Part shown: positions 1 to 64,000 of the stretch, one piece after another
Numbering within the stretch: the first letter of the stretch is position 1
How the letters are laid out: each line of letters begins with the position of its first letter
Assembly: GCA_038207045.1 (NCBI GenBank)
Contig: JBBRAF010000009.1
Span: forward strand, 19,392 to 83,391
Length of the DNA: 64,000 bases
Direction: 5' to 3'
From: Chthoniobacterales bacterium
Lineage (GTDB): Bacteria; Verrucomicrobiota; Verrucomicrobiia; Chthoniobacterales; UBA10450
Position numbers and translations under genes: made by a program
The notes under the pieces: model-generated
Databases searched by the model: none
What the model was told of the DNA's origin: nothing
What the model saw: only the letters and a program-made list of their open reading frames with translations

Positions 1-1179
1 CAGGCGAAATTCCAGCTGCGAGGCAATGCCTCCCTCCAGATTCTTTTGCAAAGTCGCTGCGTTTTGTTCCGCCGCCGAGGACGCGCTTCGCAATGCGGTC
101 TCCTTGGTGGCGATCGCGCGAAAATCATTCTGGATTCGGGAGAGATCGCGCGGCACCTGCCGTTCCATTTTCTGAAGGAGCAGCTCGTTAATCTCGCGCG
201 TGGCGTGCTGTTTCGCCACCGCGCCTGAAACCTTACCATTATCTACCACTCGCCAGGTATAAGCGGCGCCCGATCGAAGCTCGGAGGAGATGACGTCGTC
301 GGAACGATGAGGCGACCCTTGGCTTTCTTCCCGCCGTACGCCCGAGACAGGAATATATTCGCCTGAAACCGTAGCAGTGATTTGCGGATAATAGGCAGCC
401 TCAATGATCCGTTGATCTTCCGTTGCCGCCCGCACGAGCAAACGCGCTAACTGCAGGTCCGCTCGGTTCAACGCCAACCCCGTCGCCTGCTCAAGCCCCA
501 CATTGATCGCAGCGGGAGGAAGCGAACCCTCAGGTCGCGCATCCGATTTTGCGAAATCGCGACCGAGTGCTTCGCTCAGTTGCAACAGCGCGCCTTTGTA
601 GGCGCGCTCGGCCGCCGCAATGCGCGGATCGAGTTCGCGCGTTTGCACTTCAGAGGCGACGAACGCTCCGCGGTCCGTCAGGCCGGATTGATAACGGCTG
701 TTTTGGCTGGTGGCATTCTTTTGTAAGCGCTGCTGCTGTTCCCGACGCAGAGTCGTTAGCTCGCGATTGTAAAGCGCCGTGTAAAAGGCCACCCGCGCCC
801 CGTGCAATTGCTCAACGACGGTCACGTTGAGCTGCTGCTGAGCGATCAAGACTTCGAGATTACCGCGTCGCCAGGAGGCCGGAACAGCCATGTTGAAGAG
901 CGCCTGCGTGAAATTACCGTAGGCAAATCCGAACGGCTGGATCGGCTTTTCCCCGGCGCGACGGCCTCCTTGCACCCCGCCGGCCAAACCGATTGTCGCA
1001 TCCGGCAACGCCACCGAATGGAAAACCAGACGGCGCCCACCGGCTTGCTCCAGATTCGCTTTCGCGCTCCGGATCTGCGGGTTGTCCCGGACAGTCTTTT
1101 GCAGCAACGCCTCCAGCGTCATGCCATTGGCTGGGCCTGCCCACCATGCCACACTCACAGCTAACAAGAATTGTTTCAT
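1..1179 (-). CDS. TolC-family outer membrane efflux protein; the 3' end lies beyond the window edge
   Basis: In my own minus-strand translation the frame is open from the ATG at 1179-1177 to position 1 (393 codons). It is missing from the ORF track because it runs off the edge. The N-terminus MKQFLLAVSVAWWAGPANG is signal-like. The body is Q/L/R/A-rich and coiled like OEP repeats, and it is paralogous to the upstream gene. Confidence 0.75.
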   Translation of the reverse strand, partial: MKQFLLAVSVAWWAGPANGMTLEALLQKTVRDNPQIRSAKANLEQAGGRRLVFHSVALPDATIGLAGGVQGGRRAGEKPIQPFGFAYGNFTQALFNMAVPASWRRGNLEVLIAQQQLNVTVVEQLHGARVAFYTALYNRELTTLRREQQQRLQKNATSQNSRYQSGLTDRGAFVASEVQTRELDPRIAAAERAYKGALLQLSEALGRDFAKSDARPEGSLPPAAINVGLEQATGLALNRADLQLARLLVRAATEDQRIIEAAYYPQITATVSGEYIPVSGVRREESQGSPHRSDDVISSELRSGAAYTWRVVDNGKVSGAVAKQHATREINELLLQKMERQVPRDLSRIQNDFRAIATKETALRSASSAAEQNAATLQKNLEGGIASQLEFRL

Positions 1180-2564
1180 GGCCGCCTGAGCTTCTGCGGG
1201 GGGCGCGCCAGGTCGACCACATCAAGTCCCTTATTCGGCGAGGCGTTTCTCGCAATCGGCGGCTGAGATTCAAACACCTGTGGCGTCGCGGCGCAGGCGC
1301 GCGCCAGTCGCGCCAGAGCAACGTTATGCTGATAGATGGCGCTTAGTCGCGTCGTGCGGGTGCGAGTGACATCGGAGGCGGCTTGCAAAATATCGAGCTG
1401 GGTTCCCAACCCAGCGCGCAGGTTCGCCTTCGCAATTTCCAAAGACTCGGCCGCCGATTGCACGTTCTTCGCCTCCGACTGAAGTATGCGATTAGCCTGC
1501 TCAATATCGAAAAAGGCGCTGCGCACTTCGGACGCAACGGAAAGTTGTGTCGCTTTCAGAGCCTGCACCGCAGCCTCGCGACGTGCGCGCGTCGCCTGGA
1601 GCCGGCCTTTCGTGGCGAAACCATCGAAAATGTTCCAGCGCGCATTCAGCCCGACAACGTAGCCATGGTTGAACTCGCGGCCGATAAGTGGATCGCGTTC
1701 GTTGTAAACTTCGTAGCCGGAGAAAGCTTCCACCTGCGGACGCAGTGCGCTGCGGTCCAGATCTGCCTGGCGCTCTTCGATTTCGATTTGCTTTCGCCTT
1801 TCCTTGATTTCGGGCCGGTCGGTGTCGGCCCGGGCAAGACATTCCCCAAGGTCCGGATGATCCGGGTAATACTGCAAATCTCCTTTCGCCTCGAAACTCC
1901 GCGCGCTGGCCTTCGACTCCCCGCCGAACAATTCCTGCAACCGTAAATAGGAATTCTGCAACTGCGTCTGCGCGTCAATCAGATCGGGCTGTTCGTTGGC
2001 CAGCGCGACTTCGGCGCGGCGAACATCCAGCTGTCCGACGATTCCCGCGTTGAATCGTTCCTGTTGCGACTTCACCTCTTCCTTCAACACGCTCGCCGAT
2101 TGATCGGCCACCCGGATACGCGCGCGATTGAGAAGAAGTTCGTTGAAAGCGATGCGAACATCCATGGTCACGCGACTGGCCGTGACCTGGAGTTCAAGCT
2201 CCTGAATTTCCAAATTCAATCGTGCGATCGCCAGTTGATTGCTGACTGCGCCTCCGGTGTAAAGATTCTGCACTACCCGCAGCGAAGCGCTGTAGTCCTC
2301 ATCACGCAGACGCGATTCCGTCTGATGTTGCCGTTCCCGAAACAAACCTGATGATACGACGGCCGGTAAAAAACCCGAGCGTGCCTCCGTCACTCCACCC
2401 CGCGCCGCCTGAACTTTCTTGCGCGCTATGACGATATCGGGATTCTGAGCGCTGGCCAAGGCAACGGCCTCGTCGACGTCATAGACTGGAACCGCAGCAT
2501 TCGCCGAGAACACAAACGCGACTATCATCCCCGTCGCCAGACAAGCCTCACGTATTCCCTTCAA
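1176..2564 (-). CDS. TolC-family outer membrane efflux protein
   Basis: 462-aa ORF with a signal peptide (MKGIREACLATGMIVAFVFSANA). It has two OEP-type repeats (LYTGGAVSNQ..., NAGIVGQLDVRRAEVALANEQ...). Its TGA stop overlaps the ATG of the next TolC paralog (ATGA at 1176-1179). Confidence 0.85.
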   Translation of the reverse strand: MKGIREACLATGMIVAFVFSANAAVPVYDVDEAVALASAQNPDIVIARKKVQAARGGVTEARSGFLPAVVSSGLFRERQHQTESRLRDEDYSASLRVVQNLYTGGAVSNQLAIARLNLEIQELELQVTASRVTMDVRIAFNELLLNRARIRVADQSASVLKEEVKSQQERFNAGIVGQLDVRRAEVALANEQPDLIDAQTQLQNSYLRLQELFGGESKASARSFEAKGDLQYYPDHPDLGECLARADTDRPEIKERRKQIEIEERQADLDRSALRPQVEAFSGYEVYNERDPLIGREFNHGYVVGLNARWNIFDGFATKGRLQATRARREAAVQALKATQLSVASEVRSAFFDIEQANRILQSEAKNVQSAAESLEIAKANLRAGLGTQLDILQAASDVTRTRTTRLSAIYQHNVALARLARACAATPQVFESQPPIARNASPNKGLDVVDLARPPQKLRRP

Positions 2565-2695
2565 TGTTTTTGTTCGAGCTGCTCTGTTTTCACTGAAGTC
2601 CCGGTTCGCCCGTCGGCTCTCGACGACAGACTTAAAGCAGTGTTACTTGCATCTTGCCTCAACCCCGTTGCTGTGGGTAGGGTTGTTTTTCCACA

Positions 2696-3799
2696 ATGAG
2701 TAAGATTAGAATCGCCATCGTCGGGGTCGGCAACTGCGCCAGTTCGCTTGTCCAGGGCATAAACTTCTACCAGGGCGCATCCGCCAACGACGGGGCGGTC
2801 GGTCTCATGCACCGTCAGGTTGGTCCGTATCGGCCGGGGGACATCGAAGTGGTAGCAGCTTTTGATATTGATCGGCGTAAAGTCGGTCTCGATGTCGGCC
2901 GAGCGATCTTCGCGCCGCCGAATTGTACCAAGGTTTTCTGCGAAAATATCAAGCTGACTGGTGCCATCGTAAAGATGGGCTGCGTTTTCGACAGCTACGC
3001 TCCTCATATGAGTGAGCACGATCCCCTGCGCACGTTTCTTCCCCTGGAAAAAGAATCCACGCGCGAGCAGATCATCTCCGAGCTGAAAGACTCCTGCGCT
3101 GAGATTCTCGTCAACTATCTGCCGGTCGGCTCGGAAGAAGCGACACGCTTTTACGCGGGGTGTGCACTGAAAGCAGGGCTGGCTTTCGTTAATAACATCC
3201 CCGTTTTCATCGCCAGCGATCCGGCTTGGGCAAAGCGTTTTGCCGACAAAAATCTGCCCATCGTCGGGGATGACATCAAAGCGCAGATCGGTGCCACTAT
3301 CCTCCATCGCACCGTCATCGATCTTTTCCGCAAACGTGGAGTGAAGGTGGAGAGAACCTATCAATTAAACACGGGCGGCAATACCGATTTTCTGAATATG
3401 CTCAGTCGGAACCGGCTCGCCTCAAAGAAAACTTCGAAGACGGAAGCCGTCCAGGCTGTCATGGGCGAACGGCTCGCCGATGAAAATATCCACATCGGAC
3501 CCAGTGATTATGTGCCATGGCAGCGCGACAACAAAGTTGCCTTCATCCGGGTAGAAGGCCGTCTTTTTGGCGATGTGCCCATGGAGTTGGATATCAAACT
3601 TTCGGTGGAAGATTCGCCCAACTCGGCCGGCGTCGCCATCGACGCGATTCGCTGTTGCAAGCTTGGGCTGGATCGCGGAATCGGCGGCGTGCTGCGTTCC
3701 GCTTCCGCTTATTTTTCCAAGCACCCGCCGGTGCAAATGACGGATGATGAAGCCTACCGCTCGGTAGAACAATTCATCCGCGGTGAACGCGAGTCTTGA
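2696..3799 (+). CDS. ino1: inositol-3-phosphate synthase (bacterial/archaeal short type)
   Basis: 367 aa. The N-terminus IRIAIVGVGNCASSLVQGINFY closely matches the actinobacterial Ino1 Rossmann motif, and the length is typical. Confidence 0.88.
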   Translation: MSKIRIAIVGVGNCASSLVQGINFYQGASANDGAVGLMHRQVGPYRPGDIEVVAAFDIDRRKVGLDVGRAIFAPPNCTKVFCENIKLTGAIVKMGCVFDSYAPHMSEHDPLRTFLPLEKESTREQIISELKDSCAEILVNYLPVGSEEATRFYAGCALKAGLAFVNNIPVFIASDPAWAKRFADKNLPIVGDDIKAQIGATILHRTVIDLFRKRGVKVERTYQLNTGGNTDFLNMLSRNRLASKKTSKTEAVQAVMGERLADENIHIGPSDYVPWQRDNKVAFIRVEGRLFGDVPMELDIKLSVEDSPNSAGVAIDAIRCCKLGLDRGIGGVLRSASAYFSKHPPVQMTDDEAYRSVEQFIRGERES

Positions 3800-4085
3800 C
3801 CCACCCGCTGCCGCCGAAAGGTGTGAGCACTGCGCCGGACTTGTCCCGTCCGGCGTGCCGCGTTTACATTGTTGTAAGAGGGAGACCCGACACGTAAGCT
3901 CGCGCTGCCTCGCATAGTCTCAGCCATGTTTGCCGAAGAATCTCGTATTCTGCATGCTCAACGGTCACGGCATTTCCGAGATGCCCTCAACCATCCGCCC
4001 GCCTGGCTACGATACGAGAAAGTCGAGTCTTTCAGTTTCAAGTCATGAAACAGAGATCAGAAAACAAGAGAGGTAATTAGTTACT

Positions 4086-4508
4086 ATGAATAAAACATCG
4101 ATAATTAAGACACTCGGAGGCGTCGCACTCATTAGCGTGATGCTAGCTGGATGCGCGGGAACTGGAGCTATGGGCGACAAAACGTCGCCGCATAAGGAGC
4201 AACTACTCACCCAAGCCGGATTCAAGATCAAAACCGTCACCACCGACAAACAAAAGAAGCAGTTAGCTACGCTCATATCAAATAAGGTTTCTGCTGTTAT
4301 GTACAAGGGCAAGCTCTACTACGCTTATCCAGACGTAGCCCATAATCAGGTTTACGTCGGTAAGCAGCCCGAATACAACACCTACAAGCATTTGTTAGGG
4401 CAGAGAGCCGCTGGAGAAGGTCCAGATTCTTCCATGGTAGAAGAAACTGCTGGCCCGAACCGTATTGTTATAAACCGGTTCGACGCCTGGGGTCCGCTCG
4501 GCGAATAG
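4086..4508 (+). CDS. lipoprotein of unknown function
   Basis: 140 aa with a signal peptide and an LAGC lipobox (ISVMLAGCAG). Confidence 0.6.
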   Translation: MNKTSIIKTLGGVALISVMLAGCAGTGAMGDKTSPHKEQLLTQAGFKIKTVTTDKQKKQLATLISNKVSAVMYKGKLYYAYPDVAHNQVYVGKQPEYNTYKHLLGQRAAGEGPDSSMVEETAGPNRIVINRFDAWGPLGE

Positions 4509-4658
4509 AAGCCGCGGTGGCGGTGTCCACACTGGCGAACTCCACATATCGAGCAATACCGCGGCTAGGCCGAAGCGTTTCGGCCCTGCCGCGGATGTAG
4601 ATTTTATTAACCATCCTTGACGACATGTGACTCGCAGACAATCCCACAGCGCAGTAAC

Positions 4659-5144
4659 ATGACTATTCGCATTCTTGTAACTGGCGGCACCTTCGATAAA
4701 GAATATGATGAGCTCAGCGGCTCGCTCTTCTTCAAGGATTCGCATCTCGGCGAGATGCTGCGGCTGGGACGTTCCCGCGTCGAAGTCACCGTGCAAACGA
4801 TCATGATGGTCGACAGCCTGGAAATGACGGACGCGGAACGCACAGCCATCGTGCAACATTGTCGGCAGGGTCCGGAAGATCGGATCGTTGTCACCCACGG
4901 TACCGATACCATGACCCTCACGGCGGAAGCGATTGCTCGGGAAATCACCGCAAAGACGGTTGTTCTTACTGGCGCGATGGTCCCTTACGCCTTCGGTAGC
5001 TCCGATGGACTCTTCAATCTTGGGAGCGCGCTCTCGTTTGTGCAGGTGCTAGACCATGGCGTCTACATCGCGATGAACGGCAAATATTTCGCCTGGGACC
5101 GTGTGCAAAAAAATCGCGAGCGCGGTGAATTCGAGGAAGTGTAA
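4659..5144 (+). CDS. asparaginase-domain protein (short, N-terminal-domain type)
   Basis: ILVTGGTFDK and VVTHGTDTM motifs of the asparaginase/glutaminase fold. The start is placed at the internal ATG (MTIRIL). Confidence 0.65.
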   Translation: MTIRILVTGGTFDKEYDELSGSLFFKDSHLGEMLRLGRSRVEVTVQTIMMVDSLEMTDAERTAIVQHCRQGPEDRIVVTHGTDTMTLTAEAIAREITAKTVVLTGAMVPYAFGSSDGLFNLGSALSFVQVLDHGVYIAMNGKYFAWDRVQKNRERGEFEEV

Positions 5145-5392
5145 GGGCGTTTCAGCCGACAGCGAGATAGCAGCCGGCAGCCATCGGTAGGCCTAACAAG
5201 TTACAAGTAAGGCAAAACCATTCGGTAGAAGCGCGCCACGCCGCTGAAGTTCGCTGGTTACGCGGTGTCAAACCCTGGGACGAGCCCTTAAGCAAGGAGC
5301 AGATACTCGCACGCACTTCCCCGTTTGTGCGCAATACTACCCCGGGCACCGCCGCAAATCCCAGCTAGAATTTGCCTTGACGCAAAGGCGTC

Positions 5393-5797
5393 TTGCCAAG
5401 TAGTTCCATTGACCAACGGAAAAGACAGATGCTACGCGGGTTTGTAATTCTGATTGGCTTGTTCCTTTTACTTGAGGGAATCTGGGAGCTTTTCAGTCCT
5501 GTCGTTTTTGGTGTGTTTACATCAAACGCACTGCACGGCGGGATCCATATCGTGCTCGGCGTGGTCGGACTTTTTGCGGTCTTTCGCGGCGGCGCGCGTG
5601 GCTTTTGTTTCTTCCTGGGTGCGCTTTTGCTGGTGGTCGATACACTTTGGCTTCTGCCCGCAACGCATGAGCTCGTTGTGCGACTGGTGAATGTAAACCA
5701 GCCAGTCGCGATTCTAAATCTCGTCGTCGCGCTGATGTCGCTCCTTGTCGCTTTTGCCTCACGCGAACGACAGGTTGATTCGAGTTACTCGCGCTGA
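5393..5797 (+). CDS. small polytopic membrane protein (DUF4383-like)
   Basis: 134 aa with four hydrophobic segments and a conserved-looking NALHGGIHIVLG stretch. The family assignment comes from memory only. Confidence 0.5.
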   Translation: MPSSSIDQRKRQMLRGFVILIGLFLLLEGIWELFSPVVFGVFTSNALHGGIHIVLGVVGLFAVFRGGARGFCFFLGALLLVVDTLWLLPATHELVVRLVNVNQPVAILNLVVALMSLLVAFASRERQVDSSYSR

Positions 5798-5852
5798 CCC
5801 GGCTTAGGACAATGCCGAGCCCACGCGACTCGGCATGACCAACACCACCAGC

Positions 5853-6800
5853 TTAGAGCTTGCCCGCCAGAACGATCGGTCCGGCGGGACTAGATACTCC
5901 ACCCTTGCGTTCCAGACTCACCAGGAATTGCGTGGCCGCAGTGATGGGCAGCCTCGGCCGGAAGACCATTTCTGTTCTTCCGCTTTTGCCGACACTGAAA
6001 ACGCCCGCATCCACCGGCGCTTTGTATTTCGCGTCTGCGATCCAAAGCTGGTAATCCTGTTCGGTGGTCGTCTCCGGGACGTCGGCTGTGCGCAGTACCC
6101 CTTGCTGCTTCGCGCCATCCCATATAATGGTCGCGAGAGCCTGCGGTGCATTCCCTAGTTTTGAATTCAGAGTCGCCACCACAACATTAGCATTCCGCTC
6201 CAGAGCGCTGATTCTGTCCTGCAAGGCGCTTCGATCCGCCGTCAACTTCGCAGCCTCAACCCGCGAAGCATCACTTCGCTCTTCCAATTGGGTGATCTTT
6301 TTGGTCAGGGTTTCGCGCTCTTCCGTCAGCTTTATCACTTGCGCTTGGACGACTTCGGATTGTCGCCGGCTTTCCGCTGCCGTCGCCAGCGCACGATCTC
6401 GCTCCGTTGTTAGCGCGGCCACGCGGCCGCTCAAGTCATTAAGCGCCTTCGACATCTGCGCTCTTCCGAGAAAGAGAATGATGCTCGCGGCGGCGAGACC
6501 CGCAGCGATCGCCCACGGAATCCATGTCGGTTGCTCTCTCACCACGCTTGCCGTCAGCGGCGGCGTCACAGGCTCGATACCAGACCCGACTCGTCGCATG
6601 ACCGTCTCTTTTAACGCGGCTGGAAGCGTCTTCATTTCCGAGGAAAGCGCTACCGTCGCGGCCGCGTCGCGAAGCTCGCGAACCAGCTCGCGCAGTTCAG
6701 CGCTGGATTGCATCGCCGCTTCGAAGTCGCTCGCTTCCGATGCTTCGAGCAGTCCCAGAGCATAGAATGCGGCCTGATCTTGTTGTTCTTCTGGGATCAT
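5853..6800 (-). CDS. anti-sigma factor with an RskA-type C-terminal domain
   Basis: 315 aa. It has an N-terminal anti-sigma helix region, one TM segment (WIPWAIAAGLAAASIILF), a coiled coil, and a C-terminus (IIWDGAKQQGVL...YQLWI...) like anti-sigma-K RskA. It overlaps the sigma gene by 4 bp. Confidence 0.75.
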   Translation of the reverse strand: MIPEEQQDQAAFYALGLLEASEASDFEAAMQSSAELRELVRELRDAAATVALSSEMKTLPAALKETVMRRVGSGIEPVTPPLTASVVREQPTWIPWAIAAGLAAASIILFLGRAQMSKALNDLSGRVAALTTERDRALATAAESRRQSEVVQAQVIKLTEERETLTKKITQLEERSDASRVEAAKLTADRSALQDRISALERNANVVVATLNSKLGNAPQALATIIWDGAKQQGVLRTADVPETTTEQDYQLWIADAKYKAPVDAGVFSVGKSGRTEMVFRPRLPITAATQFLVSLERKGGVSSPAGPIVLAGKL

Positions 6801-7408
6801 CGCATTCGGTCTCTTAACTTCAGCAAGCCGCGTCGGATCCGCGCTTTCACTGTTCCCAAAGGTTGTGCAAGTCGCTCCGCAATTTCCTCGTGAGTCAACG
6901 CGGTGAAGAATGCCAACTCGAGCGCTTCCCTTTGATGCGCCGGCAGTTCAGCTAATGCTGATCGCACCCGAGCTGCCTTCTCCTTTCTATCGGCAATATC
7001 CGACCCACTTTCCGAAATGGATGCAATGTCTTGCCTGACTTCTTCTTCTACGCGCGAGTTTTCTTCCAGGCGGGCACGGCGAGCACGCGCACGCAAACGA
7101 TCGATCACGCGGCTGCGCGTGAGCAGGACAGCCCAGGTAAAAACGCTACTTTGCGCGTGATCGTAGCTGGGGGCACGACGCCAGATCTGCAGGAAGACAT
7201 CCTGAATGGCATCCTGAGCTTCGGTTGCATCACCTAACATCTTATAAGCCAGGGAATACAACGGCGAACCTAAGCGATCAAAGAGCATGGCGAAAGCTGA
7301 GTGATCGCCCCGCGCAGTGCGCGCAATCATCTCAGCATCCGCCTGCTTCTGCGTTGGTTCCTCGCTCATCGCGCGCCTGAGCCAATAGGTGAATTGCGCT
7401 TGGCGCAC
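6797..7408 (-). CDS. ECF (sigma-70 family) RNA polymerase sigma factor
   Basis: 203 aa. Region 2 (DAIQDVFLQIW, FTWAVLLTRSRVIDRLR) and region 4 (REALELAFFTALTHEEIAERL...GTVKARIRRGL) are recognisable. Confidence 0.88.
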   Translation of the reverse strand: MRQAQFTYWLRRAMSEEPTQKQADAEMIARTARGDHSAFAMLFDRLGSPLYSLAYKMLGDATEAQDAIQDVFLQIWRRAPSYDHAQSSVFTWAVLLTRSRVIDRLRARARRARLEENSRVEEEVRQDIASISESGSDIADRKEKAARVRSALAELPAHQREALELAFFTALTHEEIAERLAQPLGTVKARIRRGLLKLRDRMR

Positions 7409-7644
7409 AATCGAAAAAGCAGTTTCACGGCTTGAGTTAGCAGGTGGGGATTAAACGTGAGTGCAGTTATACGTTCAATCGCATTCCGCGGATGCAGTTA
7501 ATTGTCGCTAAGATCGCGAGCGAAAAATTAAGCCCAAAATTTATTTTCTAGCCATCTGAACCGGCGGCAGCGACGTAATTAATAATAACACTTAGATAAG
7601 TAAGGCATACTCACCAATATCAACTCACAACCCAAGGGAATATC

Positions 7645-8556
7645 ATGAATATCGATTCGATCACGGAACAAATCACATCTTCGAACGGAGCAAGTCGTCG
7701 CCAGGTTCTGAAACGCCTCGGTCTAGGCGCTGCTGGTCTCACCGGACTAAACCTTCTTAGTTCTGTCGCGCGCGCGCAGTCGACCGGAGCCGCCAGCGGG
7801 GGCATCGCTCAGGATATCGCGGTCCTGCAGTTCGCCTTGAACCTCGAATACCTCGAAGCGGAGTTCTACAGCTATGCCACCACCGGCCACGGTATTGAGG
7901 CCGTCTCGGGCCAGGGGAACAAGGGACCTGTGATAATTAAAGCCAATCCGCAAGTCCCATTCAGCGATCCTGACGTCAGACAATACGCGGAAGAGATTGC
8001 GGAGGATGAGCGTAGGCACGTTCTCTTTATTCGAAAAACATTGGTGTCGTTAGGGGTGGCCCCGGTAGCTCGCCCCAAGATCGACCTCAAGGATAGTTTC
8101 GATGCTCTGGCGCAGGCTGCCGGCCTCGGTTCGAGTTTCGATCCTTTCGCCAATGATACTAATTTCCAACTTGGCGCCTTCATCTTCGAAGATGTCGGCG
8201 TAACGGCTTATCGTGGGGCCGCTCCGTTGCTCAGCAACCCGGCTGTACTGAGCGGCGCGGCGGGACTGTTAGGCACGGAAGCATACCACGCCTCAAACAT
8301 CCGCACAGAATTGTTTGATCAACACAATATGGCGATCGACAATGCCGTGCAGAAAATCTCGAACCTGCGCGATGTGCTGGATGGAGGTGGGGACGACGAC
8401 CAAGGGGTTCTTCTAAACGGTCAGGCGAACATCGTTCCTACCGATGGGAACGGGCTGGTCTTCGCCCGAACTGTCCGTCAAGTTCTCAACATCGTTTACT
8501 TTGCTCCCGGCGCTAGCAAGGGCGGCTTCTTCCCAGACGGGATCAATGCGGGCTGA
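7645..8556 (+). CDS. Tat-exported ferritin-like domain protein
   Basis: 303 aa. It has a twin-arginine leader ([16 protein letters not shown]) and [19 protein letters not shown], typical of ferritin-like (PF13668-type) proteins. Confidence 0.75.
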
Positions 8557-8591
8557 GAGTTCCCCGCGATCTAACTGAGTAGGTAGTTCGA

Positions 8592-8636
8592 CGCGCTGCC
8601 GAGTTCGATGGTGACTCGGCAGCGCGATTTGCTTTG
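8592..8636 (+). terminator. intrinsic terminator candidate after the ferritin-like gene
   Basis: Perfect 13-bp stem CGCGCTGCCGAGT / ACTCGGCAGCGCG with a 9-nt loop, followed by ATTTGCTTTGG. Confidence 0.6.
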
Positions 8637-8776
8637 GACGGCAGCGGCACGTCATCTAACCCGCTCTTTGCAGTCATACTTGTCGAGCGCGCTCTTTGTC
8701 AGATTGCGCACATTTTCAGTGGCTCTAATTAACTCCCGTCTTAAGATGTCGCCCAAGAATCCCTACGTTTAGCTTC

Positions 8777-9985
8777 CTAGAAACGAACGGTGAATTGAGT
8801 GGCCACGGTGTGGCCGGCGTCCCGGGGCTGCTCGTTCTGATAGTAGTATTGCAACTTCATCTGGGTATTAGAGGTGAAGCGATAAGCCACTGCCGCTTCG
8901 ATGCGGGAGATGTCCGGAATGCTCATGCTGCCATCAGCAAAGGCACCAGCAAAAAACTCCTGATTCCACCGAACGGCTGCGAAGAGCTGCGGAGCGAACT
9001 TATACTTCGCTTCGATATAATAACTGATCGCATCGGCGTGACCGCTTCGTGGCACTTCGAAGCGCACCTCATACACCTCCGCCCAAAGTTGCCAGTGACG
9101 CCACGCAAAACTGACATCCTGTCCCAGTAGGAATTGATGGAAATCCGCGGTGCTTCGGCCATGCGGGAGAAATGGCTGTGCCGCGTCGGACAAGTAAGCG
9201 CCTTCACTTCCTGATAACCCGATTTTCCAACTTTGGTCGGGCCGAAAGCTGAGATGACTTGTTAGGGTAGGATGCGAGAAGCCCCGACGGGTAAGGTCCC
9301 ATTCTTCCGGCCGCGAAGAAAGCGACGAGTTTTTGAGCTCGATCGCATACTCGAACTGCGAGATCGATCCCGTAACCGACACCCCGCTGGCATAGCTAGG
9401 CCCCCAGATCAGTGGAACATGCTCATACTTTGTCTCCTGGTTGAGGGGAAAAACTCCCCCCCCGTGAAACGGCGGTTCCAAGTCAGAAACACCGGTCACG
9501 TTCTCGTAAGGAAGCGGAGCGTTGATGAACGGGTTGTCCCAGGAGAGATGGCGCTCAACCCATGTTCCGGCCACGGTGGCAAACTTTCCTATCTGAACGT
9601 TGAAGATACCGCTCGTCCAAGGGGTAGCTCTCAAGGCATATTCATCAATGCCAACGCGAACCCCATCGTCGCTCGGATCGAACCCACGGTCGACGCGGAC
9701 CTGCGAAAAGAAATAGAACTGTGAGCCGGCCTGAGCATCGAGGAACAAGCTAAGGCGCGGGTTAACGAGGTCGTGGGCAGTAGTATCGATGAGACCGGGA
9801 GCAGGATTGCTAAAGTAGTATGCTTCGAAATCTAAAGTGCCACTTAATCGAAGCCGGAGAGTATCGTCGAAAGCGCTCAGCCGCAGCGATTCATCCAAGC
9901 GATCGATAAGGCCATCAATATCGAGGGCATCAGCTTGCGAAATAAACAAGCAGGCGAGAAAGACGCTTCGGAGCGTCCGTTTCAT
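8777..9985 (-). CDS. outer-membrane beta-barrel protein (porin-like), function unknown
   Basis: 402 aa with a signal peptide and alternating beta-strand pattern. The C-terminus is ...QFTVRF (terminal aromatic). It overlaps the upstream kinase gene by 4 bp. Confidence 0.55.
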   Translation of the reverse strand: MKRTLRSVFLACLFISQADALDIDGLIDRLDESLRLSAFDDTLRLRLSGTLDFEAYYFSNPAPGLIDTTAHDLVNPRLSLFLDAQAGSQFYFFSQVRVDRGFDPSDDGVRVGIDEYALRATPWTSGIFNVQIGKFATVAGTWVERHLSWDNPFINAPLPYENVTGVSDLEPPFHGGGVFPLNQETKYEHVPLIWGPSYASGVSVTGSISQFEYAIELKNSSLSSRPEEWDLTRRGFSHPTLTSHLSFRPDQSWKIGLSGSEGAYLSDAAQPFLPHGRSTADFHQFLLGQDVSFAWRHWQLWAEVYEVRFEVPRSGHADAISYYIEAKYKFAPQLFAAVRWNQEFFAGAFADGSMSIPDISRIEAAVAYRFTSNTQMKLQYYYQNEQPRDAGHTVATQFTVRF

Positions 9986-11760
9986 GCGCTACCAGCACCG
10001 TTCTGCCTTTGTGAAGGAACTTGGAAACTCACCTCAAACTCCGTCCAATCGTTCGCGGAACTAACGAGACGTAGCTCGCCGCCGTGTAAAAGAGCGAGCT
10101 CGCAGGCAAGGTTCAGACCCAACCCGTGCCCGGCGACGTTACCACCCGCCCCTCCGCGGTTAAATCGCTCGAAAATATGTTCCTGTGCCGCCGGAGGGAT
10201 GGTCGAACCGGTATTTCCAATGCTCAGCGCGACCCCCTCCCGCCGTCGGCGCGTCGCGACGCGAATGCGGCCGCCCGGGCGATTATACTTGCGCGCATTC
10301 TCGATCAGGTTTTGCACGATCAAACTGGTGTAACGCTTTTCTCCCGCGACGTGCAAACCGGGAGAAACCTTTTTCTCAATTTGGACGTCCATCGAATCAG
10401 GCAATGCGCTCAGGTCATCCAGCCATTCATTCACCAATTCGGTCAAATCGACTGAGCTAAAGTCGATACTAAGTCTTCCCGCGTCCATGCGCGACAGCAA
10501 GAGGAGATCATCGATGACTCCCGTCAACCGGTAGGTCTGGTGTAGAAGTGAGGAAAGCTCATCGTAGACCGGCGCGTCAAAATCATTTCGCGCAAGGAGT
10601 GATTCGATGCCGACGCGCAGCACCGTGACCGGGCTCTTGAGCTGGTGCGACGCGTCGGCAGAGAAACGGGAAGAGCGCTTCAGTTCCTGGCTGGTGGTGG
10701 CAAGAGTCGCTTCAGCGCGTTCACGGCCGGCCAGGTTCGCCTCCGACTCGATGGCGAGCTTCTCGACCGGGCGAGACAAGCGCCCCGCTGCAAAGTGGCT
10801 GGCCAGAAAACCGAGGGCCAAAAGTCCGATACCGGCGCCAACGATCTGCGCCTGTAGTTTTCGCCGCCGCGCCGTGGCATTTTGCAGCGAATAAATACAG
10901 ACCTCGTAGGCTGGCGGGAACATTGATTGAGGATTGAGGATGCGAAAGAAGAGAAGGTGCGGCGAACCATCTAACGAGATGGTGAAGTTATTGCGCTCGG
11001 CTGTGCCGCGAAGGATCTGGGCCCCGAGATCGTGACTGAGAGCTTCCACCGCGGGCGCGCTCAGCGCCGGCAAGGAGAGACGACCATTTATCCAAATACC
11101 ACTGCGCATTTTCGATTCTTTCGCTCGCAGTTGCAGCGGTTCAAACCCGACGACAAGCGCGGAAATAACCTCGCCGGTCTCAGTGGAGTAGATGGGCAGT
11201 GTGATGATCTCATCGATGATCTCTCCCCGATCTCTCGAGCTTCGGAAAAAATAACCGATTTGCGTGTTCGTGGGCAGCTTGGCTAAAGTAATTTGCGATT
11301 CGTCCGCCGCGCTCAGTCGGCCGACCTCCGCGGGATTAGGCGGTGAAATAACCGATCCACTGGCATTGAGAAAGCGGTAGAAAGTGGCGGGCAAGGTGAG
11401 GGCACTGGGATCTGAGTTGGGTTCGCCCGATCGTAAGAGATCGCGTAGCTCGTCTTTCGCGCTCGGATAGAGCAGATCCAGCGCGTTATCTTCAAGCGCG
11501 GCGTGTAAACGGGGTTTAAGAACGAGACTGCGGCAGCGTTCGGCCAACACCTGGTGCCGTGCCTCTTCCGCGCGGTCAAGTGAAGTAAGCGCACTGCGGA
11601 ATTCCTGCTGCAAATCGCGCTCGGCGTCAGCGACGGCGTTACGCTGGACGATGTAAACTGCGACCATCGTTAAAATGCCGATGACGAGCATCATCGCTAC
11701 GATCAGCTTCGCCCGAAATGTGGCGACACCGCGTCGATCGAATCGAGGAAACGCGCTCAC
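9982..11760 (-). CDS. sensor histidine kinase (two TM segments, large extracytoplasmic loop, HisKA + HATPase_c)
   Basis: 592 aa. H-box FSADASHQLKSPVTVL, N-box/G-boxes (IENARKYN, GTGLGL-like GHGLGLNLA). Confidence 0.85.
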   Translation of the reverse strand: MSAFPRFDRRGVATFRAKLIVAMMLVIGILTMVAVYIVQRNAVADAERDLQQEFRSALTSLDRAEEARHQVLAERCRSLVLKPRLHAALEDNALDLLYPSAKDELRDLLRSGEPNSDPSALTLPATFYRFLNASGSVISPPNPAEVGRLSAADESQITLAKLPTNTQIGYFFRSSRDRGEIIDEIITLPIYSTETGEVISALVVGFEPLQLRAKESKMRSGIWINGRLSLPALSAPAVEALSHDLGAQILRGTAERNNFTISLDGSPHLLFFRILNPQSMFPPAYEVCIYSLQNATARRRKLQAQIVGAGIGLLALGFLASHFAAGRLSRPVEKLAIESEANLAGRERAEATLATTSQELKRSSRFSADASHQLKSPVTVLRVGIESLLARNDFDAPVYDELSSLLHQTYRLTGVIDDLLLLSRMDAGRLSIDFSSVDLTELVNEWLDDLSALPDSMDVQIEKKVSPGLHVAGEKRYTSLIVQNLIENARKYNRPGGRIRVATRRRREGVALSIGNTGSTIPPAAQEHIFERFNRGGAGGNVAGHGLGLNLACELALLHGGELRLVSSANDWTEFEVSFQVPSQRQNGAGSA

Positions 11761-12401
11761 GGAAAATCCAGATGAACAACGGCGCCGCTCTTAAGATCGA
11801 CAGGTTGCTCACGGGTCGTCCTGCTGTCGAGCCACGCTTTGACAGTGTAGTGGCCGGAAGGCAGTCCGTTGAGACGAAAACGGCCATTGGAATCGGTCGT
11901 GACGAAGTAAGGCGTGTCCAGAACAAGAATGAGTGCACGCATGTGCTCATGGATATCGCAGCGCAAGGTGACCAAACCTGGCGTATCGAAAACCTCCGAT
12001 GGAATCGGCCGCTCATCCGGACGATAGCGACCGAGGTCGAAACGCTTGGCTGGTGAGTAAGAGAAAATATTGTGATAAGTGTCATCCAGGTTGGGAAATT
12101 CCACTCGCGTTCCCGACTGCACCGGTAACAGGCCGGGGTCGAAGATAAGATTCTTTTGTGCCACCTGCTTTGTCGCTAATGACGCAGGCTTCCCGAACGC
12201 GCCCTCCAGGTAAACCACGGCGACGGGAGGGCTGGGCGAGAGAACTCCGCCCTTAGAGACAATCTCGTAACGCTGCGTCACTACCGGCGCCGAACGCTTC
12301 TTGGGTAACTCGACGCGCCCCTCCACCACCGCCTGTCCGCGCGACGACTGCCACGCCACGCCGCATATCAAGACCACCCCCAGGAAGCACCGTATAGTCA
12401 C
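11757..12401 (-). CDS. secreted cupredoxin-like domain protein with a carboxypeptidase-regulatory-like C-terminal domain
   Basis: 214 aa with a signal peptide. The segment VEFPNLDDTYHNIFS...LRCDIHEHM resembles a cupredoxin-like fold, and the C-terminus TDSNGRFRLNGLPSGHYTVKAW is CarboxypepD_reg-like. It overlaps the kinase gene by 4 bp. Confidence 0.5.
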   Translation of the reverse strand: MTIRCFLGVVLICGVAWQSSRGQAVVEGRVELPKKRSAPVVTQRYEIVSKGGVLSPSPPVAVVYLEGAFGKPASLATKQVAQKNLIFDPGLLPVQSGTRVEFPNLDDTYHNIFSYSPAKRFDLGRYRPDERPIPSEVFDTPGLVTLRCDIHEHMRALILVLDTPYFVTTDSNGRFRLNGLPSGHYTVKAWLDSRTTREQPVDLKSGAVVHLDFP

Positions 12402-12507
12402 GGCGCGTAGATTAACAGCTACGATGGATACCGCAAAGCGCCGTCTGGTAACAGCGAGAAGCCCTGCCGCTGGTAGCAGTAGGGCTACTCTTCCCTATGA
12501 CCCACTC

Positions 12508-13656
12508 CTAGTCGTGCTCGATTTCGTAAACCTCCACTAACGAGATTCCAGCAGCGTTATTCGCACCGGTTACGACGGTGGTGTAGGCTCCCGGCTCCAG
12601 GCGCAGCAGCACAGCGGGCTCACTGGCGTTGCGTGGCGACAGTCCGCTCGCGACGATGTCCCCGGCATTAGCATTCGATCGCCAGCTGTCATTTTGCGCG
12701 AGCACGGTCTGCCCTTCAACTAGCCTGAATTGTGGATCAGCCAGCACCGGGCTAACGCCGAACGGGGCCAGCGTCGGTCCCAAGGCGCGAATTAGCACGA
12801 GCTTGGGTCCGCCGCTAATAATAAACCCGCCGATGAGTTGTCCTTGGCCCGTGGTCACAAATCCGCGTGTCGAAACATTGATGAGATGGTTCTCCGAAGA
12901 CTCCTGCCCTCCCCGGAAAGTAAAGCTGACGCCGTTGATCGGAAATGTCGCGGTCAAGCGACCGTGGCTGAAGTCTAAGGTGCCACTACTGGTCTGGCCG
13001 GTTATTAAGGTGATAGTAAAGACGCCGGAAAAATGTGGCGCGCTATCATCTTCATGCTCGTCTTCAATTTCATCTCCGTGCTCGATTTCATTTTCATTTT
13101 CAATTTCGCCTCCCTGAGTCATTGCCGCCTTGGCAGTGGCGGCTGGATGTACGGTCGTCGTCCCAAATCCGCCGATCACCGTTGAACCCTGCGTCCCAAC
13201 GAAGAAGATTCTGCCCTGGCTATCAACCAGGAACCTGGCATCGAAACTACTCCCGCTGCTCGCGACGGCATTGCCAGAAAAACGGCCGCCCACATCATCG
13301 CTAGCCCCGAAAATTTGCACGCGACTGGCAGTGACATTCTGAGCAGCCACGGTTGCGCTAATTAGGTTGGGCGTAACATGGCCCGTAATGGTGCCGGCCG
13401 GAAAGGTTGTAAGCGCGAATGCGCCGTCATCCGCTACCGCCGCACCGCCGAAGCTTGCTTGATGTGCTGCAGTGTTGAAAACATAAGCGGAGATGGCGTG
13501 ATTACCCTGGACAAAGAAAACTATCTTGCCGCCGCCGGCGAGGCTGCCTTCGAACAGCCCGCGCCTGCTTTGTTCACCGTATCCCGGAGCTGCCAGTGCA
13601 ATCAGTAAAGTGCATACATACGCCCCTTTCTTTATTAACTGTAGTGTTGAGTTCAT
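12508..13656 (-). CDS. secreted protein of unknown function with an acidic His/Glu/Asp linker and a conserved-looking C-terminal domain
   Basis: 382 aa with a signal peptide. The central run is GGEIENENEIEHGDEIEDEHEDD. The C-terminal ~120 aa is NVSTRGFV..LIGGFII.G...VLIRALGP.L..FGV...L.DP. Confidence 0.6.
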   Translation of the reverse strand: MNSTLQLIKKGAYVCTLLIALAAPGYGEQSRRGLFEGSLAGGGKIVFFVQGNHAISAYVFNTAAHQASFGGAAVADDGAFALTTFPAGTITGHVTPNLISATVAAQNVTASRVQIFGASDDVGGRFSGNAVASSGSSFDARFLVDSQGRIFFVGTQGSTVIGGFGTTTVHPAATAKAAMTQGGEIENENEIEHGDEIEDEHEDDSAPHFSGVFTITLITGQTSSGTLDFSHGRLTATFPINGVSFTFRGGQESSENHLINVSTRGFVTTGQGQLIGGFIISGGPKLVLIRALGPTLAPFGVSPVLADPQFRLVEGQTVLAQNDSWRSNANAGDIVASGLSPRNASEPAVLLRLEPGAYTTVVTGANNAAGISLVEVYEIEHD

Positions 13657-13738
13657 TGACTCAGCCTAACGTGCGAAGTAGTCGTCTAGCTAACTGTTAT
13701 AGGTAACGCGTTTGTTACCTGCCTGCTTGGACTAGGCT

Positions 13739-15091
13739 TCAGGAAACTGCGCGCGTCTCATCAGCCGCGGGCAAGCTGAGGCGAAATTCCGTCCATTGCT
13801 CGTCCGATTTCAGCAGGCTGACATCGCCTCCCTGCGCCCGCGCCAGTTCGCGCGCGATAGTGAGCCCAAGGCCCTGACCCTCGATGCGTCCGTCGCCTCG
13901 CGCTCGATAAAAGCGTTCGAAAATATTTGCGCGACGCTCGCGCGGGATACCTTCCCCGTTGTTCCCGATTGTTACCTCCACCTCCCCATCCACCCGACGC
14001 GCGCCGATGGAAATGGTCCCTCCCGGTTGGTTAAACTTCACCGCATTCTCCACCAGGTTCTGCGTGATGAGCGAGGTCGATGCGCGATCAGCTACGACCG
14101 TAAGCTCACCCGACACGTCCGTTTTTACCATTAGGCCATTCGGCTCAGCCAGCGCGCGTGTGTCGTCGCACATCCCATCAAGAACCTCGCGCAAGTCAAA
14201 GCGGCAGGGCTGCAAGGCGAGACGGCCGGCATCGGCGCGCGCGAGCAAAAGAAGGTTTTCCGCGATGGAAGTAAGTTGATGCGTCTGGTGCAGCAACGCC
14301 TCGGAGCGCGCGCGATGTTTCCTTGTCGTTGACGGGTCGACTAGCATTTCTTCAATACCTGCGCGCAGGACGGAGATGGGAGTCTTTAATTGGTGGGACG
14401 CATCAGCCGAAAAACGGATGGATTGCTCGAAACTGTTTTGCAACCGATCAAACGTGCGATTCAGGACACCGACCAATCCGGCTATTTCGTCATGAGCGGC
14501 AGGCTCAGGCAACCGTTGACCCAGATTGCTAATTGTGATCTTCGCAGCCGCGTTACCTATCGCTTCAACCGGCCCGAGCGCCTTTTTGGCGACCCAACGT
14601 CCGCCCAACGTTACCACCAACAGAACGGTAGGAATGGCGGCGAACATGCCAAGAACGATATCGAGCCCGAGCCGGTCTATCTCGGAACGATCGGCTGCGA
14701 TGTATAAGGTGCGATCACCATGACGAAACGTTCCTATCCGATAGTTCCTGCCCTGCAGAGTGCGGTCATGGAACTTCTCAATCCCGTCGCTCAGACTTCT
14801 GTCACCGAGACGCGGCGACTGATACAATGACTTATCATTGGCGGTCTTCAGCTCCAGCCAATGGTCACGCGCCACAAGCCCGGCCAGCCCCTGCTTATTT
14901 GAATCGTTAGACGGAGCGGCGTCTAGAACAGCGAAAATCTCCTTCGCTTCCGCAAGCATGCGCCGGTCGAGACGCGCTACCTCGGAGAAGTGCATCACCG
15001 CCCAGGTGGTGGTGGCGCCAGCAATCGTCGCGACGATACCCAAAGCGGCCGCATACCAGGCGATCTTCCAGCGCAACGGCCAGCTCTTCAT
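13739..15091 (-). CDS. sensor histidine kinase (HAMP + HisKA + HATPase_c)
   Basis: 450 aa. H-box FSADASHQLKTPISVL and ATPase motifs. It overlaps the regulator gene by 4 bp. Confidence 0.88.
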   Translation of the reverse strand: MKSWPLRWKIAWYAAALGIVATIAGATTTWAVMHFSEVARLDRRMLAEAKEIFAVLDAAPSNDSNKQGLAGLVARDHWLELKTANDKSLYQSPRLGDRSLSDGIEKFHDRTLQGRNYRIGTFRHGDRTLYIAADRSEIDRLGLDIVLGMFAAIPTVLLVVTLGGRWVAKKALGPVEAIGNAAAKITISNLGQRLPEPAAHDEIAGLVGVLNRTFDRLQNSFEQSIRFSADASHQLKTPISVLRAGIEEMLVDPSTTRKHRARSEALLHQTHQLTSIAENLLLLARADAGRLALQPCRFDLREVLDGMCDDTRALAEPNGLMVKTDVSGELTVVADRASTSLITQNLVENAVKFNQPGGTISIGARRVDGEVEVTIGNNGEGIPRERRANIFERFYRARGDGRIEGQGLGLTIARELARAQGGDVSLLKSDEQWTEFRLSLPAADETRAVS

Positions 15092-15753
15092 TTCGCGTCT
15101 TTGATCATGTACCCAATATGTCTAATGGTGTGGATAAGAGGGGGCGCAGCAATTTTCTTGCGCAGCCGGCCGATAAATACCTCAACCAGCTTCATATCGT
15201 ACTCATGCTCCCGCTCCCACACTCGCTCGCACAGCTCGGTGCGAGTAAAGACCCGGCCCGGCTCGCGCATGAGAACTTTTAGTAGAGTAAGTTCGCGAGT
15301 GGATAACTCGATGCGGCGGCCGCCGCGCTGCACGGTTTGGTCGGCCACATGCAGCGTGAGATCTCCCACCCGCCACTCCAAGGCTGGCTCCTCCGCGAAG
15401 CGGCGGCTAAGAGCGCGAATGCGCGCCAGAAGCTCCTGCATGGCGAAAGGCTTGGCCAGATAGTCATCCGCTCCCAGCTGAAGGCCGGCCACTCGATCGC
15501 TCACCTCGCCGCGTGCCGTCAACATGATGATGCGGCTGGTAACGCGGTTTCCTCGGAGGCGTCGCAACACCTCGAAGCCGTCAATCCCTGGCAGGCCAAC
15601 GTCGAGAATCACCAAATCGAAGCCGGTCTCCGATCCGGCGCGCAGCGCCGCCTCGCCCTCGAAGACGGCGACGGGATCGTGGCCCGCTTCCGTGAGCGCG
15701 GAAAGAATATGGCGCGACAAACGCACTTCATCATCGACTACCAGGATGCGCAT
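15088..15753 (-). CDS. OmpR-family response regulator
   Basis: 221 aa. The receiver domain has MRILVVDDE...DLVILDVGLPGIDG, and the C-terminus is a winged-helix domain (LTLLKVLMREPGRVFTR...IHTIRHIGY). Confidence 0.9.
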   Translation of the reverse strand: MRILVVDDEVRLSRHILSALTEAGHDPVAVFEGEAALRAGSETGFDLVILDVGLPGIDGFEVLRRLRGNRVTSRIIMLTARGEVSDRVAGLQLGADDYLAKPFAMQELLARIRALSRRFAEEPALEWRVGDLTLHVADQTVQRGGRRIELSTRELTLLKVLMREPGRVFTRTELCERVWEREHEYDMKLVEVFIGRLRKKIAAPPLIHTIRHIGYMIKDAK

Positions 15754-15834
15754 AATGTGACAGGTAATTGTACCGTTGGGATGATCTATAGCACGAAGGC
15801 GGCGGATCGAACAATATCGCAGGCATGTGGCAAA

Positions 15835-15989
15835 GGTAACACTTCCGTTACTTTTTCAGGCAAGGTCATGCCGTGCCTTTGATAATACTCGTTAGCAATG
15901 ATTTGAGCCGAGCTACCATGGTAACTTCCGTCTTTACTCATGAGACTGACTAATCCGAGAAGTCGTTAACTACCAAGGTAACATCCGCG
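15835..15989. promoter_or_regulatory. three direct repeats GGTAAC(N0-2)TCCG in the divergent intergenic region (candidate response-regulator boxes)
   Basis: GGTAACACTTCCGTTAC at 15835-15851, GGTAACTTCCGTC at 15920-15932 and GGTAACATCCGCG at 15977-15989. A weaker GGTAATTGTACCGTT lies near 15760. Confidence 0.35.
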
Positions 15990-16038
15990 ATACCTTTGCG
16001 GGTTAGAACAGATGTTGCGATGTGCTTTAACTACTCGC

Positions 16039-16449
16039 ATGAAGATGAAATCACATACCCTGGCGGTGGCATTGTCCACCGTCGCAGTAGCAGTTATTCC
16101 AAGCGTCGCGCAGGCTCATGGTCACGGCGGCGCTGGCAGCGGTCGATCGATGATGGGCGGCAGTTTCTCCCGCTCCGCTATTGTGCAGCAAGCCAGCATG
16201 CGACGAGGCGGAGTCGATAACCGAATGGGGCATAACCTCAATGACAACCGCGGGCAGCTTCGCGGCCGTGGGGCGAACGATGGTGCTCGTCATGATGCAG
16301 GTGACGATCGCGGCCGCAACCGCGAACGTGGTCGGGACGATCGTAACCGTGGCGGCGATGATCGTGGTCGCGGACGCGGGGCGGATGATGGCATCCGCCA
16401 CGATGTGAGGGATGACCGCGGGGCGGCGCGGCAGGGCCGGCGCGGATGA
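16039..16449 (+). CDS. secreted Arg/Gly/Asp-rich repeat protein; the reading frame appears interrupted near 16420-16447
   Basis: It has a signal peptide (MKMKSHTLAVALSTVAVAVIPSVAQA) followed by repeats such as RGRGANDGARHDAGDDRGRNRERGRDD. The same repeat continues in the +1 frame to a TAA at 16556-16558. Confidence 0.55.
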   Translation: MKMKSHTLAVALSTVAVAVIPSVAQAHGHGGAGSGRSMMGGSFSRSAIVQQASMRRGGVDNRMGHNLNDNRGQLRGRGANDGARHDAGDDRGRNRERGRDDRNRGGDDRGRGRGADDGIRHDVRDDRGAARQGRRG

Positions 16450-16563
16450 TCCGGCCGGGCATGAAGCGGGCGATGACAATGGGCGCAACCGTCATCGTCG
16501 CGGTCGTCACTACCGGACGGAGCGGGAGCGGATCTCCGGAGAATCGGAGCAAACGTAACAAAG

Positions 16564-16598
16564 CAGCCCTCACAATCGTGAGGGCTGTTTCCTTTTCT
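16564..16598 (+). terminator. intrinsic terminator
   Basis: Stem CAGCCCTCAC / GTGAGGGCTG with loop AATC, followed by TTTCCTTTTCT. Confidence 0.75.
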
Positions 16599-16740
16599 AC
16601 GGCAGTTTGTCAGAGCCGAGATCTGACCAGACCAATGCAACTCGTCCGATTCGCTCCGCGGAAATGATAAGTGACGAGAAAGTTAAATGAAATTCCTACA
16701 AATTGTTAGCACAAACACTGTAACTTCAAACAGAGACCAG

Positions 16741-17295
16741 TCACTGCGGGCCGGTTTCTTCGATATCCTGTAACCAGGGGCCGTAGCGTGCGCCAATCTT
16801 TTCGGCTGAACTGAAGAGCAGGACATAGAAAGCCATCACGACAGAAGCGGTGAAAGCGGCTCCGGCCCAGTGGTGTGCGCGCATGCGCGCAAGCCGCGGC
16901 ATATAGGCCACCCAACCGAAGGCGCTAAGAAGAACGACGACCGCATCAAAGCTGCCGCGTTGCCAGTAGCTGCCGCCGAGGTGCAGCCACATGCCGAATT
17001 CATCAAAGGTAAGCGCCATGCCAAAGCCGTAGAAGAGTGCGCAGAGTTTGCGCAGTTGATCTGACCGGCGAGTTTGAAAAACAAGGATCGCGCCGACGGC
17101 GGAGAGGATGAAGATGCCGTAGTTTAGATGATGAATGTGCGTCCCGCGAGCGTGCAGGAAGAGATCAGGCATGCGTCGCGTCATGATAAGAATGACAAGA
17201 ACGCGCGCGGTAATGAAGGTGAAAAGAAAGGCGAGGAAAACGCGGCGCGCGAGGAGCCGGACCGGGATTGGGCCGGTTTGTTCCGGCTCAGTCAT
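16741..17295 (-). CDS. polytopic membrane protein, function unknown
   Basis: 184 aa with about five hydrophobic helices. Confidence 0.55.
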   Translation of the reverse strand: MTEPEQTGPIPVRLLARRVFLAFLFTFITARVLVILIMTRRMPDLFLHARGTHIHHLNYGIFILSAVGAILVFQTRRSDQLRKLCALFYGFGMALTFDEFGMWLHLGGSYWQRGSFDAVVVLLSAFGWVAYMPRLARMRAHHWAGAAFTASVVMAFYVLLFSSAEKIGARYGPWLQDIEETGPQ

Positions 17296-17331
17296 CGAGA
17301 TAACACGTAAGTGCGAAATCCAGCACGCCTT

Positions 17332-20300
17332 CTACTCTCCGGAGGTATTGTTCTGGTCCGAGTGCTGGTCGGATTTAATCTCGATCTGGTCAAGACCAGC
17401 CGCGGCAAGTTCTCGGTTTAGCCTGGGAAGATCGTCTGTCACGACTCTCTGCCATCGCTCAATCAGAGATGGTAAATCGCGAAGGAACTTAGCGACCGCA
17501 GCTTTGACGCTCGGACGCGGAGCGGCATCCACCTCCTGTAGCTGGGTGAAAAGGCTCTGGAGCTGGCCCAGTGCCTCAAAACTGAGCGGTGCGCCCGGGC
17601 GGGCATTGGCGGGGGCGAATTGGGCGAGCGTCTTCGCGAAATCGTCGAGCTGTTTCGTGATGGAGCTCTGGCGTTCCTTCGCTTTCTCGACTTCGCCGTG
17701 GAGGGAAAGAAAGCTTTTGCTGATTTGCTGCAATTGCGGGCGCGCATCATAGAGTTGCTTGGAAAGGGTCAACTGATCGGCGAGATCGGTGTCCGCCGTT
17801 TTCACCCGCGGATCCATTCGCACCGCCAGCGGCTGCGTATGGCTTTTGCCGTTCGCGCTTAGGACAACGGAATATTGGCCTGGCATTGCCCACGGCGAAG
17901 TCGCTTCTGGCGCGGTATGGCGGAAAACCGCGCTGATCGGAAACTCCGGCTCGATGTCGGCGATTGGTGTGTAGTGCAGGTCCCAAACAAAACGGTGCAA
18001 ACCCGCCGTAGCTGGAAGCTGTTGCGCAGGCCGAATCCAATAGCTCGGCACCTTTAACTTTTTCATGTCGATGTTCGGCGCTGGATCGTCGCTGGCGTAA
18101 CGACGCACGATGTTTCCCTTGGCATCCTTGACCTCCAACGTAACGCCGGCGCTCACATCCGACGGGAGGAAGTAATCGATCATTGCGCCATCCGGCGGAT
18201 TTTCACCGGTGGGTTCGTCTGGCGGAAGCGGCGTATCAGTATTCATGTTCCATCGCACGCGCCATGCCGTTTGCGGTTTGAAGAAGATCGTCTCGGTAGG
18301 TTTGGCAGCGAGCTGACGCAGCGGAGTAACATTATCCAGAATCCAGAAACCGCGGCCATGCGTTGCGACACAGAGATCGTCATCTTTAACAATAAGGTCG
18401 CGCACTGAAGTCGCGGGCATGTTAAGGCGAAGGGATTGCCAGTTTTCACCATCATCTAACGAGAAATAGACTGCGCGCTCCGTGCCGGCGAAAAGCAGAC
18501 CTCGGCGCTGCGGGTCTTCGCGCACCGCATTCACCGTCTGGCCGTCAGGAAAGCCGCGCACAATTTCCTGCCAGCTCCTGCCCGCATCATGTGTGCGGTA
18601 GATGTGCGGGCGCACGTCATCGAGGCGCAGAGTGTTCACCGCAGCGTAGGCCGTGCCGGCGTCGAAGCGACCGGCGTCGATGATGGAAATTTTCTGCCAC
18701 GCGCTGATAGGAGGCGGCGTCACATCGTTCCACGTTTTGCCACCGTCGTTTGTCAGTTGGATCAGGCCGTCGTCCGTGCCGGCCCAGATGCGATTGGCAT
18801 CCAGCGGAGAGGGAGCGACGGTATAAATCACTCCGCGCTGCTTCGCTTCCGCGGTCGGTTCAGAACGATACTTCCCAATGCTCGCGGGTAGCTCGTACGT
18901 TTTGCGCGACAGATCGGGACTGATCTGCGTCCAGGTTTCGCCGCGATCACGCGTTTTCCACAAGGTATTACCGGCGAAGAAGAGTAAATGGGGATCGAGG
19001 GGGGGGAAGACGATGGGCTGGGTGCGAATCATTCGAAAATCGGGCGAACGCAGCGGCAACGGAAGAATTTCCTGCGCCTGATCGGTGCGTCGGTCGTAGC
19101 GCGTCAGCTTTCCACCATAGACGATGTCGGGATCGAGTGGATCAGCAACGACATACCCGTATTCCTCAGCTGCGACTGGATGCCAATCGCGGAAAGTGAT
19201 GGCGCCGTCATTGCCCCGACTAGAGATCCCGACCGAGCCGCTTTCCTGTTGCCCGCTGTAGAGACGATACGGAAAGCTGTTGTCCGCGCTGACGTGATAA
19301 AGTTGCGCGGTCGACTGGTTATACCACGAGCTCCAGGTGCGGCCACCATTCACGGTCACGATCGCGCCCTGATCGCTGCCGAGCAGGATAATGTCGGTGT
19401 TGCGGGGATTGATCCAAACGTTCTGGTAATCGTCGCCGCCGGGCGCACCCCGCCAGGCCGTCCAGGTCTTTCCGCCGTCGGTCGATTTCCAGCAAACTAC
19501 GCTCGCGGAGTAAACGATGTTCGGATTCTTCGGGTCGAATCGGACGACCGGCAGCTCGCCTCCACCGATGCCTGCGGCGGGACGTTCGTCCTCGGTGATT
19601 TTGCGCCAGGTCTCGCCCGCGTTTTCGGAACGTAAGAGCTCCGAGTGCTTTAATCCGCTCACCGAAGCGAACAATGTATTCGGCGCGCTCGGCGCGATGG
19701 CAATATTCGCCTGCACGATCGCCTCAGGCAATCCATTGCGCAGCTGCGTCCAGGTTTTGCCGCCATCGACCGATTTGAAGATGCCGCCGTTGCCGCCATC
19801 CCAAGTGCTGTTTTCCCACGGGCCTTCGCGCGATTCCCACAGGGAGGCATAAACAATTTCGGGATTTGCCGGATCGATCGCGACATCCGCCCCGCCCGTA
19901 TTCTCGTCTTTATAAAGGACCTTCTCGAACGTCTTGCCGCCGTCGCTCGAACGAAAGATACCGCGCTCCTGGTTTGGCCCGTAAGGATGACCGCTAACCG
20001 CGACGAAGAGCCGTTCAGCATTGCCCGGATCGATCGCAATCTGCGGAATTTGCTGGCCATCACGCAGGCCGAGTTGCGTCCAGGTTTCGCCCGCATCGGT
20101 CGATTTATAAATACCATCGCCGACGGACAAATCCGGGCGATGCAAACCTTCGCCGCTGCCGACATAGACGACGTTCGGGTCCGAATTCGCGACCGCAATC
20201 GCGCCAACAGATGCTGTCGGCTGACCATCAAAAATCGGTGTCCATGTTCGCCCGAAATCGTTCGTCTTGAACACACCACCGTTCACCTGCGCCATGTAAA

Positions 20301-20481
20301 AAACGTTAGGTTGCGACGGCACGCCACAGATCGCGCGAACCCGACCGCCGCGATACGGGCCGACATTTCGCCAGTGCAATGCCTGGCTTAAATCGGCATC
20401 AAGCTGCCCGAGGACGGATTGGGCAAAAGCCAGCACCGCCATGACGCAGCACATCGCGGGTGGTCGGCGGGTGATCAGCAT
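17332..20481 (-). CDS. secreted sortilin/Vps10-like BNR (Asp-box) repeat protein
   Basis: 1049 aa with a signal peptide and at least 10 Asp-box motifs: S.D.G.TW (STDAGETWTQ, SVDGGKTWTQ, STDGGKTWTA, TNDGGKTWND, THDAGRSWQE ...). Confidence 0.8.
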   Translation of the reverse strand: MLITRRPPAMCCVMAVLAFAQSVLGQLDADLSQALHWRNVGPYRGGRVRAICGVPSQPNVFYMAQVNGGVFKTNDFGRTWTPIFDGQPTASVGAIAVANSDPNVVYVGSGEGLHRPDLSVGDGIYKSTDAGETWTQLGLRDGQQIPQIAIDPGNAERLFVAVSGHPYGPNQERGIFRSSDGGKTFEKVLYKDENTGGADVAIDPANPEIVYASLWESREGPWENSTWDGGNGGIFKSVDGGKTWTQLRNGLPEAIVQANIAIAPSAPNTLFASVSGLKHSELLRSENAGETWRKITEDERPAAGIGGGELPVVRFDPKNPNIVYSASVVCWKSTDGGKTWTAWRGAPGGDDYQNVWINPRNTDIILLGSDQGAIVTVNGGRTWSSWYNQSTAQLYHVSADNSFPYRLYSGQQESGSVGISSRGNDGAITFRDWHPVAAEEYGYVVADPLDPDIVYGGKLTRYDRRTDQAQEILPLPLRSPDFRMIRTQPIVFPPLDPHLLFFAGNTLWKTRDRGETWTQISPDLSRKTYELPASIGKYRSEPTAEAKQRGVIYTVAPSPLDANRIWAGTDDGLIQLTNDGGKTWNDVTPPPISAWQKISIIDAGRFDAGTAYAAVNTLRLDDVRPHIYRTHDAGRSWQEIVRGFPDGQTVNAVREDPQRRGLLFAGTERAVYFSLDDGENWQSLRLNMPATSVRDLIVKDDDLCVATHGRGFWILDNVTPLRQLAAKPTETIFFKPQTAWRVRWNMNTDTPLPPDEPTGENPPDGAMIDYFLPSDVSAGVTLEVKDAKGNIVRRYASDDPAPNIDMKKLKVPSYWIRPAQQLPATAGLHRFVWDLHYTPIADIEPEFPISAVFRHTAPEATSPWAMPGQYSVVLSANGKSHTQPLAVRMDPRVKTADTDLADQLTLSKQLYDARPQLQQISKSFLSLHGEVEKAKERQSSITKQLDDFAKTLAQFAPANARPGAPLSFEALGQLQSLFTQLQEVDAAPRPSVKAAVAKFLRDLPSLIERWQRVVTDDLPRLNRELAAAGLDQIEIKSDQHSDQNNTSGE

Positions 20482-20550
20482 GAAATTCCAAACTACTCAC
20501 GCCTGACTCACGAACGCCAGTAGAGTTACGTTTTTCCGTTGCCGCTCAAT

Positions 20551-22071
20551 TCATCGCAGCCCGGCGCCGGCCATCTCCGGGGAAAAGATCACACCGTTCT
20601 TGATCACAGTATGAATATCAGATGCATGCGCGATGTCCTGCAGCGGGTCCGAGTTCAAAATCACCAGATCGGCGAATTTTCCCGGCGCGACCGCGCCCAG
20701 CCGCGCCCCGGAATCACCGCCAAATGCTTTGGCGGCATTGGCCGTCACGCTTTGCAGGATTTGCATCGGCGTCAGGCCCGCTTCTTTCATTAGCTGAAAC
20801 TCGCGGAAAAGCGCAGGGCCGTGAATCGTGCCGATATTCCCGGCATCGGTGCCAGCGGCGATCGTGACGCCGGCGTCTTCCAAGGTTTTCAGATTTTTGA
20901 GCGCGACATCGTAGGTCTGTTGAATGTGTTCCAGAACGCTGTCGGGATTTTCCAAGGCGCCCCTGAGGCGATCCGGCATTTTGTCCGGCGGAAGCTTCCT
21001 CACATCCAGGGTGGCGATGACTTCAGGGTTACCCCAGGCTTTTTCTTCCGGGGTGATATTGAGCCGGTTCGCGAACGTGCGGCCGTAACGCTCGAAGACG
21101 ACAAGGGTCGTTGTGAGAATCGTGCCACGATTTTTCAACAGTTTGACGAATGCTTCGTCGACCGGTTTATCGGTGACACTGTGAACAAGAAGGTCGGCGC
21201 CTTCTTCGACGGCGTTGCGCGCCGCTTCCAGTTCGGTGGCGTGAACGGCGACGCGAATTTTGTGGGCATGACTTTCCTGAACGACCGCGTGAACGACGGG
21301 ACGAAAAATGGCGGCGCGATCCACATCGCTCTGGCCCGGCACAGGCGACTGGCCGCGAGAAGACGCGGACGGTCCGCCTTCGCGTTGCTCGGACGCGGAC
21401 GGCACAATATACCAAATCTTGACGTAATCTGGATTTTGCCCGGCAAGTTTGCGCACGAATTCGCGGCCTTGGTCCGGAGTGTCGATCTTCACAATCGGGG
21501 GATCGCCCAGGTCGAGTTGGGGCCGAGCGACGCTGGAGATGAGCGGGCCGGCGACGGCGACGCGCGGCGCTTTCGCCGCGGCGCGGGCGCGCTTGCGCAC
21601 TTCGAAATTCCACATCGGCCCGCCAACGTCGATGACACTGGTAATGCCGCAGCGGAGATAGCGCGCAAAGGTGTCGTCGAGGTGCGATTTCATCCACGCC
21701 ACCTCGTCTTTGTACGGGCGCACGCTGGTCAGATCGATCACGTCAGGCCGGGTGAAGAGATCAGCCGACTGGAAAAAATGCACATGAGTGTCGATGTAAC
21801 CGGGCAGAATAAATTTGCCGGCGCAATCGATGGTCTTGGCGCCATCAGGAACGTGGATATCGGACGATGGTCCAACCGCCGTAATATGGTCGCCGTCGAG
21901 CAGCACGGTCGCGCTGGCGATCACTTTTTCATCGGCCGGATTAATGACGGAGGCGTGAGTAAGCGCGAGATTTTCTGCGGAAGAGGTTGCGGAAAGCAAA
22001 AGGCCTGCGGCCAGACAGGCGAGAAAAGTCCATCTTCGCGATGGCGATCGCAACAAATCCCCTGCTTTCAT
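20551..22071 (-). CDS. secreted amidohydrolase-family metallohydrolase
   Basis: The start is placed at the internal ATG (MKAGDLL...), which gives a signal peptide. Motifs seen: YIDTHVHFF metal-binding, HATE, and AGTDAG...HG near the C-terminus. Confidence 0.8.
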   Translation of the reverse strand: MKAGDLLRSPSRRWTFLACLAAGLLLSATSSAENLALTHASVINPADEKVIASATVLLDGDHITAVGPSSDIHVPDGAKTIDCAGKFILPGYIDTHVHFFQSADLFTRPDVIDLTSVRPYKDEVAWMKSHLDDTFARYLRCGITSVIDVGGPMWNFEVRKRARAAAKAPRVAVAGPLISSVARPQLDLGDPPIVKIDTPDQGREFVRKLAGQNPDYVKIWYIVPSASEQREGGPSASSRGQSPVPGQSDVDRAAIFRPVVHAVVQESHAHKIRVAVHATELEAARNAVEEGADLLVHSVTDKPVDEAFVKLLKNRGTILTTTLVVFERYGRTFANRLNITPEEKAWGNPEVIATLDVRKLPPDKMPDRLRGALENPDSVLEHIQQTYDVALKNLKTLEDAGVTIAAGTDAGNIGTIHGPALFREFQLMKEAGLTPMQILQSVTANAAKAFGGDSGARLGAVAPGKFADLVILNSDPLQDIAHASDIHTVIKNGVIFSPEMAGAGLR

Positions 22072-22090
22072 AGCTGAATTCGCAAAAACG

Positions 22091-22306
22091 TTATTCGGCC
22101 GATTCCGGCACCACCTTCTCCGCAGCCTGAAAGCCCACCTTTGAATGCGTGCCGTCGCAGAATGGCTTTTCCGTCGACGCGCCGCAACGGCACAGCGCCA
22201 TGCGCGTTTCCGCAGGGTAACTGTGACCATCGCTGTCCTTCAATTCCACCGCGCCCTTTACTATATAGGGACCGTTCTTGATTACCTCGATCGTTACATC
22301 AGCCAT
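22091..22306 (-). CDS. CDGSH-type iron-sulfur domain protein
   Basis: 71 aa with CRCGASTEKPFCDGTHS, the CDGSH signature. Confidence 0.85.
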   Translation of the reverse strand: MADVTIEVIKNGPYIVKGAVELKDSDGHSYPAETRMALCRCGASTEKPFCDGTHSKVGFQAAEKVVPESAE

Positions 22307-22460
22307 GGAGCGATCTTAAGGTGCGAAATGGAGCGAGACCAGTCGGATTCGCTCATCCTTCACGCTCTCTAATTTCTCCCTACCCGCTGCCGTCCAGCGT
22401 TTCGAGGCCCACCAAAAGGCGAATGCGGCGATTCAGCCGGCGTCAAAGCAACGCAAAGTC

Positions 22461-23231
22461 CTACCCTTTGCTCGAAGGCAGCTCGCGGGCGAAGAATTTC
22501 GCCGCCTTCGGGCGCACGATTTGCATCGCCGTTTCGCTGAGGACATGGCCCTCGCCTGACACGAAATCCGTCTCTACCTCACCACCACGCGCGCCGAGGA
22601 CTCGCTGAAGCGGCTTCGCATATTTTTCGAACGGCACCCGCTTATCCGCCACGCCGTGCACCATCAGCACCGGCGGCATTTTGCCGACACGTTTCTCCTG
22701 CGAGTTCCACATGCCGCCGGCCTGCTCCGTCACCGCACCCACTAAAGGATTGTTTGATGATGCCGCGATCGCCAGGAAAGCGCCCAATGAATATCCGTAG
22801 ACGCCGATCGGCCGTGCGCCTTTGCCCTCCCGATCATGCACCCACGCAATCCCATCGCGCACCGTCTGCAGCCAGTCGTCGAAACGCGCCTGCATTTCCG
22901 GGTCGCGAGCGGCGATTGTGCCTGTGCGATTGAAGTAATGGAGCAGATAAACCGTGTCGCCGGCATCGGCGAGCGCACGCGCCACCCGACGCATGCGCGA
23001 ACCATCGAAAAGCATCCCGCCCGCTCCATGCAACACAATAACCGCGCGCAGCGATTTCGGCCCGGCCGGCGCATAAAGCTCCGCGCGAATCTTCCTGCCC
23101 GCGCTCTCGAAGGACAAGCTCGCCGGGCGCGCCGTCGTGCCACCACCATCGCCGCCTGCCGCCAGCAACGGTTCGGCGACCGCAAAACTCAGCAGCAGCA
23201 AAACCCTCGTCGCCGCGCGAAAGATCCTCAT
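22461..23231 (-). CDS. secreted alpha/beta hydrolase (dienelactone hydrolase / prolyl oligopeptidase-like)
   Basis: 256 aa with a signal peptide, HGAGG oxyanion-like motif, nucleophile elbow GYSLGA, and a C-terminal HG.AD and GEGH. Confidence 0.75.
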   Translation of the reverse strand: MRIFRAATRVLLLLSFAVAEPLLAAGGDGGGTTARPASLSFESAGRKIRAELYAPAGPKSLRAVIVLHGAGGMLFDGSRMRRVARALADAGDTVYLLHYFNRTGTIAARDPEMQARFDDWLQTVRDGIAWVHDREGKGARPIGVYGYSLGAFLAIAASSNNPLVGAVTEQAGGMWNSQEKRVGKMPPVLMVHGVADKRVPFEKYAKPLQRVLGARGGEVETDFVSGEGHVLSETAMQIVRPKAAKFFARELPSSKG

Positions 23232-23370
23232 ACGGCAATATCGCGATCCGCCGCTCGTCCCGAACAGAATGTCGACGATTTGCCTGGCTATCCCGTGGCG
23301 TTCTAGCGGCGCACGCGTTCCGGACGCGACTGGAAGTACTTGTTTACAAGTTTGGACGCGAAAGTGATGA

Positions 23371-23654
23371 CGACGAGACGAAAGATCCAGCGAAACATAA
23401 TAGTAATGGTGAAAGCGGCGACTGATCAGCCGCTCGCTTTGGAAACGGCGCTCATCCTCTCTCTGGCCGTCTGGAGCTTTGGCATTGCCGTTCTCAGCGT
23501 TTCAGCTTCTCGGACTTTTCAGCTTCTTAGCTCTCGTGCTATCTCTCGGCTTTCACCAGATTGCGATCGTCCCTTCTCAGAGCCTTTACTGAGTTTTCCT
23601 CTGCGTTATTCTTTTCCGGCCGCCTGCGACCGTCGGTTGCCAGCGCCTGGTCAG
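23371..23654 (-). repeat. degenerate attC-like repeat(s) at the distal end of the array
   Basis: The left end CGACGAGACGAAAGATCCAG resembles the family left end CTAACGAGACGAAGATCAG. The right end CAGAGCCTTTACTGAG...CAGCGCCTGGTCAGG resembles TCTGAGCCTTTCGCTGCATCGCCTGGTTAC. The interior is not alignable. Confidence 0.4.
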
Positions 23655-23788
23655 GACTTTCGATCCTGCCAGGGAAACGGTTTGTCCTTTGGATGTTTGA
23701 TAAACTCTTCAATCAATTTCCTTATCGCTTCCTGCTCAGCGCCCTTCATCACTGGCTGGATGCTCGCCTCGTTGAGGCGAGCTCCCAT
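23651..23788 (-). CDS. possible 45-aa ORF; doubtful
   Basis: The ATG lies 2 nt after the stop of the upstream ORF. Its 5' end forms a perfect 9-bp hairpin GCTCGCCTC-AAC-GAGGCGAGC. It may be non-coding. Confidence 0.25.
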   Translation of the reverse strand: MGARLNEASIQPVMKGAEQEAIRKLIEEFIKHPKDKPFPWQDRKS

Positions 23789-23790
23789 AA

Positions 23791-24177
23791 CTAGCCGCAG
23801 GTAGCACCGACGATCTGCAACTGATCCCAACCTACGGGTGCACGAAGCGTGGTGCAATCTATTATGATGACGATTCGGCCTGGTTCTTCTTCGGTCGCGG
23901 AAACCTTAATACCGGCCTCGAATGCAAGGTTGATGTTGCCGACGGGCTGCGGCGCGTTTGTTGGCGGAACGTTCTGGACGCAAATCAGCCGGACAGGGGT
24001 GGGCATGCCGGACTGAGCATACCAATCGTGACACATGACCGGCGCGATCGTAATCTCGCCTGACCCAAGGCCGTCCAGTGGCTGGTAAGTCTGCGTAAGG
24101 CTGGACTCACCCCCAGCAGCGACGCGCAAGGTGCCGCAAACCAGAAGACTAAGGCATGCCGTTTTCAGTGAGCGCAC
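23791..24177 (-). CDS. cassette ORF: secreted protein of unknown function
   Basis: 128 aa with a GTG start and a signal peptide (MRSLKTACLSLLVCGTLRVAAG). It lies between attC-like repeats. Confidence 0.55.
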   Translation of the reverse strand: MRSLKTACLSLLVCGTLRVAAGGESSLTQTYQPLDGLGSGEITIAPVMCHDWYAQSGMPTPVRLICVQNVPPTNAPQPVGNINLAFEAGIKVSATEEEPGRIVIIIDCTTLRAPVGWDQLQIVGATCG

Positions 24178-24183
24178 AAAGAG

Positions 24184-24328
24184 GCCTAACGAGACAAAGC
24201 TCAGTCACAACTCAGGGAAGCGCAAGCCTGCCGGGCCTTGGCGGGCGGCGCTGTTCCCACTAACCGATAACTAGTAATCCTTAACTCACAAGTGTCTCTG
24301 AGCCTTTCGCTGCATCGCCTGGTTACAT
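24184..24328 (-). repeat. attC-like repeat A (145 bp)
   Basis: The plus strand starts GCCTAAC and ends GTTACAT. The inner arms AAAGCTCAG and CTGAGCCTTT are complementary. It aligns over its full length with 26082-26232. Confidence 0.65.
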
Positions 24329-24346
24329 GGTAGCGTGGCATGAATA

Positions 24347-24598
24347 TCAGATCTTCTCGCACGTGTCAGCCGAAGAGTCAGGAAGTAGTCTCAAGACTTC
24401 GTTTGCCTTCGTTAGGTCATCCGGCAAACCTTCGAGTTCAAAATCAATCGGTACGCCGTGTCCGTTCTCAGCGAAGGTGACTTTCACGCGGCCTGCCAAG
24501 CCTGCAGATGCCAATTTCTCAGCGATCTGCTCTTTCACCCGCTGCCCGATCTTGTTGCTAAGCTCGTCGCTCGAGAAATCGATATTGAAGCGTAACAT
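24347..24598 (-). CDS. cassette ORF: 83-aa acidic protein of unknown function
   Basis: MLRFNIDFSSDELSNKIGQRVKEQIAEKL...; flanked by attC-like repeats A and E. Confidence 0.55.
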   Translation of the reverse strand: MLRFNIDFSSDELSNKIGQRVKEQIAEKLASAGLAGRVKVTFAENGHGVPIDFELEGLPDDLTKANEVLRLLPDSSADTCEKI

Positions 24599-24624
24599 GG
24601 TCCGCTGGTGCTACACCTGAAGTC

Positions 24625-24747
24625 CCCTAACGAGACGAAGATCAGAGACGCCTACCGGGGGCGAGCGTAGCTCGTGGATGAAATGGTTGAGTCATCGAAA
24701 ATGTGGATCGTACAGGGGCAAGCGTTCGTTGCATCGCCAGATTAGGC
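24625..24747 (-). repeat. attC-like repeat E (123 bp)
   Basis: It starts CCCTAACGAGACGAAGATCAG and ends CGTTGCATCGCCAGATTAGGC, which is the family right-end motif with A in place of the first G. Confidence 0.55.
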
Positions 24748-24771
24748 CTCGCGTGGGACTCCCCCAGTTCT

Positions 24772-25168
24772 CTATCGCCACCGGCTGAGGATAACAACCA
24801 TCAGCAGTATTTTGCCGAACCAGTCTCCGGCATGAATGCATGCGAGCTTCCACGGCACATTCTCCCACATCACAGACCCAGACAAAAGTAATGCAGGAAA
24901 GCCAATCCACGTCAAAACAGCGAACTGGATCGCGGCTGGCCAGCCGGTGATACCAAGACGGCTGACTAAATACGCCAGGACGCAAGCAAGAACGACGTTT
25001 CGGGCGATTTCGCCGATCATTTTTACTGGCTGCGGCTTCTTCATGTCTGCCACCGCCGCAGAACTCAGCTCCGCTCGCTGCTTGGCGAAAGCGATGTACC
25101 ACGCCGTGCTGAAACACAAACGCCGCCACTGCCGCCACTATAACCGCCGGATATTTGATTTGATGCAT
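24772..25168 (-). pseudogene. cassette gene: DUF1761-family membrane protein, frameshifted near 25112-25120
   Basis: The N-terminus MHQIKYPAVIVAAVAAFVF is in one frame. The remainder, STAWYIAFAKQ...GWPAAIQFAVLTWIGFPALLL...AGDWFGKILLMVVIL, is in another. The switch occurs at a GTGTTTC run. Confidence 0.6.
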
Positions 25169-25186
25169 AGTTTACATTTTCTGTGG

Positions 25187-25310
25187 GCCTAACGAAACGT
25201 AAGATGAGCCACCGCTGGCGGGATCGAGCGCGGCTTGCAATGGGTGTGTTTTCTTAGGAGTAAGCGAGGCGTCGACCCGGCCAGCGGTTGGCTGCAGCGC
25301 TTGCTTAGAT
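25187..25310 (-). repeat. attC-like repeat C (124 bp)
   Basis: It starts GCCTAACGAAACGTAAGATGAGCCACCGCTGGCGGG and ends CCCGGCCAGCGGTTGGCTGCAGCGCTTGCTTAGAT. The arms CCACCGCTGGCGGG and CCCGGCCAGCGGTTGG are complementary. The TAA stop of the upstream ORF lies in the terminal core. Confidence 0.6.
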
Positions 25311-25616
25311 CGTTGTACCATCGCGGAGCGATGCACGCCAAGCACGCAGAACCCAGCCGACACACCACAATAAACTAACCACAACAGCGTACAAAAGCAT
25401 GTTGGCACCAATGCTCATCGCGATGGTGGCGTAAGCACCAGGCTCGTGCTCATGTCCGTCGGTAGCCAAAAGAAATATTCCGCTCAGCCACAGGAAAGCA
25501 CCGCGACCGCCTGCGACGTGCTCTGCAAAACGATGCGACGCGAGGGAGAGAATGGGAGCAACGACGCCAAGCAGTGCTCCAGCCAGAAAAGCTGATCTAA
25601 ACTTCGGGAGGTGCAT
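25305..25616 (-). CDS. cassette ORF: 103-aa membrane protein of unknown function
   Basis: Three hydrophobic segments (FLAGALLGVVAPILSL, FLWLSGIFLLA, MLLYAVVVSLLWCVGWVL). Confidence 0.55.
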   Translation of the reverse strand: MHLPKFRSAFLAGALLGVVAPILSLASHRFAEHVAGGRGAFLWLSGIFLLATDGHEHEPGAYATIAMSIGANMLLYAVVVSLLWCVGWVLRAWRASLRDGTTI

Positions 25617-25618
25617 AG

Positions 25619-25812
25619 ATCTAACGAGCAGTCGGTGTCATTTATGACGTAAAACAAATGCATCGACGTGACGTATGATACGACCTTTCTCCTTGCAGGC
25701 CAGCCTCAGGAAGGCAACCGCCCGCTCATTTCTGACCGGCGGTCTGCTTTTCCGTAATGTGGCCGCCAAGCCGGGGGTTTTAGTTCCATTCTGATTAGCT
25801 GCGTGGTTAGAT
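25619..25812 (-). repeat. attC-like repeat F (194 bp, AT-rich interior)
   Basis: It starts ATCTAACGAG and ends GATTAGCTGCGTGGTTAGAT. Both cores fit the consensus exactly. The TAA stop of ORF 25807.. lies inside GTTAGAT. It is longer than classical attC sites. Confidence 0.5.
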
Positions 25813-26052
25813 GTCTGATGATGGAGTGAACCACTCGGTTAAAGCGTCCCAGGTCTTCTGCTTAAGCAGCTTGCCGCTTGGCCGGCGCCATCGCAAGCCG
25901 CCAACGCTGATGGTGAGAGTCCCTAGCTTCCGTCGACGCCTCTTCCACTTTTCCCATACCTCAAACTGGACTCCGCGCTTGCCGATATCCACGTACTCAA
26001 GAACCCTTGCTGAGACCCATTTTGTCGGGCGACCCTTTTGCCTGCCTTTCAT
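25807..26052 (-). CDS. cassette ORF: 81-aa basic protein of unknown function
   Basis: The start is placed at MKGRQKG, preceded by AGGAGG (the reverse complement of CCTCCT at 26061-26066). Confidence 0.55.
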   Translation of the reverse strand: MKGRQKGRPTKWVSARVLEYVDIGKRGVQFEVWEKWKRRRRKLGTLTISVGGLRWRRPSGKLLKQKTWDALTEWFTPSSDI

Positions 26053-26081
26053 CTTTGTTCCTCCTGTATCATAGTTGCGCC

Positions 26082-26232
26082 GTCTAACGAGACATAAGCT
26101 CAGCCACGGCTCAGGTAAACGCAAGGCTGCCGGCTGTGGCGGGAAACACTGTTCCCAATTAACCGATAAACTGATAACCCTCCTCCACTCACGAAGTGCG
26201 TCTGAGCCTCTGGCTGCACCGTCTGGTTAGGT
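26082..26232 (-). repeat. attC-like repeat B (151 bp)
   Basis: It starts GTCTAACGAGACATAAGCTCAG and ends CTGAGCCTCTGGCTGCACCGTCTGGTTAGGT. The cores fit the consensus. The TAA stop of ORF 26227.. lies inside the core. Confidence 0.65.
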
Positions 26233-26656
26233 CATTCGTCGTCGGAGGACTTGGGTGGAGTCACACGCAGAAGGCTCGCAGAGGAGTCGCTTGGCTGAAA
26301 GCCCAACGTGACGTCGCACGAGTAGAAGACGCGGCCCACGGGCCGGGTCGCTCACCGAAAACCGGAGTTCTAGATCGAGCTTATTGCCGTCCCAGCGCTT
26401 TGGCTCGGAGAGACAGTGAAGGTCGGGTTGTGTCGCGGTCACGCGGCCGAGCGCGTTCTGCGTGTAATCGGGCAGAGTGATACGGGTGGCAGAGGCACCT
26501 GCTAGATAGAACACGTAAATCTCCAGACTGTGTCTCGCACCTACGATGCGAACCTCGTAATGGCCATCTTTGGAGCGGCCGCCATCGACCAAAGCTTTCT
26601 TTCGCACCCGCTGAGGTGGCGAACGCGAATGTGAACATGAGAACAAGTGCTCGCAT
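26227..26656 (-). pseudogene. cassette gene: secreted protein of unknown function, frameshifted near 26590-26600
   Basis: The signal peptide MRALVLMFTFAFATSAGAKE is in one frame. The body KALVDGGRSKDGHYEVRIVGARHSLEIYVFYLAG... is in another. The switch occurs at GAAAGAAAGC. Confidence 0.5.
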
Positions 26657-26659
26657 CAG

Positions 26660-26695
26660 ACCTAATCAATTAGACGAAAGGTCGTAATTAATTGA
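26660..26695. repeat. short hairpin with an attC-like end (ACCTAAT) immediately upstream of the first cassette ORF
   Basis: TCAATTAGAC-GAAAG-GTCGTAATTAATTGA is an imperfect hairpin. On the minus strand it reads ...TTCGTCTAATTGATTAGGTCTGATG, which resembles the family end TTCGTCTCGTTAGG. Confidence 0.35.
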
Positions 26696-26718
26696 AGCGT
26701 AGGAGAGCTTCGGGACAA

Positions 26719-27450
26719 CTACAGAACGTTCTTGCCGCGGCCGGTCACGACCTTTACGAATTCTTCCACCTCTGGAAAGGCCTTGTCTCCATTCCAGGCA
26801 ACCCAAAACGGAGTGATAACTGGGGGACTTACCGGGCGAAAGACGACATTCGCGTGAGGAAGCCTTTTCGCCAGCTCGGGCAGAAGAGCGACTCCCAGGC
26901 CGGTCGCGACTGCGTGCAATACCGGCCGGTCGAACTCGACTTCCTGCAGAACCTTAGGTCGATATCCGGCTTTCGCGCAGCTTTCAGTCAACCACCTGCG
27001 ATATCCCGGTCGGGCCGTCTCCGAGATGCCGACAAAGAACATCGGTTCCAATTCTTTGAGTTTGACGGTGGATCGGCGTGCCAAATGACTCTGCTTCGGC
27101 AAAGCGACAAACGTCTTATACGCTGCCACGGGATGGGCTTTGAGGCCGCTTCGTTCCATGACCTGAGGCGATCCAACAAAGCCCAGGTCGAGACGGCCAT
27201 CCGCGAGTCTGGACAACTGCTCGCCACAGGTGAGATCGAAGAGGGGAACCGGTATGGCGGGAAAAGTCGCCTGGAATGTGCCAATGCTGGCAGGAAGTAA
27301 ATCGTGCACCAAATCCGCCACGTACCCAATTCTTAAGCCGCGCTTTTCTTCCCGATCCAGTGTGCGAACCGACTCCACGATTTCCTTCCCATGAGCAATT
27401 ACCCGTCGTGCGTCGGCGAGAAAGGACTTCCCCGCCGCGGTCAGGGTAAC
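26719..27450 (-). pseudogene. LysR-family regulator lacking its N-terminal HTH domain (5'-truncated)
   Basis: The substrate-binding domain is intact (LRIGYV...LDLGFV...). Similarity extends upstream only to ...VTLTAAGKSFLADARRVI. The wHTH (about 60 aa) is missing, and the sequence there belongs to another gene on the opposite strand. Confidence 0.7.
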
Positions 27451-27454
27451 GCAA

Positions 27455-27988
27455 ATGCGGGAAGAAGCTTCAGCGTTCGACCCGGCCAGCAGCAGCGTGT
27501 TCGCCTGGGCAGTGATGATCGTTCGCTCCTACGCGGTAGAGTGGTTACGCCGGCGCGGCAAGGTCGTTTTTCGAAAATCTCACATCGCGGCGGCGGGATC
27601 GTTCAATCTGGAACGCCAACGCGATGATAGCCAAAAGGGGAGCGACGGCCAGGCCGCGCTGGCGTTGCTCTCACCGGAACAGTGGGAGGTTCTCGAGCTT
27701 GCGTTTTTCCAGGGTATCTCACCCAGCGAAATATCCGAGGCGCTCACCCTCCCCGTTATCACGGTGAAGGCGAGGATTCGTTCCGGTCTGCTTTGCTTGC
27801 GTGAGGCTTTAGCCGCGTCTGAGCAGGAGTCGCCATTTGCGGTCCCGCGTTCAGGTATCTTCCGACGCGGGACCCAGCTCGTTAGCGGACGTAGGAGGGA
27901 TGGAACTCGGCTCATGCTGGACATCTGCGCACTCTTGTGGTCGAATCTCGCGGTGCGCGTGAATTCTTTTCAGAGCCGCGGTGACTAA
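27455..27988 (+). pseudogene. ECF sigma factor lacking regions 2.1-2.2 (5'-truncated)
   Basis: It aligns by eye with the sigma at 6797-7408, starting at ...SSVFAWAVMIVRSYAVEWLRRR (region 2.4) and running through region 4 (WEVLELAFFQGISPSEISEAL..ITVKARIRSGL). About 70 N-terminal residues are absent. Confidence 0.65.
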
Positions 27989-27990
27989 GC

Positions 27991-28404
27991 ATGAGAACTG
28001 ATCTAACTATCCGCGGTCGCCCGGTCACGATGGTCGCTGCCAAAGAGCGAACAATCGTCGAGAATGGAGCCTTGTTTGTGGCGCATCAGCGGCTCCGGAA
28101 AACGATTCGTCCAAATGCCGTTCGACTTCAGTCGCTCCTCAAGAACCACGACGAATCCACTTCCACCTTGCGCACCTCGGTAGGAGAGTTCGCCTTCAAA
28201 ACCACAGGACTCGGCTGCCAGCTCGAACTCATCCTCGGGAGGGTGCGTCGCGCTCTCGGTTTTTATCACTCGAGTGAGGCCGTGCTGCACGCGCTGAAAA
28301 GAGGCCGAACGGGTTTTCGCGCGTGGGATTCCTTGGAACGCGTAGCGACTGCTCGGCAAATCAATACACTTGGCCGCTGGAACAAAACGGAGAAGACTGC
28401 ATGA
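27991..28404 (+). CDS. hypothetical protein, translationally coupled to the neighbours on both sides
   Basis: 137 aa. It starts 2 nt after the sigma stop, and its TGA overlaps the desaturase ATG (ATGA at 28401-28404). I recognise no motif in it. Confidence 0.45.
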   Translation: MRTDLTIRGRPVTMVAAKERTIVENGALFVAHQRLRKTIRPNAVRLQSLLKNHDESTSTLRTSVGEFAFKTTGLGCQLELILGRVRRALGFYHSSEAVLHALKRGRTGFRAWDSLERVATARQINTLGRWNKTEKTA

Positions 28405-29402
28405 GTAACGCTTCGGTGATATCTACGCCCGAGTGTGAGGCCGGCGCGCTGAAAGAACGTACTTTCTTTCGGCTACCTCTGGATCGCATTAACTGGTTAA
28501 CCAGTTCTTTCCTTATAGGCACGCTTATCCTGACTCTAACGGCGGTCCCTCTTTACCTATACTATTTTGGACTCGACTGGTTCCAGGTAGCTCTTTTCTT
28601 TGCCATGCTGGCAGCCTGTGGGTTCAGCATCTCGTTAGGCTATCACCGTCTGTTTTCCCATATCGCTTTTCAAGCAAGCTGGCCGATCCGGCTTTTCACC
28701 TTGATCTTCGGAGCCGGCGCTTTCGAGAACTCGGTTCTGATGTGGGCGAGCGAGCACCGACGGCATCACAAACATGTCGATCATGATGAAGATCCTTACA
28801 GTATCTCAAAAGGATTCTTCTACGCGCACATCGGTTGGTTGATATTCAAGCTTAGTCCGGAGCCGCCTTACGATAACGTTGCGGACCTGCAGAAGGACAA
28901 ACTCATCCGCTTGCAGGATCGGCACGTGCACTCCATTGCGGTGGTCGTCAGCTTCCTGTTCCCGGCGGCGTTGGGGTATTTCTGGAATGGTTGGGAGGGA
29001 GCGCTCGGCGCCTTCCTGATTGCCGGTGTCGCGCGAATAGTTGTGCTGCAGCACTGCACTTTCTTGATCAACAGCGCATGTCACACCATGGGCCGACAGC
29101 CCTATTCCACCAAGTGCAGCGCGCGCGACTCCTTGTTTCTTGCCTTGTTCACTTTCGGGGAAGGGTATCATAACTATCACCACGAATTTCAGCACGACTA
29201 TCGCAATGGCGTGAAGCCCTGGCAGGTGGATCCCACTAAATGGATCATCTGGACGTTGGCGAAGCTCGGACTTGCCCGAGGTCTCCGACGTGTTTGCGTG
29301 GATAAGATTCAAGCGGCAGAACGTGCCACTCAAGCCAGCCGATTGACGGAGCGAAAAATGCCGACCTCCCAGGTGAATCCCGCAGGGACGTTCTCCTGTT
29401 AA
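28401..29402 (+). CDS. acyl-CoA (delta-9 type) fatty acid desaturase
   Basis: Three histidine boxes (HRLFSH, HRRHHKHVDHDEDP, GEGYHNYHHEFQHDY) and four TM segments. The start is placed at the internal ATG MSNASV. Confidence 0.85.
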   Translation: MSNASVISTPECEAGALKERTFFRLPLDRINWLTSSFLIGTLILTLTAVPLYLYYFGLDWFQVALFFAMLAACGFSISLGYHRLFSHIAFQASWPIRLFTLIFGAGAFENSVLMWASEHRRHHKHVDHDEDPYSISKGFFYAHIGWLIFKLSPEPPYDNVADLQKDKLIRLQDRHVHSIAVVVSFLFPAALGYFWNGWEGALGAFLIAGVARIVVLQHCTFLINSACHTMGRQPYSTKCSARDSLFLALFTFGEGYHNYHHEFQHDYRNGVKPWQVDPTKWIIWTLAKLGLARGLRRVCVDKIQAAERATQASRLTERKMPTSQVNPAGTFSC

Positions 29403-29836
29403 GCTACCCATGCGGTCTCGACCACGTTCTTTACCCACGTCGCGGCAGTTCGCTGTGTCTGAGACTGCTTTGGAGGCTCGGCTGCTTCGCCTCAGGATTC
29501 TTCACGGCGCGCAAGATCTGCTTGCCAGGATAAAACGTGTGCGAGTGGCGAGCATAGATCACAGGCAGCGAGCGCGCCAGCCGAAGCCAGGCGGGCGAAT
29601 AAAAGGCAACTACACGAATCAGCCTCAGAATTGCAGTTGAACGTCCGCTGAAATTGCGCGCGGGTCAGCCGGTTCAAGGCATTGTTTCGTCATCCTCCCA
29701 CCCTACGGAACAAAGGCCCCTCCTCGCTGACTTGAGCGCATCGCGAAAAACTGAAATCGGAGGACAGTGCTTCACTTTTGAACACGTGACGGGAGCGAGT
29801 TATAAAGGCTTCAAAAGCGAGCCGTTGCTCTGGACT

Positions 29837-30044
29837 TCAATTTTCCGGCCAGTCGCGCAGTGTCCCGCGGGCGCGCTCCTTTTCGGCATCTTCGAAAAGG
29901 CAATCGAGCTTACCCGCGACCGCATCGGCTTCGATCTGTTTGTCCCACGCCGCGTTGTCCAGTCGTACCAGGAACGCGGTTAAAGCTGTTTATCTCTTGC
30001 GGCGGTAACTCGGCAACAGCTTGCTTGATTTCGGCGAGGCTCAT
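29837..30044 (-). pseudogene. small antitoxin-like (addiction-module component-like) gene with a 1-nt frameshift
   Basis: MSLAEIKQAVAELPPQEINS is in one frame. LTAFLVRLDNAAWDKQIEADAVAGKLDCLFEDAEKERARGTLRDWPEN is in the +1 frame. The switch occurs at the TTT run at 29982-29984. Confidence 0.5.
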
Positions 30045-30134
30045 GCAGAAAGAGTCTCGCAAGGTGCGGCCGAAAATGCAATACGGGCGCGATTTAAAAG
30101 ATTGACGAATCGGATGAGAAGAACGCCAGCGTCT

Positions 30135-32519
30135 TTACGCCGCCGAGGCCGCGACTAAAGGAAGTCGGCGCTCCAACTCTTCGGTGACCTCGTCTGCCAT
30201 GACGTGAAAAAGGCGACGACTTTCTTCGGAGAAACGCCGCGGTTTGGTGTCGAGCAAGCAGATCGAGCCGACGGGGAATTTGTTCACTCGAAGGGGCATG
30301 CCAGCGTAGAAGCGAATGCCGCGTCCCTTCAGCAGCGGATTATTGGCGAAACGTTTGTCGCGGGCGATATCTTCCACGACCAGAAGCTCGTTAATCGCCA
30401 CGGTGTGCGCGCAGATGGATAGCGCGCGCGGGGCATAGCGCGCCTCCGCGATTTCGTCGGGCAGGCCGACCTGCGACTTAAACCATTCGCGCTGGCCGTC
30501 GATGAAGGCGATGAAGGCGATCGGCACTTCAAAAACGCGCACCAGACGCGCGGCCATGCCATCGAAAAATGGTTCGCTGGGTGTATCGAGCACATGCAGG
30601 GCGGCGAGCTGTTGCAATCGCGCTTCTTCGTTCTCGGGAACGGGAGCTTCCGCCATTTCGTCGGTGATAGTGCCGGAGAGCTTCGCCAACTGCACCACGG
30701 CCTCGGCGAAAGAAACGACGGTCTCGTCAGCGCCTGATTTGTGCAGACCGTGCGCGGTGTTGGCAACATTCTCGGTCGCGCCCCAAAAACCGACGACAAT
30801 TTTCGCATCTCGGAATCGTTCGCGCAGCTTGCGTGTGATATAACGCGCGTGGATGAGCGTGGAAGGCGGCACAACCGAAATGCAGATGGCGTCGCAGTCC
30901 GTCTTGGTGACCGCTTCGACGATCTCGTCGCCGGCGAGCTGAGCGGAAAAGTTTTCGGCCTCGAAGTTTTGCTGCCGTAACAGTTGCACCAACATCAGCC
31001 CGGCGATCTGATCGCGTTCGGCGCGGGCCGGCACGCAAACGACGCGACACGTGGGCGCGGGTGGCAACGCCTGCGCCTCGTCAGCGATCGTCTTGTCCGC
31101 TGCCAGTTCGGAGGGAGTGGGAGGGCGTCCGCCAAAATCCTCCGTCATCTCGACGAGACTTTCATAAACGGCCGACCGTTCTTTTTCTTCGAGCGCGCCC
31201 CGCTCCACGTCGGTCTCCGTGGCGATCACGACGGGCAAGAGCATGTTATCGTAGAGCGCGGTCAGCGAATGGGTGTCGAGATATGTTTCGGCGAGATCAT
31301 TTGCCTGGTGCGCTCCGGGCACGAGCAGGCGGTGATAACATTCTTGCGCAGGCGAGAGCGCTTCTTCTTCGCTCAGGAGAACGCTGAGAAATTCAAGCCT
31401 GGGCACGTGTCGTCCCATCACGGCGAGGCAAACCGTCAGCGGCGTGGAAAGGAGCAGACCGACGGGCCCCCAAAGCCAGGTCCAGAATAGGGCGGCGATG
31501 ATAAGCGCGATGGGGGAAACGCCCGTGCTTGATCCGTAGAGCCAGGGCTCGAGCGCATTGGAGTTGATCAACTCGAGCACCACGAAGAGGCTGATGGTGA
31601 GAATAGGCGTGAGCCAGCTGGTCGAGATGGCGAACGAAAGCAAAATTGGAACGGCCGCGCCAATCCAAGGTCCGACATAGGGGATGAAGCGGAGCACACC
31701 AGCGACGGCGCCCCATAAAATGGCATTGGGCACGCCGATGAAGTAGAGGCCGACGCCCACGAGAATGCCGTAGCCGGTGTTGACCAGGGACTGCATGGCG
31801 AGATACCGGGCCACGCGATGAGCGGCGTCGTCCATGGCGCGCGTGGTCTCGCTGATGTGACCCTGACCGATGAGGCGAATGATTCGACCACGCAAATCTT
31901 CGCGTTGGAGAAGCATGAAGATGGCGAGCAACAGGACGAGGGCCCCAGTTCCAAGTGGGCTGAGGACAGCAGCGCCTACGGTCTGCAACAATTGCGGGAT
32001 GCCCTTGTTCGACTCGACGATGCGCACCGGGACGGGCGACGCGGCGATCTCAGGAGCGTTCGGAATCGCCTTTGCAATCTTTTTTCCCGCATCGTTAAGG
32101 TCTGCATCTGGGGGCGTGCTGCTGGCGGGCAGCTCTTTCTTTATTTGCTCTACCGTTTTCTCGAAACGACTGAACACTCCGCCTGTGGGTATGCGGAAGG
32201 CGTGAATCTTCGCGGCGATGTTGGTTTGATAATCGGGTAGCTTGGTCGCCAAATCGATGACTTGCCTGGTCAAAAGCCAACCAGCGCCAGCCAGCAAACT
32301 GAATAGCATCAACACCACGAGCAGGACGGCGACGATGCGGCCGAGCCACCTTTCGAGCCGTGTGACTACCGGCGTAAGGAGAAATGTGATCAACATCGCC
32401 AGCGCCAGCGGGATGAGTATGTCGCGCCCGATGTAAAGAACGGTGATGACGACAACCATCACCAGGATCGACCAGATGCCGACCAACGCACTCGCCGAAG
32501 AGCTTTTTACTGGTCGCAT
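30135..32519 (-). CDS. AI-2E (PerM/UPF0118) family permease fused to a B12-binding-like Rossmann module and a C-terminal GAF domain
   Basis: 794 aa. The N-terminal ~370 aa is polytopic, with an AI-2E-like pattern. The middle segment is VVCVPARAERDQIAGLMLVQLL...DAICISVVPPS. The C-terminus is GAF-like (FIDGQREWFKSQVGL...SICAHTV...FYAGMPL...GSICLLD). Confidence 0.7.
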   Translation of the reverse strand: MRPVKSSSASALVGIWSILVMVVVITVLYIGRDILIPLALAMLITFLLTPVVTRLERWLGRIVAVLLVVLMLFSLLAGAGWLLTRQVIDLATKLPDYQTNIAAKIHAFRIPTGGVFSRFEKTVEQIKKELPASSTPPDADLNDAGKKIAKAIPNAPEIAASPVPVRIVESNKGIPQLLQTVGAAVLSPLGTGALVLLLAIFMLLQREDLRGRIIRLIGQGHISETTRAMDDAAHRVARYLAMQSLVNTGYGILVGVGLYFIGVPNAILWGAVAGVLRFIPYVGPWIGAAVPILLSFAISTSWLTPILTISLFVVLELINSNALEPWLYGSSTGVSPIALIIAALFWTWLWGPVGLLLSTPLTVCLAVMGRHVPRLEFLSVLLSEEEALSPAQECYHRLLVPGAHQANDLAETYLDTHSLTALYDNMLLPVVIATETDVERGALEEKERSAVYESLVEMTEDFGGRPPTPSELAADKTIADEAQALPPAPTCRVVCVPARAERDQIAGLMLVQLLRQQNFEAENFSAQLAGDEIVEAVTKTDCDAICISVVPPSTLIHARYITRKLRERFRDAKIVVGFWGATENVANTAHGLHKSGADETVVSFAEAVVQLAKLSGTITDEMAEAPVPENEEARLQQLAALHVLDTPSEPFFDGMAARLVRVFEVPIAFIAFIDGQREWFKSQVGLPDEIAEARYAPRALSICAHTVAINELLVVEDIARDKRFANNPLLKGRGIRFYAGMPLRVNKFPVGSICLLDTKPRRFSEESRRLFHVMADEVTEELERRLPLVAASAA

Positions 32520-32702
32520 TTGCTAGCTTTGTCGCCTCATCCCCTCCAAATCGAAACGCGCAGCAACGGCTAATCGGATGCGCGGTTCAGCCACCGCGCT
32601 CTTCTAAAAGTCAGAATCGTGCTTGATCCGGGCTTTGTTCATGTCGTTCGTTTGCGGCAGGGAAGGTTAGCCAGCCGCCAGCGCTTTGACCGATGGATAT
32701 TT

Positions 32703-33003
32703 TCAGGCGCTGCGTTCGATCCAAGCCTTAAAGCCGTCGTCGAAAAGCAAACGCCAGCCCTCGGCTGTGGCGCTGGGCTCCTCCAGGCAACCGAAAGTTG
32801 CCCGAATCTTCGTAGAGGCGTCCGCCCGGTTTTACCTCGAAGACGATGCGTTGCGGTGAGGTAGTGACGTAGAAATCTTTCGGCCACCAGGAATGGATAT
32901 CTCCGGTGAACGCTTTCCAGACGGCAACGTGTGGTTTCGCGATCTCCAAGCTTAGACGGTGAGTGGCGGACGTTATCGGCGTTTCAGGTTTTCTCTTGGG
33001 CAT
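32703..33003 (-). pseudogene. SRPBCC/AHSA1-like protein remnant (frameshift and apparent internal deletion)
   Basis: The N-terminal part is LSLEIAKPHVAVWKAFTGDIHSWWPKDFY...VKPGGRLYEDSGNF. A plausible C-terminus (GCLEEPSATAEGWRLLFDDGFKAWIERSA) then continues in another frame. The total is too short for the fold. Confidence 0.4.
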
Positions 33004-33397
33004 GATGGGTGTGGAGTGCGATGGACAATGCAACGCGAATAGAGCGCGGCAGTGTGGCGCCGCGATCTTTTCGAAAAGTAGAAGGCGTCACTCCGAATCG
33101 TGCCCGGAAAGCGCGCGTAAAAGTTTCGTGATTCTCGAATCCAGTGACGAGCGCGATGTCCAGCACCGTCGCGCTCGACGTCAACAGCAACCACGCCCCG
33201 CGATCCAATCGAAGCCTTCGCTGGTGCGTTCCCGGTGTCTCGCCAAGCACTTGCACCATCAGCCGATGAAATTGCCGCCGCGAAAAGCAAGCCGCTCCCG
33301 CCATCACATCCACAGGACGGGAACTGGACGTCGAACTTCCGCGACAAAGGCGAGCGACCGTCTCGCCATCCCGGAGTTTCGCGCGGGTCTTTAACAT
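32984..33397 (-). CDS. AraC-family HTH transcriptional regulator (DNA-binding domain only)
   Basis: FSRRQFHRLMVQVLGETPGTHQRRLRLDRGAWLL...IALVTGFENHETFTRAFRARFGVTPSTFR is the double HTH_18 pattern. Confidence 0.7.
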   Translation of the reverse strand: MLKTRAKLRDGETVARLCRGSSTSSSRPVDVMAGAACFSRRQFHRLMVQVLGETPGTHQRRLRLDRGAWLLLTSSATVLDIALVTGFENHETFTRAFRARFGVTPSTFRKDRGATLPRSIRVALSIALHTHHAQEKT

Positions 33398-33604
33398 CGC
33401 GCTATTATTACCGGAAGGTCGACAGCTCCGCTTGACCTTTCCTGCCATTCTTTCCTCTTTCTTCAGCCTGTCAGCGGTTCTTACAGCAATTCTACGATAT
33501 CATGCCCCAGGTAGCCGACGGCTGCGTGCTCTAAGAGCTGCCGCACCCCCCGCCAAGCGGTTTGTGCTTCCGCGGCGTCTCATTCGGCGTTTTGATATGA
33601 GGCC

Positions 33605-34283
33605 ATGGCGAAACGCGACATGCCGTGGCGACATCTCGCGCTCCTCATTTCCATCCTTTTGCTCTTCATCGCCAGTCCGTTCGTCATTCCGCTCCGGCAA
33701 GGCATTCTCTTTCTCAACATCATCGGCGCCGCCTTCCTCGTGGCCGGTTCCTACGCGCTAAGCGAACACAGAAAACCGTTCGTCATCGCCATCGTCCTCC
33801 GCGATCTCCGTCGTAGCGACCGGGCTGCTACTTACTTTCCCGCAGCACTGGGCTGCCCTTCTCTCGCACAGCTCCATTGTCGTTCTCGTCTCTTTCTTCA
33901 CTGTCAGCATTCTTGGTTATGTCCTGGGCGGCGGCAAAGTGACAGCCGACAAAATCTTCGCCGCTATCTGCGTCTACCTCCTCGTTGGCTACGGCTGGGC
34001 ATTCATCTACGCGCTGATCGATGACCTTCAGCCGGGCGCATTTCCTAATTTGTCTGTTCAGGCCAAAGACTTCTCAGGACGAGTCATGCAACTGCGCTAT
34101 TTCAGCTTCATGACTCTAACGACTGTTGGCTACGGAGACGTGGTTCCCCTCTCACCCATCGCCCGCACCATGGCCGCACTCGAAGCCATCATGGGCCAAG
34201 TCTATCTCACCATTCTGGTCGCGCGCCTCGTCGGTTTACACATCGTCCACGGCCTTGATTCGAATTCGCGGCGCGATGATTGA
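33605..34283 (+). pseudogene. potassium channel (TVGYGD pore), frameshifted between 33762 and 33813
   Basis: The N-terminal TM part (MAKRDMPWRHLALLISILLLFIASPF...FVIAIVL) is in frame 2. The remainder (SAISVVATGLLLTF...FSFMTLTTVGYGDVVPLSP...) is in frame 3, which is closed upstream by a TAA at 33759-33761. Confidence 0.65.
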
Positions 34284-34638
34284 TGTCAATGATTCGGCCG
34301 CGCCTTTTACGTTACTTAATGCGTTCCCAAACCTGAAGAATGTGACTGCTGCCAGGCTCGGAGGTAACGCTGTCGGGCGCGGTTTGCCCACCGGCGCCCA
34401 GCAGGCGCGCTTGTGGTTGTCATCGGCAGCGGGTTTAGCAATCAGCGACGCGAGTGAGGCAACAGCAACAACAAGGATAAGTGACGTGGGGCGACGCATG
34501 AGAAAGTGTATCGAAAAGCTGCCGCGAATGGAGCTCTCAATTCATTCTTTTGTCGAGGGATCGAATCCAATCCGCGGATGAGAGCGAGCGGTGGATTGAT
34601 CGTTGTTCCTTCCGCTGGAATCGGGCATGAAGTAGGGG

Positions 34639-36150
34639 ATGCTTAACCAGGGCGCCGACTGGAGAATAGAACGCGGTCATCTGTGGCCGCTGCTCGCGTT
34701 GGCGGCGGTCACGGTAACTGTGCATTGGCTGGTGGGCGGGCGTTATGGGTTTCATCGTGACGAACTGGCGACGCTGGATGATGCGCGTCATCTGGCCTGG
34801 GGTTACGTGGCGTATCCGCCGGTGACGCCGTTTTTCGGATGGTTGTCGCTCCATCTTTTCGGAACGTCGTTGGCCGGGTTTCGATTTTTCGCTTCGCTCG
34901 CCGGCGGGGTGGCGATCGTCCTGACCGGATTAATGGCGCGTGAGCTCGGCGGCGGGCGCATGGCGCAGCTTTTCGCGGCCTGCGCCACGACGCCGATGGT
35001 GGTCGTCACGGGTACGCTGATGCAATATGTCTCGTTCGATTACCTGGCGTGGGTGGCGGCGGCGTATTTTATGGCGCGCCTTTGCCGGACGAACGATCCG
35101 CGCTCGTGGCTGGCAGTGGGCGCGGCCATCGGCTTCGGAATGTTGAGCAAATACAGCATGCCGTTCCTGGTGGCTGGGATCGGCGTGGGCGTGCTGAGCG
35201 GCGATCTGCGCGCTCATCTGCGAAGTAAATGGCTCTCGCTGGGCGCGGCGCTCGCGATCCTCATTTTTCTCCCGAACCTGCTCTGGCAATGGCGGCACGA
35301 TTTCATTTCGCTCCAATTTCTCCAGCACATCCACGCGCGTGATGTGCGCATTGGCCGGACGAAAGATTTTTTGCCGGACCAAGTGACGCTGACTTTCTGT
35401 GCGCTGCCGGTTGCGCTCAGCGGATTGTTTTTTTATTTCTCGAAGCGCGGCGGGCGGCAGTTCCGGGTGCTGGGTTGGATGTTCGTGGTGCCATTCGCGC
35501 TTTTCGTTCTGGCGAAGGGTCGCGGCTATTATATGGCCGCCGGGTATCCCATCTTATATGCAGGGGGCGCAGTGCTGCTGGCCGCGTGGCTGAGCCGGCT
35601 GGCGCCGACGTGGCAGATTCTGATTGGCGGGATCGGCTGGATTGCTCTCGCTGCGAACATCGCGCTTTTCGGCGCCCTCTTCCTGCCGATCGCGCCGGTG
35701 AATTCGCCGTGGTGGCATCGGATGGTAGAGACCAATGGCGACTTAAAGGAGGAGATCGGCTGGCAGGAATTAGCGGAGACAGTGGCGCGAATCCGCGATG
35801 GTCTCCCGCCGGAAGATCGCGCGCGGGTGCGAATTCTGGCCGGCAATTACGGCGAGGCGGGCGCGCTCGATCTCTACGGGCCGGCGCTCGGATTGCCGCC
35901 GGTGATCTGCCCGGTAAATTCTTTCTGGGAGCGCGGCTACGGCGATCCGCCGCCGGAGTTGCTCATTGTCCTCGGAGCTTCCCGCGAGGATTTGAAAGGA
36001 AAATTCGGTTCCTGCGACCTCGTCGGGCACATCACTAATCGCGAAGGCGTGGCTAACGAAGAAACCCGCGACCATCCGGACATTTTCCTTTGCCGGCATC
36101 TGCGCGGCGATTGGCCAATCCTCTGGGCAAAGGCGCGAAGATTTGGGTAG
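34639..36150 (+). CDS. GT-C glycosyltransferase (family 39 / ArnT-PMT-like)
   Basis: 503 aa. The N-terminus HRDELATLDDARHLAWGYVAYPPVTPF has the DE-type loop motif of PMT_2/ArnT-like enzymes. It has about 10 TM segments and a soluble C-terminal domain. Confidence 0.65.
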   Translation: MLNQGADWRIERGHLWPLLALAAVTVTVHWLVGGRYGFHRDELATLDDARHLAWGYVAYPPVTPFFGWLSLHLFGTSLAGFRFFASLAGGVAIVLTGLMARELGGGRMAQLFAACATTPMVVVTGTLMQYVSFDYLAWVAAAYFMARLCRTNDPRSWLAVGAAIGFGMLSKYSMPFLVAGIGVGVLSGDLRAHLRSKWLSLGAALAILIFLPNLLWQWRHDFISLQFLQHIHARDVRIGRTKDFLPDQVTLTFCALPVALSGLFFYFSKRGGRQFRVLGWMFVVPFALFVLAKGRGYYMAAGYPILYAGGAVLLAAWLSRLAPTWQILIGGIGWIALAANIALFGALFLPIAPVNSPWWHRMVETNGDLKEEIGWQELAETVARIRDGLPPEDRARVRILAGNYGEAGALDLYGPALGLPPVICPVNSFWERGYGDPPPELLIVLGASREDLKGKFGSCDLVGHITNREGVANEETRDHPDIFLCRHLRGDWPILWAKARRFG

Positions 36151-36249
36151 AGGCGAATTCTTTCGCCGCGCTTGTCCTGAAGTCGCGTTGTTCTTCGTCA
36201 ATGTGGTATGAGCACAACAACCAAACTTCCCACACGGGAGGACAAAAGC

Positions 36250-36630
36250 ATGCAGACCAGGTCGAACACGTTTCTCTTCATCTTTCGCGGGGGCGCCGAT
36301 CCTAACCAGATGTCGCCGGAAGATATGCAACGGAACATGGATGCCTGGTTTGCCTGGATGAACGATCTGAAGAGCAAAGGTCACTTCGAAGCCGGCGAAC
36401 CGCTCGAAGAGGGCGGCCGGGTGTTGAAGGGTAGGAACGGCCAATCTGTGACCGATGGGCCTTACGCGGAAGGCAAGGAGGACGTAGGCGGTTTTATCCT
36501 GCTCACGGCGCGGGATCTCGATTACGCGACTGAGCTGGCCAAGGGCTGCCCCATTTTTGCCAATGGCGGCACCGTCGAAGTGCGGCCGATCCAGGACATG
36601 TCAGCCGTGCGGGCTGAGCGGGAGCAGTAA
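36250..36630 (+). CDS. YciI/DGPF-family protein
   Basis: The start is placed at MQTRSNTFLFIF, after GGGAGG. Motifs seen: W..WM..L...G......PL, and DGPYAEGKEDVGGF. Confidence 0.75.
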   Translation: MQTRSNTFLFIFRGGADPNQMSPEDMQRNMDAWFAWMNDLKSKGHFEAGEPLEEGGRVLKGRNGQSVTDGPYAEGKEDVGGFILLTARDLDYATELAKGCPIFANGGTVEVRPIQDMSAVRAEREQ

Positions 36631-36639
36631 GGTGCTCCG

Positions 36640-37920
36640 GTGAACCCGGACGTGCATCGACTGGTGGACCATCTTTTCCGTCGCGAGGCGGGGAAGATGG
36701 TCGCCATGCTGGCGCGTGCCCTGGGGTTCGATCACTTGCAACTGGCCGAGGACGCGATGCAGGAAGCGCTCCTTAGCGCGATGCGGACCTGGGCTCTGGG
36801 CGGTGTGCCGCGGGATCCTTCCGCCTGGTTGATGCGGGTGGCGAAGAATCGCGCACTCGACGTCGTACGGCGCGAAGCTAATTTCCGTGGCAAGGAGGAA
36901 CAGCTAACGGCATTTCTCGAGCAGCGCGCGGCGAGCCGGCCGCAGACATTTCGTTTCGAAGAGGAGATACGCGATGATCAGCTAAGTCTTATCTTTGCGT
37001 GTTGCCATCCGGACTTGTCTCGCGAGACGCAGGTAACTCTCACTCTCAAGACGCTGTGCGGTTTTGGGGAAAAGGAGATCGCGGCCGCTTTTCTCACTTC
37101 GCCGGCGGCGATCGCGAAGCGGCTGGTGCGCGCCCGGAAGAAGATTCGCGAAAGCAGGATAGCGCTCGAGGTTCCCAGTGGCGCAGAGCTAGGTGCGCGC
37201 CTGGAGGTCGTACTCGATGCGCTCTATCTGCTCTTCAACGAAGGCTACAAGGCGTCGCAGGGCGATGAGCTGGTGCGGAAGGAACTTTGCGACGAAGCCA
37301 TCCGGCTCGCCGAGATCCTGGCCGCGCATCCGGCGGGTGATCGGCCGAGGACGCACGCTCTTCTCGCGCTCATGCTTTTTAACTCTGCCCGCCTCTCCGG
37401 ACGAGCCGATGCCGATGGCAATATTCTCTTACTCGCCGAACAGGATCGAAGTCTGTGGGATCGGGCGATGATTGAGGGCGGTCTGGCGGAGCTGAATCGA
37501 TCGGCGACCGAAAAGGAGATCAGCGAGTTCCATTTGCAGGCGGGCATCGCCTGTTGTCATTGTGCGGCGAAGACCTACCAAGCGACTGACTGGGAACGCA
37601 TCCTGTCGCTCTACGATATGCTGATCGCGGTCGATCACTCACCGGTGGCGGCTTTGAACCGGACGGTGGCGCTTTCCAATGTAAGAGGCCCGGAAGCGGC
37701 GCTGAAAGCGATCGCGACGATCCCTTCGCCGGAACTACTGGCAAGTTACTACCTGTATCACGCGGTCCTGGGCCACTTGCATTTCCTTCTGGGTGATTGG
37801 GAGACGGCCAGGCTCGGTTTCGAGCGCGCTGCAGAATTGACAGAGGTGAAATCTGAGCAGGCGTTTCTGCACCGCCGCGCATCGGAATGCGCACCTAGGA
37901 AGAGTGAAGCACAGCCCTGA
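36640..37920 (+). CDS. ECF sigma factor with a long C-terminal TPR-like extension (ECF42-like)
   Basis: 426 aa. Regions 2 and 4 are recognisable (EDAMQEALLSAMRTW, AWLMRVAKNRALDVVRRE, LKTLCGFGEKEIAAAFLTSPAAIAKRLVRARKKI), followed by a ~230-aa helical extension. It sits directly downstream of the DGPF gene. Confidence 0.8.
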   Translation: MNPDVHRLVDHLFRREAGKMVAMLARALGFDHLQLAEDAMQEALLSAMRTWALGGVPRDPSAWLMRVAKNRALDVVRREANFRGKEEQLTAFLEQRAASRPQTFRFEEEIRDDQLSLIFACCHPDLSRETQVTLTLKTLCGFGEKEIAAAFLTSPAAIAKRLVRARKKIRESRIALEVPSGAELGARLEVVLDALYLLFNEGYKASQGDELVRKELCDEAIRLAEILAAHPAGDRPRTHALLALMLFNSARLSGRADADGNILLLAEQDRSLWDRAMIEGGLAELNRSATEKEISEFHLQAGIACCHCAAKTYQATDWERILSLYDMLIAVDHSPVAALNRTVALSNVRGPEAALKAIATIPSPELLASYYLYHAVLGHLHFLLGDWETARLGFERAAELTEVKSEQAFLHRRASECAPRKSEAQP

Positions 37921-37921
37921 C

Positions 37922-38047
37922 GACTAACGAGACCAAGCTCGGCGCATGCGGAAGTGGATGCTCATTGACTGCTTTAGATGCTCCCTGCGCTTCCTGAAAG
38001 TGAGGATGCGACGAGGAAATTCCGAAGCCGCCTCTTATCAGTTACCA
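37922..38047 (-). repeat. isolated attC-like repeat G
   Basis: It starts GACTAACGAGACCAAGCTCGG, the same left-end family as 24184/26082, one nt after the sigma TGA. Candidate right ends are CCGCCTCTTATCAGTTACCA (38047) or GACTGCTTTAGATG (37979). Confidence 0.45.
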
Positions 38048-38479
38048 ATGATCGTTAATGCGCCGATCGAGGCTTGCGGTAGCTTCTGGAGTAGCTCCGG
38101 GGCGAGCGCTCGAAGCTGATCGAGGCGATTCGTCCGCGCACGCAGCAATAACACTGCAATTCGGAAGTTCGGAGATTCTGTCCCTCCGAGAGCTTGCGAT
38201 CAACAGTCATGAAAGCGTCGATCAGACGCCAGAAAGTCTTCCATATAAAGCAGGGGATAGAAAGGCAGAAAAACCTGTCTCGCCGAAGCTCAGCCCCGTA
38301 ATTCGTGGTGCTCGCAACAACTGACCAGAGCGTGAGAAGGCAATTACTCGCATCCTGAACGCGATCGGTGCAGATTTCTCGAATGTTCGCCGCGAATTCT
38401 ACCGTCTCGGTTTCGAATCCGCCCCGCGTGAATCCAAAGCCCGCATTCACTGCATCTCACAGATCGGGAGGCCGATCTT

Positions 38480-41023
38480 ATGTTGCAGGATTTCAAGTTT
38501 GCGCTCCGACAGCTTTCAAAGGCGCCGGGGTTCACAATCGTGGCGGTGGTGACGCTGGCGCTAGCCATCGGAGTGAACTCGGCCATTTTCGCGCTCATCA
38601 ATAGCGTGGTGCTGCATCCGATGGTGCCGTTGCGTCCGCAGGAAGTGGTGAACGTCTACAACTGCCGGCAGAACGCGAGCCACGATTATCGCGCTTTTTC
38701 CTACAATGAATTTCGTGAGCTGCGGGAGAACGGCGGCGATCTCCTGACCGATCTGGCCGCGCTCGAGTTCGCGGTCGCGGGTATCGGGCGCGATCACGAG
38801 ATGCGGCGCAGTTTCGCTTTCCTGACCTCGGAAAACTATTTCTCGCTCATGGGCGTGCAGCCATTTCGCGGACGATTCTATAACGCCGAGGAATGCAAAC
38901 CTAACGCGAACATCGCAGTGGTGGTGGCCAGCTACGGATTTTGGAAGCGCCAGGGCGGACGCAGTGATTTTGTCGGCAGCACGCTCCAGATCAACGGCCA
39001 GCCGTACACGGTGATCGGTATTTCGCCGGAAGGATTCAGCGGCGCGAGCGCGTTGATCGCGCCCGATATCTGGCTGCCGCTCGGGGTCCATTCGCAGCTT
39101 GGCTCGACCTTCGACGATTCCGAATCGCTCCACGATCTGGCGAGCCCGAAAGTTTATGCGCTCAATCTGGTGGGGCGGATGCGATCTGGCCTGACGGTGG
39201 AGACTGCGAAAACGCGGCTGCCGGTGCTATCGCAGAGGTTCAATGCCATGCAGGGCGGCGATGCGGAGTTTCAGCGCGAGGTGCAGGTCAAAAAGCCATC
39301 GCGTTTCGACCTCAGCACTTCCCCGGGGGACGAAGGCCCAATCACATTGATCGGCACCCTGCTGATGGCGATGGCCGGAGCAGTCCTGCTCATCGCTTGT
39401 CTGAACCTCGCGAACATGCTGCTGGCGCGCGGAACGGCGCGCGCGAAAGAGATGGCGCTTCGTCTCGCACTCGGTGCGTCGCGCTGGCAGATCGTCCGGC
39501 AATTGCTCGCGGAAGGTTTGCTGCTGGCGATTTGTGGCGGCGTAGTCGGCCTGATTCTCAGCGTGTGGTGCAACAACATGCTGCTGCACTCGCTCATGAG
39601 TCTGCTCAGCAACGTGAACTTCACCTTCGTTGTGAACCTGGCGCCGAATATTTCAATCCTGGCGGTAACGTTTCTCTTTTGTCTGCTCGCGACTGTTCTC
39701 TTCAGCCTCGGTCCCGCGCTGAAAGCCACCCGGGCCGATCTGGTGAACGACTTGAAACAACAGGTCGGCGAACCGGCGCGCATCGGACGTCTCAGCCGCT
39801 TCTTCGCCCCACGCCACATTTCGGTCATGACGCAGATCGCGCTCTCGCTCGTGTTGCTCTTTGCCGCCGGATTGTTTTTGCGCGGCGCGCTCAAAGCGGC
39901 CGGGCTCAATCCTGGGTTCGTGGCAGCCGGCGATCTCGTCACCGAGATGGACTTTTCCCTGGTGAAAAAAGAACCGACTGATGCGCGACGCGAGATTTTC
40001 AGCATCGTGCAACGCACGCGTGAGTTGCCCGGCGTGAAAGCGGTCGGCGTCGGCACCATGTTGCCCTACGGCAATTTCGGGAACTCGCGCCGCATCATGT
40101 CCACACGTTCGACGTTATCGAACGATCCGAAAGCGCCCGATCCCGGTGTGACGGGAATGTTTACCGCGACCACGCCCGGATATTTCGATGCCATCGGAGT
40201 CAAGGTTTTGCGAGGCCGCGATTTCACCCAAGCTGAATGCGAAGAGAAGACTGGGCGGCGCGTTGCCATCATTGATGAAGCGATGACGAAAAAGCTATTC
40301 CCGAACGAAGACGCCATCGGACAGCATGTGCGCTATACCATTCCGCCGACAGATGGCTCGCCGAACGATCTCGAAGTCGTCGGCGTGGTGAACACGCATC
40401 GACACGACGTGCAGAACGATACTCCGCTGACGCGATTGTTTGTCCCGTTCGCGCAGGGCTACAGCGGGGTTGTTTTCCTGCACGTGCGTCTCAACAGCCA
40501 AAATCGACAAGCCGTCGTGGGGATGATCTCGACCTTGCGTCCGCTATTGCGCGGGATCGATCCCCACCTGCCAATCCTGACCATGGCGCCCTTCACAGAT
40601 CTCGTGCAAAAAAGTGTCGGCTTGTGGATTGTGAAACTGGGCGCGCTTTTGTTCGGTGTTTTCGGCGGAATTGCTCTGCTGCTCGCGGTGGTCGGCGTTT
40701 ATGGAGTGAAGGCGTACGCGGTAGCGTGTCGCACACGTGAGATCGGTATTCGCATGGCGCTGGGCGCGCGACGTCGGGACGTGTTTTCTCTGATCATGCG
40801 ACAGGGGGCTTTACAAACCGCGCTCGCCCTCGCCGTAGGCTTGCTCATTTCATTGGGAGCCGGCCGCGTGCTCTCGCGGATTTTGTATGACGTGAGCCCG
40901 ACCGATCCCTTCGCGCTGATCACAGCGAGTGTGCTGCTCGCGGCCGCGGCGCTTCTCGCCTGCTTTCTGCCGGCGCAGCGCGCGACCCGGGTGAATCCTA
41001 TCACGGCATTGCGCACCGAATAG
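38480..41023 (+). CDS. ADOP-family duplicated FtsX/MacB-like ABC transporter permease
   Basis: 847 aa. The N-terminus MLQDFKFALRQLSKAPGFTIVAVVTLALAIGVNSAIFALINSVVL is the hallmark ADOP start. It contains two MacB_PCD + FtsX modules. Confidence 0.88.
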   Translation: MLQDFKFALRQLSKAPGFTIVAVVTLALAIGVNSAIFALINSVVLHPMVPLRPQEVVNVYNCRQNASHDYRAFSYNEFRELRENGGDLLTDLAALEFAVAGIGRDHEMRRSFAFLTSENYFSLMGVQPFRGRFYNAEECKPNANIAVVVASYGFWKRQGGRSDFVGSTLQINGQPYTVIGISPEGFSGASALIAPDIWLPLGVHSQLGSTFDDSESLHDLASPKVYALNLVGRMRSGLTVETAKTRLPVLSQRFNAMQGGDAEFQREVQVKKPSRFDLSTSPGDEGPITLIGTLLMAMAGAVLLIACLNLANMLLARGTARAKEMALRLALGASRWQIVRQLLAEGLLLAICGGVVGLILSVWCNNMLLHSLMSLLSNVNFTFVVNLAPNISILAVTFLFCLLATVLFSLGPALKATRADLVNDLKQQVGEPARIGRLSRFFAPRHISVMTQIALSLVLLFAAGLFLRGALKAAGLNPGFVAAGDLVTEMDFSLVKKEPTDARREIFSIVQRTRELPGVKAVGVGTMLPYGNFGNSRRIMSTRSTLSNDPKAPDPGVTGMFTATTPGYFDAIGVKVLRGRDFTQAECEEKTGRRVAIIDEAMTKKLFPNEDAIGQHVRYTIPPTDGSPNDLEVVGVVNTHRHDVQNDTPLTRLFVPFAQGYSGVVFLHVRLNSQNRQAVVGMISTLRPLLRGIDPHLPILTMAPFTDLVQKSVGLWIVKLGALLFGVFGGIALLLAVVGVYGVKAYAVACRTREIGIRMALGARRRDVFSLIMRQGALQTALALAVGLLISLGAGRVLSRILYDVSPTDPFALITASVLLAAAALLACFLPAQRATRVNPITALRTE

Positions 41024-41092
41024 CGGTGTAGTCTTGCGGCGGGAAGAAGTTCCTGGCGGTGGCGTGGAGGCGCGCTAAGCTCGCGTTCAGGT

Positions 41093-41623
41093 ATGAATAA
41101 GAGATTACTCGGAGTGTTGTTAAGCGCGATCGCATTGAGCGGCCAAGGAGCGGACACGCAAAAGCCACCGCAGGTGGGACAGCCGGCGCCGGACTTTAGC
41201 CTGGCGAGCGCGGAGGGCGGGCCGGTGAGTCTGAAGGACTACAAAGGCAAATGGGTGGTGCTCTATTTTTACCCGAAAGATTTCATCAGCGGTTGCACGC
41301 TCGAGGCGCACAATTTCGAGCGCGACCTGGCGAAGTATCAGAACCACGGCGCCATCATTCTCGGCGTGAGCGCCGACACCGCGCAATCGCACAAGGATTT
41401 TTGTGCGAAGGAAGGGCTGAACTTTAAATTGCTCGCCGACCCGGAACTAAAGGCGGTGACGAAGTACGGATCGGCCATGGAGCACGGAGGTATGAAGATG
41501 GCGGCACGAAATACCTTCCTGATTAATCCCGAGGGCAAAATCGCAAGGGTTTACACGGGAGTTAATCCAGCCGTGCACAGCGAGGAAGTCCTGAAGGATC
41601 TGGCGGTGCTGAAAAAAAGTTAA
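41093..41623 (+). CDS. bcp: secreted peroxiredoxin (Bcp/AhpC-TSA family)
   Basis: 176 aa with a signal peptide. GKWVVLYFYPKDFISGCTLEA carries the peroxidatic Cys motif. Confidence 0.8.
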   Translation: MNKRLLGVLLSAIALSGQGADTQKPPQVGQPAPDFSLASAEGGPVSLKDYKGKWVVLYFYPKDFISGCTLEAHNFERDLAKYQNHGAIILGVSADTAQSHKDFCAKEGLNFKLLADPELKAVTKYGSAMEHGGMKMAARNTFLINPEGKIARVYTGVNPAVHSEEVLKDLAVLKKS

Positions 41624-41792
41624 CGCAGCAGTTCAAGCTGGGGCGCATTCGTAATTATCTCCGCTCCATTGCGTCACGCTTGATCACGTTAACGTGCTGG
41701 TAAGCACCAATTTGAGATCGCGCGGACGGCAATAGGGACAGTTAAAGCTGTCACGTCCAATAGCACGCGCGAGGGCGAACATTTACGTCATT

Positions 41793-42692
41793 ATGAGCGA
41801 ACAGAATTTAATCAGCCGCCGTCGAGCGATCAGGGGAATAGGGACGGGGTTTGCGGCCGTGGCCGCTTCGCGGAGCTTTGCGGCGGAAACGACACCGAAA
41901 CCTGAATCTATGACACCAGAAAAATTACAAGATCCGAGGACGAAATATCCGAAGCCACCGTTCAAGGGCAGGAGCAACCGTGGCCGGGATTGGCCGGCAA
42001 AATGGAGCCGCGTCCGGATCATGGGGAGAAGAGTTACAAAGGGTCAGGCCGTCTCCTGGGCCGGAAGGCGCTGATCACGGGCGGCGACTCGGGCATGGGA
42101 CGCGCGGCCGCGATCGCTTACGCGCGGGAAGGCGCCGACGGAAGCTTTTTGCCAGAAGCTGGTGTCCGATGCGGTGAAGGAACTCGGTGGTTTGGATATT
42201 CTGGTTTGTAACGCGGCGCGGCAGCAAACCCGCGCGTCCATTCTCGAAGTCTCGAGCGAGGACTTCGACGCAACGATGAAGACCAACATCTATGCGCCGT
42301 TCTGGATCATCAAAGCCGCGCTGCCGCATCTACAGCCGGGCTCGGCGATCATCGGCACAACCTCCGAGCAGGCGACCGACCCGTCGCCCGAGCTCTATGA
42401 TTACGCGCAAACGAAGGCGGCGACGACGAACTACGTGCGGTCGCTGGCGAAACAGGTGGCCTCGAAAGGCATTCGAGTGAACGGAGTCGCGCCCGGGCCG
42501 ATCTGGACGCCGTTGCAAGTAAGCGGCGGCGCTACGCAGGAAAAGCTGAAGGTATTCGGAGGCAAGACACCGATGGGACGGCCAGGTCAGCCGGTGGAGC
42601 TGGCGTCGATCTACGTCGAGCTTGCGGCCAGTGATGCCAGTTACTCCACCGGACAAGTTTACGGAGCGGCCAACGGAAACGGGCAGCCGTAG
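41793..42692 (+). pseudogene. YghA-like short-chain dehydrogenase with a Tat-type leader, disrupted by a frameshift (~41965) and an internal out-of-frame deletion (~42138-42146)
   Basis: Three frames carry consecutive parts: MSEQNLISRRRAIRGIGTG...KYPKPPFKG; then [57 protein letters not shown]; then [24 protein letters not shown]...YAQTKAA...GIRVNGVAPGPIWTPL. About 45 residues expected between REGAD and the FCQKLV helix are absent. Confidence 0.7.
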
Positions 42693-42837
42693 AAATAGGA
42701 AGAAGAAAGGCTAAGAGTAGAAGGTGCAGTCGTGCTCAAAATCTTCACGTTGCGCGGCGAATTGCCAGCTGCGCTTCGGATGACGAAGAACAGCGCCGTT
42801 TACAATCCTTCTGATCGAAGCATATTCGCCGCTCGCG

Positions 42838-43293
42838 ATGAATATCCTGATCGGCGTTTTTCTCGGTATCGACGTGCTGGTGGCGTTGCTTATGATTCTT
42901 CTCATTCTCATGCAGCGCCCGAAAAGTGAAGGTCTGGGCGCAGCGTTCGGCGGCGGGGTGACGGAGAATATTTTTGGTGCGCAAACGACCAACGTGCTGA
43001 CGAAGTTTACCGGGTGGCTGGCCGGGATTTTCTTCGTCGTGACGTTTCTTCTCTCGATTCTTTACGCGCAGCGCAGCACCGGCGGCAGTAATATCCGGCG
43101 TGAATTGTTGCGTGGTGGAGCAGCTGGTGCGGCCGCTTCGCCATTTGTCGCTCCAGCGACGCAATCGCCCGTGCCGGGGCCAAGCGCGTCGGCCAAGCCG
43201 TCGGATTTGGCGGTGGGGGCAGTGGCGCAGCAGCCGGTGGCAACGGCGACGCCAGCGGGTTCAGCCGCAGCTACTCCGCCGCGAGTTCCCTGA
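42838..43293 (+). CDS. secG: preprotein translocase subunit SecG with an Ala/Pro-rich C-terminal tail
   Basis: VLVALLMILLILMQRPKSEGLGAAFGGG...FGAQ...LTKFTGWLAGIFFVVTFLLS is the SecG pattern. Confidence 0.85.
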   Translation: MNILIGVFLGIDVLVALLMILLILMQRPKSEGLGAAFGGGVTENIFGAQTTNVLTKFTGWLAGIFFVVTFLLSILYAQRSTGGSNIRRELLRGGAAGAAASPFVAPATQSPVPGPSASAKPSDLAVGAVAQQPVATATPAGSAAATPPRVP

Positions 43294-43299
43294 TCGTTG

Positions 43300-43714
43300 C
43301 TCGTATTTGTCGCACGCGATCGTCGGCGGGGTGGTTGCCTTCAGCGCGGTGGTCATCGCCGGTGCGGCTTTTTTTCCCGATCAATTTCTTTTCGTCCTCG
43401 GGCGTAACTACGCGCATTTGCAGCGCGAGCTTCTCCTCATGGTCGCGGGCGCCGTGATCACAATGTTGACCGGAACGTTCTGGGTCCTGAATGCTGCGAA
43501 GGCCTGGATCGCCGGCTCGTGGCTTTACATTCCGGTGACCCTGGCGACGCAGGTTGCACTCATTCCGTATACAAATTTTTCACGAGTGAGCGATGTGCTG
43601 ATCTTCAATTTGATCGCCGCCGTGCCGAATTTGCTCCTGAATATGGTCATGAGTTACCGCGGATTTCGATCGTTGCCGCCGGCGGGATCGGAGCGCGATT
43701 TCGCCAACGACTAA
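43300..43714 (+). other. membrane-protein coding remnant without a credible start (possible C-terminal fragment of a flippase-like gene)
   Basis: The frame is open across the secG 3' end. Only the last ~135 codons look protein-like (four hydrophobic helices). There is no start or RBS at its beginning. Confidence 0.3.
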
Positions 43715-43734
43715 CGACGGTGGCCACGTTCGCG

Positions 43735-44406
43735 TTACTCGCGCTCGAACTGCTCGATTTCTCTAAGTAAGGTCTCGGCACGGTTGACCGTGCGTCCCGC
43801 GGAACTATCGGCCAGGTATTTCGCCAATTTCGCTTCGCCTGGGCGCCGCGACCGGCGGATGAGTGCGTACGATAGCCCCACGCAGACGAGGCTGCTCAGG
43901 ATGAACCAGAAGACGACTTGCGGCTTGGCCACCCACACATCAGCGCCGAGCGCATAAAAGATCACCAGCATCAAAGGCGTCCAAATAAAGCATCCCGTCA
44001 CGGCAAACCACCAGCCCGCCCGCAGGTGCCACGCGCGCAGCGCGGCGATTTGTTTTTGAATCGCTACCACCGGCGCGGAGTAATCGATGCGACCGATCAA
44101 AACGAGATCTCGAATGGCGAAGGCGATAAACATGATGCCGTAAGCGTGCAGGGAGAGCCCGTAGATCATCAGATGGACACTGCCAATGTGCCGGACCCAA
44201 AAAGGCGCGAAGATCGCCGACAGGAGCAGACCGCAGATAAGCTGAATGGACTGTCCGGTCACCAACGGGAGCAGCGCGGAGCGGAATTTGCCAAGTTTCT
44301 CTTCCTTGAAGAGATGAAAGGTGAGCGCGTTCTGGCGCTGCAATTGCCGGCTGAGGGTTTGCCAGGCGGTTTTTAAGTCATCGAGTTCGTTTGTGTTGGT
44401 GGGCAT
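43735..44406 (-). CDS. membrane protein downstream of an ECF sigma (putative anti-sigma/partner)
   Basis: 223 aa with a cytoplasmic N-terminus and about five TM helices. It starts 2 nt after the sigma stop. Confidence 0.5.
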   Translation of the reverse strand: MPTNTNELDDLKTAWQTLSRQLQRQNALTFHLFKEEKLGKFRSALLPLVTGQSIQLICGLLLSAIFAPFWVRHIGSVHLMIYGLSLHAYGIMFIAFAIRDLVLIGRIDYSAPVVAIQKQIAALRAWHLRAGWWFAVTGCFIWTPLMLVIFYALGADVWVAKPQVVFWFILSSLVCVGLSYALIRRSRRPGEAKLAKYLADSSAGRTVNRAETLLREIEQFERE

Positions 44407-44408
44407 GG

Positions 44409-44945
44409 TTACTCCGTCAGTTGCGCGATCTCGCGGCGGACACGCTGTTTCAAGCGGCTGAGTTTGGTGGCGACGTTGGTTTCGCTGATTCCGAGAATCT
44501 CTGAAATCTCGCGGTAGCTGTGCTCGTCGAGATAGAGCAGGACGAGCGCGCGATTGAGCGGATCGAGTGAGGCGATTACGCGCTGCAAGAGCGTTACGCG
44601 CTCATCCGCCCGCGCCGTGGGTTCATCTGGCAAATCGAGCGCACCCTCGTCCAATGAGACGGTCTGCCGGAGCGGGCGGCTGGAACTGCGCAGGAAGGAA
44701 ATGGCGACGTTGAGCGCGATGCGATACATCCAGGTCGAGAAGGAACGCTCCCGCGAATAGCGCGGATACGCTTTCCAGAGCTGGAGACTGATCTCCTGCA
44801 TGAGATCATGGCGATCCGCCCGGCTGCGCGCATAGCTGTAGCACACCTTCTGAACGATCCCGGCGTGTTGCTCCAGGAGGCAAACAAACCGTGCGTCGTC
44901 ATCGGCGATGGTGGTAGCAGGCATTGGTGCGGCAGAAGAGTGCAT
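44409..44945 (-). CDS. ECF (sigma-70 family) RNA polymerase sigma factor
   Basis: 178 aa. Motifs seen: DLMQEISLQLWKAY, FSTWMYRIALNVAISFLR, and RALVLLYLDEHSYREISEILGISETNVATKLSRLKQ. Confidence 0.88.
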   Translation of the reverse strand: MHSSAAPMPATTIADDDARFVCLLEQHAGIVQKVCYSYARSRADRHDLMQEISLQLWKAYPRYSRERSFSTWMYRIALNVAISFLRSSSRPLRQTVSLDEGALDLPDEPTARADERVTLLQRVIASLDPLNRALVLLYLDEHSYREISEILGISETNVATKLSRLKQRVRREIAQLTE

Positions 44946-44989
44946 TGATTGTCGAAAATCGAATTCCCTTTGCCAGAGTGATTCGCACC

Positions 44990-45578
44990 GCCCCGGAAAA
45001 AATCACACCGCGCGACACTTTTTCTTGTGGGCAACGGTGAGCCCGAGGCTGATTGCAGATCGCGGAAGGAATGTATCTGCGGACGGGGACGCGAAGTGTT
45101 TCTGGAATTGGCCAAACGCTGGGCACGAGGCGCGGCGATTCTTTTTGCGGTCGGCGCGGTCTCGGGAACGGTGCTCGCCTTCGAGCTCGGGTTGCTCTGG
45201 CCAGGCTTCATGGAAAAAGCCGGGGCGATTATTGGCATGCCCTTTTCCCTCGAAGGCTTCGCCTTTTTCACCGAAGCAATTTTTCTTGGGCTTTACCTTG
45301 CCGGCTGGAATCGGCTGCCGCCTTTTCTTCATTGGTTTTGCGGTGTGCTCGTCGGGCTGAGCGGAATTCTTTCCGGCATCTTCGTGGTGACCGCGAATGC
45401 CTGGATGAATGCGCCCGCCGGTTTCAAAATTGTCGAGGGCAAGATCACGGACATCGACCCGATCGCGGCGATGCTAAACCCGGCCGCCTTTCACGAGGTG
45501 CTGCATATGACGCTGGCCGCGTTCGTCGCCACCGGGTTTGCCGTGGCGGCGATTCACGCCTTCTTCTTGCTGCGATAA
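44990..45578 (+). pseudogene. cydA: cytochrome bd ubiquinol oxidase subunit I remnant (multiple frameshifts at the 5' end, truncated at the 3' end)
   Basis: It covers roughly residues 20-210 of a normally ~450-aa CydA. HFFLWATVSPRLIA, IAEGMYLRTG and EVFLELAKRWARGAAILFAVGAVSGTVLAFELG...LEGFAFFTEAIFLGLY...ANAWMNAP lie in three different frames. A stop follows AIHAFFLLR. No cydB follows. Confidence 0.65.
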
Positions 45579-45619
45579 AAAACGTCGCTGCAACGCGGAA
45601 GCGGCCAGGGCGATCGCTC

Positions 45620-48600
45620 TCACGAAATTGTGGAGGCGGCGTGCAATTCCTCGTCCGGCTTTTCTTGAATCTCAGCTTCGAGTAATTCGCCGTTATGGCG
45701 CCCGCGCTCCCTGCGGTGGAATGTTCGATACAGCGCGGGGAGAACCAGCAGAGTGAGCGCGGTGGAAGAGATGATGCCGCCGATAACGACGGTGGCGAGC
45801 GGACGTTGAACCTCGGCGCCCCGGCCATGAGCCAGCGCCATGGGCAAAAAACCGAGCGAGGCGACGAGCGCAGTCATAAGCACCGGACGCAGACGCGTGA
45901 GCGAGCCGAGGCGGATGGCATCTTCGAGCGGGTGCCCCTGGTCGCGCAATCGGGAAATAAATGAGACCATGACGACACCGTTGAGGACAGCGACACCGGA
46001 AAGAGCGATGAAGCCGACGCCGGCAGAAATTGAAAATGGCAGACCGCGCAGCCAGAGCGCGAGAATTCCGCCAGTCAGCGCGAGCGGGACACCGGTGTAA
46101 ACGAGCAGGGAATCTTTGACGTTGCCGAAGGCCGTGAAGAGAAGCGCGAAAATCAAAAGGAGTGCGATGGGTACGACAATTTCCAAACGCCGCGTGGCGG
46201 ACTGGAGTTGTTCGAATTGTCCGCCCCAGCCGAGCCAGTAACCCGGAGGAACTTGCACGGTGTCGCGTACGGCTCGTTGTGCGTCGGTTACGAATGAACT
46301 GAGATCGCGCCCGCGCACATTGCTGGTGACAAGGACGACGCGCTTGCCGTTTTCCCGGCCGATCTCGTTCGGCACCTGCGTCATTTGAAAATCAGCGACT
46401 TCGCCGAGAGGAATAAATGGCGCCTGGGCCGCGAGAAGATTGAGCGCCTTTTCGTTGGGACCGCTTTTCGGCAGCGCGAGGGGGATGCGCCGGAGCGCCT
46501 CCAGATCGGTTCGCAGTTCTTCCGGCAGGCGCACAACGAGCGGAAAGCGCCGATCACCTTCGAAGACCTGGCCCGCAATCTTGCCGCCGACCGCCATTTC
46601 CACCACGTCCTGTACGTCGCCCACGCTGAGTCCGAAGCGAGCAAGCGCCTCGCGTTTTAACTGAATGGTGAGCATCGGCAGGCCATCGACCTGCTGCACT
46701 TTGGGCTCGACCGCGCCACGAATGCGGGCGAGGACGGCTCTGATTCTCTCCGCCGTTTCTTTGAGGACATCGATGTCGTCGCCAAAAACTTTTACCGCCA
46801 TGTCGCTTTTCACGCCCGAAATAAGCTCGTTCGCGCGCAGCTGGATCGGCTGCTCGATTTCGGCACCGGTACCGACGACTCCTTTCACCGCCGCGTCCAC
46901 TTCTCCGAGCAATTGCGCTTTCGGCTTTTTCGGATTGGGCCACTCACTCTGGGGTTTGAGAATAACGAATTCATCGCCCTGGTTCGGCGACATGGGATCG
47001 GTCGCAACCTCTGCCGTGCCCAGGCGCCCGAAGGCCAGTTTTACCTCGGGTATTCCGATCAAAGCTTCCTCAAAGGGTTTCTGCATCTTGACCGCCTCAT
47101 CCATTCCGGTTCCGACGACGCGATAGATTTCGAGCGCGAGGTCGCCCTCATCGAGGGTCGGGATGAATTCGCCACCGAGGCGCCTGGAAATTCCGAAGCT
47201 GAGGGCGAGCACGATCACCGCACCGATCAGGACAAGGCCGCGTCTTCGTAGCGAGCGGTCGAGCAGTGGGGCATACCGCCGTTTAGCCGCACGGATGATG
47301 ATGCTCTCTTTTTCAGCGAGCCGGTTCGTAAGCCAGATCGAAATCGCGGCTGGGACGAAGGTGAGGGAAAGAATCATCGCGCCGAGAAGGGCGAACAGAA
47401 CCGTCGCTGCCATTGGCACGAACATTTTTCCCTCCACGCCCTGCAGCGTGAGGATCGGGAGATAGACCACCATGATGATGATGGCGCCGAAAATACTCGG
47501 CGTGATGACTTCCCGTGTGGCCTCACGCACCGTGCGCAGGCGTTCATCTTGTCGCAGCAGACGCCCAAGTCTCTCCTGTTCGTTGGTCAGGCGACGAATG
47601 CAGTTTTCCACAATGATGACGGCGCCATCCACGATCAGCCCGAAATCGAGCGCGCCCAAGCTCATCAGGCTGGCGCTGACCTTGTTCGTCACCATGCCGG
47701 TGAGGGTGAAGAGCATGGAAAGCGGAATGACGAGGGTGGTGATGAGAGCGGCGCGCCAATTCCCGAGAAGGACAAAGAGAATGGCGGCGACAAGAAGCGC
47801 GCCTTCGAGCAGGTTCTTCTTCACCGTGTCGATGGTCGCATCGACGAGCGAGGAGCGGTTATAGAGGACGCGGGCGGTTACACCGGGCGGGAGCGACTGG
47901 TTGATCTCCTTCATCGCGGCATCGACGCGGTCCGCCACCGCGCGCGAGTTTTCGCCCATCAACATCAGGGCCGTGCCGACAACAGTTTCCCGGCCGTTGA
48001 GCGTGGCTGCTCCCGTGCGCAATTCCTTGCCGAGAGCGACATCGGCGACATCGCGGATGCGGACCGGCACTCCTTCGCCGCCGCCGACCACGATCCCCTC
48101 GATGTCCTCGATGCTTCCGACCTGCCCGGGCACGCGAATCAAATATTGCTCGCCGTTTTTCTCGATGTAACCGGCGCTGACGTTGGCATTGTTGCGCTGC
48201 AACGCGTCCATGACATCGCGGAAGCTCAAACCGTAGCTGACCAACCGCTCCGGTCGCGGGGTGACATCGTACTGTTTTTCATAGCCGCCGATCGAATTGA
48301 TCTCGATCACGCCGGGCACGTTCCGTAGTTGCGGTTTTATGATCCATTCCTGGATCGTGCGCAGATCGGTGCTGGTGTAGGGCTGCCCTTGTTCATTCTT
48401 CGCTCCCGGCTGCGCTTCGACCGACCACATGTAAATCTCGCCCAGGGCCGTGCTGATCGGTCCCATCTCGATCGTCGCGCCTGGCGGCAATTCACCTTTG
48501 ACCTGCGCGATGCGTTCGCTGATGAGCTGGCGGGCGAAGTAAATGTCGGTGCCGTCTTTGAAAATGACGGTCACTTGGGAGAGGCCGTAGCGGGAGAGCG

Positions 48601-48850
48601 AACGCGTGAAATCCAGATGCGGAAGTCCTGCCATGGCGGTCTCTACCGGAAACGTGATCCGTTGCTCCGTTTCCAGCGGCGAGAAACCGGGCGCCGCGGT
48701 GTTGATCTGCACCTGCACATTCGTGACGTCCGGGACGGCGTCGATGGTAAGGCGGCCGTAATTCCAGAGCCCAAGGACGGCGACGGCCAGCACCGCGATG
48801 AGCACCGGCCAGCGGCGACGGATGGAAAAATCGATCAGGAGCTCGATCAT
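45620..48850 (-). CDS. heavy-metal efflux RND transporter, CzcA/CusA family
   Basis: 1076 aa. MIELLIDFSIRRRWPVLIAVLAV...PDVTNVQVQI... is a typical HME-RND N-terminus, with a 12-TM architecture. Confidence 0.9.
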   Translation of the reverse strand: MIELLIDFSIRRRWPVLIAVLAVAVLGLWNYGRLTIDAVPDVTNVQVQINTAAPGFSPLETEQRITFPVETAMAGLPHLDFTRSLSRYGLSQVTVIFKDGTDIYFARQLISERIAQVKGELPPGATIEMGPISTALGEIYMWSVEAQPGAKNEQGQPYTSTDLRTIQEWIIKPQLRNVPGVIEINSIGGYEKQYDVTPRPERLVSYGLSFRDVMDALQRNNANVSAGYIEKNGEQYLIRVPGQVGSIEDIEGIVVGGGEGVPVRIRDVADVALGKELRTGAATLNGRETVVGTALMLMGENSRAVADRVDAAMKEINQSLPPGVTARVLYNRSSLVDATIDTVKKNLLEGALLVAAILFVLLGNWRAALITTLVIPLSMLFTLTGMVTNKVSASLMSLGALDFGLIVDGAVIIVENCIRRLTNEQERLGRLLRQDERLRTVREATREVITPSIFGAIIIMVVYLPILTLQGVEGKMFVPMAATVLFALLGAMILSLTFVPAAISIWLTNRLAEKESIIIRAAKRRYAPLLDRSLRRRGLVLIGAVIVLALSFGISRRLGGEFIPTLDEGDLALEIYRVVGTGMDEAVKMQKPFEEALIGIPEVKLAFGRLGTAEVATDPMSPNQGDEFVILKPQSEWPNPKKPKAQLLGEVDAAVKGVVGTGAEIEQPIQLRANELISGVKSDMAVKVFGDDIDVLKETAERIRAVLARIRGAVEPKVQQVDGLPMLTIQLKREALARFGLSVGDVQDVVEMAVGGKIAGQVFEGDRRFPLVVRLPEELRTDLEALRRIPLALPKSGPNEKALNLLAAQAPFIPLGEVADFQMTQVPNEIGRENGKRVVLVTSNVRGRDLSSFVTDAQRAVRDTVQVPPGYWLGWGGQFEQLQSATRRLEIVVPIALLLIFALLFTAFGNVKDSLLVYTGVPLALTGGILALWLRGLPFSISAGVGFIALSGVAVLNGVVMVSFISRLRDQGHPLEDAIRLGSLTRLRPVLMTALVASLGFLPMALAHGRGAEVQRPLATVVIGGIISSTALTLLVLPALYRTFHRRERGRHNGELLEAEIQEKPDEELHAASTIS

Positions 48851-49770
48851 TCTTCTTCCCCCGGCTTTGGCCTCGCCAGTTCCGACTTCAGAAGAAAACT
48901 GTTTTCCGCGGCATACTTTTCTCCAGCGGCGACTCCAGACTTGACCTCGACGGATTGATCGTCGCGTTCGCCCGCTGCGATTTCGCGAGCCTCGAAGCCT
49001 TTGCCGGTGGCGACAAAAACAACCGGCTTATCTTCGAGTGTCTGGAGCGCGTTTGCTTTCACCGCCACTTTCACCGGCATTTCCGCCATCACGACCTGCC
49101 CATCGATAAACAAGCCTGGTCGCAATTTCCCATCGGCGTTGGCAACGACTACGCGAGCGAGCGTCGTCTGGGTATTCTCCGCCCCGAAGGGCGAGAGGTA
49201 AGCGATGCTGCTCTCAATCTTATCCGCATTCTCGGCCGGCTGAATCAGAATGGTCTGGCCAATTCGCAAATTTTCCGAGTCGCGGCGGTAGACGGGAAAG
49301 TCGACCCAAACCGATCTGAGATCGGCGACAACGAAAATCGTCTTGCTGGTGTCGACGAACTCTCCGAGTGCGATCTCTTTTTTTAGGACCGTGCCCGCGA
49401 TCTCCGATTTCACTTCATACGACTGCAGGCTTTCGTTGCTCTCAATCACCGCCAGCGTCTCCCCCATTTTCACCTCGTCACCCAATCGCTTCGCGATCGA
49501 TTTGACCACGCCGGGAAAGCGCGGACTGACACGCGCCATCCGCTCCTCGTTAGCTCCGATCTTGCCGGAGAGCTTGAGCGTCTTTTTGAGAACGGCTGGA
49601 CCGACTGTTTCAACGCTAATGCCGGATTTCTGGCGGGCTTCCTCGGTCAGCTCGATAACGTTTTTTTTCTCCGGTTTAGTTTCGGCGTGCTCTTCCTCCT
49701 CGCGCTCTGAGCGTGAGCAGGCAGCGAAAAGCGATGCCGCGATGGCGACTGCCAGGAGAAACCTGTTCAT
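48847..49770 (-). CDS. RND efflux periplasmic adaptor (CzcB/MFP family)
   Basis: 307 aa lipoprotein-like (LFAACS) with a beta-barrel/lipoyl pattern. It overlaps the flanking genes by 4 bp on both sides. Confidence 0.8.
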   Translation of the reverse strand: MNRFLLAVAIAASLFAACSRSEREEEEHAETKPEKKNVIELTEEARQKSGISVETVGPAVLKKTLKLSGKIGANEERMARVSPRFPGVVKSIAKRLGDEVKMGETLAVIESNESLQSYEVKSEIAGTVLKKEIALGEFVDTSKTIFVVADLRSVWVDFPVYRRDSENLRIGQTILIQPAENADKIESSIAYLSPFGAENTQTTLARVVVANADGKLRPGLFIDGQVVMAEMPVKVAVKANALQTLEDKPVVFVATGKGFEAREIAAGERDDQSVEVKSGVAAGEKYAAENSFLLKSELARPKPGEEE

Positions 49771-51041
49771 TTCGAAAAATCGGATGTTGTTACGAACGGC
49801 CGGTTTGTCAGCGCTTCAATATCGGCAACGCCTTTGTGATAATCACTGAGCGCCTGCAAATATTGCAGACGCGCCGCGGTCAAAGTTCGCCTCGCTTCGT
49901 TGATGTCCAGGTAACTGAAACGGCCGGCCTGAAAGCCTTCCTGCAGCTCTGTCACGGCTTTTTGCGCGCCGGGCAAGACGGACTCCTTTAAAATTCGCAC
50001 CTCGTTGGCGGCGCGCGCGACAGTCTGATAGGCGTCGTTTAACTCAGTGGAGACGCGCGCCACGGCCGTGCGTTTCTCGTCCTCGACTTTGGCGAGTTGA
50101 TTTTGCGCTTCCAGAATCGCTCCCTGATTACGATTCCACAACGGCAGCGGCAGAGTAAACCCGACGACCTGCGTCCATTCACCGGTTTCGGCAATGTAAC
50201 GCGGACCTGCTGACAGCGTCAGATTCGGCGTCGCCTCAGCCCGCTGCAGGCGCAGTGTGGCCTCTCGCTTTTCTCTCTCCGGTTGCCAGCGCGCGACGTC
50301 GGGATTCTGCAAGAGATTCGAAGAAAGCGTTTCCAAATTTGGTAACGACCGGATCGACTCCAAATCGCCAACGGCGCGAGCGAAATCGGGTTTGGTATTA
50401 CCCCATTGCGCCGCCAGACGTTGTCGTGCGGCAAGCAGTGTTCTTTTCACTTGATCGAGCTCGATCCGCGATGACGCGACGGCCACATCGATGCGCGTCT
50501 GTTCTACAGCCGAGCCTTTGCCGGCTTCGATGCGCTTGCGGATATCGGGGAGCAAACCCGAGGCAAGATCGACGTTTTCCTGGGCCAGCCGCACCCGCTC
50601 TTGTCCACTCAGCACTTCCACAAAGGCCTGCACAGTTCTTTTTAGAACGTCCAGGCGCTTGCTCTGATAATCCAGCTTCGTCAACTCCCGTGCCAACGTG
50701 GCTTCGCGCACACGTGCCCGGCGTTTCCCGCCCAACTCGATAAGCTGGCTGAGCTGCAGCGTCGTCTGCGACCGGCTGAGTCCGCTCGATTGCCTGGTGC
50801 CGGCGATGTCTTCGCCTTGGGTGTTGAGTTCCGGGTTCGGCCACAAACCCGCCTGCACGAGACGGGCCTCGGCGCTGCGTGCGTCCCACGAGAACGCGGC
50901 CAACTCTGGATTCTTTTTCAATGTGAGTGCGAGGGCCTGGGCGAGCGTCAAATTTCCTACTACATCCGCGGCCGAGAGCGAATGCGAGTAGGCAGCGAAT
51001 GCACTGAGTGCGATCAGCCGAATGGTAACGCAGATGCGCAT
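49767..51041 (-). CDS. outer membrane efflux protein (CzcC/TolC family)
   Basis: 424 aa with a signal peptide. LTLAQALALTLKKNPELAA is followed by two OEP repeats. Confidence 0.85.
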   Translation of the reverse strand: MRICVTIRLIALSAFAAYSHSLSAADVVGNLTLAQALALTLKKNPELAAFSWDARSAEARLVQAGLWPNPELNTQGEDIAGTRQSSGLSRSQTTLQLSQLIELGGKRRARVREATLARELTKLDYQSKRLDVLKRTVQAFVEVLSGQERVRLAQENVDLASGLLPDIRKRIEAGKGSAVEQTRIDVAVASSRIELDQVKRTLLAARQRLAAQWGNTKPDFARAVGDLESIRSLPNLETLSSNLLQNPDVARWQPEREKREATLRLQRAEATPNLTLSAGPRYIAETGEWTQVVGFTLPLPLWNRNQGAILEAQNQLAKVEDEKRTAVARVSTELNDAYQTVARAANEVRILKESVLPGAQKAVTELQEGFQAGRFSYLDINEARRTLTAARLQYLQALSDYHKGVADIEALTNRPFVTTSDFSK

Positions 51042-51381
51042 GCTAGAGAGTCAGCAAGAAACGTTCAAACTAGACCAGACGAACGCAAATGGCACGGCAA
51101 AGCAAAAACACCGGACAGGCCGCTTAGGACCACGACGACTCACTTTCCCTTTGGTTCTTCCGGGCGTCCACGCAGCAAAAATACGGCAGATGCCGCCCGC
51201 TTTCATCGATGGCAATCAGGAGTCGATTGCGGGCTATAACAAGCGAGTGTTGAGGGAAATTGTTTGGAGAGCGGCCGGTTGAGTTCATCCGCCCCCACGC
51301 CGGCGAGTCGCGGTGAGCAGCTTCGTTATCTTTCGTCGTGGAAATGGCGAATGGAACTTGTGGGGCGAGGCGAAAGAAGCA

Positions 51382-52908
51382 TCATTGTTTAATCCAAGCT
51401 ACTTGCAGCCCAATTAGCTTGACGGGCTTATATCCGTTACTCTGAGCATAAGCGACCAGTGGGTGTTCAAGGGTTTGATCTTCGAATCCGGTCAGAACCG
51501 CGCGCGGTGGCGCGTGTGACAGATAAGGAATAAGGTCGTCGGCATCTACTATCAGGGCACGGTCCTTATCTTCCTCTGCAACGAAGGGTGCCGTCCGCCA
51601 GGCAAAGGGTCCCGTGGCGAATTCCTTGTAAATGGCAGCTCCGCCTTCGAGCGGATAGATGGGACAAAGGGTTAGCACTGGACCTTCTCCGGTGATGTCG
51701 GTGATGGCAACTCCCTGATGGTGGACGGCGAATGCAGGCCAATGTCGAGCCGACGCCAGGTAATGATCGCTGCGCATATCGGGGATAGATTCGAATACTC
51801 CTACGGCGAACGTCGCAGCGAGCGCTGCGAATAACAATGGCCTGGAGCTCTCCATAGTCCAAGTATGGGCCAGTTGCGCAGCAACCCCCCAAAAAAGAAA
51901 AGGAACCAGACTATAGTAGTATTGCCGGTAGGATGGCGTGGGCATCCACGCTCCCAAGAAAAGGAAAGGTAACAATAACAGGATAGCTTTGGACTCGGCG
52001 CACAGAGCCTTTGCAGATCGCGTGCGGAAGAGTGGCCATACATTATAAAGAGCGAAGGCAAAGCAGAGCAGGCCGTTCGATGGCACGGTGAAGGCCTGTT
52101 TGAAAGCAAAGAGTTCCTTACTCTTCAAGGTGATCTTCGACGGGATCAAACTTTGCCGATACGCGAGGTTCACCGGCCCGTTATATACGAAAGTATCAAA
52201 AAGAAATCGCCGAGGACCAGTTGCCATCAAGATCAGCGCTGGGAGGCAGGCAACCGCGAACCCTGCTAGAAAAAGAAGGATGCAGCGAAATCCTCCTCGC
52301 CACCCGGCGATTATAACGAAGGGAAGCGCGAGAGGCAGGAAACTCAACCTGGTACCGACTGCCAGACCCAACAAGCCACCGGCAAGCCAGGTGCAAAAGC
52401 CAGATCGCTTCGTTTTCTCCCGCTGTAACAGCAAAGCCAGCGCTGCGACGCTTACGAGAATGGGAAGATCGTGGTTCCAAGCCAGGCCAGCGGTATACCG
52501 GAACAACGGATTGACTGCGAGAACAAGAACGAACCCGCACGCAACAACCCATCGCGAATCACCGAGAATGCGAAAACGCCTGGAAAATAAAGCGAAGAAG
52601 AGCAGCAACAATAACCATGCGCATACGACGTTAAAGCTTCTCGCTGTAAGAAGAAGGAATCCATTGGTGAGGAAGAGACCAGCGAAAATGAAGACGAGGT
52701 TAGGAAGATGGAAATACGGGTAATCGACATAAGGAAGAAGGTGATAACGCGCGAGGAGCGCACCGGACGCGACGAACTGCTGTTCGTCGTGATCCAATGG
52801 CCGCGTCCAGCTCGCGATGGCGAGTGCAGGCAAGATCAGGAGGAGGAGGATAGCGGGAACGAACTCACAAGAGCTGTATTTCCTCGGCAGTTTCACTGGT
52901 AAGAGCAA
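51382..52908 (-). CDS. polytopic membrane protein, GT-C-like glycosyltransferase candidate
   Basis: 508 aa with about 11 TM helices. An early loop reads RPLDHDEQQFVASGALLA, and there is a soluble C-terminal domain. Confidence 0.45.
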   Translation of the reverse strand: MLLPVKLPRKYSSCEFVPAILLLLILPALAIASWTRPLDHDEQQFVASGALLARYHLLPYVDYPYFHLPNLVFIFAGLFLTNGFLLLTARSFNVVCAWLLLLLFFALFSRRFRILGDSRWVVACGFVLVLAVNPLFRYTAGLAWNHDLPILVSVAALALLLQREKTKRSGFCTWLAGGLLGLAVGTRLSFLPLALPFVIIAGWRGGFRCILLFLAGFAVACLPALILMATGPRRFLFDTFVYNGPVNLAYRQSLIPSKITLKSKELFAFKQAFTVPSNGLLCFAFALYNVWPLFRTRSAKALCAESKAILLLLPFLFLGAWMPTPSYRQYYYSLVPFLFWGVAAQLAHTWTMESSRPLLFAALAATFAVGVFESIPDMRSDHYLASARHWPAFAVHHQGVAITDITGEGPVLTLCPIYPLEGGAAIYKEFATGPFAWRTAPFVAEEDKDRALIVDADDLIPYLSHAPPRAVLTGFEDQTLEHPLVAYAQSNGYKPVKLIGLQVAWIKQ

Positions 52909-53123
52909 CCGCTTCCCCGCGCCCGAACAGGAGCGAATATCAATGATTCTGCTTCTTCGAGCAATATTGACTTGGAAAGCGAGAAGGAATCCGGCATTGC
53001 CGATTCCCGTAAACCGCCCGGGACGGAGCCCGCATCCGGACGGGGTTATTGCGCGTAATGAGTATTTGCATTGACGGCTGGTTCCGTGCCTGCCAGCATC
53101 GAGCCGAATTTCACTTTCATATA

Positions 53124-53324
53124 ATGATACGCCCCTCCATTAAGACAGAGATCTTCGTTTGTGATCAATGTGGGAGCAGAAAACGATTGCGCACGGCGGC
53201 GCGACATTGGTGCGACGTCTGCAATCAAGGGAGCCCGGTCGAGATGCGCCCCACGCGAATCAAGCTGGGGGCGCCACGGATGGAAGCGGAACCAATCAAA
53301 GAAACGACGCAGGATCGGTATTAG
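53124..53324 (+). CDS. possible small zinc-ribbon protein
   Basis: 66 aa with CDQCG-(14 aa)-CDVCN. There is no clear RBS, and the ORF lies in an otherwise unassigned 590-bp gap. Confidence 0.3.
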   Translation: MIRPSIKTEIFVCDQCGSRKRLRTAARHWCDVCNQGSPVEMRPTRIKLGAPRMEAEPIKETTQDRY

Positions 53325-53498
53325 CAACGCCCTCGTGAGCGCGGCAAAGCGGAGCTGAGGCAGCGGCGTTGCGAAGGTTTTCCGCGTCGCTCCGCGGGGA
53401 TCATCCATCGGCTTCGCTCGGAAGGACAGAAGCAGGCGAGGCGCGCCTGCATTGATTTGCGAGAATGCGGATGCTAGGTAGCCCCGCCTTTTTTCGCG

Positions 53499-56255
53499 AT
53501 GAATTACAAAGACACCCTCAATCTGCCGCGGACGGATTTTCCGATGAAGGCGAATCTGGCCCAGCGCGAGCCGGAGATGTTGCGCATGTGGCAGGAAACG
53601 CGCGTCTACGAGCAAATCCAGAAAGCGCGCGCAGAAGCCGAGCTCTTCGTGCTGCACGACGGACCACCTTTTGCCAATGGCGACGTGCACATGGGCACGG
53701 CACTGAACAAGATCCTTAAGGACATGGTGGTGAAATCGCAGACCATGCTTGGCAAACGCGCGCCTTACGTGCCGGGTTGGGACTGCCACGGTCTGCCCAT
53801 TGAATACAAAGTAGTGAAGGAATCAGGCTCGCTTGCGCCGGTGGAAGTGCGCAAACTTTGCGAAGCTTTTGCGCGCAAGTTCATCGGTATCCAACGCGAG
53901 CAATTCAAGCGGCTCGGCGTTTTTGGCGATTGGGAGAATCCTTATCTCACGATGGATCCGGTATACGAAGCCGAGATCCTGCGCGCGTTCGCGGTTTTTG
54001 TGGAGCGCGGTCTCGTTTATCAATCGAAGAAGCCGGTCTTCTGGAGCACGGGTGCACAGACGGCACTGGCGGAAGCGGAGGTCGAATACCAGGAGCGCAA
54101 CGACACCGCCGTGTTTGTGAAGTTCCCGATGGCGACGGGACAGCTCGCAGGCAAAGCGAGTATCGCCATCTGGACGACGACGCCGTGGACCTTACCGGCA
54201 AACCTGCTCATCGCAGTCCATCCGAAGGAGATTTACGTCGTGCAGGAATTCCGCCGCGAAGATGTTTCCGAAACGTTGATCCTGGCCGACAAACTTGTGG
54301 ACTCGTTCTGCGTCGCGAATGGCTTCGCGCCGACGGGCCAGCCGATGGAATCGTTTCCTGGCGCCAAGCTCGAAGGTTTCGGCGCGCAACATCCGTTTTT
54401 GAATCGCACCGCCATGATCCTGGCGGCGGATTTCGTCACCATGGACAGCGGGACGGGCGCAGTGCACATCGCTCCCGGCCACGGCGAAGATGACTACGCA
54501 TTAGGATCGAAGAACGGTTTTCCGATTCTGTCCCCGGTGGACGATCATGGTCGCTTCACCGAGGACGTGGGAATTCCCGAGCTCGTCGGCAAATATGTTT
54601 TCGATGCCAACGCCGACATCGTTCGAATCCTACGCGAGCGCGGCATGCTCCTGGCCGAGCAAAATTTTCACCACAGCTATCCGTACTGCTGGCGCTCGAA
54701 AACGCCGATCATCTTTCGCGCGGTCGAGCAGTTTTTCATTCGCATCGATCAGTTGCGCGGTCCGGCCCTCGAGGCCATCACGAAAGTGCATTGGATTCCA
54801 GCGTGGGGCGAGAATCGCATCGCCGGCACCGTTGCGTCGCGTCCAGACTGGGTGATCTCGCGCCAGCGCAGTTGGGGAGTGCCGCTGCCGGTCTTTTATT
54901 CGACGGCGGGCGAGCCAATACTAAATGCAGACTGGATTCGCCGACTGGCTGGTCTTGTCGCCGAACGCGGCTCGAACGTCTGGTTCGAGTTGAGCGACGC
55001 TGAGCTGGCGCGCGAATTAAATTTGCCGGAAGGAACAACCAGGCGCAACGACACCATCGACGTTTGGATCGACAGCGGTGTATCGCATCGCGCCGTTTGC
55101 GCGACGCATCCTGGGCTGCGCGATCCTGCCGACATGTATCTCGAAGCGACCGATCAGCATCGCGGCTGGTTCCAATCTTCGCTCATGACGAGTGTGGCGC
55201 TGAACAATCGCGCGCCCTACAAGAGCTGTGTCACGCACGGCTTCGTCGTCGATGTTGACGGCAAGAAAATTTCTAAATCGAGCACCTACAGCAAGCCGAT
55301 GGACGCGGCTCATTTCGTGAACAAACATGGCGCCGATCTGGTGCGGCTCTGGGTCAGCAGTATCGATTACACGGACGACGTCCCCTTCTCGGAAGAAATG
55401 TTCACGCGCCTGGGCGACACATACCGGCGCATTCGTAACACGCTGCGCATTCTGCATGGGAACCTGTTTGATTTTGAATCAGGAAAACAGGAAAGCAGGA
55501 AAGGATCGACGCTGATCGACCGCTGGATCGTCGGACGGCTCGGAGAAGTGATCAATGAATGCCGAGTCGCGTACGAAAACTTCGAATTTCACAAGGTCCA
55601 CCACAGCATTAATCAGTTTTGCGCGGTCGATTTGAGCAGCCTTTACGTCGACATCAGCAAAGACCGCATGTATTGCGACGCGCACGAATCACCGCGGCGA
55701 CGTGCGACGCAGAACGCGATGGCGAAGATTCTCGACGCGCTTTGCCGCCTTCTCGCGCCCATTCTCGCCTACACCTCGGAAGAAGCGTGGGGTTATCTCG
55801 GGCGCGGCGGTTCCATTCACTTGCAGCTCTTTCCGAATGGTAGGGCGGGCGCCTCGCCTGCCCCGGCAACCGCAACGGTCGCCCTCCAAATGGCCGAGCT
55901 GCTAAAACTGCGCGCGGTCATCGGCCAGGCGCTGGAAAAAGCGCGGCAGGACAAATTGATCGGAAATTCGCTTGAAGCACGTGTGAGGTTGAAATGTGAT
56001 CGCGCTGCTTTCGGCGAACTGTCGAAAGAAGAACTCGAAGAATTCTTCATCCTGAGCGATCTCACGATTGAGCAGGCGAGCGAAAACTCAGCGCAGGTCG
56101 AGAAGACACCGTTCGCCAAATGCGCGCGTTGCTGGCGTCATCGCGAATCGGTCGGAAAAAGCAACACGCATCCGGATTTGTGCGATCGCTGCGAAAATGT
56201 GATCACTTCGCCGTCATTCCGAGCGCAGTCGAGGAATCCCGATGCGAAAGCCTAA
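53499..56255 (+). CDS. ileS: isoleucine--tRNA ligase
   Basis: 918 aa. It has a HIGH-type motif (PFANGDVHMGTALNK), KMSKS (KISKSS), and a C-terminal Zn finger CARCWRH...CDRC. The last ~14 codons run into a REP-like palindrome. Confidence 0.95.
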   Translation: MNYKDTLNLPRTDFPMKANLAQREPEMLRMWQETRVYEQIQKARAEAELFVLHDGPPFANGDVHMGTALNKILKDMVVKSQTMLGKRAPYVPGWDCHGLPIEYKVVKESGSLAPVEVRKLCEAFARKFIGIQREQFKRLGVFGDWENPYLTMDPVYEAEILRAFAVFVERGLVYQSKKPVFWSTGAQTALAEAEVEYQERNDTAVFVKFPMATGQLAGKASIAIWTTTPWTLPANLLIAVHPKEIYVVQEFRREDVSETLILADKLVDSFCVANGFAPTGQPMESFPGAKLEGFGAQHPFLNRTAMILAADFVTMDSGTGAVHIAPGHGEDDYALGSKNGFPILSPVDDHGRFTEDVGIPELVGKYVFDANADIVRILRERGMLLAEQNFHHSYPYCWRSKTPIIFRAVEQFFIRIDQLRGPALEAITKVHWIPAWGENRIAGTVASRPDWVISRQRSWGVPLPVFYSTAGEPILNADWIRRLAGLVAERGSNVWFELSDAELARELNLPEGTTRRNDTIDVWIDSGVSHRAVCATHPGLRDPADMYLEATDQHRGWFQSSLMTSVALNNRAPYKSCVTHGFVVDVDGKKISKSSTYSKPMDAAHFVNKHGADLVRLWVSSIDYTDDVPFSEEMFTRLGDTYRRIRNTLRILHGNLFDFESGKQESRKGSTLIDRWIVGRLGEVINECRVAYENFEFHKVHHSINQFCAVDLSSLYVDISKDRMYCDAHESPRRRATQNAMAKILDALCRLLAPILAYTSEEAWGYLGRGGSIHLQLFPNGRAGASPAPATATVALQMAELLKLRAVIGQALEKARQDKLIGNSLEARVRLKCDRAAFGELSKEELEEFFILSDLTIEQASENSAQVEKTPFAKCARCWRHRESVGKSNTHPDLCDRCENVITSPSFRAQSRNPDAKA

Positions 56256-56308
56256 AGGTCACTTTCACGGGATTTCTCGACTTCGCTTCGCTTCGCTCGG
56301 AATGACGG
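56211..56308. repeat. REP-like palindromic element, copy 1
   Basis: The arms CCGTCATTCCGAGCG (56211-56225) and CGCTCGGAATGACGG (56294-56308) are complementary. An inner pair is GAGGAATCCC / GGGATTTCTC, and there is a CTTCG x3 tract. It is the same family as 58187-58283. Confidence 0.8.
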
Positions 56309-56312
56309 CAAT

Positions 56313-56789
56313 ATGAAGTGGATTGTTTTTCTTACCCTCCCCTTTTACGCGCTCGATCAACTGACGAAGCGTTGGGTTTTGCAGAACATTGACCCGGAAA
56401 GCCCGCGCATCATCATCCGCGACTACTTCGACATTGTGTATGTCACAAATAACGGCGCGGCTTTCGGTTCCTTTAAAAACAACAATGCCTTCTTCATCGC
56501 CCTCTCGTGTGTGGCACTCGTCTCAGTCGCGGCCCTGCTTCTGCGTCAGCGGCCACGCCCGGATGCATGGCGCAACGTTTCGCTCGCCCTTCTGCTCGCC
56601 GGCGTGCTCGGTAACCTGACCGACCGTCTCATCTACGGACACGTCATCGATTTCCTCCTCTTCGACCTGCACGTTCCTTTGGCTCATCCCTGGCCGGCGT
56701 TTAATGTGGCCGATTCGTGCATCTGCGTGGCGGTATTTTGTTTCATCATTTGCTCTCTTCGCGATAAACGGCTGCCCACAGCGTTGTAG
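56313..56789 (+). CDS. lspA: lipoprotein signal peptidase II
   Basis: 158 aa with NNGAAFG, GNLTDRL and FNVAD motifs. Confidence 0.92.
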   Translation: MKWIVFLTLPFYALDQLTKRWVLQNIDPESPRIIIRDYFDIVYVTNNGAAFGSFKNNNAFFIALSCVALVSVAALLLRQRPRPDAWRNVSLALLLAGVLGNLTDRLIYGHVIDFLLFDLHVPLAHPWPAFNVADSCICVAVFCFIICSLRDKRLPTAL

Positions 56790-56847
56790 GGCAGGCGCTC
56801 CCGCCTGCCCCATTTAAACAAGGCAACCGGGAGCGGTTGCCCTACAA
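56784..56847. repeat. composite palindrome (two related hairpins in inverted orientation) after lspA; possible bidirectional terminator
   Basis: Hairpin 1 is GGGCAGGCG-CTCC-CGCCTGCCC (56789-56810). Hairpin 2 is GGCAACCG-GGAG-CGGTTGCC (56822-56841). The outer inverted repeat is TTGTAGGGCA / TGCCCTACAA. Confidence 0.55.
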
Positions 56848-56877
56848 TCGCTGTGATGTGAAGTGACAGGAGTGAAC

Positions 56878-58185
56878 ATGGAACAAACCGCGCGCGAAAT
56901 TTGCGCGCGATTGCGCGAACGCGGGCACGTCGCCTACTTCGCCGGCGGCTGCGTGCGCGACATGGGGCGCGGCTTTGGTCCCAAAGATATCGACATTGCT
57001 ACCGACGCACATCCGGAGCAGGTGCAGCGAATTTTTTCACACACCTACGCGGTCGGCGCGCACTTCGGCGTGATCGTCGTCTTAGAAAACGATTTCCAAT
57101 TCGAAGTCGCGACCTTCCGTTCCGACGATGCCTATGTCGACGGACGGCGCCCGGTGCAGGTGCACTTTGCTTCCGCCGAAGAAGACGCCAGGCGGCGCGA
57201 TTTTACCGTCAACGGTATGTTTTTCGATCCCGCGAGCAATCAGGTCATCGACTTTGTCGGCGGCCGCGCCGACCTCGGAGCGAAGCTCATTCGTGCCATT
57301 GGTGAGCCGGCGCAGCGGTTCTCCGAGGATCGCCTGCGCCTGCTGCGGGCGGTCCGCTTCGCCACCGTCCTCGAGTTCCTGATCGAAAAGGAAACTTGGA
57401 AAGCCGTCACTGATTGCGGCGCGGGCATTTCTCAAATTAGCGCCGAACGCATTCGTGATGAACTGGTGCGGATCTTCCTCTCACGTCAGCGTGTGCGCGG
57501 CTGGGATTTGCTCGACCAATCGGGCCTCTTAGGCGCCATCATCCCCGAAATCGAAGCGATGAAAGGCTGCGAGCAACCGCCGCAGTTCCATCCCGAAGGC
57601 GACGTCTTTCAGCACACACGGTTGATGCTCGGCCTCTTGCCGGACACCGTGTCCGTGCCGCTCGTTTACAGCGTGATCCTGCATGACATCGGAAAACCGG
57701 TTACGGCAACGGTCGACGAAAACGGGCGCATCCGTTTCAATGCGCACGATCGCATCGGCGCGGAGATGACGGAGCGAATCATGGAGCGGCTGCGTTTTTC
57801 GCGCGCAGAAATCGATGCCACGGTGGAGATGGTGCGTCAGCATATGGTCTTCAAGGATGTGCCCAGGATGCGGGTAGCGAAATTGAAGCGCTTCATGGCG
57901 CGGCCGACGTTCGAAGCAGAGTTGGAACTGCATCGCGTTGATTGCGCGAGCAGCCACGCCATGCTGGAGAACTACGAATTCCTCCAGCAGAAAAAGCGGG
58001 AGTTTGCGAACGAGCCAATCATCCCGCCGCCGCTGGTGCGCGGCGATGACCTCATCGCGCTGGGAATGAAGCCGGGACCGAAGTTCGGCGAAATCCTGGA
58101 AGCGGCAGAGACGCGCCAGTTGGAAGGCGCGCTGAGCACGCGCGCGGAGGCGCTGGAGTGGGTGAAAAAGGAGTACGGCTCATAA
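56878..58185 (+). CDS. cca: CCA-adding tRNA nucleotidyltransferase (PolyA_pol head + HD domain)
   Basis: Motifs seen: YFAGGCVRDM..G...KDIDIAT, RRDFTVNGMF, and an HD region (ILHDIGKP). The start is placed at MEQTAREI. Confidence 0.88.
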   Translation: MEQTAREICARLRERGHVAYFAGGCVRDMGRGFGPKDIDIATDAHPEQVQRIFSHTYAVGAHFGVIVVLENDFQFEVATFRSDDAYVDGRRPVQVHFASAEEDARRRDFTVNGMFFDPASNQVIDFVGGRADLGAKLIRAIGEPAQRFSEDRLRLLRAVRFATVLEFLIEKETWKAVTDCGAGISQISAERIRDELVRIFLSRQRVRGWDLLDQSGLLGAIIPEIEAMKGCEQPPQFHPEGDVFQHTRLMLGLLPDTVSVPLVYSVILHDIGKPVTATVDENGRIRFNAHDRIGAEMTERIMERLRFSRAEIDATVEMVRQHMVFKDVPRMRVAKLKRFMARPTFEAELELHRVDCASSHAMLENYEFLQQKKREFANEPIIPPPLVRGDDLIALGMKPGPKFGEILEAAETRQLEGALSTRAEALEWVKKEYGS

Positions 58186-58186
58186 G

Positions 58187-58283
58187 CCTGTCATCCCGAG
58201 CGAAGCCGAGGATTCCGGTGCCAAAGCTTTAAGCTGACTTTCCGGGATCCTCCAATTCGCTTCGCTTCGCTCGGGATGACAGG
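58187..58283. repeat. REP-like palindromic element, copy 2 (terminator-like)
   Basis: The arms CCTGTCATCCCGAGCG (58187-58202) and CGCTCGGGATGACAGG (58268-58283) are complementary, followed by GTTTTTG. It shares the CGCTTCGCTTCGCTCGG tract with copy 1. Confidence 0.8.
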
Positions 58284-58328
58284 GTTTTTGACATCAAACC
58301 TCAAACATCGAACATCAAAAATCTCGCT

Positions 58329-59777
58329 ATGCGCATATTGATGATCAGCGCGGAAGCGCCACCGATGCAGCGACCGGGTGCGCTGGTCGACGTGCTCGAG
58401 GCTTTGCCGCGCGAGCTCCGAGAGCGTGGCCATGAAGTGAGCGTGGTGTTGCCCTTTTACCAGGAGATTCGCGAGAACGACGGAGTGGAGACAAGCGACA
58501 CCGGCGTGACGGTGGACGTGCGCGTGGGCGAGAAGAACCATGTCGCGGAATATCTGGAAGGACACACGGCGAACGGCGTGCAGCTATTCTTTGTTCGCTG
58601 TGACGAGTTTTTTGATCGGCCGGAAGTCTACGGCGAGCATGGTATCGCCTACGAGGATAACGCGGCGCGTTTCATCTTCTTCGGCAAAGCCGCCATTGAG
58701 CTGGCGCGGCGGCTGACGCCGGTGCCGCAGATTTTGCACGCGCACGATTGGGCAGCGGCGCTGGTGCCAGCATATGTGCGCGCACACAATCTTCCTTTCG
58801 CCACGGTGCTGACGATCCACCGCATCGCCGAACAGGGAAGTTTTTGGGGACTCGATTTTGCCCTGACTAATTTACCGCAGCGTTTTTTTAGCCCGCGCGG
58901 ACTTGAGTTTTTCGGGCGGGTGAACTTTTTGAAAGGCGGAATTGTCTTTGCCGATCGCGTCACCACCGTGAGCGAGCATCACAAGCGCGAGATCGTAACG
59001 CCGAGCGGCGGCCACGAGCTCGACATCGTGCTGCGCGAAAACGCGCACAAACTAAGCGGGATTCTGCATGGCGCCGATTACGCGCGTTGGAACCCGGAAA
59101 GCGACCCGCTGCTGCCAGCGCACTTCGATTCACAAAAACTCTCGGGTAAAACAATTTGTCGCGATGCTCTACTGGCCGACCTCGGACTCGCGCCGCGGCC
59201 GAGTGGTCCGGTCTTCGGGATGGTCGCGCGCGTGGTCGCGGAAAAAGGATTCGAGATTCTGATGCCGCTGCTCGATCGGCTGCTTTCCGATGACGTGCGC
59301 CTGATTATCCTGGGCGAAGGCGATCCCGCTTTCGAGACCGCGCTTGCCATGGCCTCTCGCCGTTATCCCACGCAGTTCGCTTATCGGCGTCATTTCGAGG
59401 AGCGGCTAGCGCATCTGATCGAAGCCGGCTCCGACCTCACCCTCATCCCCTCGCGGTTCGAGCCCGGTGGTCTGATGGCGATGTATAGCTTGCGATACGG
59501 TGCGCTGCCGGTGGCGCATGCGAGCGGTGGAATCCAGGAGATCGTCGAGGACTACGACCCGAGCTCCGATCACGGTTCCGGATTTCTCTGTTACGACTAC
59601 TCCGCGGAAGCATTTTGGGATTCAATCAAACGTGCCCGCGAAGTTTTTCAGGACCGTGCCGTGTGGCTGAAGCTGATGAAGCGGGCGATGGCGCGCGAGT
59701 TTTCCTGGAGCGCGGCGGCAGAAAAATACGAGGAGCTATATCGCGGGCTTACTGGTGACGCGGAGCTGGCGGCGTGA
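58329..59777 (+). CDS. glgA: glycogen (starch) synthase
   Basis: 482 aa. MRILMISAEAPP...GALVDVLEALPREL, HAHDWAAAL, and the C-terminal PSRFEPGGL motif. Confidence 0.92.
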   Translation: MRILMISAEAPPMQRPGALVDVLEALPRELRERGHEVSVVLPFYQEIRENDGVETSDTGVTVDVRVGEKNHVAEYLEGHTANGVQLFFVRCDEFFDRPEVYGEHGIAYEDNAARFIFFGKAAIELARRLTPVPQILHAHDWAAALVPAYVRAHNLPFATVLTIHRIAEQGSFWGLDFALTNLPQRFFSPRGLEFFGRVNFLKGGIVFADRVTTVSEHHKREIVTPSGGHELDIVLRENAHKLSGILHGADYARWNPESDPLLPAHFDSQKLSGKTICRDALLADLGLAPRPSGPVFGMVARVVAEKGFEILMPLLDRLLSDDVRLIILGEGDPAFETALAMASRRYPTQFAYRRHFEERLAHLIEAGSDLTLIPSRFEPGGLMAMYSLRYGALPVAHASGGIQEIVEDYDPSSDHGSGFLCYDYSAEAFWDSIKRAREVFQDRAVWLKLMKRAMAREFSWSAAAEKYEELYRGLTGDAELAA

Positions 59778-59831
59778 CCATCCGCCGATCTGTCTTAGTG
59801 GCCCTGTGCACCGCGCATTTCCGTTCTCGCG

Positions 59832-61685
59832 ATGCCGTCAACGCGTCTCCATAAAATAAAGTCGGCGCTCATTGTTGCGTTCCAGCGTCGGCCCCGCTTC
59901 GAGACGCTGTTATCGATTTGCCTTGTTTTGGCGACAGTCGCGTTCGCTTTGCATGCCAGCGAGTTACTCTACCAGGGACGTTACTCGGTCACGCGCCAGG
60001 ACTATTGGCGAATCTACAATCTGGATCTGCATTTCCCGTTTCCGATCAATGCGCTCTACAAACACAACGATCATCCGGTTTTCTTCCCTTCACTTCTCTG
60101 GCTGCCCATTCTCCATTTCTTTCATAACGATCAAACAATTCTTTTCTTTGTTGGCCTCGCCATCACGTGGGCTTGCGCCGCGCTGCTTCTAGTCAGCCTG
60201 TGGCGTTCTCCCAGCCTGACGCTCGCCGAGCGACTGACACTCGGGCTCTTCTACACCGTCGCGTGCCTCTGGCTTGGTAAGGCGAGCATCACAGCCTCGG
60301 GCGGGTTTAGTTGCATGTATTCAACCACGATTCTCGGGGTTCTCGCCGCTTTACTTTGTTTCGATCGCTTGGCTGAAGCGGAATCCGGTTCGGCACGGGC
60401 GAGGTTCTTCCTGGGTATTCTGCTGGCTGGGATTATCACTTCTTTCAGCGCCGGCACGGGCTTGGCGGTATGGCCAACACTAGCGATTCTCGCCATTTTT
60501 TACCGACTCGGCTGGCGCATTACAGCGGGGTTTGGAGCAACGGGCGCGCTTAGCGGTGCGATTTTCGTGCTTCTTCCTAACGACAGTAAACCCGAAATAA
60601 CTGCCGGACTCTCCCACTTGTTTTCAGAACACCAGAGTTCCGCAGTCAGGTATCTTGAGCTGCTGGGTGCACCGTGGATTTATTTCGGGCGAGGGTGGCT
60701 CCTATCCCGGAATATCGACGAGAGACTCTACGTCGGTGCCGCAGTAATGGGCGCTGCCGGCCTCTGTCTGGCCATCTTTTTTGTCGTTCAATTGTCCCGT
60801 TCTTCTCGCGTGCCGGAACCGGCGGAGACCGTCGCCTTTGGCCTGATGATTTTCATTCTGGGTTCGCTGGCCCTGATCGTTGCGGGACGTGGCGCGCTCA
60901 TGAGCACCAGCCCGAACGAAGCATTGGCTCCGCGCTACTGTTACTGGAGTCCGTTCTTTTGGGCTACACTTCCCGTGCTAGCCTTTTATCGTTGGTCGCA
61001 ATTGCGCGTTTTTCCCGCGGTGCCAGCCACCGCTGCTTTGCTAATAACGACTGCGGCATTGCCATCCCAACTCGCAATCGGCCATAACTACGAGAAACAT
61101 CGCAAGGACTGCGAAGACGCGGCCCTGCGGCTGGTCTGCGGTGTGGAAGACGAAGATTCCTTGCAGCGCTTGTTTTCGAGGAGCGTTTTCGCGGCCAGAA
61201 TTATTTATCCGCTATCTAGAACATATCGGGAACGCGGGCTCGACATGTTTGCCTGGCCGGGCGCCAAGCTAATGGGCCAAAAGCTGCCAGACGGTGGGGC
61301 AGCTCGAGATGGGCCGGAAGTGGTCGGTAGTTGGCAAATCGATGCGATGCTTCCTTCGACTTTGAGCGGCGCGCCAGCCGCTCACTTTTCCGGGTGGTGC
61401 GCCACCCGCAAACCCTATTGCGCCGCAGACTGCGTGCTGATTTCGCAGGGAAGTGGCCGCGTTGTCGGCGTGGGCTGGATCACCAACCGGGAATACACTT
61501 TCACGTCGCATCCAGTCGTTGGGTTTAAAGGTTATATCAGGAATTTTTCCAAAACATCCCAATACGAATGCCGAGCCGCGTCGGGCGGCGAGTTATTTGG
61601 GCAGAAGCTTCAGATAGAAGAGCCGATCATAACACTAATGTCGTTACTTTCGAGTGCGTCCCTTGCGCATACTGTCCTTCACTAA
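59832..61685 (+). CDS. polytopic membrane protein, function unknown (GT-C-like topology)
   Basis: 617 aa with about 12 TM helices followed by a ~190-aa soluble C-terminal domain. Confidence 0.5.
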   Translation: MPSTRLHKIKSALIVAFQRRPRFETLLSICLVLATVAFALHASELLYQGRYSVTRQDYWRIYNLDLHFPFPINALYKHNDHPVFFPSLLWLPILHFFHNDQTILFFVGLAITWACAALLLVSLWRSPSLTLAERLTLGLFYTVACLWLGKASITASGGFSCMYSTTILGVLAALLCFDRLAEAESGSARARFFLGILLAGIITSFSAGTGLAVWPTLAILAIFYRLGWRITAGFGATGALSGAIFVLLPNDSKPEITAGLSHLFSEHQSSAVRYLELLGAPWIYFGRGWLLSRNIDERLYVGAAVMGAAGLCLAIFFVVQLSRSSRVPEPAETVAFGLMIFILGSLALIVAGRGALMSTSPNEALAPRYCYWSPFFWATLPVLAFYRWSQLRVFPAVPATAALLITTAALPSQLAIGHNYEKHRKDCEDAALRLVCGVEDEDSLQRLFSRSVFAARIIYPLSRTYRERGLDMFAWPGAKLMGQKLPDGGAARDGPEVVGSWQIDAMLPSTLSGAPAAHFSGWCATRKPYCAADCVLISQGSGRVVGVGWITNREYTFTSHPVVGFKGYIRNFSKTSQYECRAASGGELFGQKLQIEEPIITLMSLLSSASLAHTVLH

Positions 61686-62177
61686 ACGCTGCGCCCGCTC
61701 CGGCCCGTAGCGCCCAAGCGGTTTGAACTTCTTTCCCTTGGCCGCGTTATAAGAAACGAAGAAATGCTCGATCTCATCCACCAGTCTTTCGTTTAGATCA
61801 TCGAGCGTTTTGTAGTCGACGTCGGTGCGCGAGTTGACGGCCACGCCAATGAGCCGGTCGTTGCGTGCGGTTTCGCCTTCCTCGGTCTGCTCCGCTTCGA
61901 TCACCCCAATCAATCGCGTCCGCACCAGACAGCCCACCGTTCCTGGTTCATCCATCAGCACCAGGACATCAAGCGGGTCGCCATCGCCACCGCGCGTCTG
62001 CGGGATGAAGCCGAAATCGAATGGGAAAACCGCGCCCGCCGGCAGGACGCCCGACATCTCGAAGAGCTTCCATTTTTCATTCCAGGAAAATTTGTTCCGG
62101 TTGCCTTTGGGTGTGTCGATGATGACGTGCACTGCCTCCGAGTCAGGATCGAAGGGTGGAAGAGTTATCCTGTTCAT
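61644..62177 (-). CDS. ppa: inorganic pyrophosphatase (family I)
   Basis: The start is placed at MNRITLPPF. Motifs seen: IIDTPKGNRNKF, FPFDFGFIPQTRGGDGDPLDVLVL, and NDRLIGV. Confidence 0.88.
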   Translation of the reverse strand: MNRITLPPFDPDSEAVHVIIDTPKGNRNKFSWNEKWKLFEMSGVLPAGAVFPFDFGFIPQTRGGDGDPLDVLVLMDEPGTVGCLVRTRLIGVIEAEQTEEGETARNDRLIGVAVNSRTDVDYKTLDDLNERLVDEIEHFFVSYNAAKGKKFKPLGRYGPERAQRLVKDSMRKGRTRK

Positions 62178-62366
62178 CACTGCAACGAAATGAATCGCTT
62201 CTCGTTTACACGCGGGATGGCTGACGGGCTGCGAATAAACGGGGGACTGCACCGTCCAAGAGCCGCTGTGACAACTGCCGTTTACGAGAGAGCAGAACAC
62301 CTGGCAGAAGAGCCTTGCCTTGTGTCGGGGGTTGCCGTCTCCTCGGCGCCTGCGACCGATTCCTCG

Positions 62367-63596
62367 ATGCTACTCCGCTTCTCCCCGACCGTCCGCGCCA
62401 TCGGCGGTGGTTTGATCGTAACCCTACTGCAACTCGTTCTCGCGATCGGGCTGCTTGGGCCGGAAGGGCCTCTTCAATACCGGTATCAGACGTTAATTCA
62501 GCACGACAGTTACTGGTTCGGTAACATTGTCGATCGGGGCTACGACACGATCGTTCCACCCATCAGTCACAAGCTAATGGAAGTGTCGAATACTGCGTTT
62601 TTCCCCGCGTATCCGATGCTGGCCGCGGCATTGCATTACGGGTTGCGAGTGAGCACGGAAAACGCCCTTCTCCTGGCTTCGCAGACGGCGGCCTGGGGAT
62701 TCTGGACGTACGTTTTCCTGTTATGCGAGCGTTGGACTGTTCCGGCGGGATGGCAATTTCTCGGCGCGCTCCTGGTCGCGGCGCATCCGGCGGCCTTTTA
62801 TCTTGTGGCGGGCTATTCCGAATCCCTGTTTCTCATGGCATTGCTCGGCTTCCTTTACTGGAGCGGCAACGAGACGCGGAGTGGGAAAGTGCTAGCCATG
62901 CTGCACGGTATTGTCATGTCGGCCACGCGCATCGTTGGTCTTCCTTGCGCGCTGGTGCCGCTTGTGAAACGCGTTTGGGAACTCGGCTTGGGTAAACTTT
63001 TTGCTTTTCGCTCGGCCGTCAAAAACTATGGCGGTGCCGCGCTCCTCAGTCTTGCCGCCATGCTGGGCGCCCTCGGTTTCTTCGCCTATGGTCAATTGCG
63101 CTGGGGCCACTGGGACATTTACATGCTTACTCAGCAATTCGGCTGGGGAATAAAGCCTGATTACCTCGCCGTTTTCAAACCGTCGAACTATCACTGGTTC
63201 CTTCCCGCACTCGACAACCCGACGGAAGCCAGTCAACTGGCGATGACCGTTGGCGGTCTCATGTTGCTCGCTGTGATTGGCTGCGAATTCCTTCCCGCGG
63301 TCAAAAAACAAACGCAGCGTTCTATCCGTATCGCACTCTATTTCGCCGCGTTCGTTCTTTATTTCCTTTCTGTCTCCGGCGTGGCCTGCGTCGCCATGGA
63401 AAGCATGCTCCGCTACGAGTTTTGCGTCCATGCCGTTCTCGTGCTGGCGCTTTTGCATTATCTGGCCAATGTTCCCCTCCGTTCGCGACTGGCGCGAGCG
63501 GGCGCGGTAACTGCAGTCGCGCTGGCCAGCGCGGCGGGGCTCGCCCTCGAAAGCTGGTATGTCTGGAATTTTACCCGGGGTAACTGGGTCGCATGA
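62367..63596 (+). CDS. polytopic membrane protein, GT-C-like mannosyltransferase candidate (PIG-V/DUF2029-like)
   Basis: The start is placed at MLLRFSP. It has [15 protein letters not shown]...FFPAYPML and about 9 TM helices. Its TGA overlaps the next gene's ATG. Confidence 0.45.
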
Positions 63597-64000
63597 TGAT
63601 GAAAACCAACGTTACTATTATTGGCGCCGGTCCGGCCGGGCTCACCGCCGCTTACCTTTTATCGAAAAACGATGTGAGCGTCACCATTCTGGAAGCCGAT
63701 CCGGTTTATGTCGGCGGAATTTCCCGCACCGCCACCTACAAGGGCTTCCACTTCGACATCGGCGGTCACCGTTTCTTTTCCAAATCCAAGGAAGTCAACG
63801 ACCTTTGGAACGAGCTTTTGCCCGACGACATGCTGGAACGGCCGCGTAGCTCCCGCATTTTCTACGGCGGAAAATTCTTCGCTTATCCGCTAAAACCCTT
63901 CGAAGCGCTAATGAAGCTCGGCATGGTGCGGTCCGCCCTCTGCGTTTTGTCGTGGGTGAAAGCGCGGCTCTTTCCCGTGCGCAACCCGCGCAATTTCCAG
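63593..64000 (+). CDS. FAD/NAD(P)-binding oxidoreductase (5' part; runs off the window)
   Basis: Own translation: [64 protein letters not shown]... It has a GxGxxG dinucleotide fold and an ATGA overlap with the upstream gene. Confidence 0.75.

Follow-up and report, generated by a model that had tools for sequence, protein, structure and literature searches.

An integrase-less gene-cassette array in a Chthoniobacterales genome, probably left behind by integrase loss

Introduction

The closest described counterparts of the locus reported here are CALINs, arrays of integron cassettes that have no integrase gene beside them; a survey of 2,484 complete genomes counted 279 of these (Cury et al. 2016, PMC4889954). 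They are proposed to arise, among other ways, when intI is lost, and intI pseudogenes lie near only 15 of the 279 (PMC4889954). The attC sites of integrons fold into hairpins in which the bases at positions 16 and 23/24 are flipped out, with a 6-bp stem between them, on the arm opposite the bottom-strand AAC triplet (PMC5027507). Taxon-specific attC models are available for 11 taxa, none of them Verrucomicrobia (Ghaly et al. 2021), and a sub-clade with an "inverted IntI" has been placed within the soil/freshwater clade (PMC8352920).

In the current study, we analyzed a window of 64 kb (the whole stretch of DNA under examination, out of a 92-kb contig). We put at roughly 90% the probability that its region from about 23369 to 26693, on the minus strand, is an integron gene-cassette array with attC sites of a family typical of soil Chthoniobacterales (Verrucomicrobiota), and that it became a CALIN by losing intI. 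Six small captured genes lie there on the minus strand, each followed by a recombination hairpin (four sites are recognized, and two or three are degraded). The four sites that our model recognizes fall inside 2.1 kb on one strand, and the 64 kb contain no intI. An integron had already been proposed from the letters of this DNA alone (here, the sequence-only reading), and that proposal is supported by the one-strand arrays of related sites, the IntI found in 14 stretches, covariation in the stems, the signature at cassette boundaries, and the detection of the aadA1 attC by the same model.

Results

The five elements that the sequence-only reading had delimited have the coordinates and ends it gave them, and the end motifs it described as shared are genuine direct repeats: the window has 15 occurrences of CTAACGAGAC (at most 1 mismatch), and 2.8 would be expected. 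It had also described the ends as the attC consensus or one position off. GTTAGRY is exact in 4 of the 5 window elements; 2 of the 5 have an exact RYCTAAC, and the remaining three deviate from it by one mismatch apiece. As it further stated, all ORFs are on the minus strand, the TAA stops of ORFs 25305.., 25807.., and 26227.. fall inside the RYCTAAC-like box, and the opposite end of the element lies 2 to 29 nt ahead of the next start codon.

A family covariance model, trained on 120 relatives with the window sequence excluded, matched elements C, E, B, and A end to end on the minus strand, with scores of 34 to 73 bits. The best preserved is attC C of cassette 3 (25187-25310, 124 nt; 72.6 bits, E=4e-19), which keeps 15 of 17 inner-stem pairs and 4 of 5 pairs in the end-box core, its outer box reading AAG, not AAC. 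attC E of cassette 4 (24625-24747, 123 nt; 65.9 bits, E=3e-17) has AAT instead of AAC in the outer box, 11 of 17 inner-stem pairs, and an end-box core of 4/5. attC B of cassette 1 (26082-26232, 151 nt; 50.9 bits, E=8e-13) retains all five core pairs and 13 of the 17 inner ones. The eroded attC A of cassette 5 (24184-24328, 145 nt; 34.2 bits, E=7e-8), about 80% identical to B, pairs at 11 of 17 inner-stem positions and 4 of 5 in the core. A, B, and F (194 nt) all exceed the usual length of 57 to 141 nt.

Element F, which follows cassette 2 (25619-25812, minus strand), is aberrant. Its end boxes, ATCTAAC and GTTAGAT, are intact, and its interior is unlike the family: neither the family covariance model nor nhmmer matched it, and the 120 stretches contain no similar DNA. 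All 6 positions of its TTAGAT, however, agree with the outer box of C, the site that comes next, and F is therefore a real cassette boundary. The earlier assignment of F thus holds for its two attC-like 7-nt end boxes and not for the remainder, which the family model does not recognize. The last element (23369-23655, minus strand) is badly degraded and, to judge from its sequence, is probably the terminal attC site. An outer-arm half (23632-23655) and an inner-arm half (23373-23387) stand in the correct order and orientation, about 245 nt apart versus a normal spacing of about 85 nt; in a search of 2.4 kb, nhmmer matched the "degenerate copy" previously placed at 23371-23654 only as these two half-sites, and only weakly (E=1.8 and 0.86).

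The cassettes are small, of unknown function, and free of resistance genes, and all are on the minus strand. Cassette 1 (26227-26656) has a signal-peptide-like start at 26656 and a long ORF (26227-26646) in another frame, so that it is possibly frameshifted; no homologue of its gene was found beyond the gene's own record, and its sequence is identical in a separate Logan assembly. The ORF of cassette 2 (25807-26052) encodes a basic protein of 81 amino acids that belongs to no Pfam family. Cassette 3 (25305-25616) encodes a membrane protein of 103 amino acids that is 42% identical to the product of L061:981-1292, a homologue that exactly occupies the interval separating two attC sites in an array of 16. 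The DUF1761 gene of cassette 4 (24772-25168) carries a frameshift near 25110: the unchanged ORF scores 70.9 bits against the Pfam profile (positions 11-122), and the two frames joined score 82.6 bits (positions 2-122). Frameshifts such as these could be errors common to assemblies made from the same reads. Cassette 5 (24347-24598) specifies an acidic protein of 83 amino acids, and cassette 6 (23651-24177) contains two ORFs, one of 128 amino acids with a signal peptide (23791-24177) and one of 44 amino acids (23651-23785).

Directly upstream of the first cassette, at 26660-26693 on the minus strand, is what we take, from a similarity that covers about 34 nt, to be the cassette-side half of an attI site, with a degenerate core, ATTAGGT, at 26660-26666. 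This putative remnant matches the region just after intI in a related stretch (L058) at 22 of 24 nt and aligns with the conserved attI (…ACGAAC.TTCGTCTAATTCTCGTTAGRY) of 12 relatives, from which it differs in lacking 2 nt and in having A for G in the core (GATTAG where the relatives have CTCGTTAG). The outer box of attC B is exactly complementary to the remnant's TTAGGT, and 6/6 agreement of this kind is seen at three of the six junctions in the window (attI remnant to B, F to C, and C to E). No integrase accompanies it: tblastn of four family IntI proteins against the whole 64-kb window returned nothing below E=0.1, and Pfam scans of the tested window ORFs revealed no recombinase. The window thus lacks the intI that a complete integron has beside its array; 14 relatives do have one. 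The place that intI occupies in intact relatives is filled by a LysR-family gene (26719-27378, minus strand) that lacks its 5′ part, Pfam detecting the LysR substrate-binding domain alone; this truncated gene marks the breakpoint. It adjoins a fragment of an ECF sigma factor gene (Pfam; 27455-27988, plus strand), likewise missing its 5′ part, and the same layout of LysR and ECF sigma genes recurs in a separate assembly.

The site family comprises 534 copies from 121 sources (the window and 120 soil-genome stretches, 94% of them labeled Verrucomicrobiota or Chthoniobacterales). Copies are typically 123 to 130 nt long, are separated by a median gap of 417 nt, and lie in arrays that reach 16 copies per 8 kb. 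Among full-length sites, RYCTAAC is present in 412 of 445 and GTTAGRY in 416 of 445. A tyrosine recombinase adjoins the array in 14 stretches, and the five integrases tested score 438 to 472 bits on TIGR02249, "integron integrase" (cut-off, 265). With one and the same attC family, intI is found in both arrangements: in 7 of these relatives it shares the strand of the cassettes and is upstream of them, and in the other 7 it has the classical divergent orientation. Treponema denticola is an example of an intI that points the same way as its cassettes. In the closest relatives, intI is just upstream on the same strand, and the attI remnant in the window is of the type found with such same-strand genes.

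That structure is kept while sequence varies, as the sequence-only reading had proposed, is borne out by compensatory changes and by covariation. In the family alignment 94.4% of cells are paired (14 to 41% in slid controls), 12 pairs have changed on both sides, and compensatory changes are seen in 10 of the 17 pairs of the inner stem; covariation scores 0.278, versus 0.099 after shuffling and at most 0.05 when partner columns are slid. Two flipped-out bases lie on the outer arm, at model positions 16 (top-strand G, 94%) and 23 (top-strand A, 99%), with a 6-bp stem between them, a geometry that agrees with the published description of attC sites (PMC5027507). On the bottom strand these bases are C and T, versus the usual G and T. 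The outer-arm spacer is 5 nt (CAGGC), and the inner-arm spacer, of conserved sequence, is 8 to 9 nt (TTG(T)GTCTC), compared with the usual 5 to 6 nt. The inner box, previously drawn as AAGCTCAG paired with CTGAGCC, has to be reassigned; the conserved box is GAT[G]CAGCGA[A]CC, paired with GG-TCGCTG-ATC (coding strand). Because of this reassignment, most of the spacer asymmetry noted earlier disappears: the two spacers are indeed unequal, but at 5 versus 8 to 9 nt, not 5 versus 14 nt.

Because crossover in integrons falls between the G and the TT, a site's final six bases are part of the cassette after it. The family bears the boundary signature expected from this: when the outer two bases of a site are compared with the end of the site before it, they agree in 240 of 281 cases (85%), against 135 of 410 (33%) for the opposite end of the same site and 72 of 280 (26%) for the site that follows. 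When run against plasmid R100, the family model found the aadA1 attC as its sole match (33.7 bits, E=7e-9), strand specifically and with every pair standard. A search of Rfam, which has no attC family, gave no matches.

Discussion

By analogy, each unit of the array would once have been a free circle consisting of a small promoterless gene and one attC site, which IntI would have inserted at attI by a cut within GTTAGRY, between its G and TT. Folding of the site's bottom strand would give a hairpin whose end box is paired and whose spacer is not, with an inner box from which two bases (7 nt apart, with the 6-bp stem separating them) are flipped out, and with a variable tip. The array would later have lost intI while keeping the cassette-side half of attI, its former neighbor's place now being taken by the truncated LysR gene, and without an adjacent integrase it is eroding. 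Our data show the membership in the family, the hairpin structure, the linkage of the family to IntI in relatives, the boundary signature, the lack of intI in the window, and the erosion; we infer both this order of events and the present inactivity of the array. For recombination by an integron integrase, the boundary signature and the homologue of cassette 3 in another array are indirect support. The putative attI remnant at the array head points specifically to loss of intI; given that intI is absent and the sites are eroded, we regard the array as a decaying CALIN.

It may instead be that the array is a working satellite, split from its integrase by rearrangement (one of the listed sources of CALINs; Cury et al. 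2016, PMC4889954), with an intact IntI elsewhere in the genome still excising and reinserting cassettes. The genomes of relatives do contain several separate arrays: in OY970345.1 the array at 48-56 kb is accompanied by intI and a second lies at 392-400 kb, and there are three distant array loci in CAWCST010000001.1. Sites B and C, moreover, keep most of their pairs, and the better-preserved sites could still serve an integrase at another locus. The state of the array as a whole argues against this. Three of the four recognized sites have a mismatch in the essential AAC/GTT of the end box, versus 8% of family members; the window's inner stems, with 11 to 15 of 17 pairs, rank at the low end of the family in pairing; F and the terminal site can hardly be recognized; the DUF1761 cassette is frameshifted; and the attI core is mutated. 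We therefore consider a working satellite unlikely, and decay after integrase loss the better account. As for REP/MITE-type intergenic repeats or plain transcription terminators with no tie to integrons, suggested by the fact that the elements are imperfect palindromes between genes and that another, different palindromic repeat exists elsewhere in the window, this reading is refuted, and we give it practically no credence, since none of the 121 sources has copies on both strands (the orientation-blind, genome-wide scatter that the sequence-only reading named as its own refutation was looked for and not seen, the copies being arrayed on one strand), the longest ORF is on the site's strand in 350 of 383 cassettes (91%), integron integrases adjoin the arrays, the boundary signature is present, the flipped-out bases are at canonical positions, the model finds the aadA1 attC, no T-run follows the stem, and the elements contain no terminator-like site, the regional frequency of such sites being no higher than chance.

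The window itself is of little consequence, because integrase-less cassette arrays are common. What it does offer is a clear case of integron decay after integrase loss, with half of attI kept and the end boxes and stems mutating. The site family may matter more: it fills the genomes of Chthoniobacterales and of the soil genus Candidatus Udaeobacter, with large arrays beside integrases, and these are among the most abundant soil bacteria. One tentative idea, to which we give somewhat less than even odds, is that these bacteria carry an undescribed integron lineage. Its distinctive features may include uniform, VCR-like attC sites in which a bottom-strand C is the first flipped-out base, genomes with several satellite arrays each, a TCTC spacer that is extended, conserved, and common to attC and attI, and both intI orientations with the same sites. 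In the library that we searched, we found no paper on this attC family in Chthoniobacterales or Candidatus Udaeobacter. If the idea is right, the window would show the system in its stage of decay; should the unusual base and spacer mean that IntI recognizes its DNA in a distinct way, the system would be a new variant. The family covariance model could also be used to place soil cassettes in the Chthoniobacterales lineage.

Compared with known systems, the array is a further CALIN, a genuine and ordinary element of a kind already known. Like the CALINs of Cury et al. (2016, PMC4889954), it has two or more attC sites lying on the same strand, is without intI within 4 kb, and carries small cassettes whose function is unknown; unlike them, it retains a recognizable attI remnant at its head. 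The lack of an integrase in the window copy also sets it apart from the sedentary chromosomal integrons. The family resembles the Vibrio cholerae superintegron and its VCR sites in being lineage specific and conserved in sequence, in its long sites (123 to 130 nt) with a long variable tip, in its large arrays (up to 16 sites per 8-kb tile in the relatives), and in cassettes of mostly unknown function. However, it belongs to Verrucomicrobiota, its first flipped-out base is a bottom-strand C and not G, its inner-arm spacer is longer, and it has two flipped-out bases where VCR has three (see also PMC5027507). As in the 7 of 14 intI-bearing relatives and the type of attI remnant in the window, there is a likeness to integrons whose intI points in the same direction as the cassettes, although the other 7 relatives are divergent and the window has no intI. 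With the aadA1 attC (class 1 integron In2, R100), the family shares a 7-nt end box, a 5-nt spacer, a 3-bp inner box, flipped-out bases at 16 and 23 with a 6-bp stem between, and a GTTAGRY core. The aadA1 site differs in being 60 nt long with a 3-nt tip, in its inner-arm spacer of 6 nt (8 to 9 nt in the family), and in having a top-strand C (bottom G) at position 16, where 94% of family sites have a top-strand G (bottom C).

Results

On re-inspection of the sequence, the five attC-like elements of the minus-strand array had the coordinates and ends that a sequence-only reading had assigned to them, namely A (24184-24328), E (24625-24747), C (25187-25310), F (25619-25812) and B (26082-26232). 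The end motifs that it had described as shared were recovered by repeat finding and alignment, in which A and B were ca. 80% identical across their full length, and every element formed a long imperfect hairpin when folded with DNA energy parameters. The arrangement of the small ORFs likewise held up: all six to seven lie on the minus strand, three have their TAA stop inside a RYCTAAC-like box, and the distance from an element's GTTAGRN end to the next start codon is 2 to 29 nt. Among the array ORFs, DUF1761 was the only Pfam family match. Of the degenerate copy placed at 23371-23654 less remained, the region 23369-23655 yielding two weak half-site matches and nothing more. The observation itself is confirmed, and its interpretation as integron cassettes is supported.

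When one genome per species was scanned with a two-ended pattern, at least 120 stretches carried the repeat, and 113 of the 120 listed belong to bins with a Verrucomicrobiota label (Chthoniobacterales, Candidatus Udaeobacter or Spartobacteria). In these 120, profile searching recovered at least 534 copies, at densities of up to 16 per 8-kb tile and with a median inter-copy gap of 417 nt; among the matches listed, no stretch had copies on both strands, and the longest ORF lay on the site's strand in 350 of the 383 inter-site units. A REP or MITE family should look the opposite of such one-stranded, arrayed and ORF-matched copies, so the refutation test that the sequence-only reading had set itself does not refute it. 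Ordinary genes of the window are 70 to 78% identical in DNA to syntenic genes of Verrucomicrobiae and Chthoniobacterales bins, which fits the taxonomic distribution of the sites.

The remaining seven stretches (L011, L019, L025, L034, L051, L067 and L096) carry the bin labels Acidobacteria, Pyrinomonadales, Limnocylindria or Alphaproteobacteria. Among their contigs, five measure 2.8 to 5.4 kb, that of L025 20.8 kb and that of L067, in an "Alphaproteobacteria" bin, 78 kb; they represent either binning errors or cross-phylum cassette transfer. Alphaproteobacteria have been reported to be without integrons (PMC4889954). We also found several family loci hundreds of kilobases apart within single Verrucomicrobiae genomes, e.g., in OY970345.1 (L085 and L009), CAWCST010000001.1 (L029, L045 and L093) and CAWBIP010000002.1 (L015 and L052), with intI at one locus and satellite arrays or lone sites at the others. 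Another genome (L120:4872-5441) has an attI-like site together with an attC site flanked by genes syntenic with window 58324-62736 (58-63 kb), so the integron there occupies a different chromosomal position.

The structure of the sites was examined in an alignment of 120 family members in coding orientation. The RNAalifold consensus paired a local 3'-end hairpin in place of the two end boxes, and was replaced by an attC layout that was imposed on the alignment and then tested by pair counts. This layout comprises an outer end box RYCTAAC (positions 1-7), a spacer CAGGC (8-12), an inner box GAT (13-15), an unpaired G (16), a 6-bp stem CAGCGA (17-22), an unpaired A (23) and, from position 24, a covarying stem of varying sequence followed by a variable tip; the 3' arm consists of the return arm …TCGCTG-ATC, a spacer TTG(T)GTCTC and the core GTTAGRY. 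Standard pairs filled 94.4% of cells, and 12 pairs had changed on both sides (one of them, for example, occurs 56 times as GC, 32 times as CG and 26 times as AU). Covariation scored 0.278; shuffling lowered the score to 0.099, and sliding the partner columns to 0.05 or less.

Recombination should leave a further signature. If the crossover falls between G and TT, the final six bases of each site would come from the cassette that follows, and the outer box of a site should then be complementary to the preceding site's end rather than to its own. This was found as predicted for the two variable bases, which agreed with the preceding site in 240/281 cases (85%), with the site's own other end in 135/410 (33%) and with the following site in 72/280 (26%). 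Moreover, a covariance model built from the 120 genome-bin sequences alone, with no window sequence included, gave a single significant match on the class 1 integron In2 of plasmid R100, namely the 60-nt attC that immediately follows aadA1, with the strand correct and all pairs standard (33.7 bits, E=7e-9).

In the window, the same model matched C (72.6 bits), E (65.9 bits), B (50.9 bits) and A (34.2 bits), all on the minus strand and at the boundaries drawn by the sequence-only reading. Element F, whose coordinates and ends had stood, was not matched by the model, and the 120 stretches listed held no DNA similar to F or to the left end of the array (23232-23800). The boundary signature held at 6/6 positions from the attI remnant (see below) to B, from F to C and from C to E, and at 5/6 from B to F; it failed from E to A. 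The 103-aa protein of cassette 3, counted from the attI remnant, has a 42% identical homologue in L061, a stretch of another genome, where it fills exactly the space between two of the 16 sites of an array.

A tyrosine recombinase adjoins the array in 14 of the 120 stretches listed, and the five of these that were tested scored 438 to 472 bits against the TIGR02249 "integron integrase" model (cut-off, 265). Seven of the 14 have intI upstream of, and on one strand with, the cassettes (L020, L038, L058, L085, L086, L097 and L106); the remaining seven have the divergent intI of class 1 integrons (L071, L082, L083, L095, L109, L110 and L121). One attC family is thus common to both types of integron. 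In both types, attI terminates in …TTCTCGTTAGRY, and ahead of this end stand inverted copies of a short motif (AGACGAA/TTCGTCT, for example).

Neither an intI gene nor a piece of one was found in the window by Pfam scans of 20 window ORFs or by tblastn with four IntI proteins. However, directly upstream of the first cassette, 26660-26693 aligns with the attI conserved in the relatives with co-directional intI (consensus, …ACGAAC.TTCGTCTAATTCTCGTTAGRY), with a 2-nt deletion and a G-to-A change in the core. The place expected for intI is taken by a LysR gene (26719-27378, minus strand) that lacks its 5' part and retains the substrate-binding domain only. Across a 76-nt junction (27379-27454) lies a divergent ECF sigma factor gene (27455-27988, plus strand), also lacking its 5' part and reduced to region 4, and a separate assembly of run SRR19962011 shows the two genes arranged identically.

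The window attC sites are eroded relative to the family. Of 17 inner-stem positions, Watson-Crick pairs number 15 in C, 13 in B and 11 each in E and A, whereas 66% of family members have 16 or 17; three of the four sites have a mismatch in the 5-bp end-box core, against 8% of the family. With its two frames joined, the DUF1761 gene scored 82.6 rather than 70.9 bits against Pfam and matched profile positions 2-122 rather than 11-122, which indicates a frameshift. Cassette 1 possibly carries one too; a search for its homologues returned the gene's own record alone.

A lone degraded family copy lies at 37922-38046 (minus strand), after a 131-aa ORF (38055-38450, minus strand) and abutting the stop of a sigma-70/DUF6596 gene (36640-37920, plus strand). 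Its inner-arm half CCGAGCTTGGTCTCGTTAG is well preserved (nhmmer E=1e-4 in a small search), but the covariance model gives the whole element only 10 bits; a lone cassette may have inserted here at a secondary site. Other copies of CTAACGAGAC in the window (10061, 10971, 12537 and 18456) were taken as chance occurrences, since they fall within ordinary genes (the histidine kinase gene at 9982-11760, for instance) and have no model match. A different palindromic intergenic repeat of ca. 90 nt (56213-56306 and 58190-58280) has the ends GTCATTCCGAGCG…CGCTCGGAATGAC, those of the second copy being GTCATCCCGAGCG. Over 80 nt, the first copy shares 85% identity with L024:4842-4920, in another genome; the repeat resembles a REP-type element and seems to have no connection with the integron. 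The array locus lies between a hydrolase gene (22461-23231) and a desaturase gene (28323-29402), and an exact search with the neighbouring hydrolase yielded one 2-kb Logan contig, from run SRR19962011, and nothing else. Two Logan contigs of run SRR19962011 overlap the array and end within it, at 23558 and 25888, as expected if repeated sites fragment short-read assembly. A sigma-70 promoter scan of 23200-27600 gave no site, which fits promoterless cassettes, although this is weak evidence given that the genome is verrucomicrobial. Rfam and tRNA scans of the window revealed no known RNA genes.

Discussion

Two divergent genes that both lack their 5' parts suggest a deletion or rearrangement at the LysR/ECF sigma junction, and the same event may have removed intI. 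We infer that the ancestral integron had a co-directional intI, that this was presumably lost by deletion or rearrangement, and that the array would have been decaying ever since.

In attC sites, the flipped-out bases are at positions 16 and 23/24, are separated by a 6-bp stem and share one arm, which is opposite to the AAC triplet of the bottom strand (Nivina et al. 2016, PMC5027507). The layout of the present family is exactly alike. The family differs at position 16, where 94% of 445 sites have a bottom-strand C instead of the usual G, and in its inner-arm spacer, which is 8 to 9 nt rather than the usual 5 to 6; the TCTC of this spacer is kept even in 288 sites outside the selection of the search pattern.

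Full-text literature searches found nothing describing Chthoniobacter or Udaeobacter integrons, and none of the 11 attC models that Ghaly et al. (2021) made for particular taxa covers Verrucomicrobia, so the family may be undescribed. Standard tools would detect it. Verrucomicrobia do encode integrons, and clusters of attC sites lacking an integrase (CALINs) are frequent (Cury et al. 2016, PMC4889954); the region described here is a CALIN as that study defines the term.

What the first reader, a model, noticed from the sequence alone, without database searches (positions are those of the whole stretch)
26657..27990. No integrase where one is expected; instead two 5'-truncated genes abut head-to-head
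If the cassettes are transcribed on the minus strand, attI and intI should lie just above 26.66 kb. What is there instead is the following:
- a 62-bp spacer with a hairpin and an attC-like end (..TTCGTCTAATTGATTAGGTCTG ATG);
- a LysR gene lacking its N-terminal wHTH, with similarity ending at ..VTLTAAGKSF near 27450;
- starting at 27455 on the other strand, an ECF sigma lacking regions 2.1-2.2.

The two truncated genes meet with essentially no intergenic DNA. That pattern fits a deletion or rearrangement that removed both promoters and both 5' ends. The lost segment could have included more, conceivably the integrase/attI module.
Basis: partly seen in the sequence, partly recalled or inferred. 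Interest (0 to 1): 0.6.

Follow-up and report, generated by a model that had tools for sequence, protein, structure and literature searches.

The report
Small deletion scar between two regulators
A 561-bp deletion removed the shared promoter region and both gene starts of a back-to-back LysR regulator and ECF sigma factor pair; it is an ordinary gene-killing deletion and did not remove an integron integrase, and the neighbouring cassette array is one of several integrase-less arrays in this genome.

Summary
The minus-strand LysR gene (26722-27450) has only the effector-binding domain. The plus-strand ECF sigma gene (27455-27988) has only the end of region 2 and region 4. They meet at 27451/27452.

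Three metagenome contigs (L041, L042, L027; 82-87% nucleotide identity) carry the intact divergent pair. Against L041 the window lacks exactly 561 bp: ECF codons 1-79, a 165-bp intergenic region and LysR codons 1-53. The joint has 2 bp of microhomology (GC).

The further suggestion that intI/attI was lost in this deletion is not supported. The intact interval holds nothing else, and more distant relatives keep the same divergent pair.

The LysR remnant has no stop or indel over 243 codons and dN/dS of 0.10 against L041, so the deletion looks recent.

The five minus-strand attC sites below 26.66 kb fit a CALIN (attC cluster lacking an integrase). No IntI is present in this 89%-complete assembly. 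Seven of 25 genomes of the same genus have IntI, at other chromosomal places, with the same attC end motifs. The genome holds about a dozen further attC-motif clusters, several at contig ends.

Interest is low.

The parts
26657..26718 (-). 62-bp spacer between the LysR stop codon and the first cassette ORF. It has two small hairpins and the palindrome CTAAT-TG-ATTAG. It is not demonstrably attI or attC.
   Evidence: Homology to L041 ends at the LysR stop.
26719..27450 (-). LysR-family regulator remnant: codons 55-297 plus the stop codon, effector-binding domain only. The wHTH (codons 1-53) is deleted. The first possible in-frame start is GTG at 27378.
   Evidence: Pfam PF03466 only. NCBIfam profiles start at about position 55. 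89% amino-acid identity to the full-length L041 LysR with no indel or stop, dN/dS 0.10.
27451..27452 (.). Deletion joint. The two bases GC are shared by both flanks (2-bp microhomology). 561 bp are missing relative to L041 positions 1485-2045.
   Evidence: blastn breakpoints and in-register comparisons.
27455..27988 (+). ECF sigma factor remnant: from region 2.3 through the linker to region 4. Codons 1-79 (regions 2.1-2.2) are deleted. There is also a 21-nt in-frame gap in the linker (about 27632) and a +1 nt at about 27833 that shifts the C-terminal tail. The ATG at 27455 replaces GTG (Val) of the intact gene.
27991..28404 (+). Conserved 137-aa ORF of unknown function between the sigma gene and the desaturase, possibly the sigma factor's partner. 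It has no family match.
   Evidence: 79% amino-acid identity to the 143-aa gene of L041, dN/dS 0.33. No Pfam or NCBIfam hit.
28398..29402 (+). Fatty-acid desaturase, last gene of the former sigma/ORF/desaturase unit. It is syntenic with LysR in same-genus genomes.
   Evidence: PF00487. 80-86% amino-acid identity in G016, G015, G008 and L041.
26082..26232 (-). attC-like site S1 (ACCTAAC...GTTAGAC)
25619..25812 (-). attC-like site S2 (ATCTAAC...GTTAGAT)
25187..25310 (-). attC-like site S3 (ATCTAAG...GTTAGGC), the strongest hairpin (z -4.8)
24625..24747 (-). attC-like site S4 (GCCTAAT...GTTAGGG)
24184..24328 (-). attC-like site S5 (ATGTAAC...GTTAGGC), related in sequence to S1

Best explanation
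The ancestor carried a conserved divergent gene pair. A LysR-type regulator was read leftwards. An ECF sigma factor, a small unknown ORF and a fatty-acid desaturase were read rightwards. About 165 bp of shared promoter DNA lay between them.

In this lineage a single illegitimate (microhomology-level, GC) deletion of 561 bp removed three things: that intergenic region, the first 53 codons of LysR (its DNA-binding winged helix) and the first 79 codons of the sigma factor (regions 2.1-2.2, needed to bind core RNA polymerase and to help open the -10 element). Both regulators are therefore dead, and the sigma/ORF/desaturase unit has lost its upstream promoter. That consequence is inferred, not shown.

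The deletion is evolutionarily recent, because the LysR remnant is still an intact frame with a strong purifying-selection signature inherited from before the event.

The deletion has nothing to do with the integron. The cassette array that starts right after the LysR stop codon is an integrase-less attC cluster (CALIN). It is of the same attC type as the integrase-linked arrays of the genus, and it is one of several such clusters in this genome.
For: 1. Truncations: and alignments to full-length proteins.
2. Intact reference loci: L027 and L041/L042. L041 1-1484 equals window 28917-27451 at 85.3% identity, and L041 2046-2774 equals window 27452-26724 at 87.1%. The missing 561 bp are 236 nt of ECF, 165 nt of intergenic DNA and 160 nt of LysR.
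3. The joint has only 2 bp (GC) shared between the flanks.
4. The divergent ECF/LysR pair also occurs in L043-L047, where LysR is 70-72% identical.
5. LysR remnant: 243 codons with no stop or indel, dN/dS 0.10 and dS 0.52. Neighbouring genes give 0.28-0.33.
6. No IntI: the best TIGR02249 hit is 73 bits against a cut-off of 265, from a XerC/D-like protein on contig C18. Nothing is found on contig C9. Only three tyrosine recombinases are found in the genome.
7. Seven of 25 same-genus genomes have IntI. The five IntI loci whose flanks were examined (in four of those genomes) map to G000 contigs C1, C8, C22, C25 and C39, not C9.
8. Their arrays share the end motifs GTCTCGTTAGRY and RYCTAACCAGGC with the window's sites.
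9. G000 holds 14 further clusters of two or more same-strand copies of the attC end motif, several at contig ends.
10. Both flanks are unique in the genome, and the deleted piece is not assembled elsewhere.
Against: The junction 22-mer has no independent occurrence in the metagenome or genome collections.

The closest intact references are only 85-87% identical, so the ancestral state of this exact lineage is inferred.

The very low dN/dS of the LysR remnant could also mean that it is still used.

The attC sites were recognised by motif, hairpin and comparison with relatives, not with the IntegronFinder covariance model.
Confidence: 0.85

Rival explanations
1. Assembly artefact. The genome really has the intact pair, and the assembler or binning collapsed 561 bp or joined two strain variants.
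For: This is a metagenome-assembled genome in 60 contigs. Reads could not be checked. The window shows other frameshifts (and earlier notes), which could reflect sequence quality.
Against: Assembler mis-joins arise at shared repeats. Here the flanks share only 2 bp, are unique in the genome, and lie in the same order and orientation as in the intact locus, with similar divergence from L041 on both sides (85.3% and 87.1%). The missing segment is not assembled anywhere else in the genome.
Confidence: 0.07
2. One reading: a larger rearrangement removed an intI/attI module that once sat between the array and the sigma gene.
For: The cassettes are on the minus strand, so an integrase would be expected on the high-coordinate side. 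No integrase is present.
Against: The intact interval in L041, L042 and L027 is only 561 bp and holds nothing but the two gene starts and 165 bp of intergenic DNA. The LysR gene itself lies between the array and the joint, and it is collinear with L041 up to its stop codon. No intI remnant is found on C9 at E <= 0.001. In the four same-genus genomes whose IntI flanks were examined, intI lies at other loci.
Confidence: 0.03
3. The remnants are retained, working short proteins: an HTH-less LysR effector-binding domain translated from GTG 27378, and/or a region-4-only sigma fragment from ATG 27455. They would act as ligand sinks, or as decoys for an anti-sigma or partner protein.
For: The LysR remnant is an intact 243-codon frame with dN/dS 0.10. 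A purine-rich GGGAAGGAA lies just upstream of GTG 27378. A new ATG sits exactly at the joint where the intact gene has GTG.
Against: The selection signal is explained equally well by a recent deletion. No promoter-like site is found in 26600-28500. The sigma remnant carries a further 1-nt shift in its tail. No second example of such truncated forms was found: the hits that lack HTH_1 are contig-end fragments or were not examined.
Confidence: 0.05

Closest known systems
LysR-type transcriptional regulators (LTTR), divergently transcribed from their target operon
   Same: The effector-binding domain (PF03466) is present. Full-length orthologues of 297 aa start MELRHLRYFV... and are divergent from the neighbouring operon, which is the classic LTTR layout.
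   Different: The N-terminal winged helix-turn-helix (PF00126) and the promoter are deleted here, so this copy cannot bind DNA.
ECF (group IV) sigma-70 factors
   Same: Regions 2.3-2.4, the linker and region 4 are present. The remnant is 70% identical to the 241-aa sigma factor of L041 and L027.
   Different: It lacks regions 2.1-2.2 (no PF04542 hit), so by established knowledge of sigma-70 domain function it should not bind core RNA polymerase. The tail is frame-shifted relative to L041.
CALIN: clusters of attC sites lacking an integron integrase (Cury et al. 2016, PMC4889954)
   Same: There are five same-strand attC-like imperfect hairpins with inverted RYYYAAC/GTTRRRY cores. Each follows a small ORF that mostly has no known family. 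No intI lies within 10 kb or anywhere in the assembly. Five sites is the average CALIN size reported in the paper.
   Different: The sites are long (123-194 nt). They were not scored with the IntegronFinder model. The array abuts the stop codon of a conserved chromosomal gene.
Complete chromosomal integrons of the same genus (IntI over the TIGR02249 cut-off in 7 of 25 genomes)
   Same: The attC end motifs are the same.
   Different: They have intI and a recognisable shared attI region ending in ACTCGTTAGRY. The window has neither.

Membership tests
LysR-type transcriptional regulator | N-terminal winged helix-turn-helix (Pfam HTH_1, PF00126) | tested here: not met
   No HTH_1 hit on the whole open frame. 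NCBIfam LysR profiles align only from about position 55. Orthologues carry 53-54 more N-terminal residues.
LysR-type transcriptional regulator | C-terminal effector-binding domain (PF03466) | tested here: met
   E 3.1e-33, profile positions 3-205 of 209.
ECF sigma-70 factor | Sigma-2 domain (regions 2.1-2.4, PF04542) | tested here: not met
   No PF04542 hit. The remnant starts at residue 81-83 of full-length relatives.
ECF sigma-70 factor | Sigma-4 domain (PF04545 / PF08281) | tested here: met
   E 1.8e-9 and 3.9e-7. TIGR02937 scores 45.3 bits against a cut-off of 42.9.
Complete integron | Integron integrase (tyrosine recombinase with the IntI-specific segment; TIGR02249 over its cut-off) next to the array | tested here: not met
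   Six-frame search of the whole assembly: best hit 73 bits against a cut-off of 265, on contig C18, XerC/D-like, with model positions 167-232 unmatched. Nothing is found on C9. The assembly is 89% complete, so absence from the organism is not proven.
Complete integron | attI site upstream of the first cassette | tested here: inconclusive
   The spacer 26657-26718 has a CTAAT/ATTAG palindrome, but it has no GTT core and does not resemble the attI regions shared by related integrons.
CALIN | At least two attC sites (inverted R''/R' cores closing an imperfect hairpin) on one strand | tested here: met
   Five sites between 24184 and 26232. In four of the five the R''/R' cores pair in the MFE fold (RNA energy parameters; S5 does not, z -0.26). 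The end motifs are identical to those of IntI-linked arrays in relatives. The IntegronFinder covariance model was not available.
CALIN | No integron integrase within 4 kb | tested here: met

The most novel reading that the evidence does not exclude
The HTH-less LysR effector-binding domain (from GTG 27378, with a purine-rich Shine-Dalgarno-like run just upstream), and perhaps the region-4-only sigma fragment that gained an ATG exactly at the joint, are kept as working stand-alone proteins such as a ligand sink or a partner decoy. This would explain the intact 243-codon frame and dN/dS of 0.10.
Probability: 0.05. Interest if true: 0.45.

Novelty: already known. Interest (0 to 1): 0.15.

Why it matters
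It matters little beyond annotation.

- Both ORFs should be flagged as pseudogene remnants, not as a 'LysR substrate-binding protein' and a 'sigma-70 family protein'.
- The desaturase has probably lost its dedicated regulation.
- The cassette array should be treated as a CALIN whose missing integrase needs no special explanation at this joint.
- The case gives a dated example of a microhomology-level deletion in an uncultured Verrucomicrobiota-like lineage.
- It also shows that this genus carries integrons with long attC sites and a shared attI region. That may be useful for anyone cataloguing integrons outside Proteobacteria.

Tried and rejected
- Same-genus genomes (41 searched) gave only 50%-identical LysR orthologues, and those are paired with an OsmC-like gene instead of the ECF gene. 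They are useful for the length of LysR but not for the joint.
- The best ECF hits in those genomes turned out to be orthologues of the window's other ECF gene at 6.8-7.4 kb.
- A global MAFFT alignment of the joint misplaced the left flank. I replaced it with in-register comparisons.
- My first dN/dS run used wrong frames and was corrected.
- A home-made attC scanner was too strict and found only one of the five sites. I dropped it in favour of motif clustering and comparison with IntI-linked arrays.
- An IntI-mediated deletion between secondary GTT/GWT sites was considered. The breakpoints in L041 (CTTGC|ACGAA and GGCAGG|GCGTCA) do not carry such sites on both sides, so it was rejected.
- I looked for the L041 downstream gene (DUF3833) at the far end of the array, as an 'empty-site' test. 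It lies on another contig (C7), so no empty site could be reconstructed.
- An exact search for the junction 22-mer in public metagenome and genome collections found nothing.

Full report
**What is in the sequence**

On the minus strand an open frame runs from 27528 down to the stop codon at 26719-26721. Only the part below 27450 looks like a LysR protein. Pfam finds the LysR substrate-binding domain (PF03466, E 3e-33) and no HTH_1. More than twenty NCBIfam LysR models align the first remnant residue (V of VTLTAAGKSF) to about profile position 55. No ATG, GTG or TTG lies in frame between the upstream stop and GTG 27378.

On the plus strand an ORF runs from ATG 27455 to 27988. Pfam finds Sigma70_r4 and r4_2 but no Sigma70_r2. 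NCBIfam ECF models start at positions 45-71.

**What was lost**

A search of the large protein collection with the sigma fragment found a 241-aa relative (P0002, 69% identity) on a 2.4-kb JGI metagenome contig, L027. A search with the LysR fragment found a full-length 297-aa relative (P0021, 90% identity) on two Logan contigs from two runs, L041 and L042.

All three contigs carry an intact divergent pair. LysR, with its complete MELRHLRYFV... wHTH, points one way. A full-length ECF sigma factor, a small ORF and the desaturase point the other way. In L041, L042 and L027 the gap between them is 165 bp.

The blastn breakpoints for L041 are as follows:
- L041 1-1484 matches window 28917-27451 at 85.3% identity.
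- L041 2046-2774 matches window 27452-26724 at 87.1% identity.

L027 gives the same breakpoints. The window therefore lacks L041 1485-2045, which is 561 bp:
- 236 nt of ECF (codons 1-79)
- 165 nt of intergenic DNA
- 160 nt of LysR (codons 1-53)

In-register comparison shows that the two flanks share only the dinucleotide GC at 27451-27452. This is a blunt, microhomology-level joint typical of illegitimate recombination.

BLASTP of P0002 against an ECF factor with a recognised sigma-2 domain, and alignment with three more ECF factors, place the remnant's first residue just after the conserved regions 2.1-2.2.

**The pair is conserved**

The same ECF/LysR head-to-head layout is found on further contigs whose LysR is 70-72% identical (L043-L047). 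By the gene calls the intergenic gaps there are 55-196 bp. Their ECF factors are 43-45% identical to that of L041.

In three genomes of the window's own genus, a 50%-identical LysR is divergent from an OsmC-like gene, followed by the same desaturase at 80-85% amino-acid identity. The LysR-desaturase neighbourhood is therefore old chromosomal context and not part of a mobile element.

**Age and state of the remnants**

Against L041 the LysR remnant has 243 aligned codons with no indel and no stop. It shows 89% amino-acid identity, dS 0.52 and dN/dS 0.10. The two intact neighbours give 0.28-0.33. Most of the divergence therefore accumulated under selection, and I infer that the deletion is recent on that scale.

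The sigma remnant shows dN/dS 0.57, a 21-nt in-frame gap in the linker and one extra base near 27833. That base shifts the tail after region 4 and extends the ORF to 27988.

No second copy of either gene exists in the assembly. The deleted segment has no close match elsewhere in the assembly.

**Is it an assembly artefact?**

Several points argue against an artefact:
- The two flanks are unique in the genome.
- They share only 2 bp.
- They keep the order, orientation and similar divergence seen in the intact locus.

The junction 22-mer was not found in the public metagenome or genome collections, so there is no independent sighting either.

**The integron question**

Five attC-like sites lie on the minus strand between 24184 and 26232. 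Each follows a small ORF. For four of the five, the RYYYAAC-like and GTTRRRY cores pair in the predicted fold (RNA energy parameters) to close a long imperfect hairpin. The ORFs have no family match, apart from one DUF1761.

The assembled genome is 3.08 Mb in 60 contigs and 89% complete. It has no integron integrase:
- The best TIGR02249 hit is 73 bits against a cut-off of 265. It belongs to a XerC/D-like protein on contig C18, in which the IntI-specific middle of the model is unmatched.
- Only three tyrosine recombinases exist in the assembly.
- Nothing is found on the window's contig.

Seven of 25 other genomes of the genus do have IntI over the cut-off. I examined the flanks of five IntI loci in four of those genomes. 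They correspond to G000 contigs C1, C8, C22, C25 and C39, never C9. Contig C39 ends about 200 bp past the last gene shared with the flank of one such integron.

The arrays of those integrons have the same end motifs as the window's sites, GTCTCGTTAGRY and RYCTAACCAGGC. Their attI regions share a pattern ending in ACTCGTTAGRY, which the window's 62-bp spacer does not reproduce.

The genome holds 14 further clusters of two or more same-strand copies of the attC end motif. Several sit at contig ends: C16, C24, C11, C53 and C55.

The array here fits the published definition of a CALIN. CALINs are more numerous than complete integrons and average five attC sites. In 95% of cases they have no intI pseudogene nearby (PMC4889954). 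They may also arise by cassette insertion at secondary genomic sites (bioRxiv 10.1101/2022.09.11.507474). An integrase is therefore not 'expected' at 26.7 kb. In any case LysR stands between the array and the joint, and it is collinear with L041 up to its stop codon.

**Mechanism and consequences**

The following are inferred from established knowledge of these families:
- Without its wHTH the LysR protein cannot bind DNA.
- Without regions 2.1-2.2 the sigma fragment should not bind core RNA polymerase.
- With the intergenic region gone, both promoters are lost. No sigma-70-like promoter is predicted between 26600 and 28500, although the scan does not cover other promoter types.
- The small ORF and the desaturase downstream remain intact but have probably lost their dedicated control.

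**Verdict**

This is a real, small and probably recent pseudogenising deletion in a conserved divergent regulator pair. It is unrelated to the absence of an integrase next to an ordinary CALIN. Interest is low.

The organism is probably a member of the Verrucomicrobiota, judging only by the source names of the nearest database proteins.

Noticed in passing
L041 versus L027 (LysR codons about 1-10; L041 about 1913): The two metagenome contigs are 100% identical from the desaturase through the ECF gene, the intergenic region and the first 9-10 LysR codons. They then drop to about 61% identity for the rest of LysR. Either LysR alleles are swapped by recombination at the conserved HTH-coding start, or one contig is a chimera joined at that conserved stretch.
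   Followed up: partly
window 26227-26656 (-): The first cassette ORF has its signal peptide (MRALVLMFTFAFATSAGA...) in one frame and the body in another. The switch is near GCGAAAGAAAGC (about 26600). This is a frameshift or a sequencing error.
   Followed up: no
G000 contig C15, about 11577-11790 (-): A second, much shorter LysR remnant lies here. It covers only the last 70 or so codons of a paralogue (43-71% identity to the window's LysR C-terminus) and is itself frame-shifted.
   Followed up: partly
G000 contigs C16 (56.5-58.6 kb and 64.7-65.7 kb), C24 (0.3-2.5 kb), C11 (87.0-88.1 kb), C37, C53, C55, C35, C17: These are further same-strand clusters of the attC end motif TCTCGTTAGRY. Several run into contig ends. 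The genome probably holds more cassette arrays, and an integrase could lie in an assembly gap.
   Followed up: partly
G008:C16:142182-143062 (locus L034/L036): A same-genus genome has an intI interrupted by a TGA or frame change, next to an array of at least 15 attC-motif sites spanning about 10 kb. It lies on the same contig as its LysR-desaturase locus but 54 kb away.
   Followed up: no
L028, L030, L031, L036-L039 (upstream of intI in relatives): The attI regions of the genus's integrons share a recognisable pattern: TTATACGRAA..., then an AT-rich inverted repeat, then ACTCGTTAGRY. This could serve as an attI signature for this lineage.
   Followed up: partly
window 37922-38047 (-): An isolated copy of the attC R' motif (GTCTCGTTAGTC) lies about 11 kb above the array. 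Its structure was not analysed.
   Followed up: no
window 5860-7390 (-): A second, intact ECF sigma gene with a downstream partner gene is the true orthologue of the ECF genes found in same-genus genomes.
   Followed up: no
G000 contig C39 end (19984): The contig stops about 200 bp after the last gene that is syntenic with the flank of an IntI-bearing integron in G014:C78. This is a possible location of an unassembled integron.
   Followed up: no
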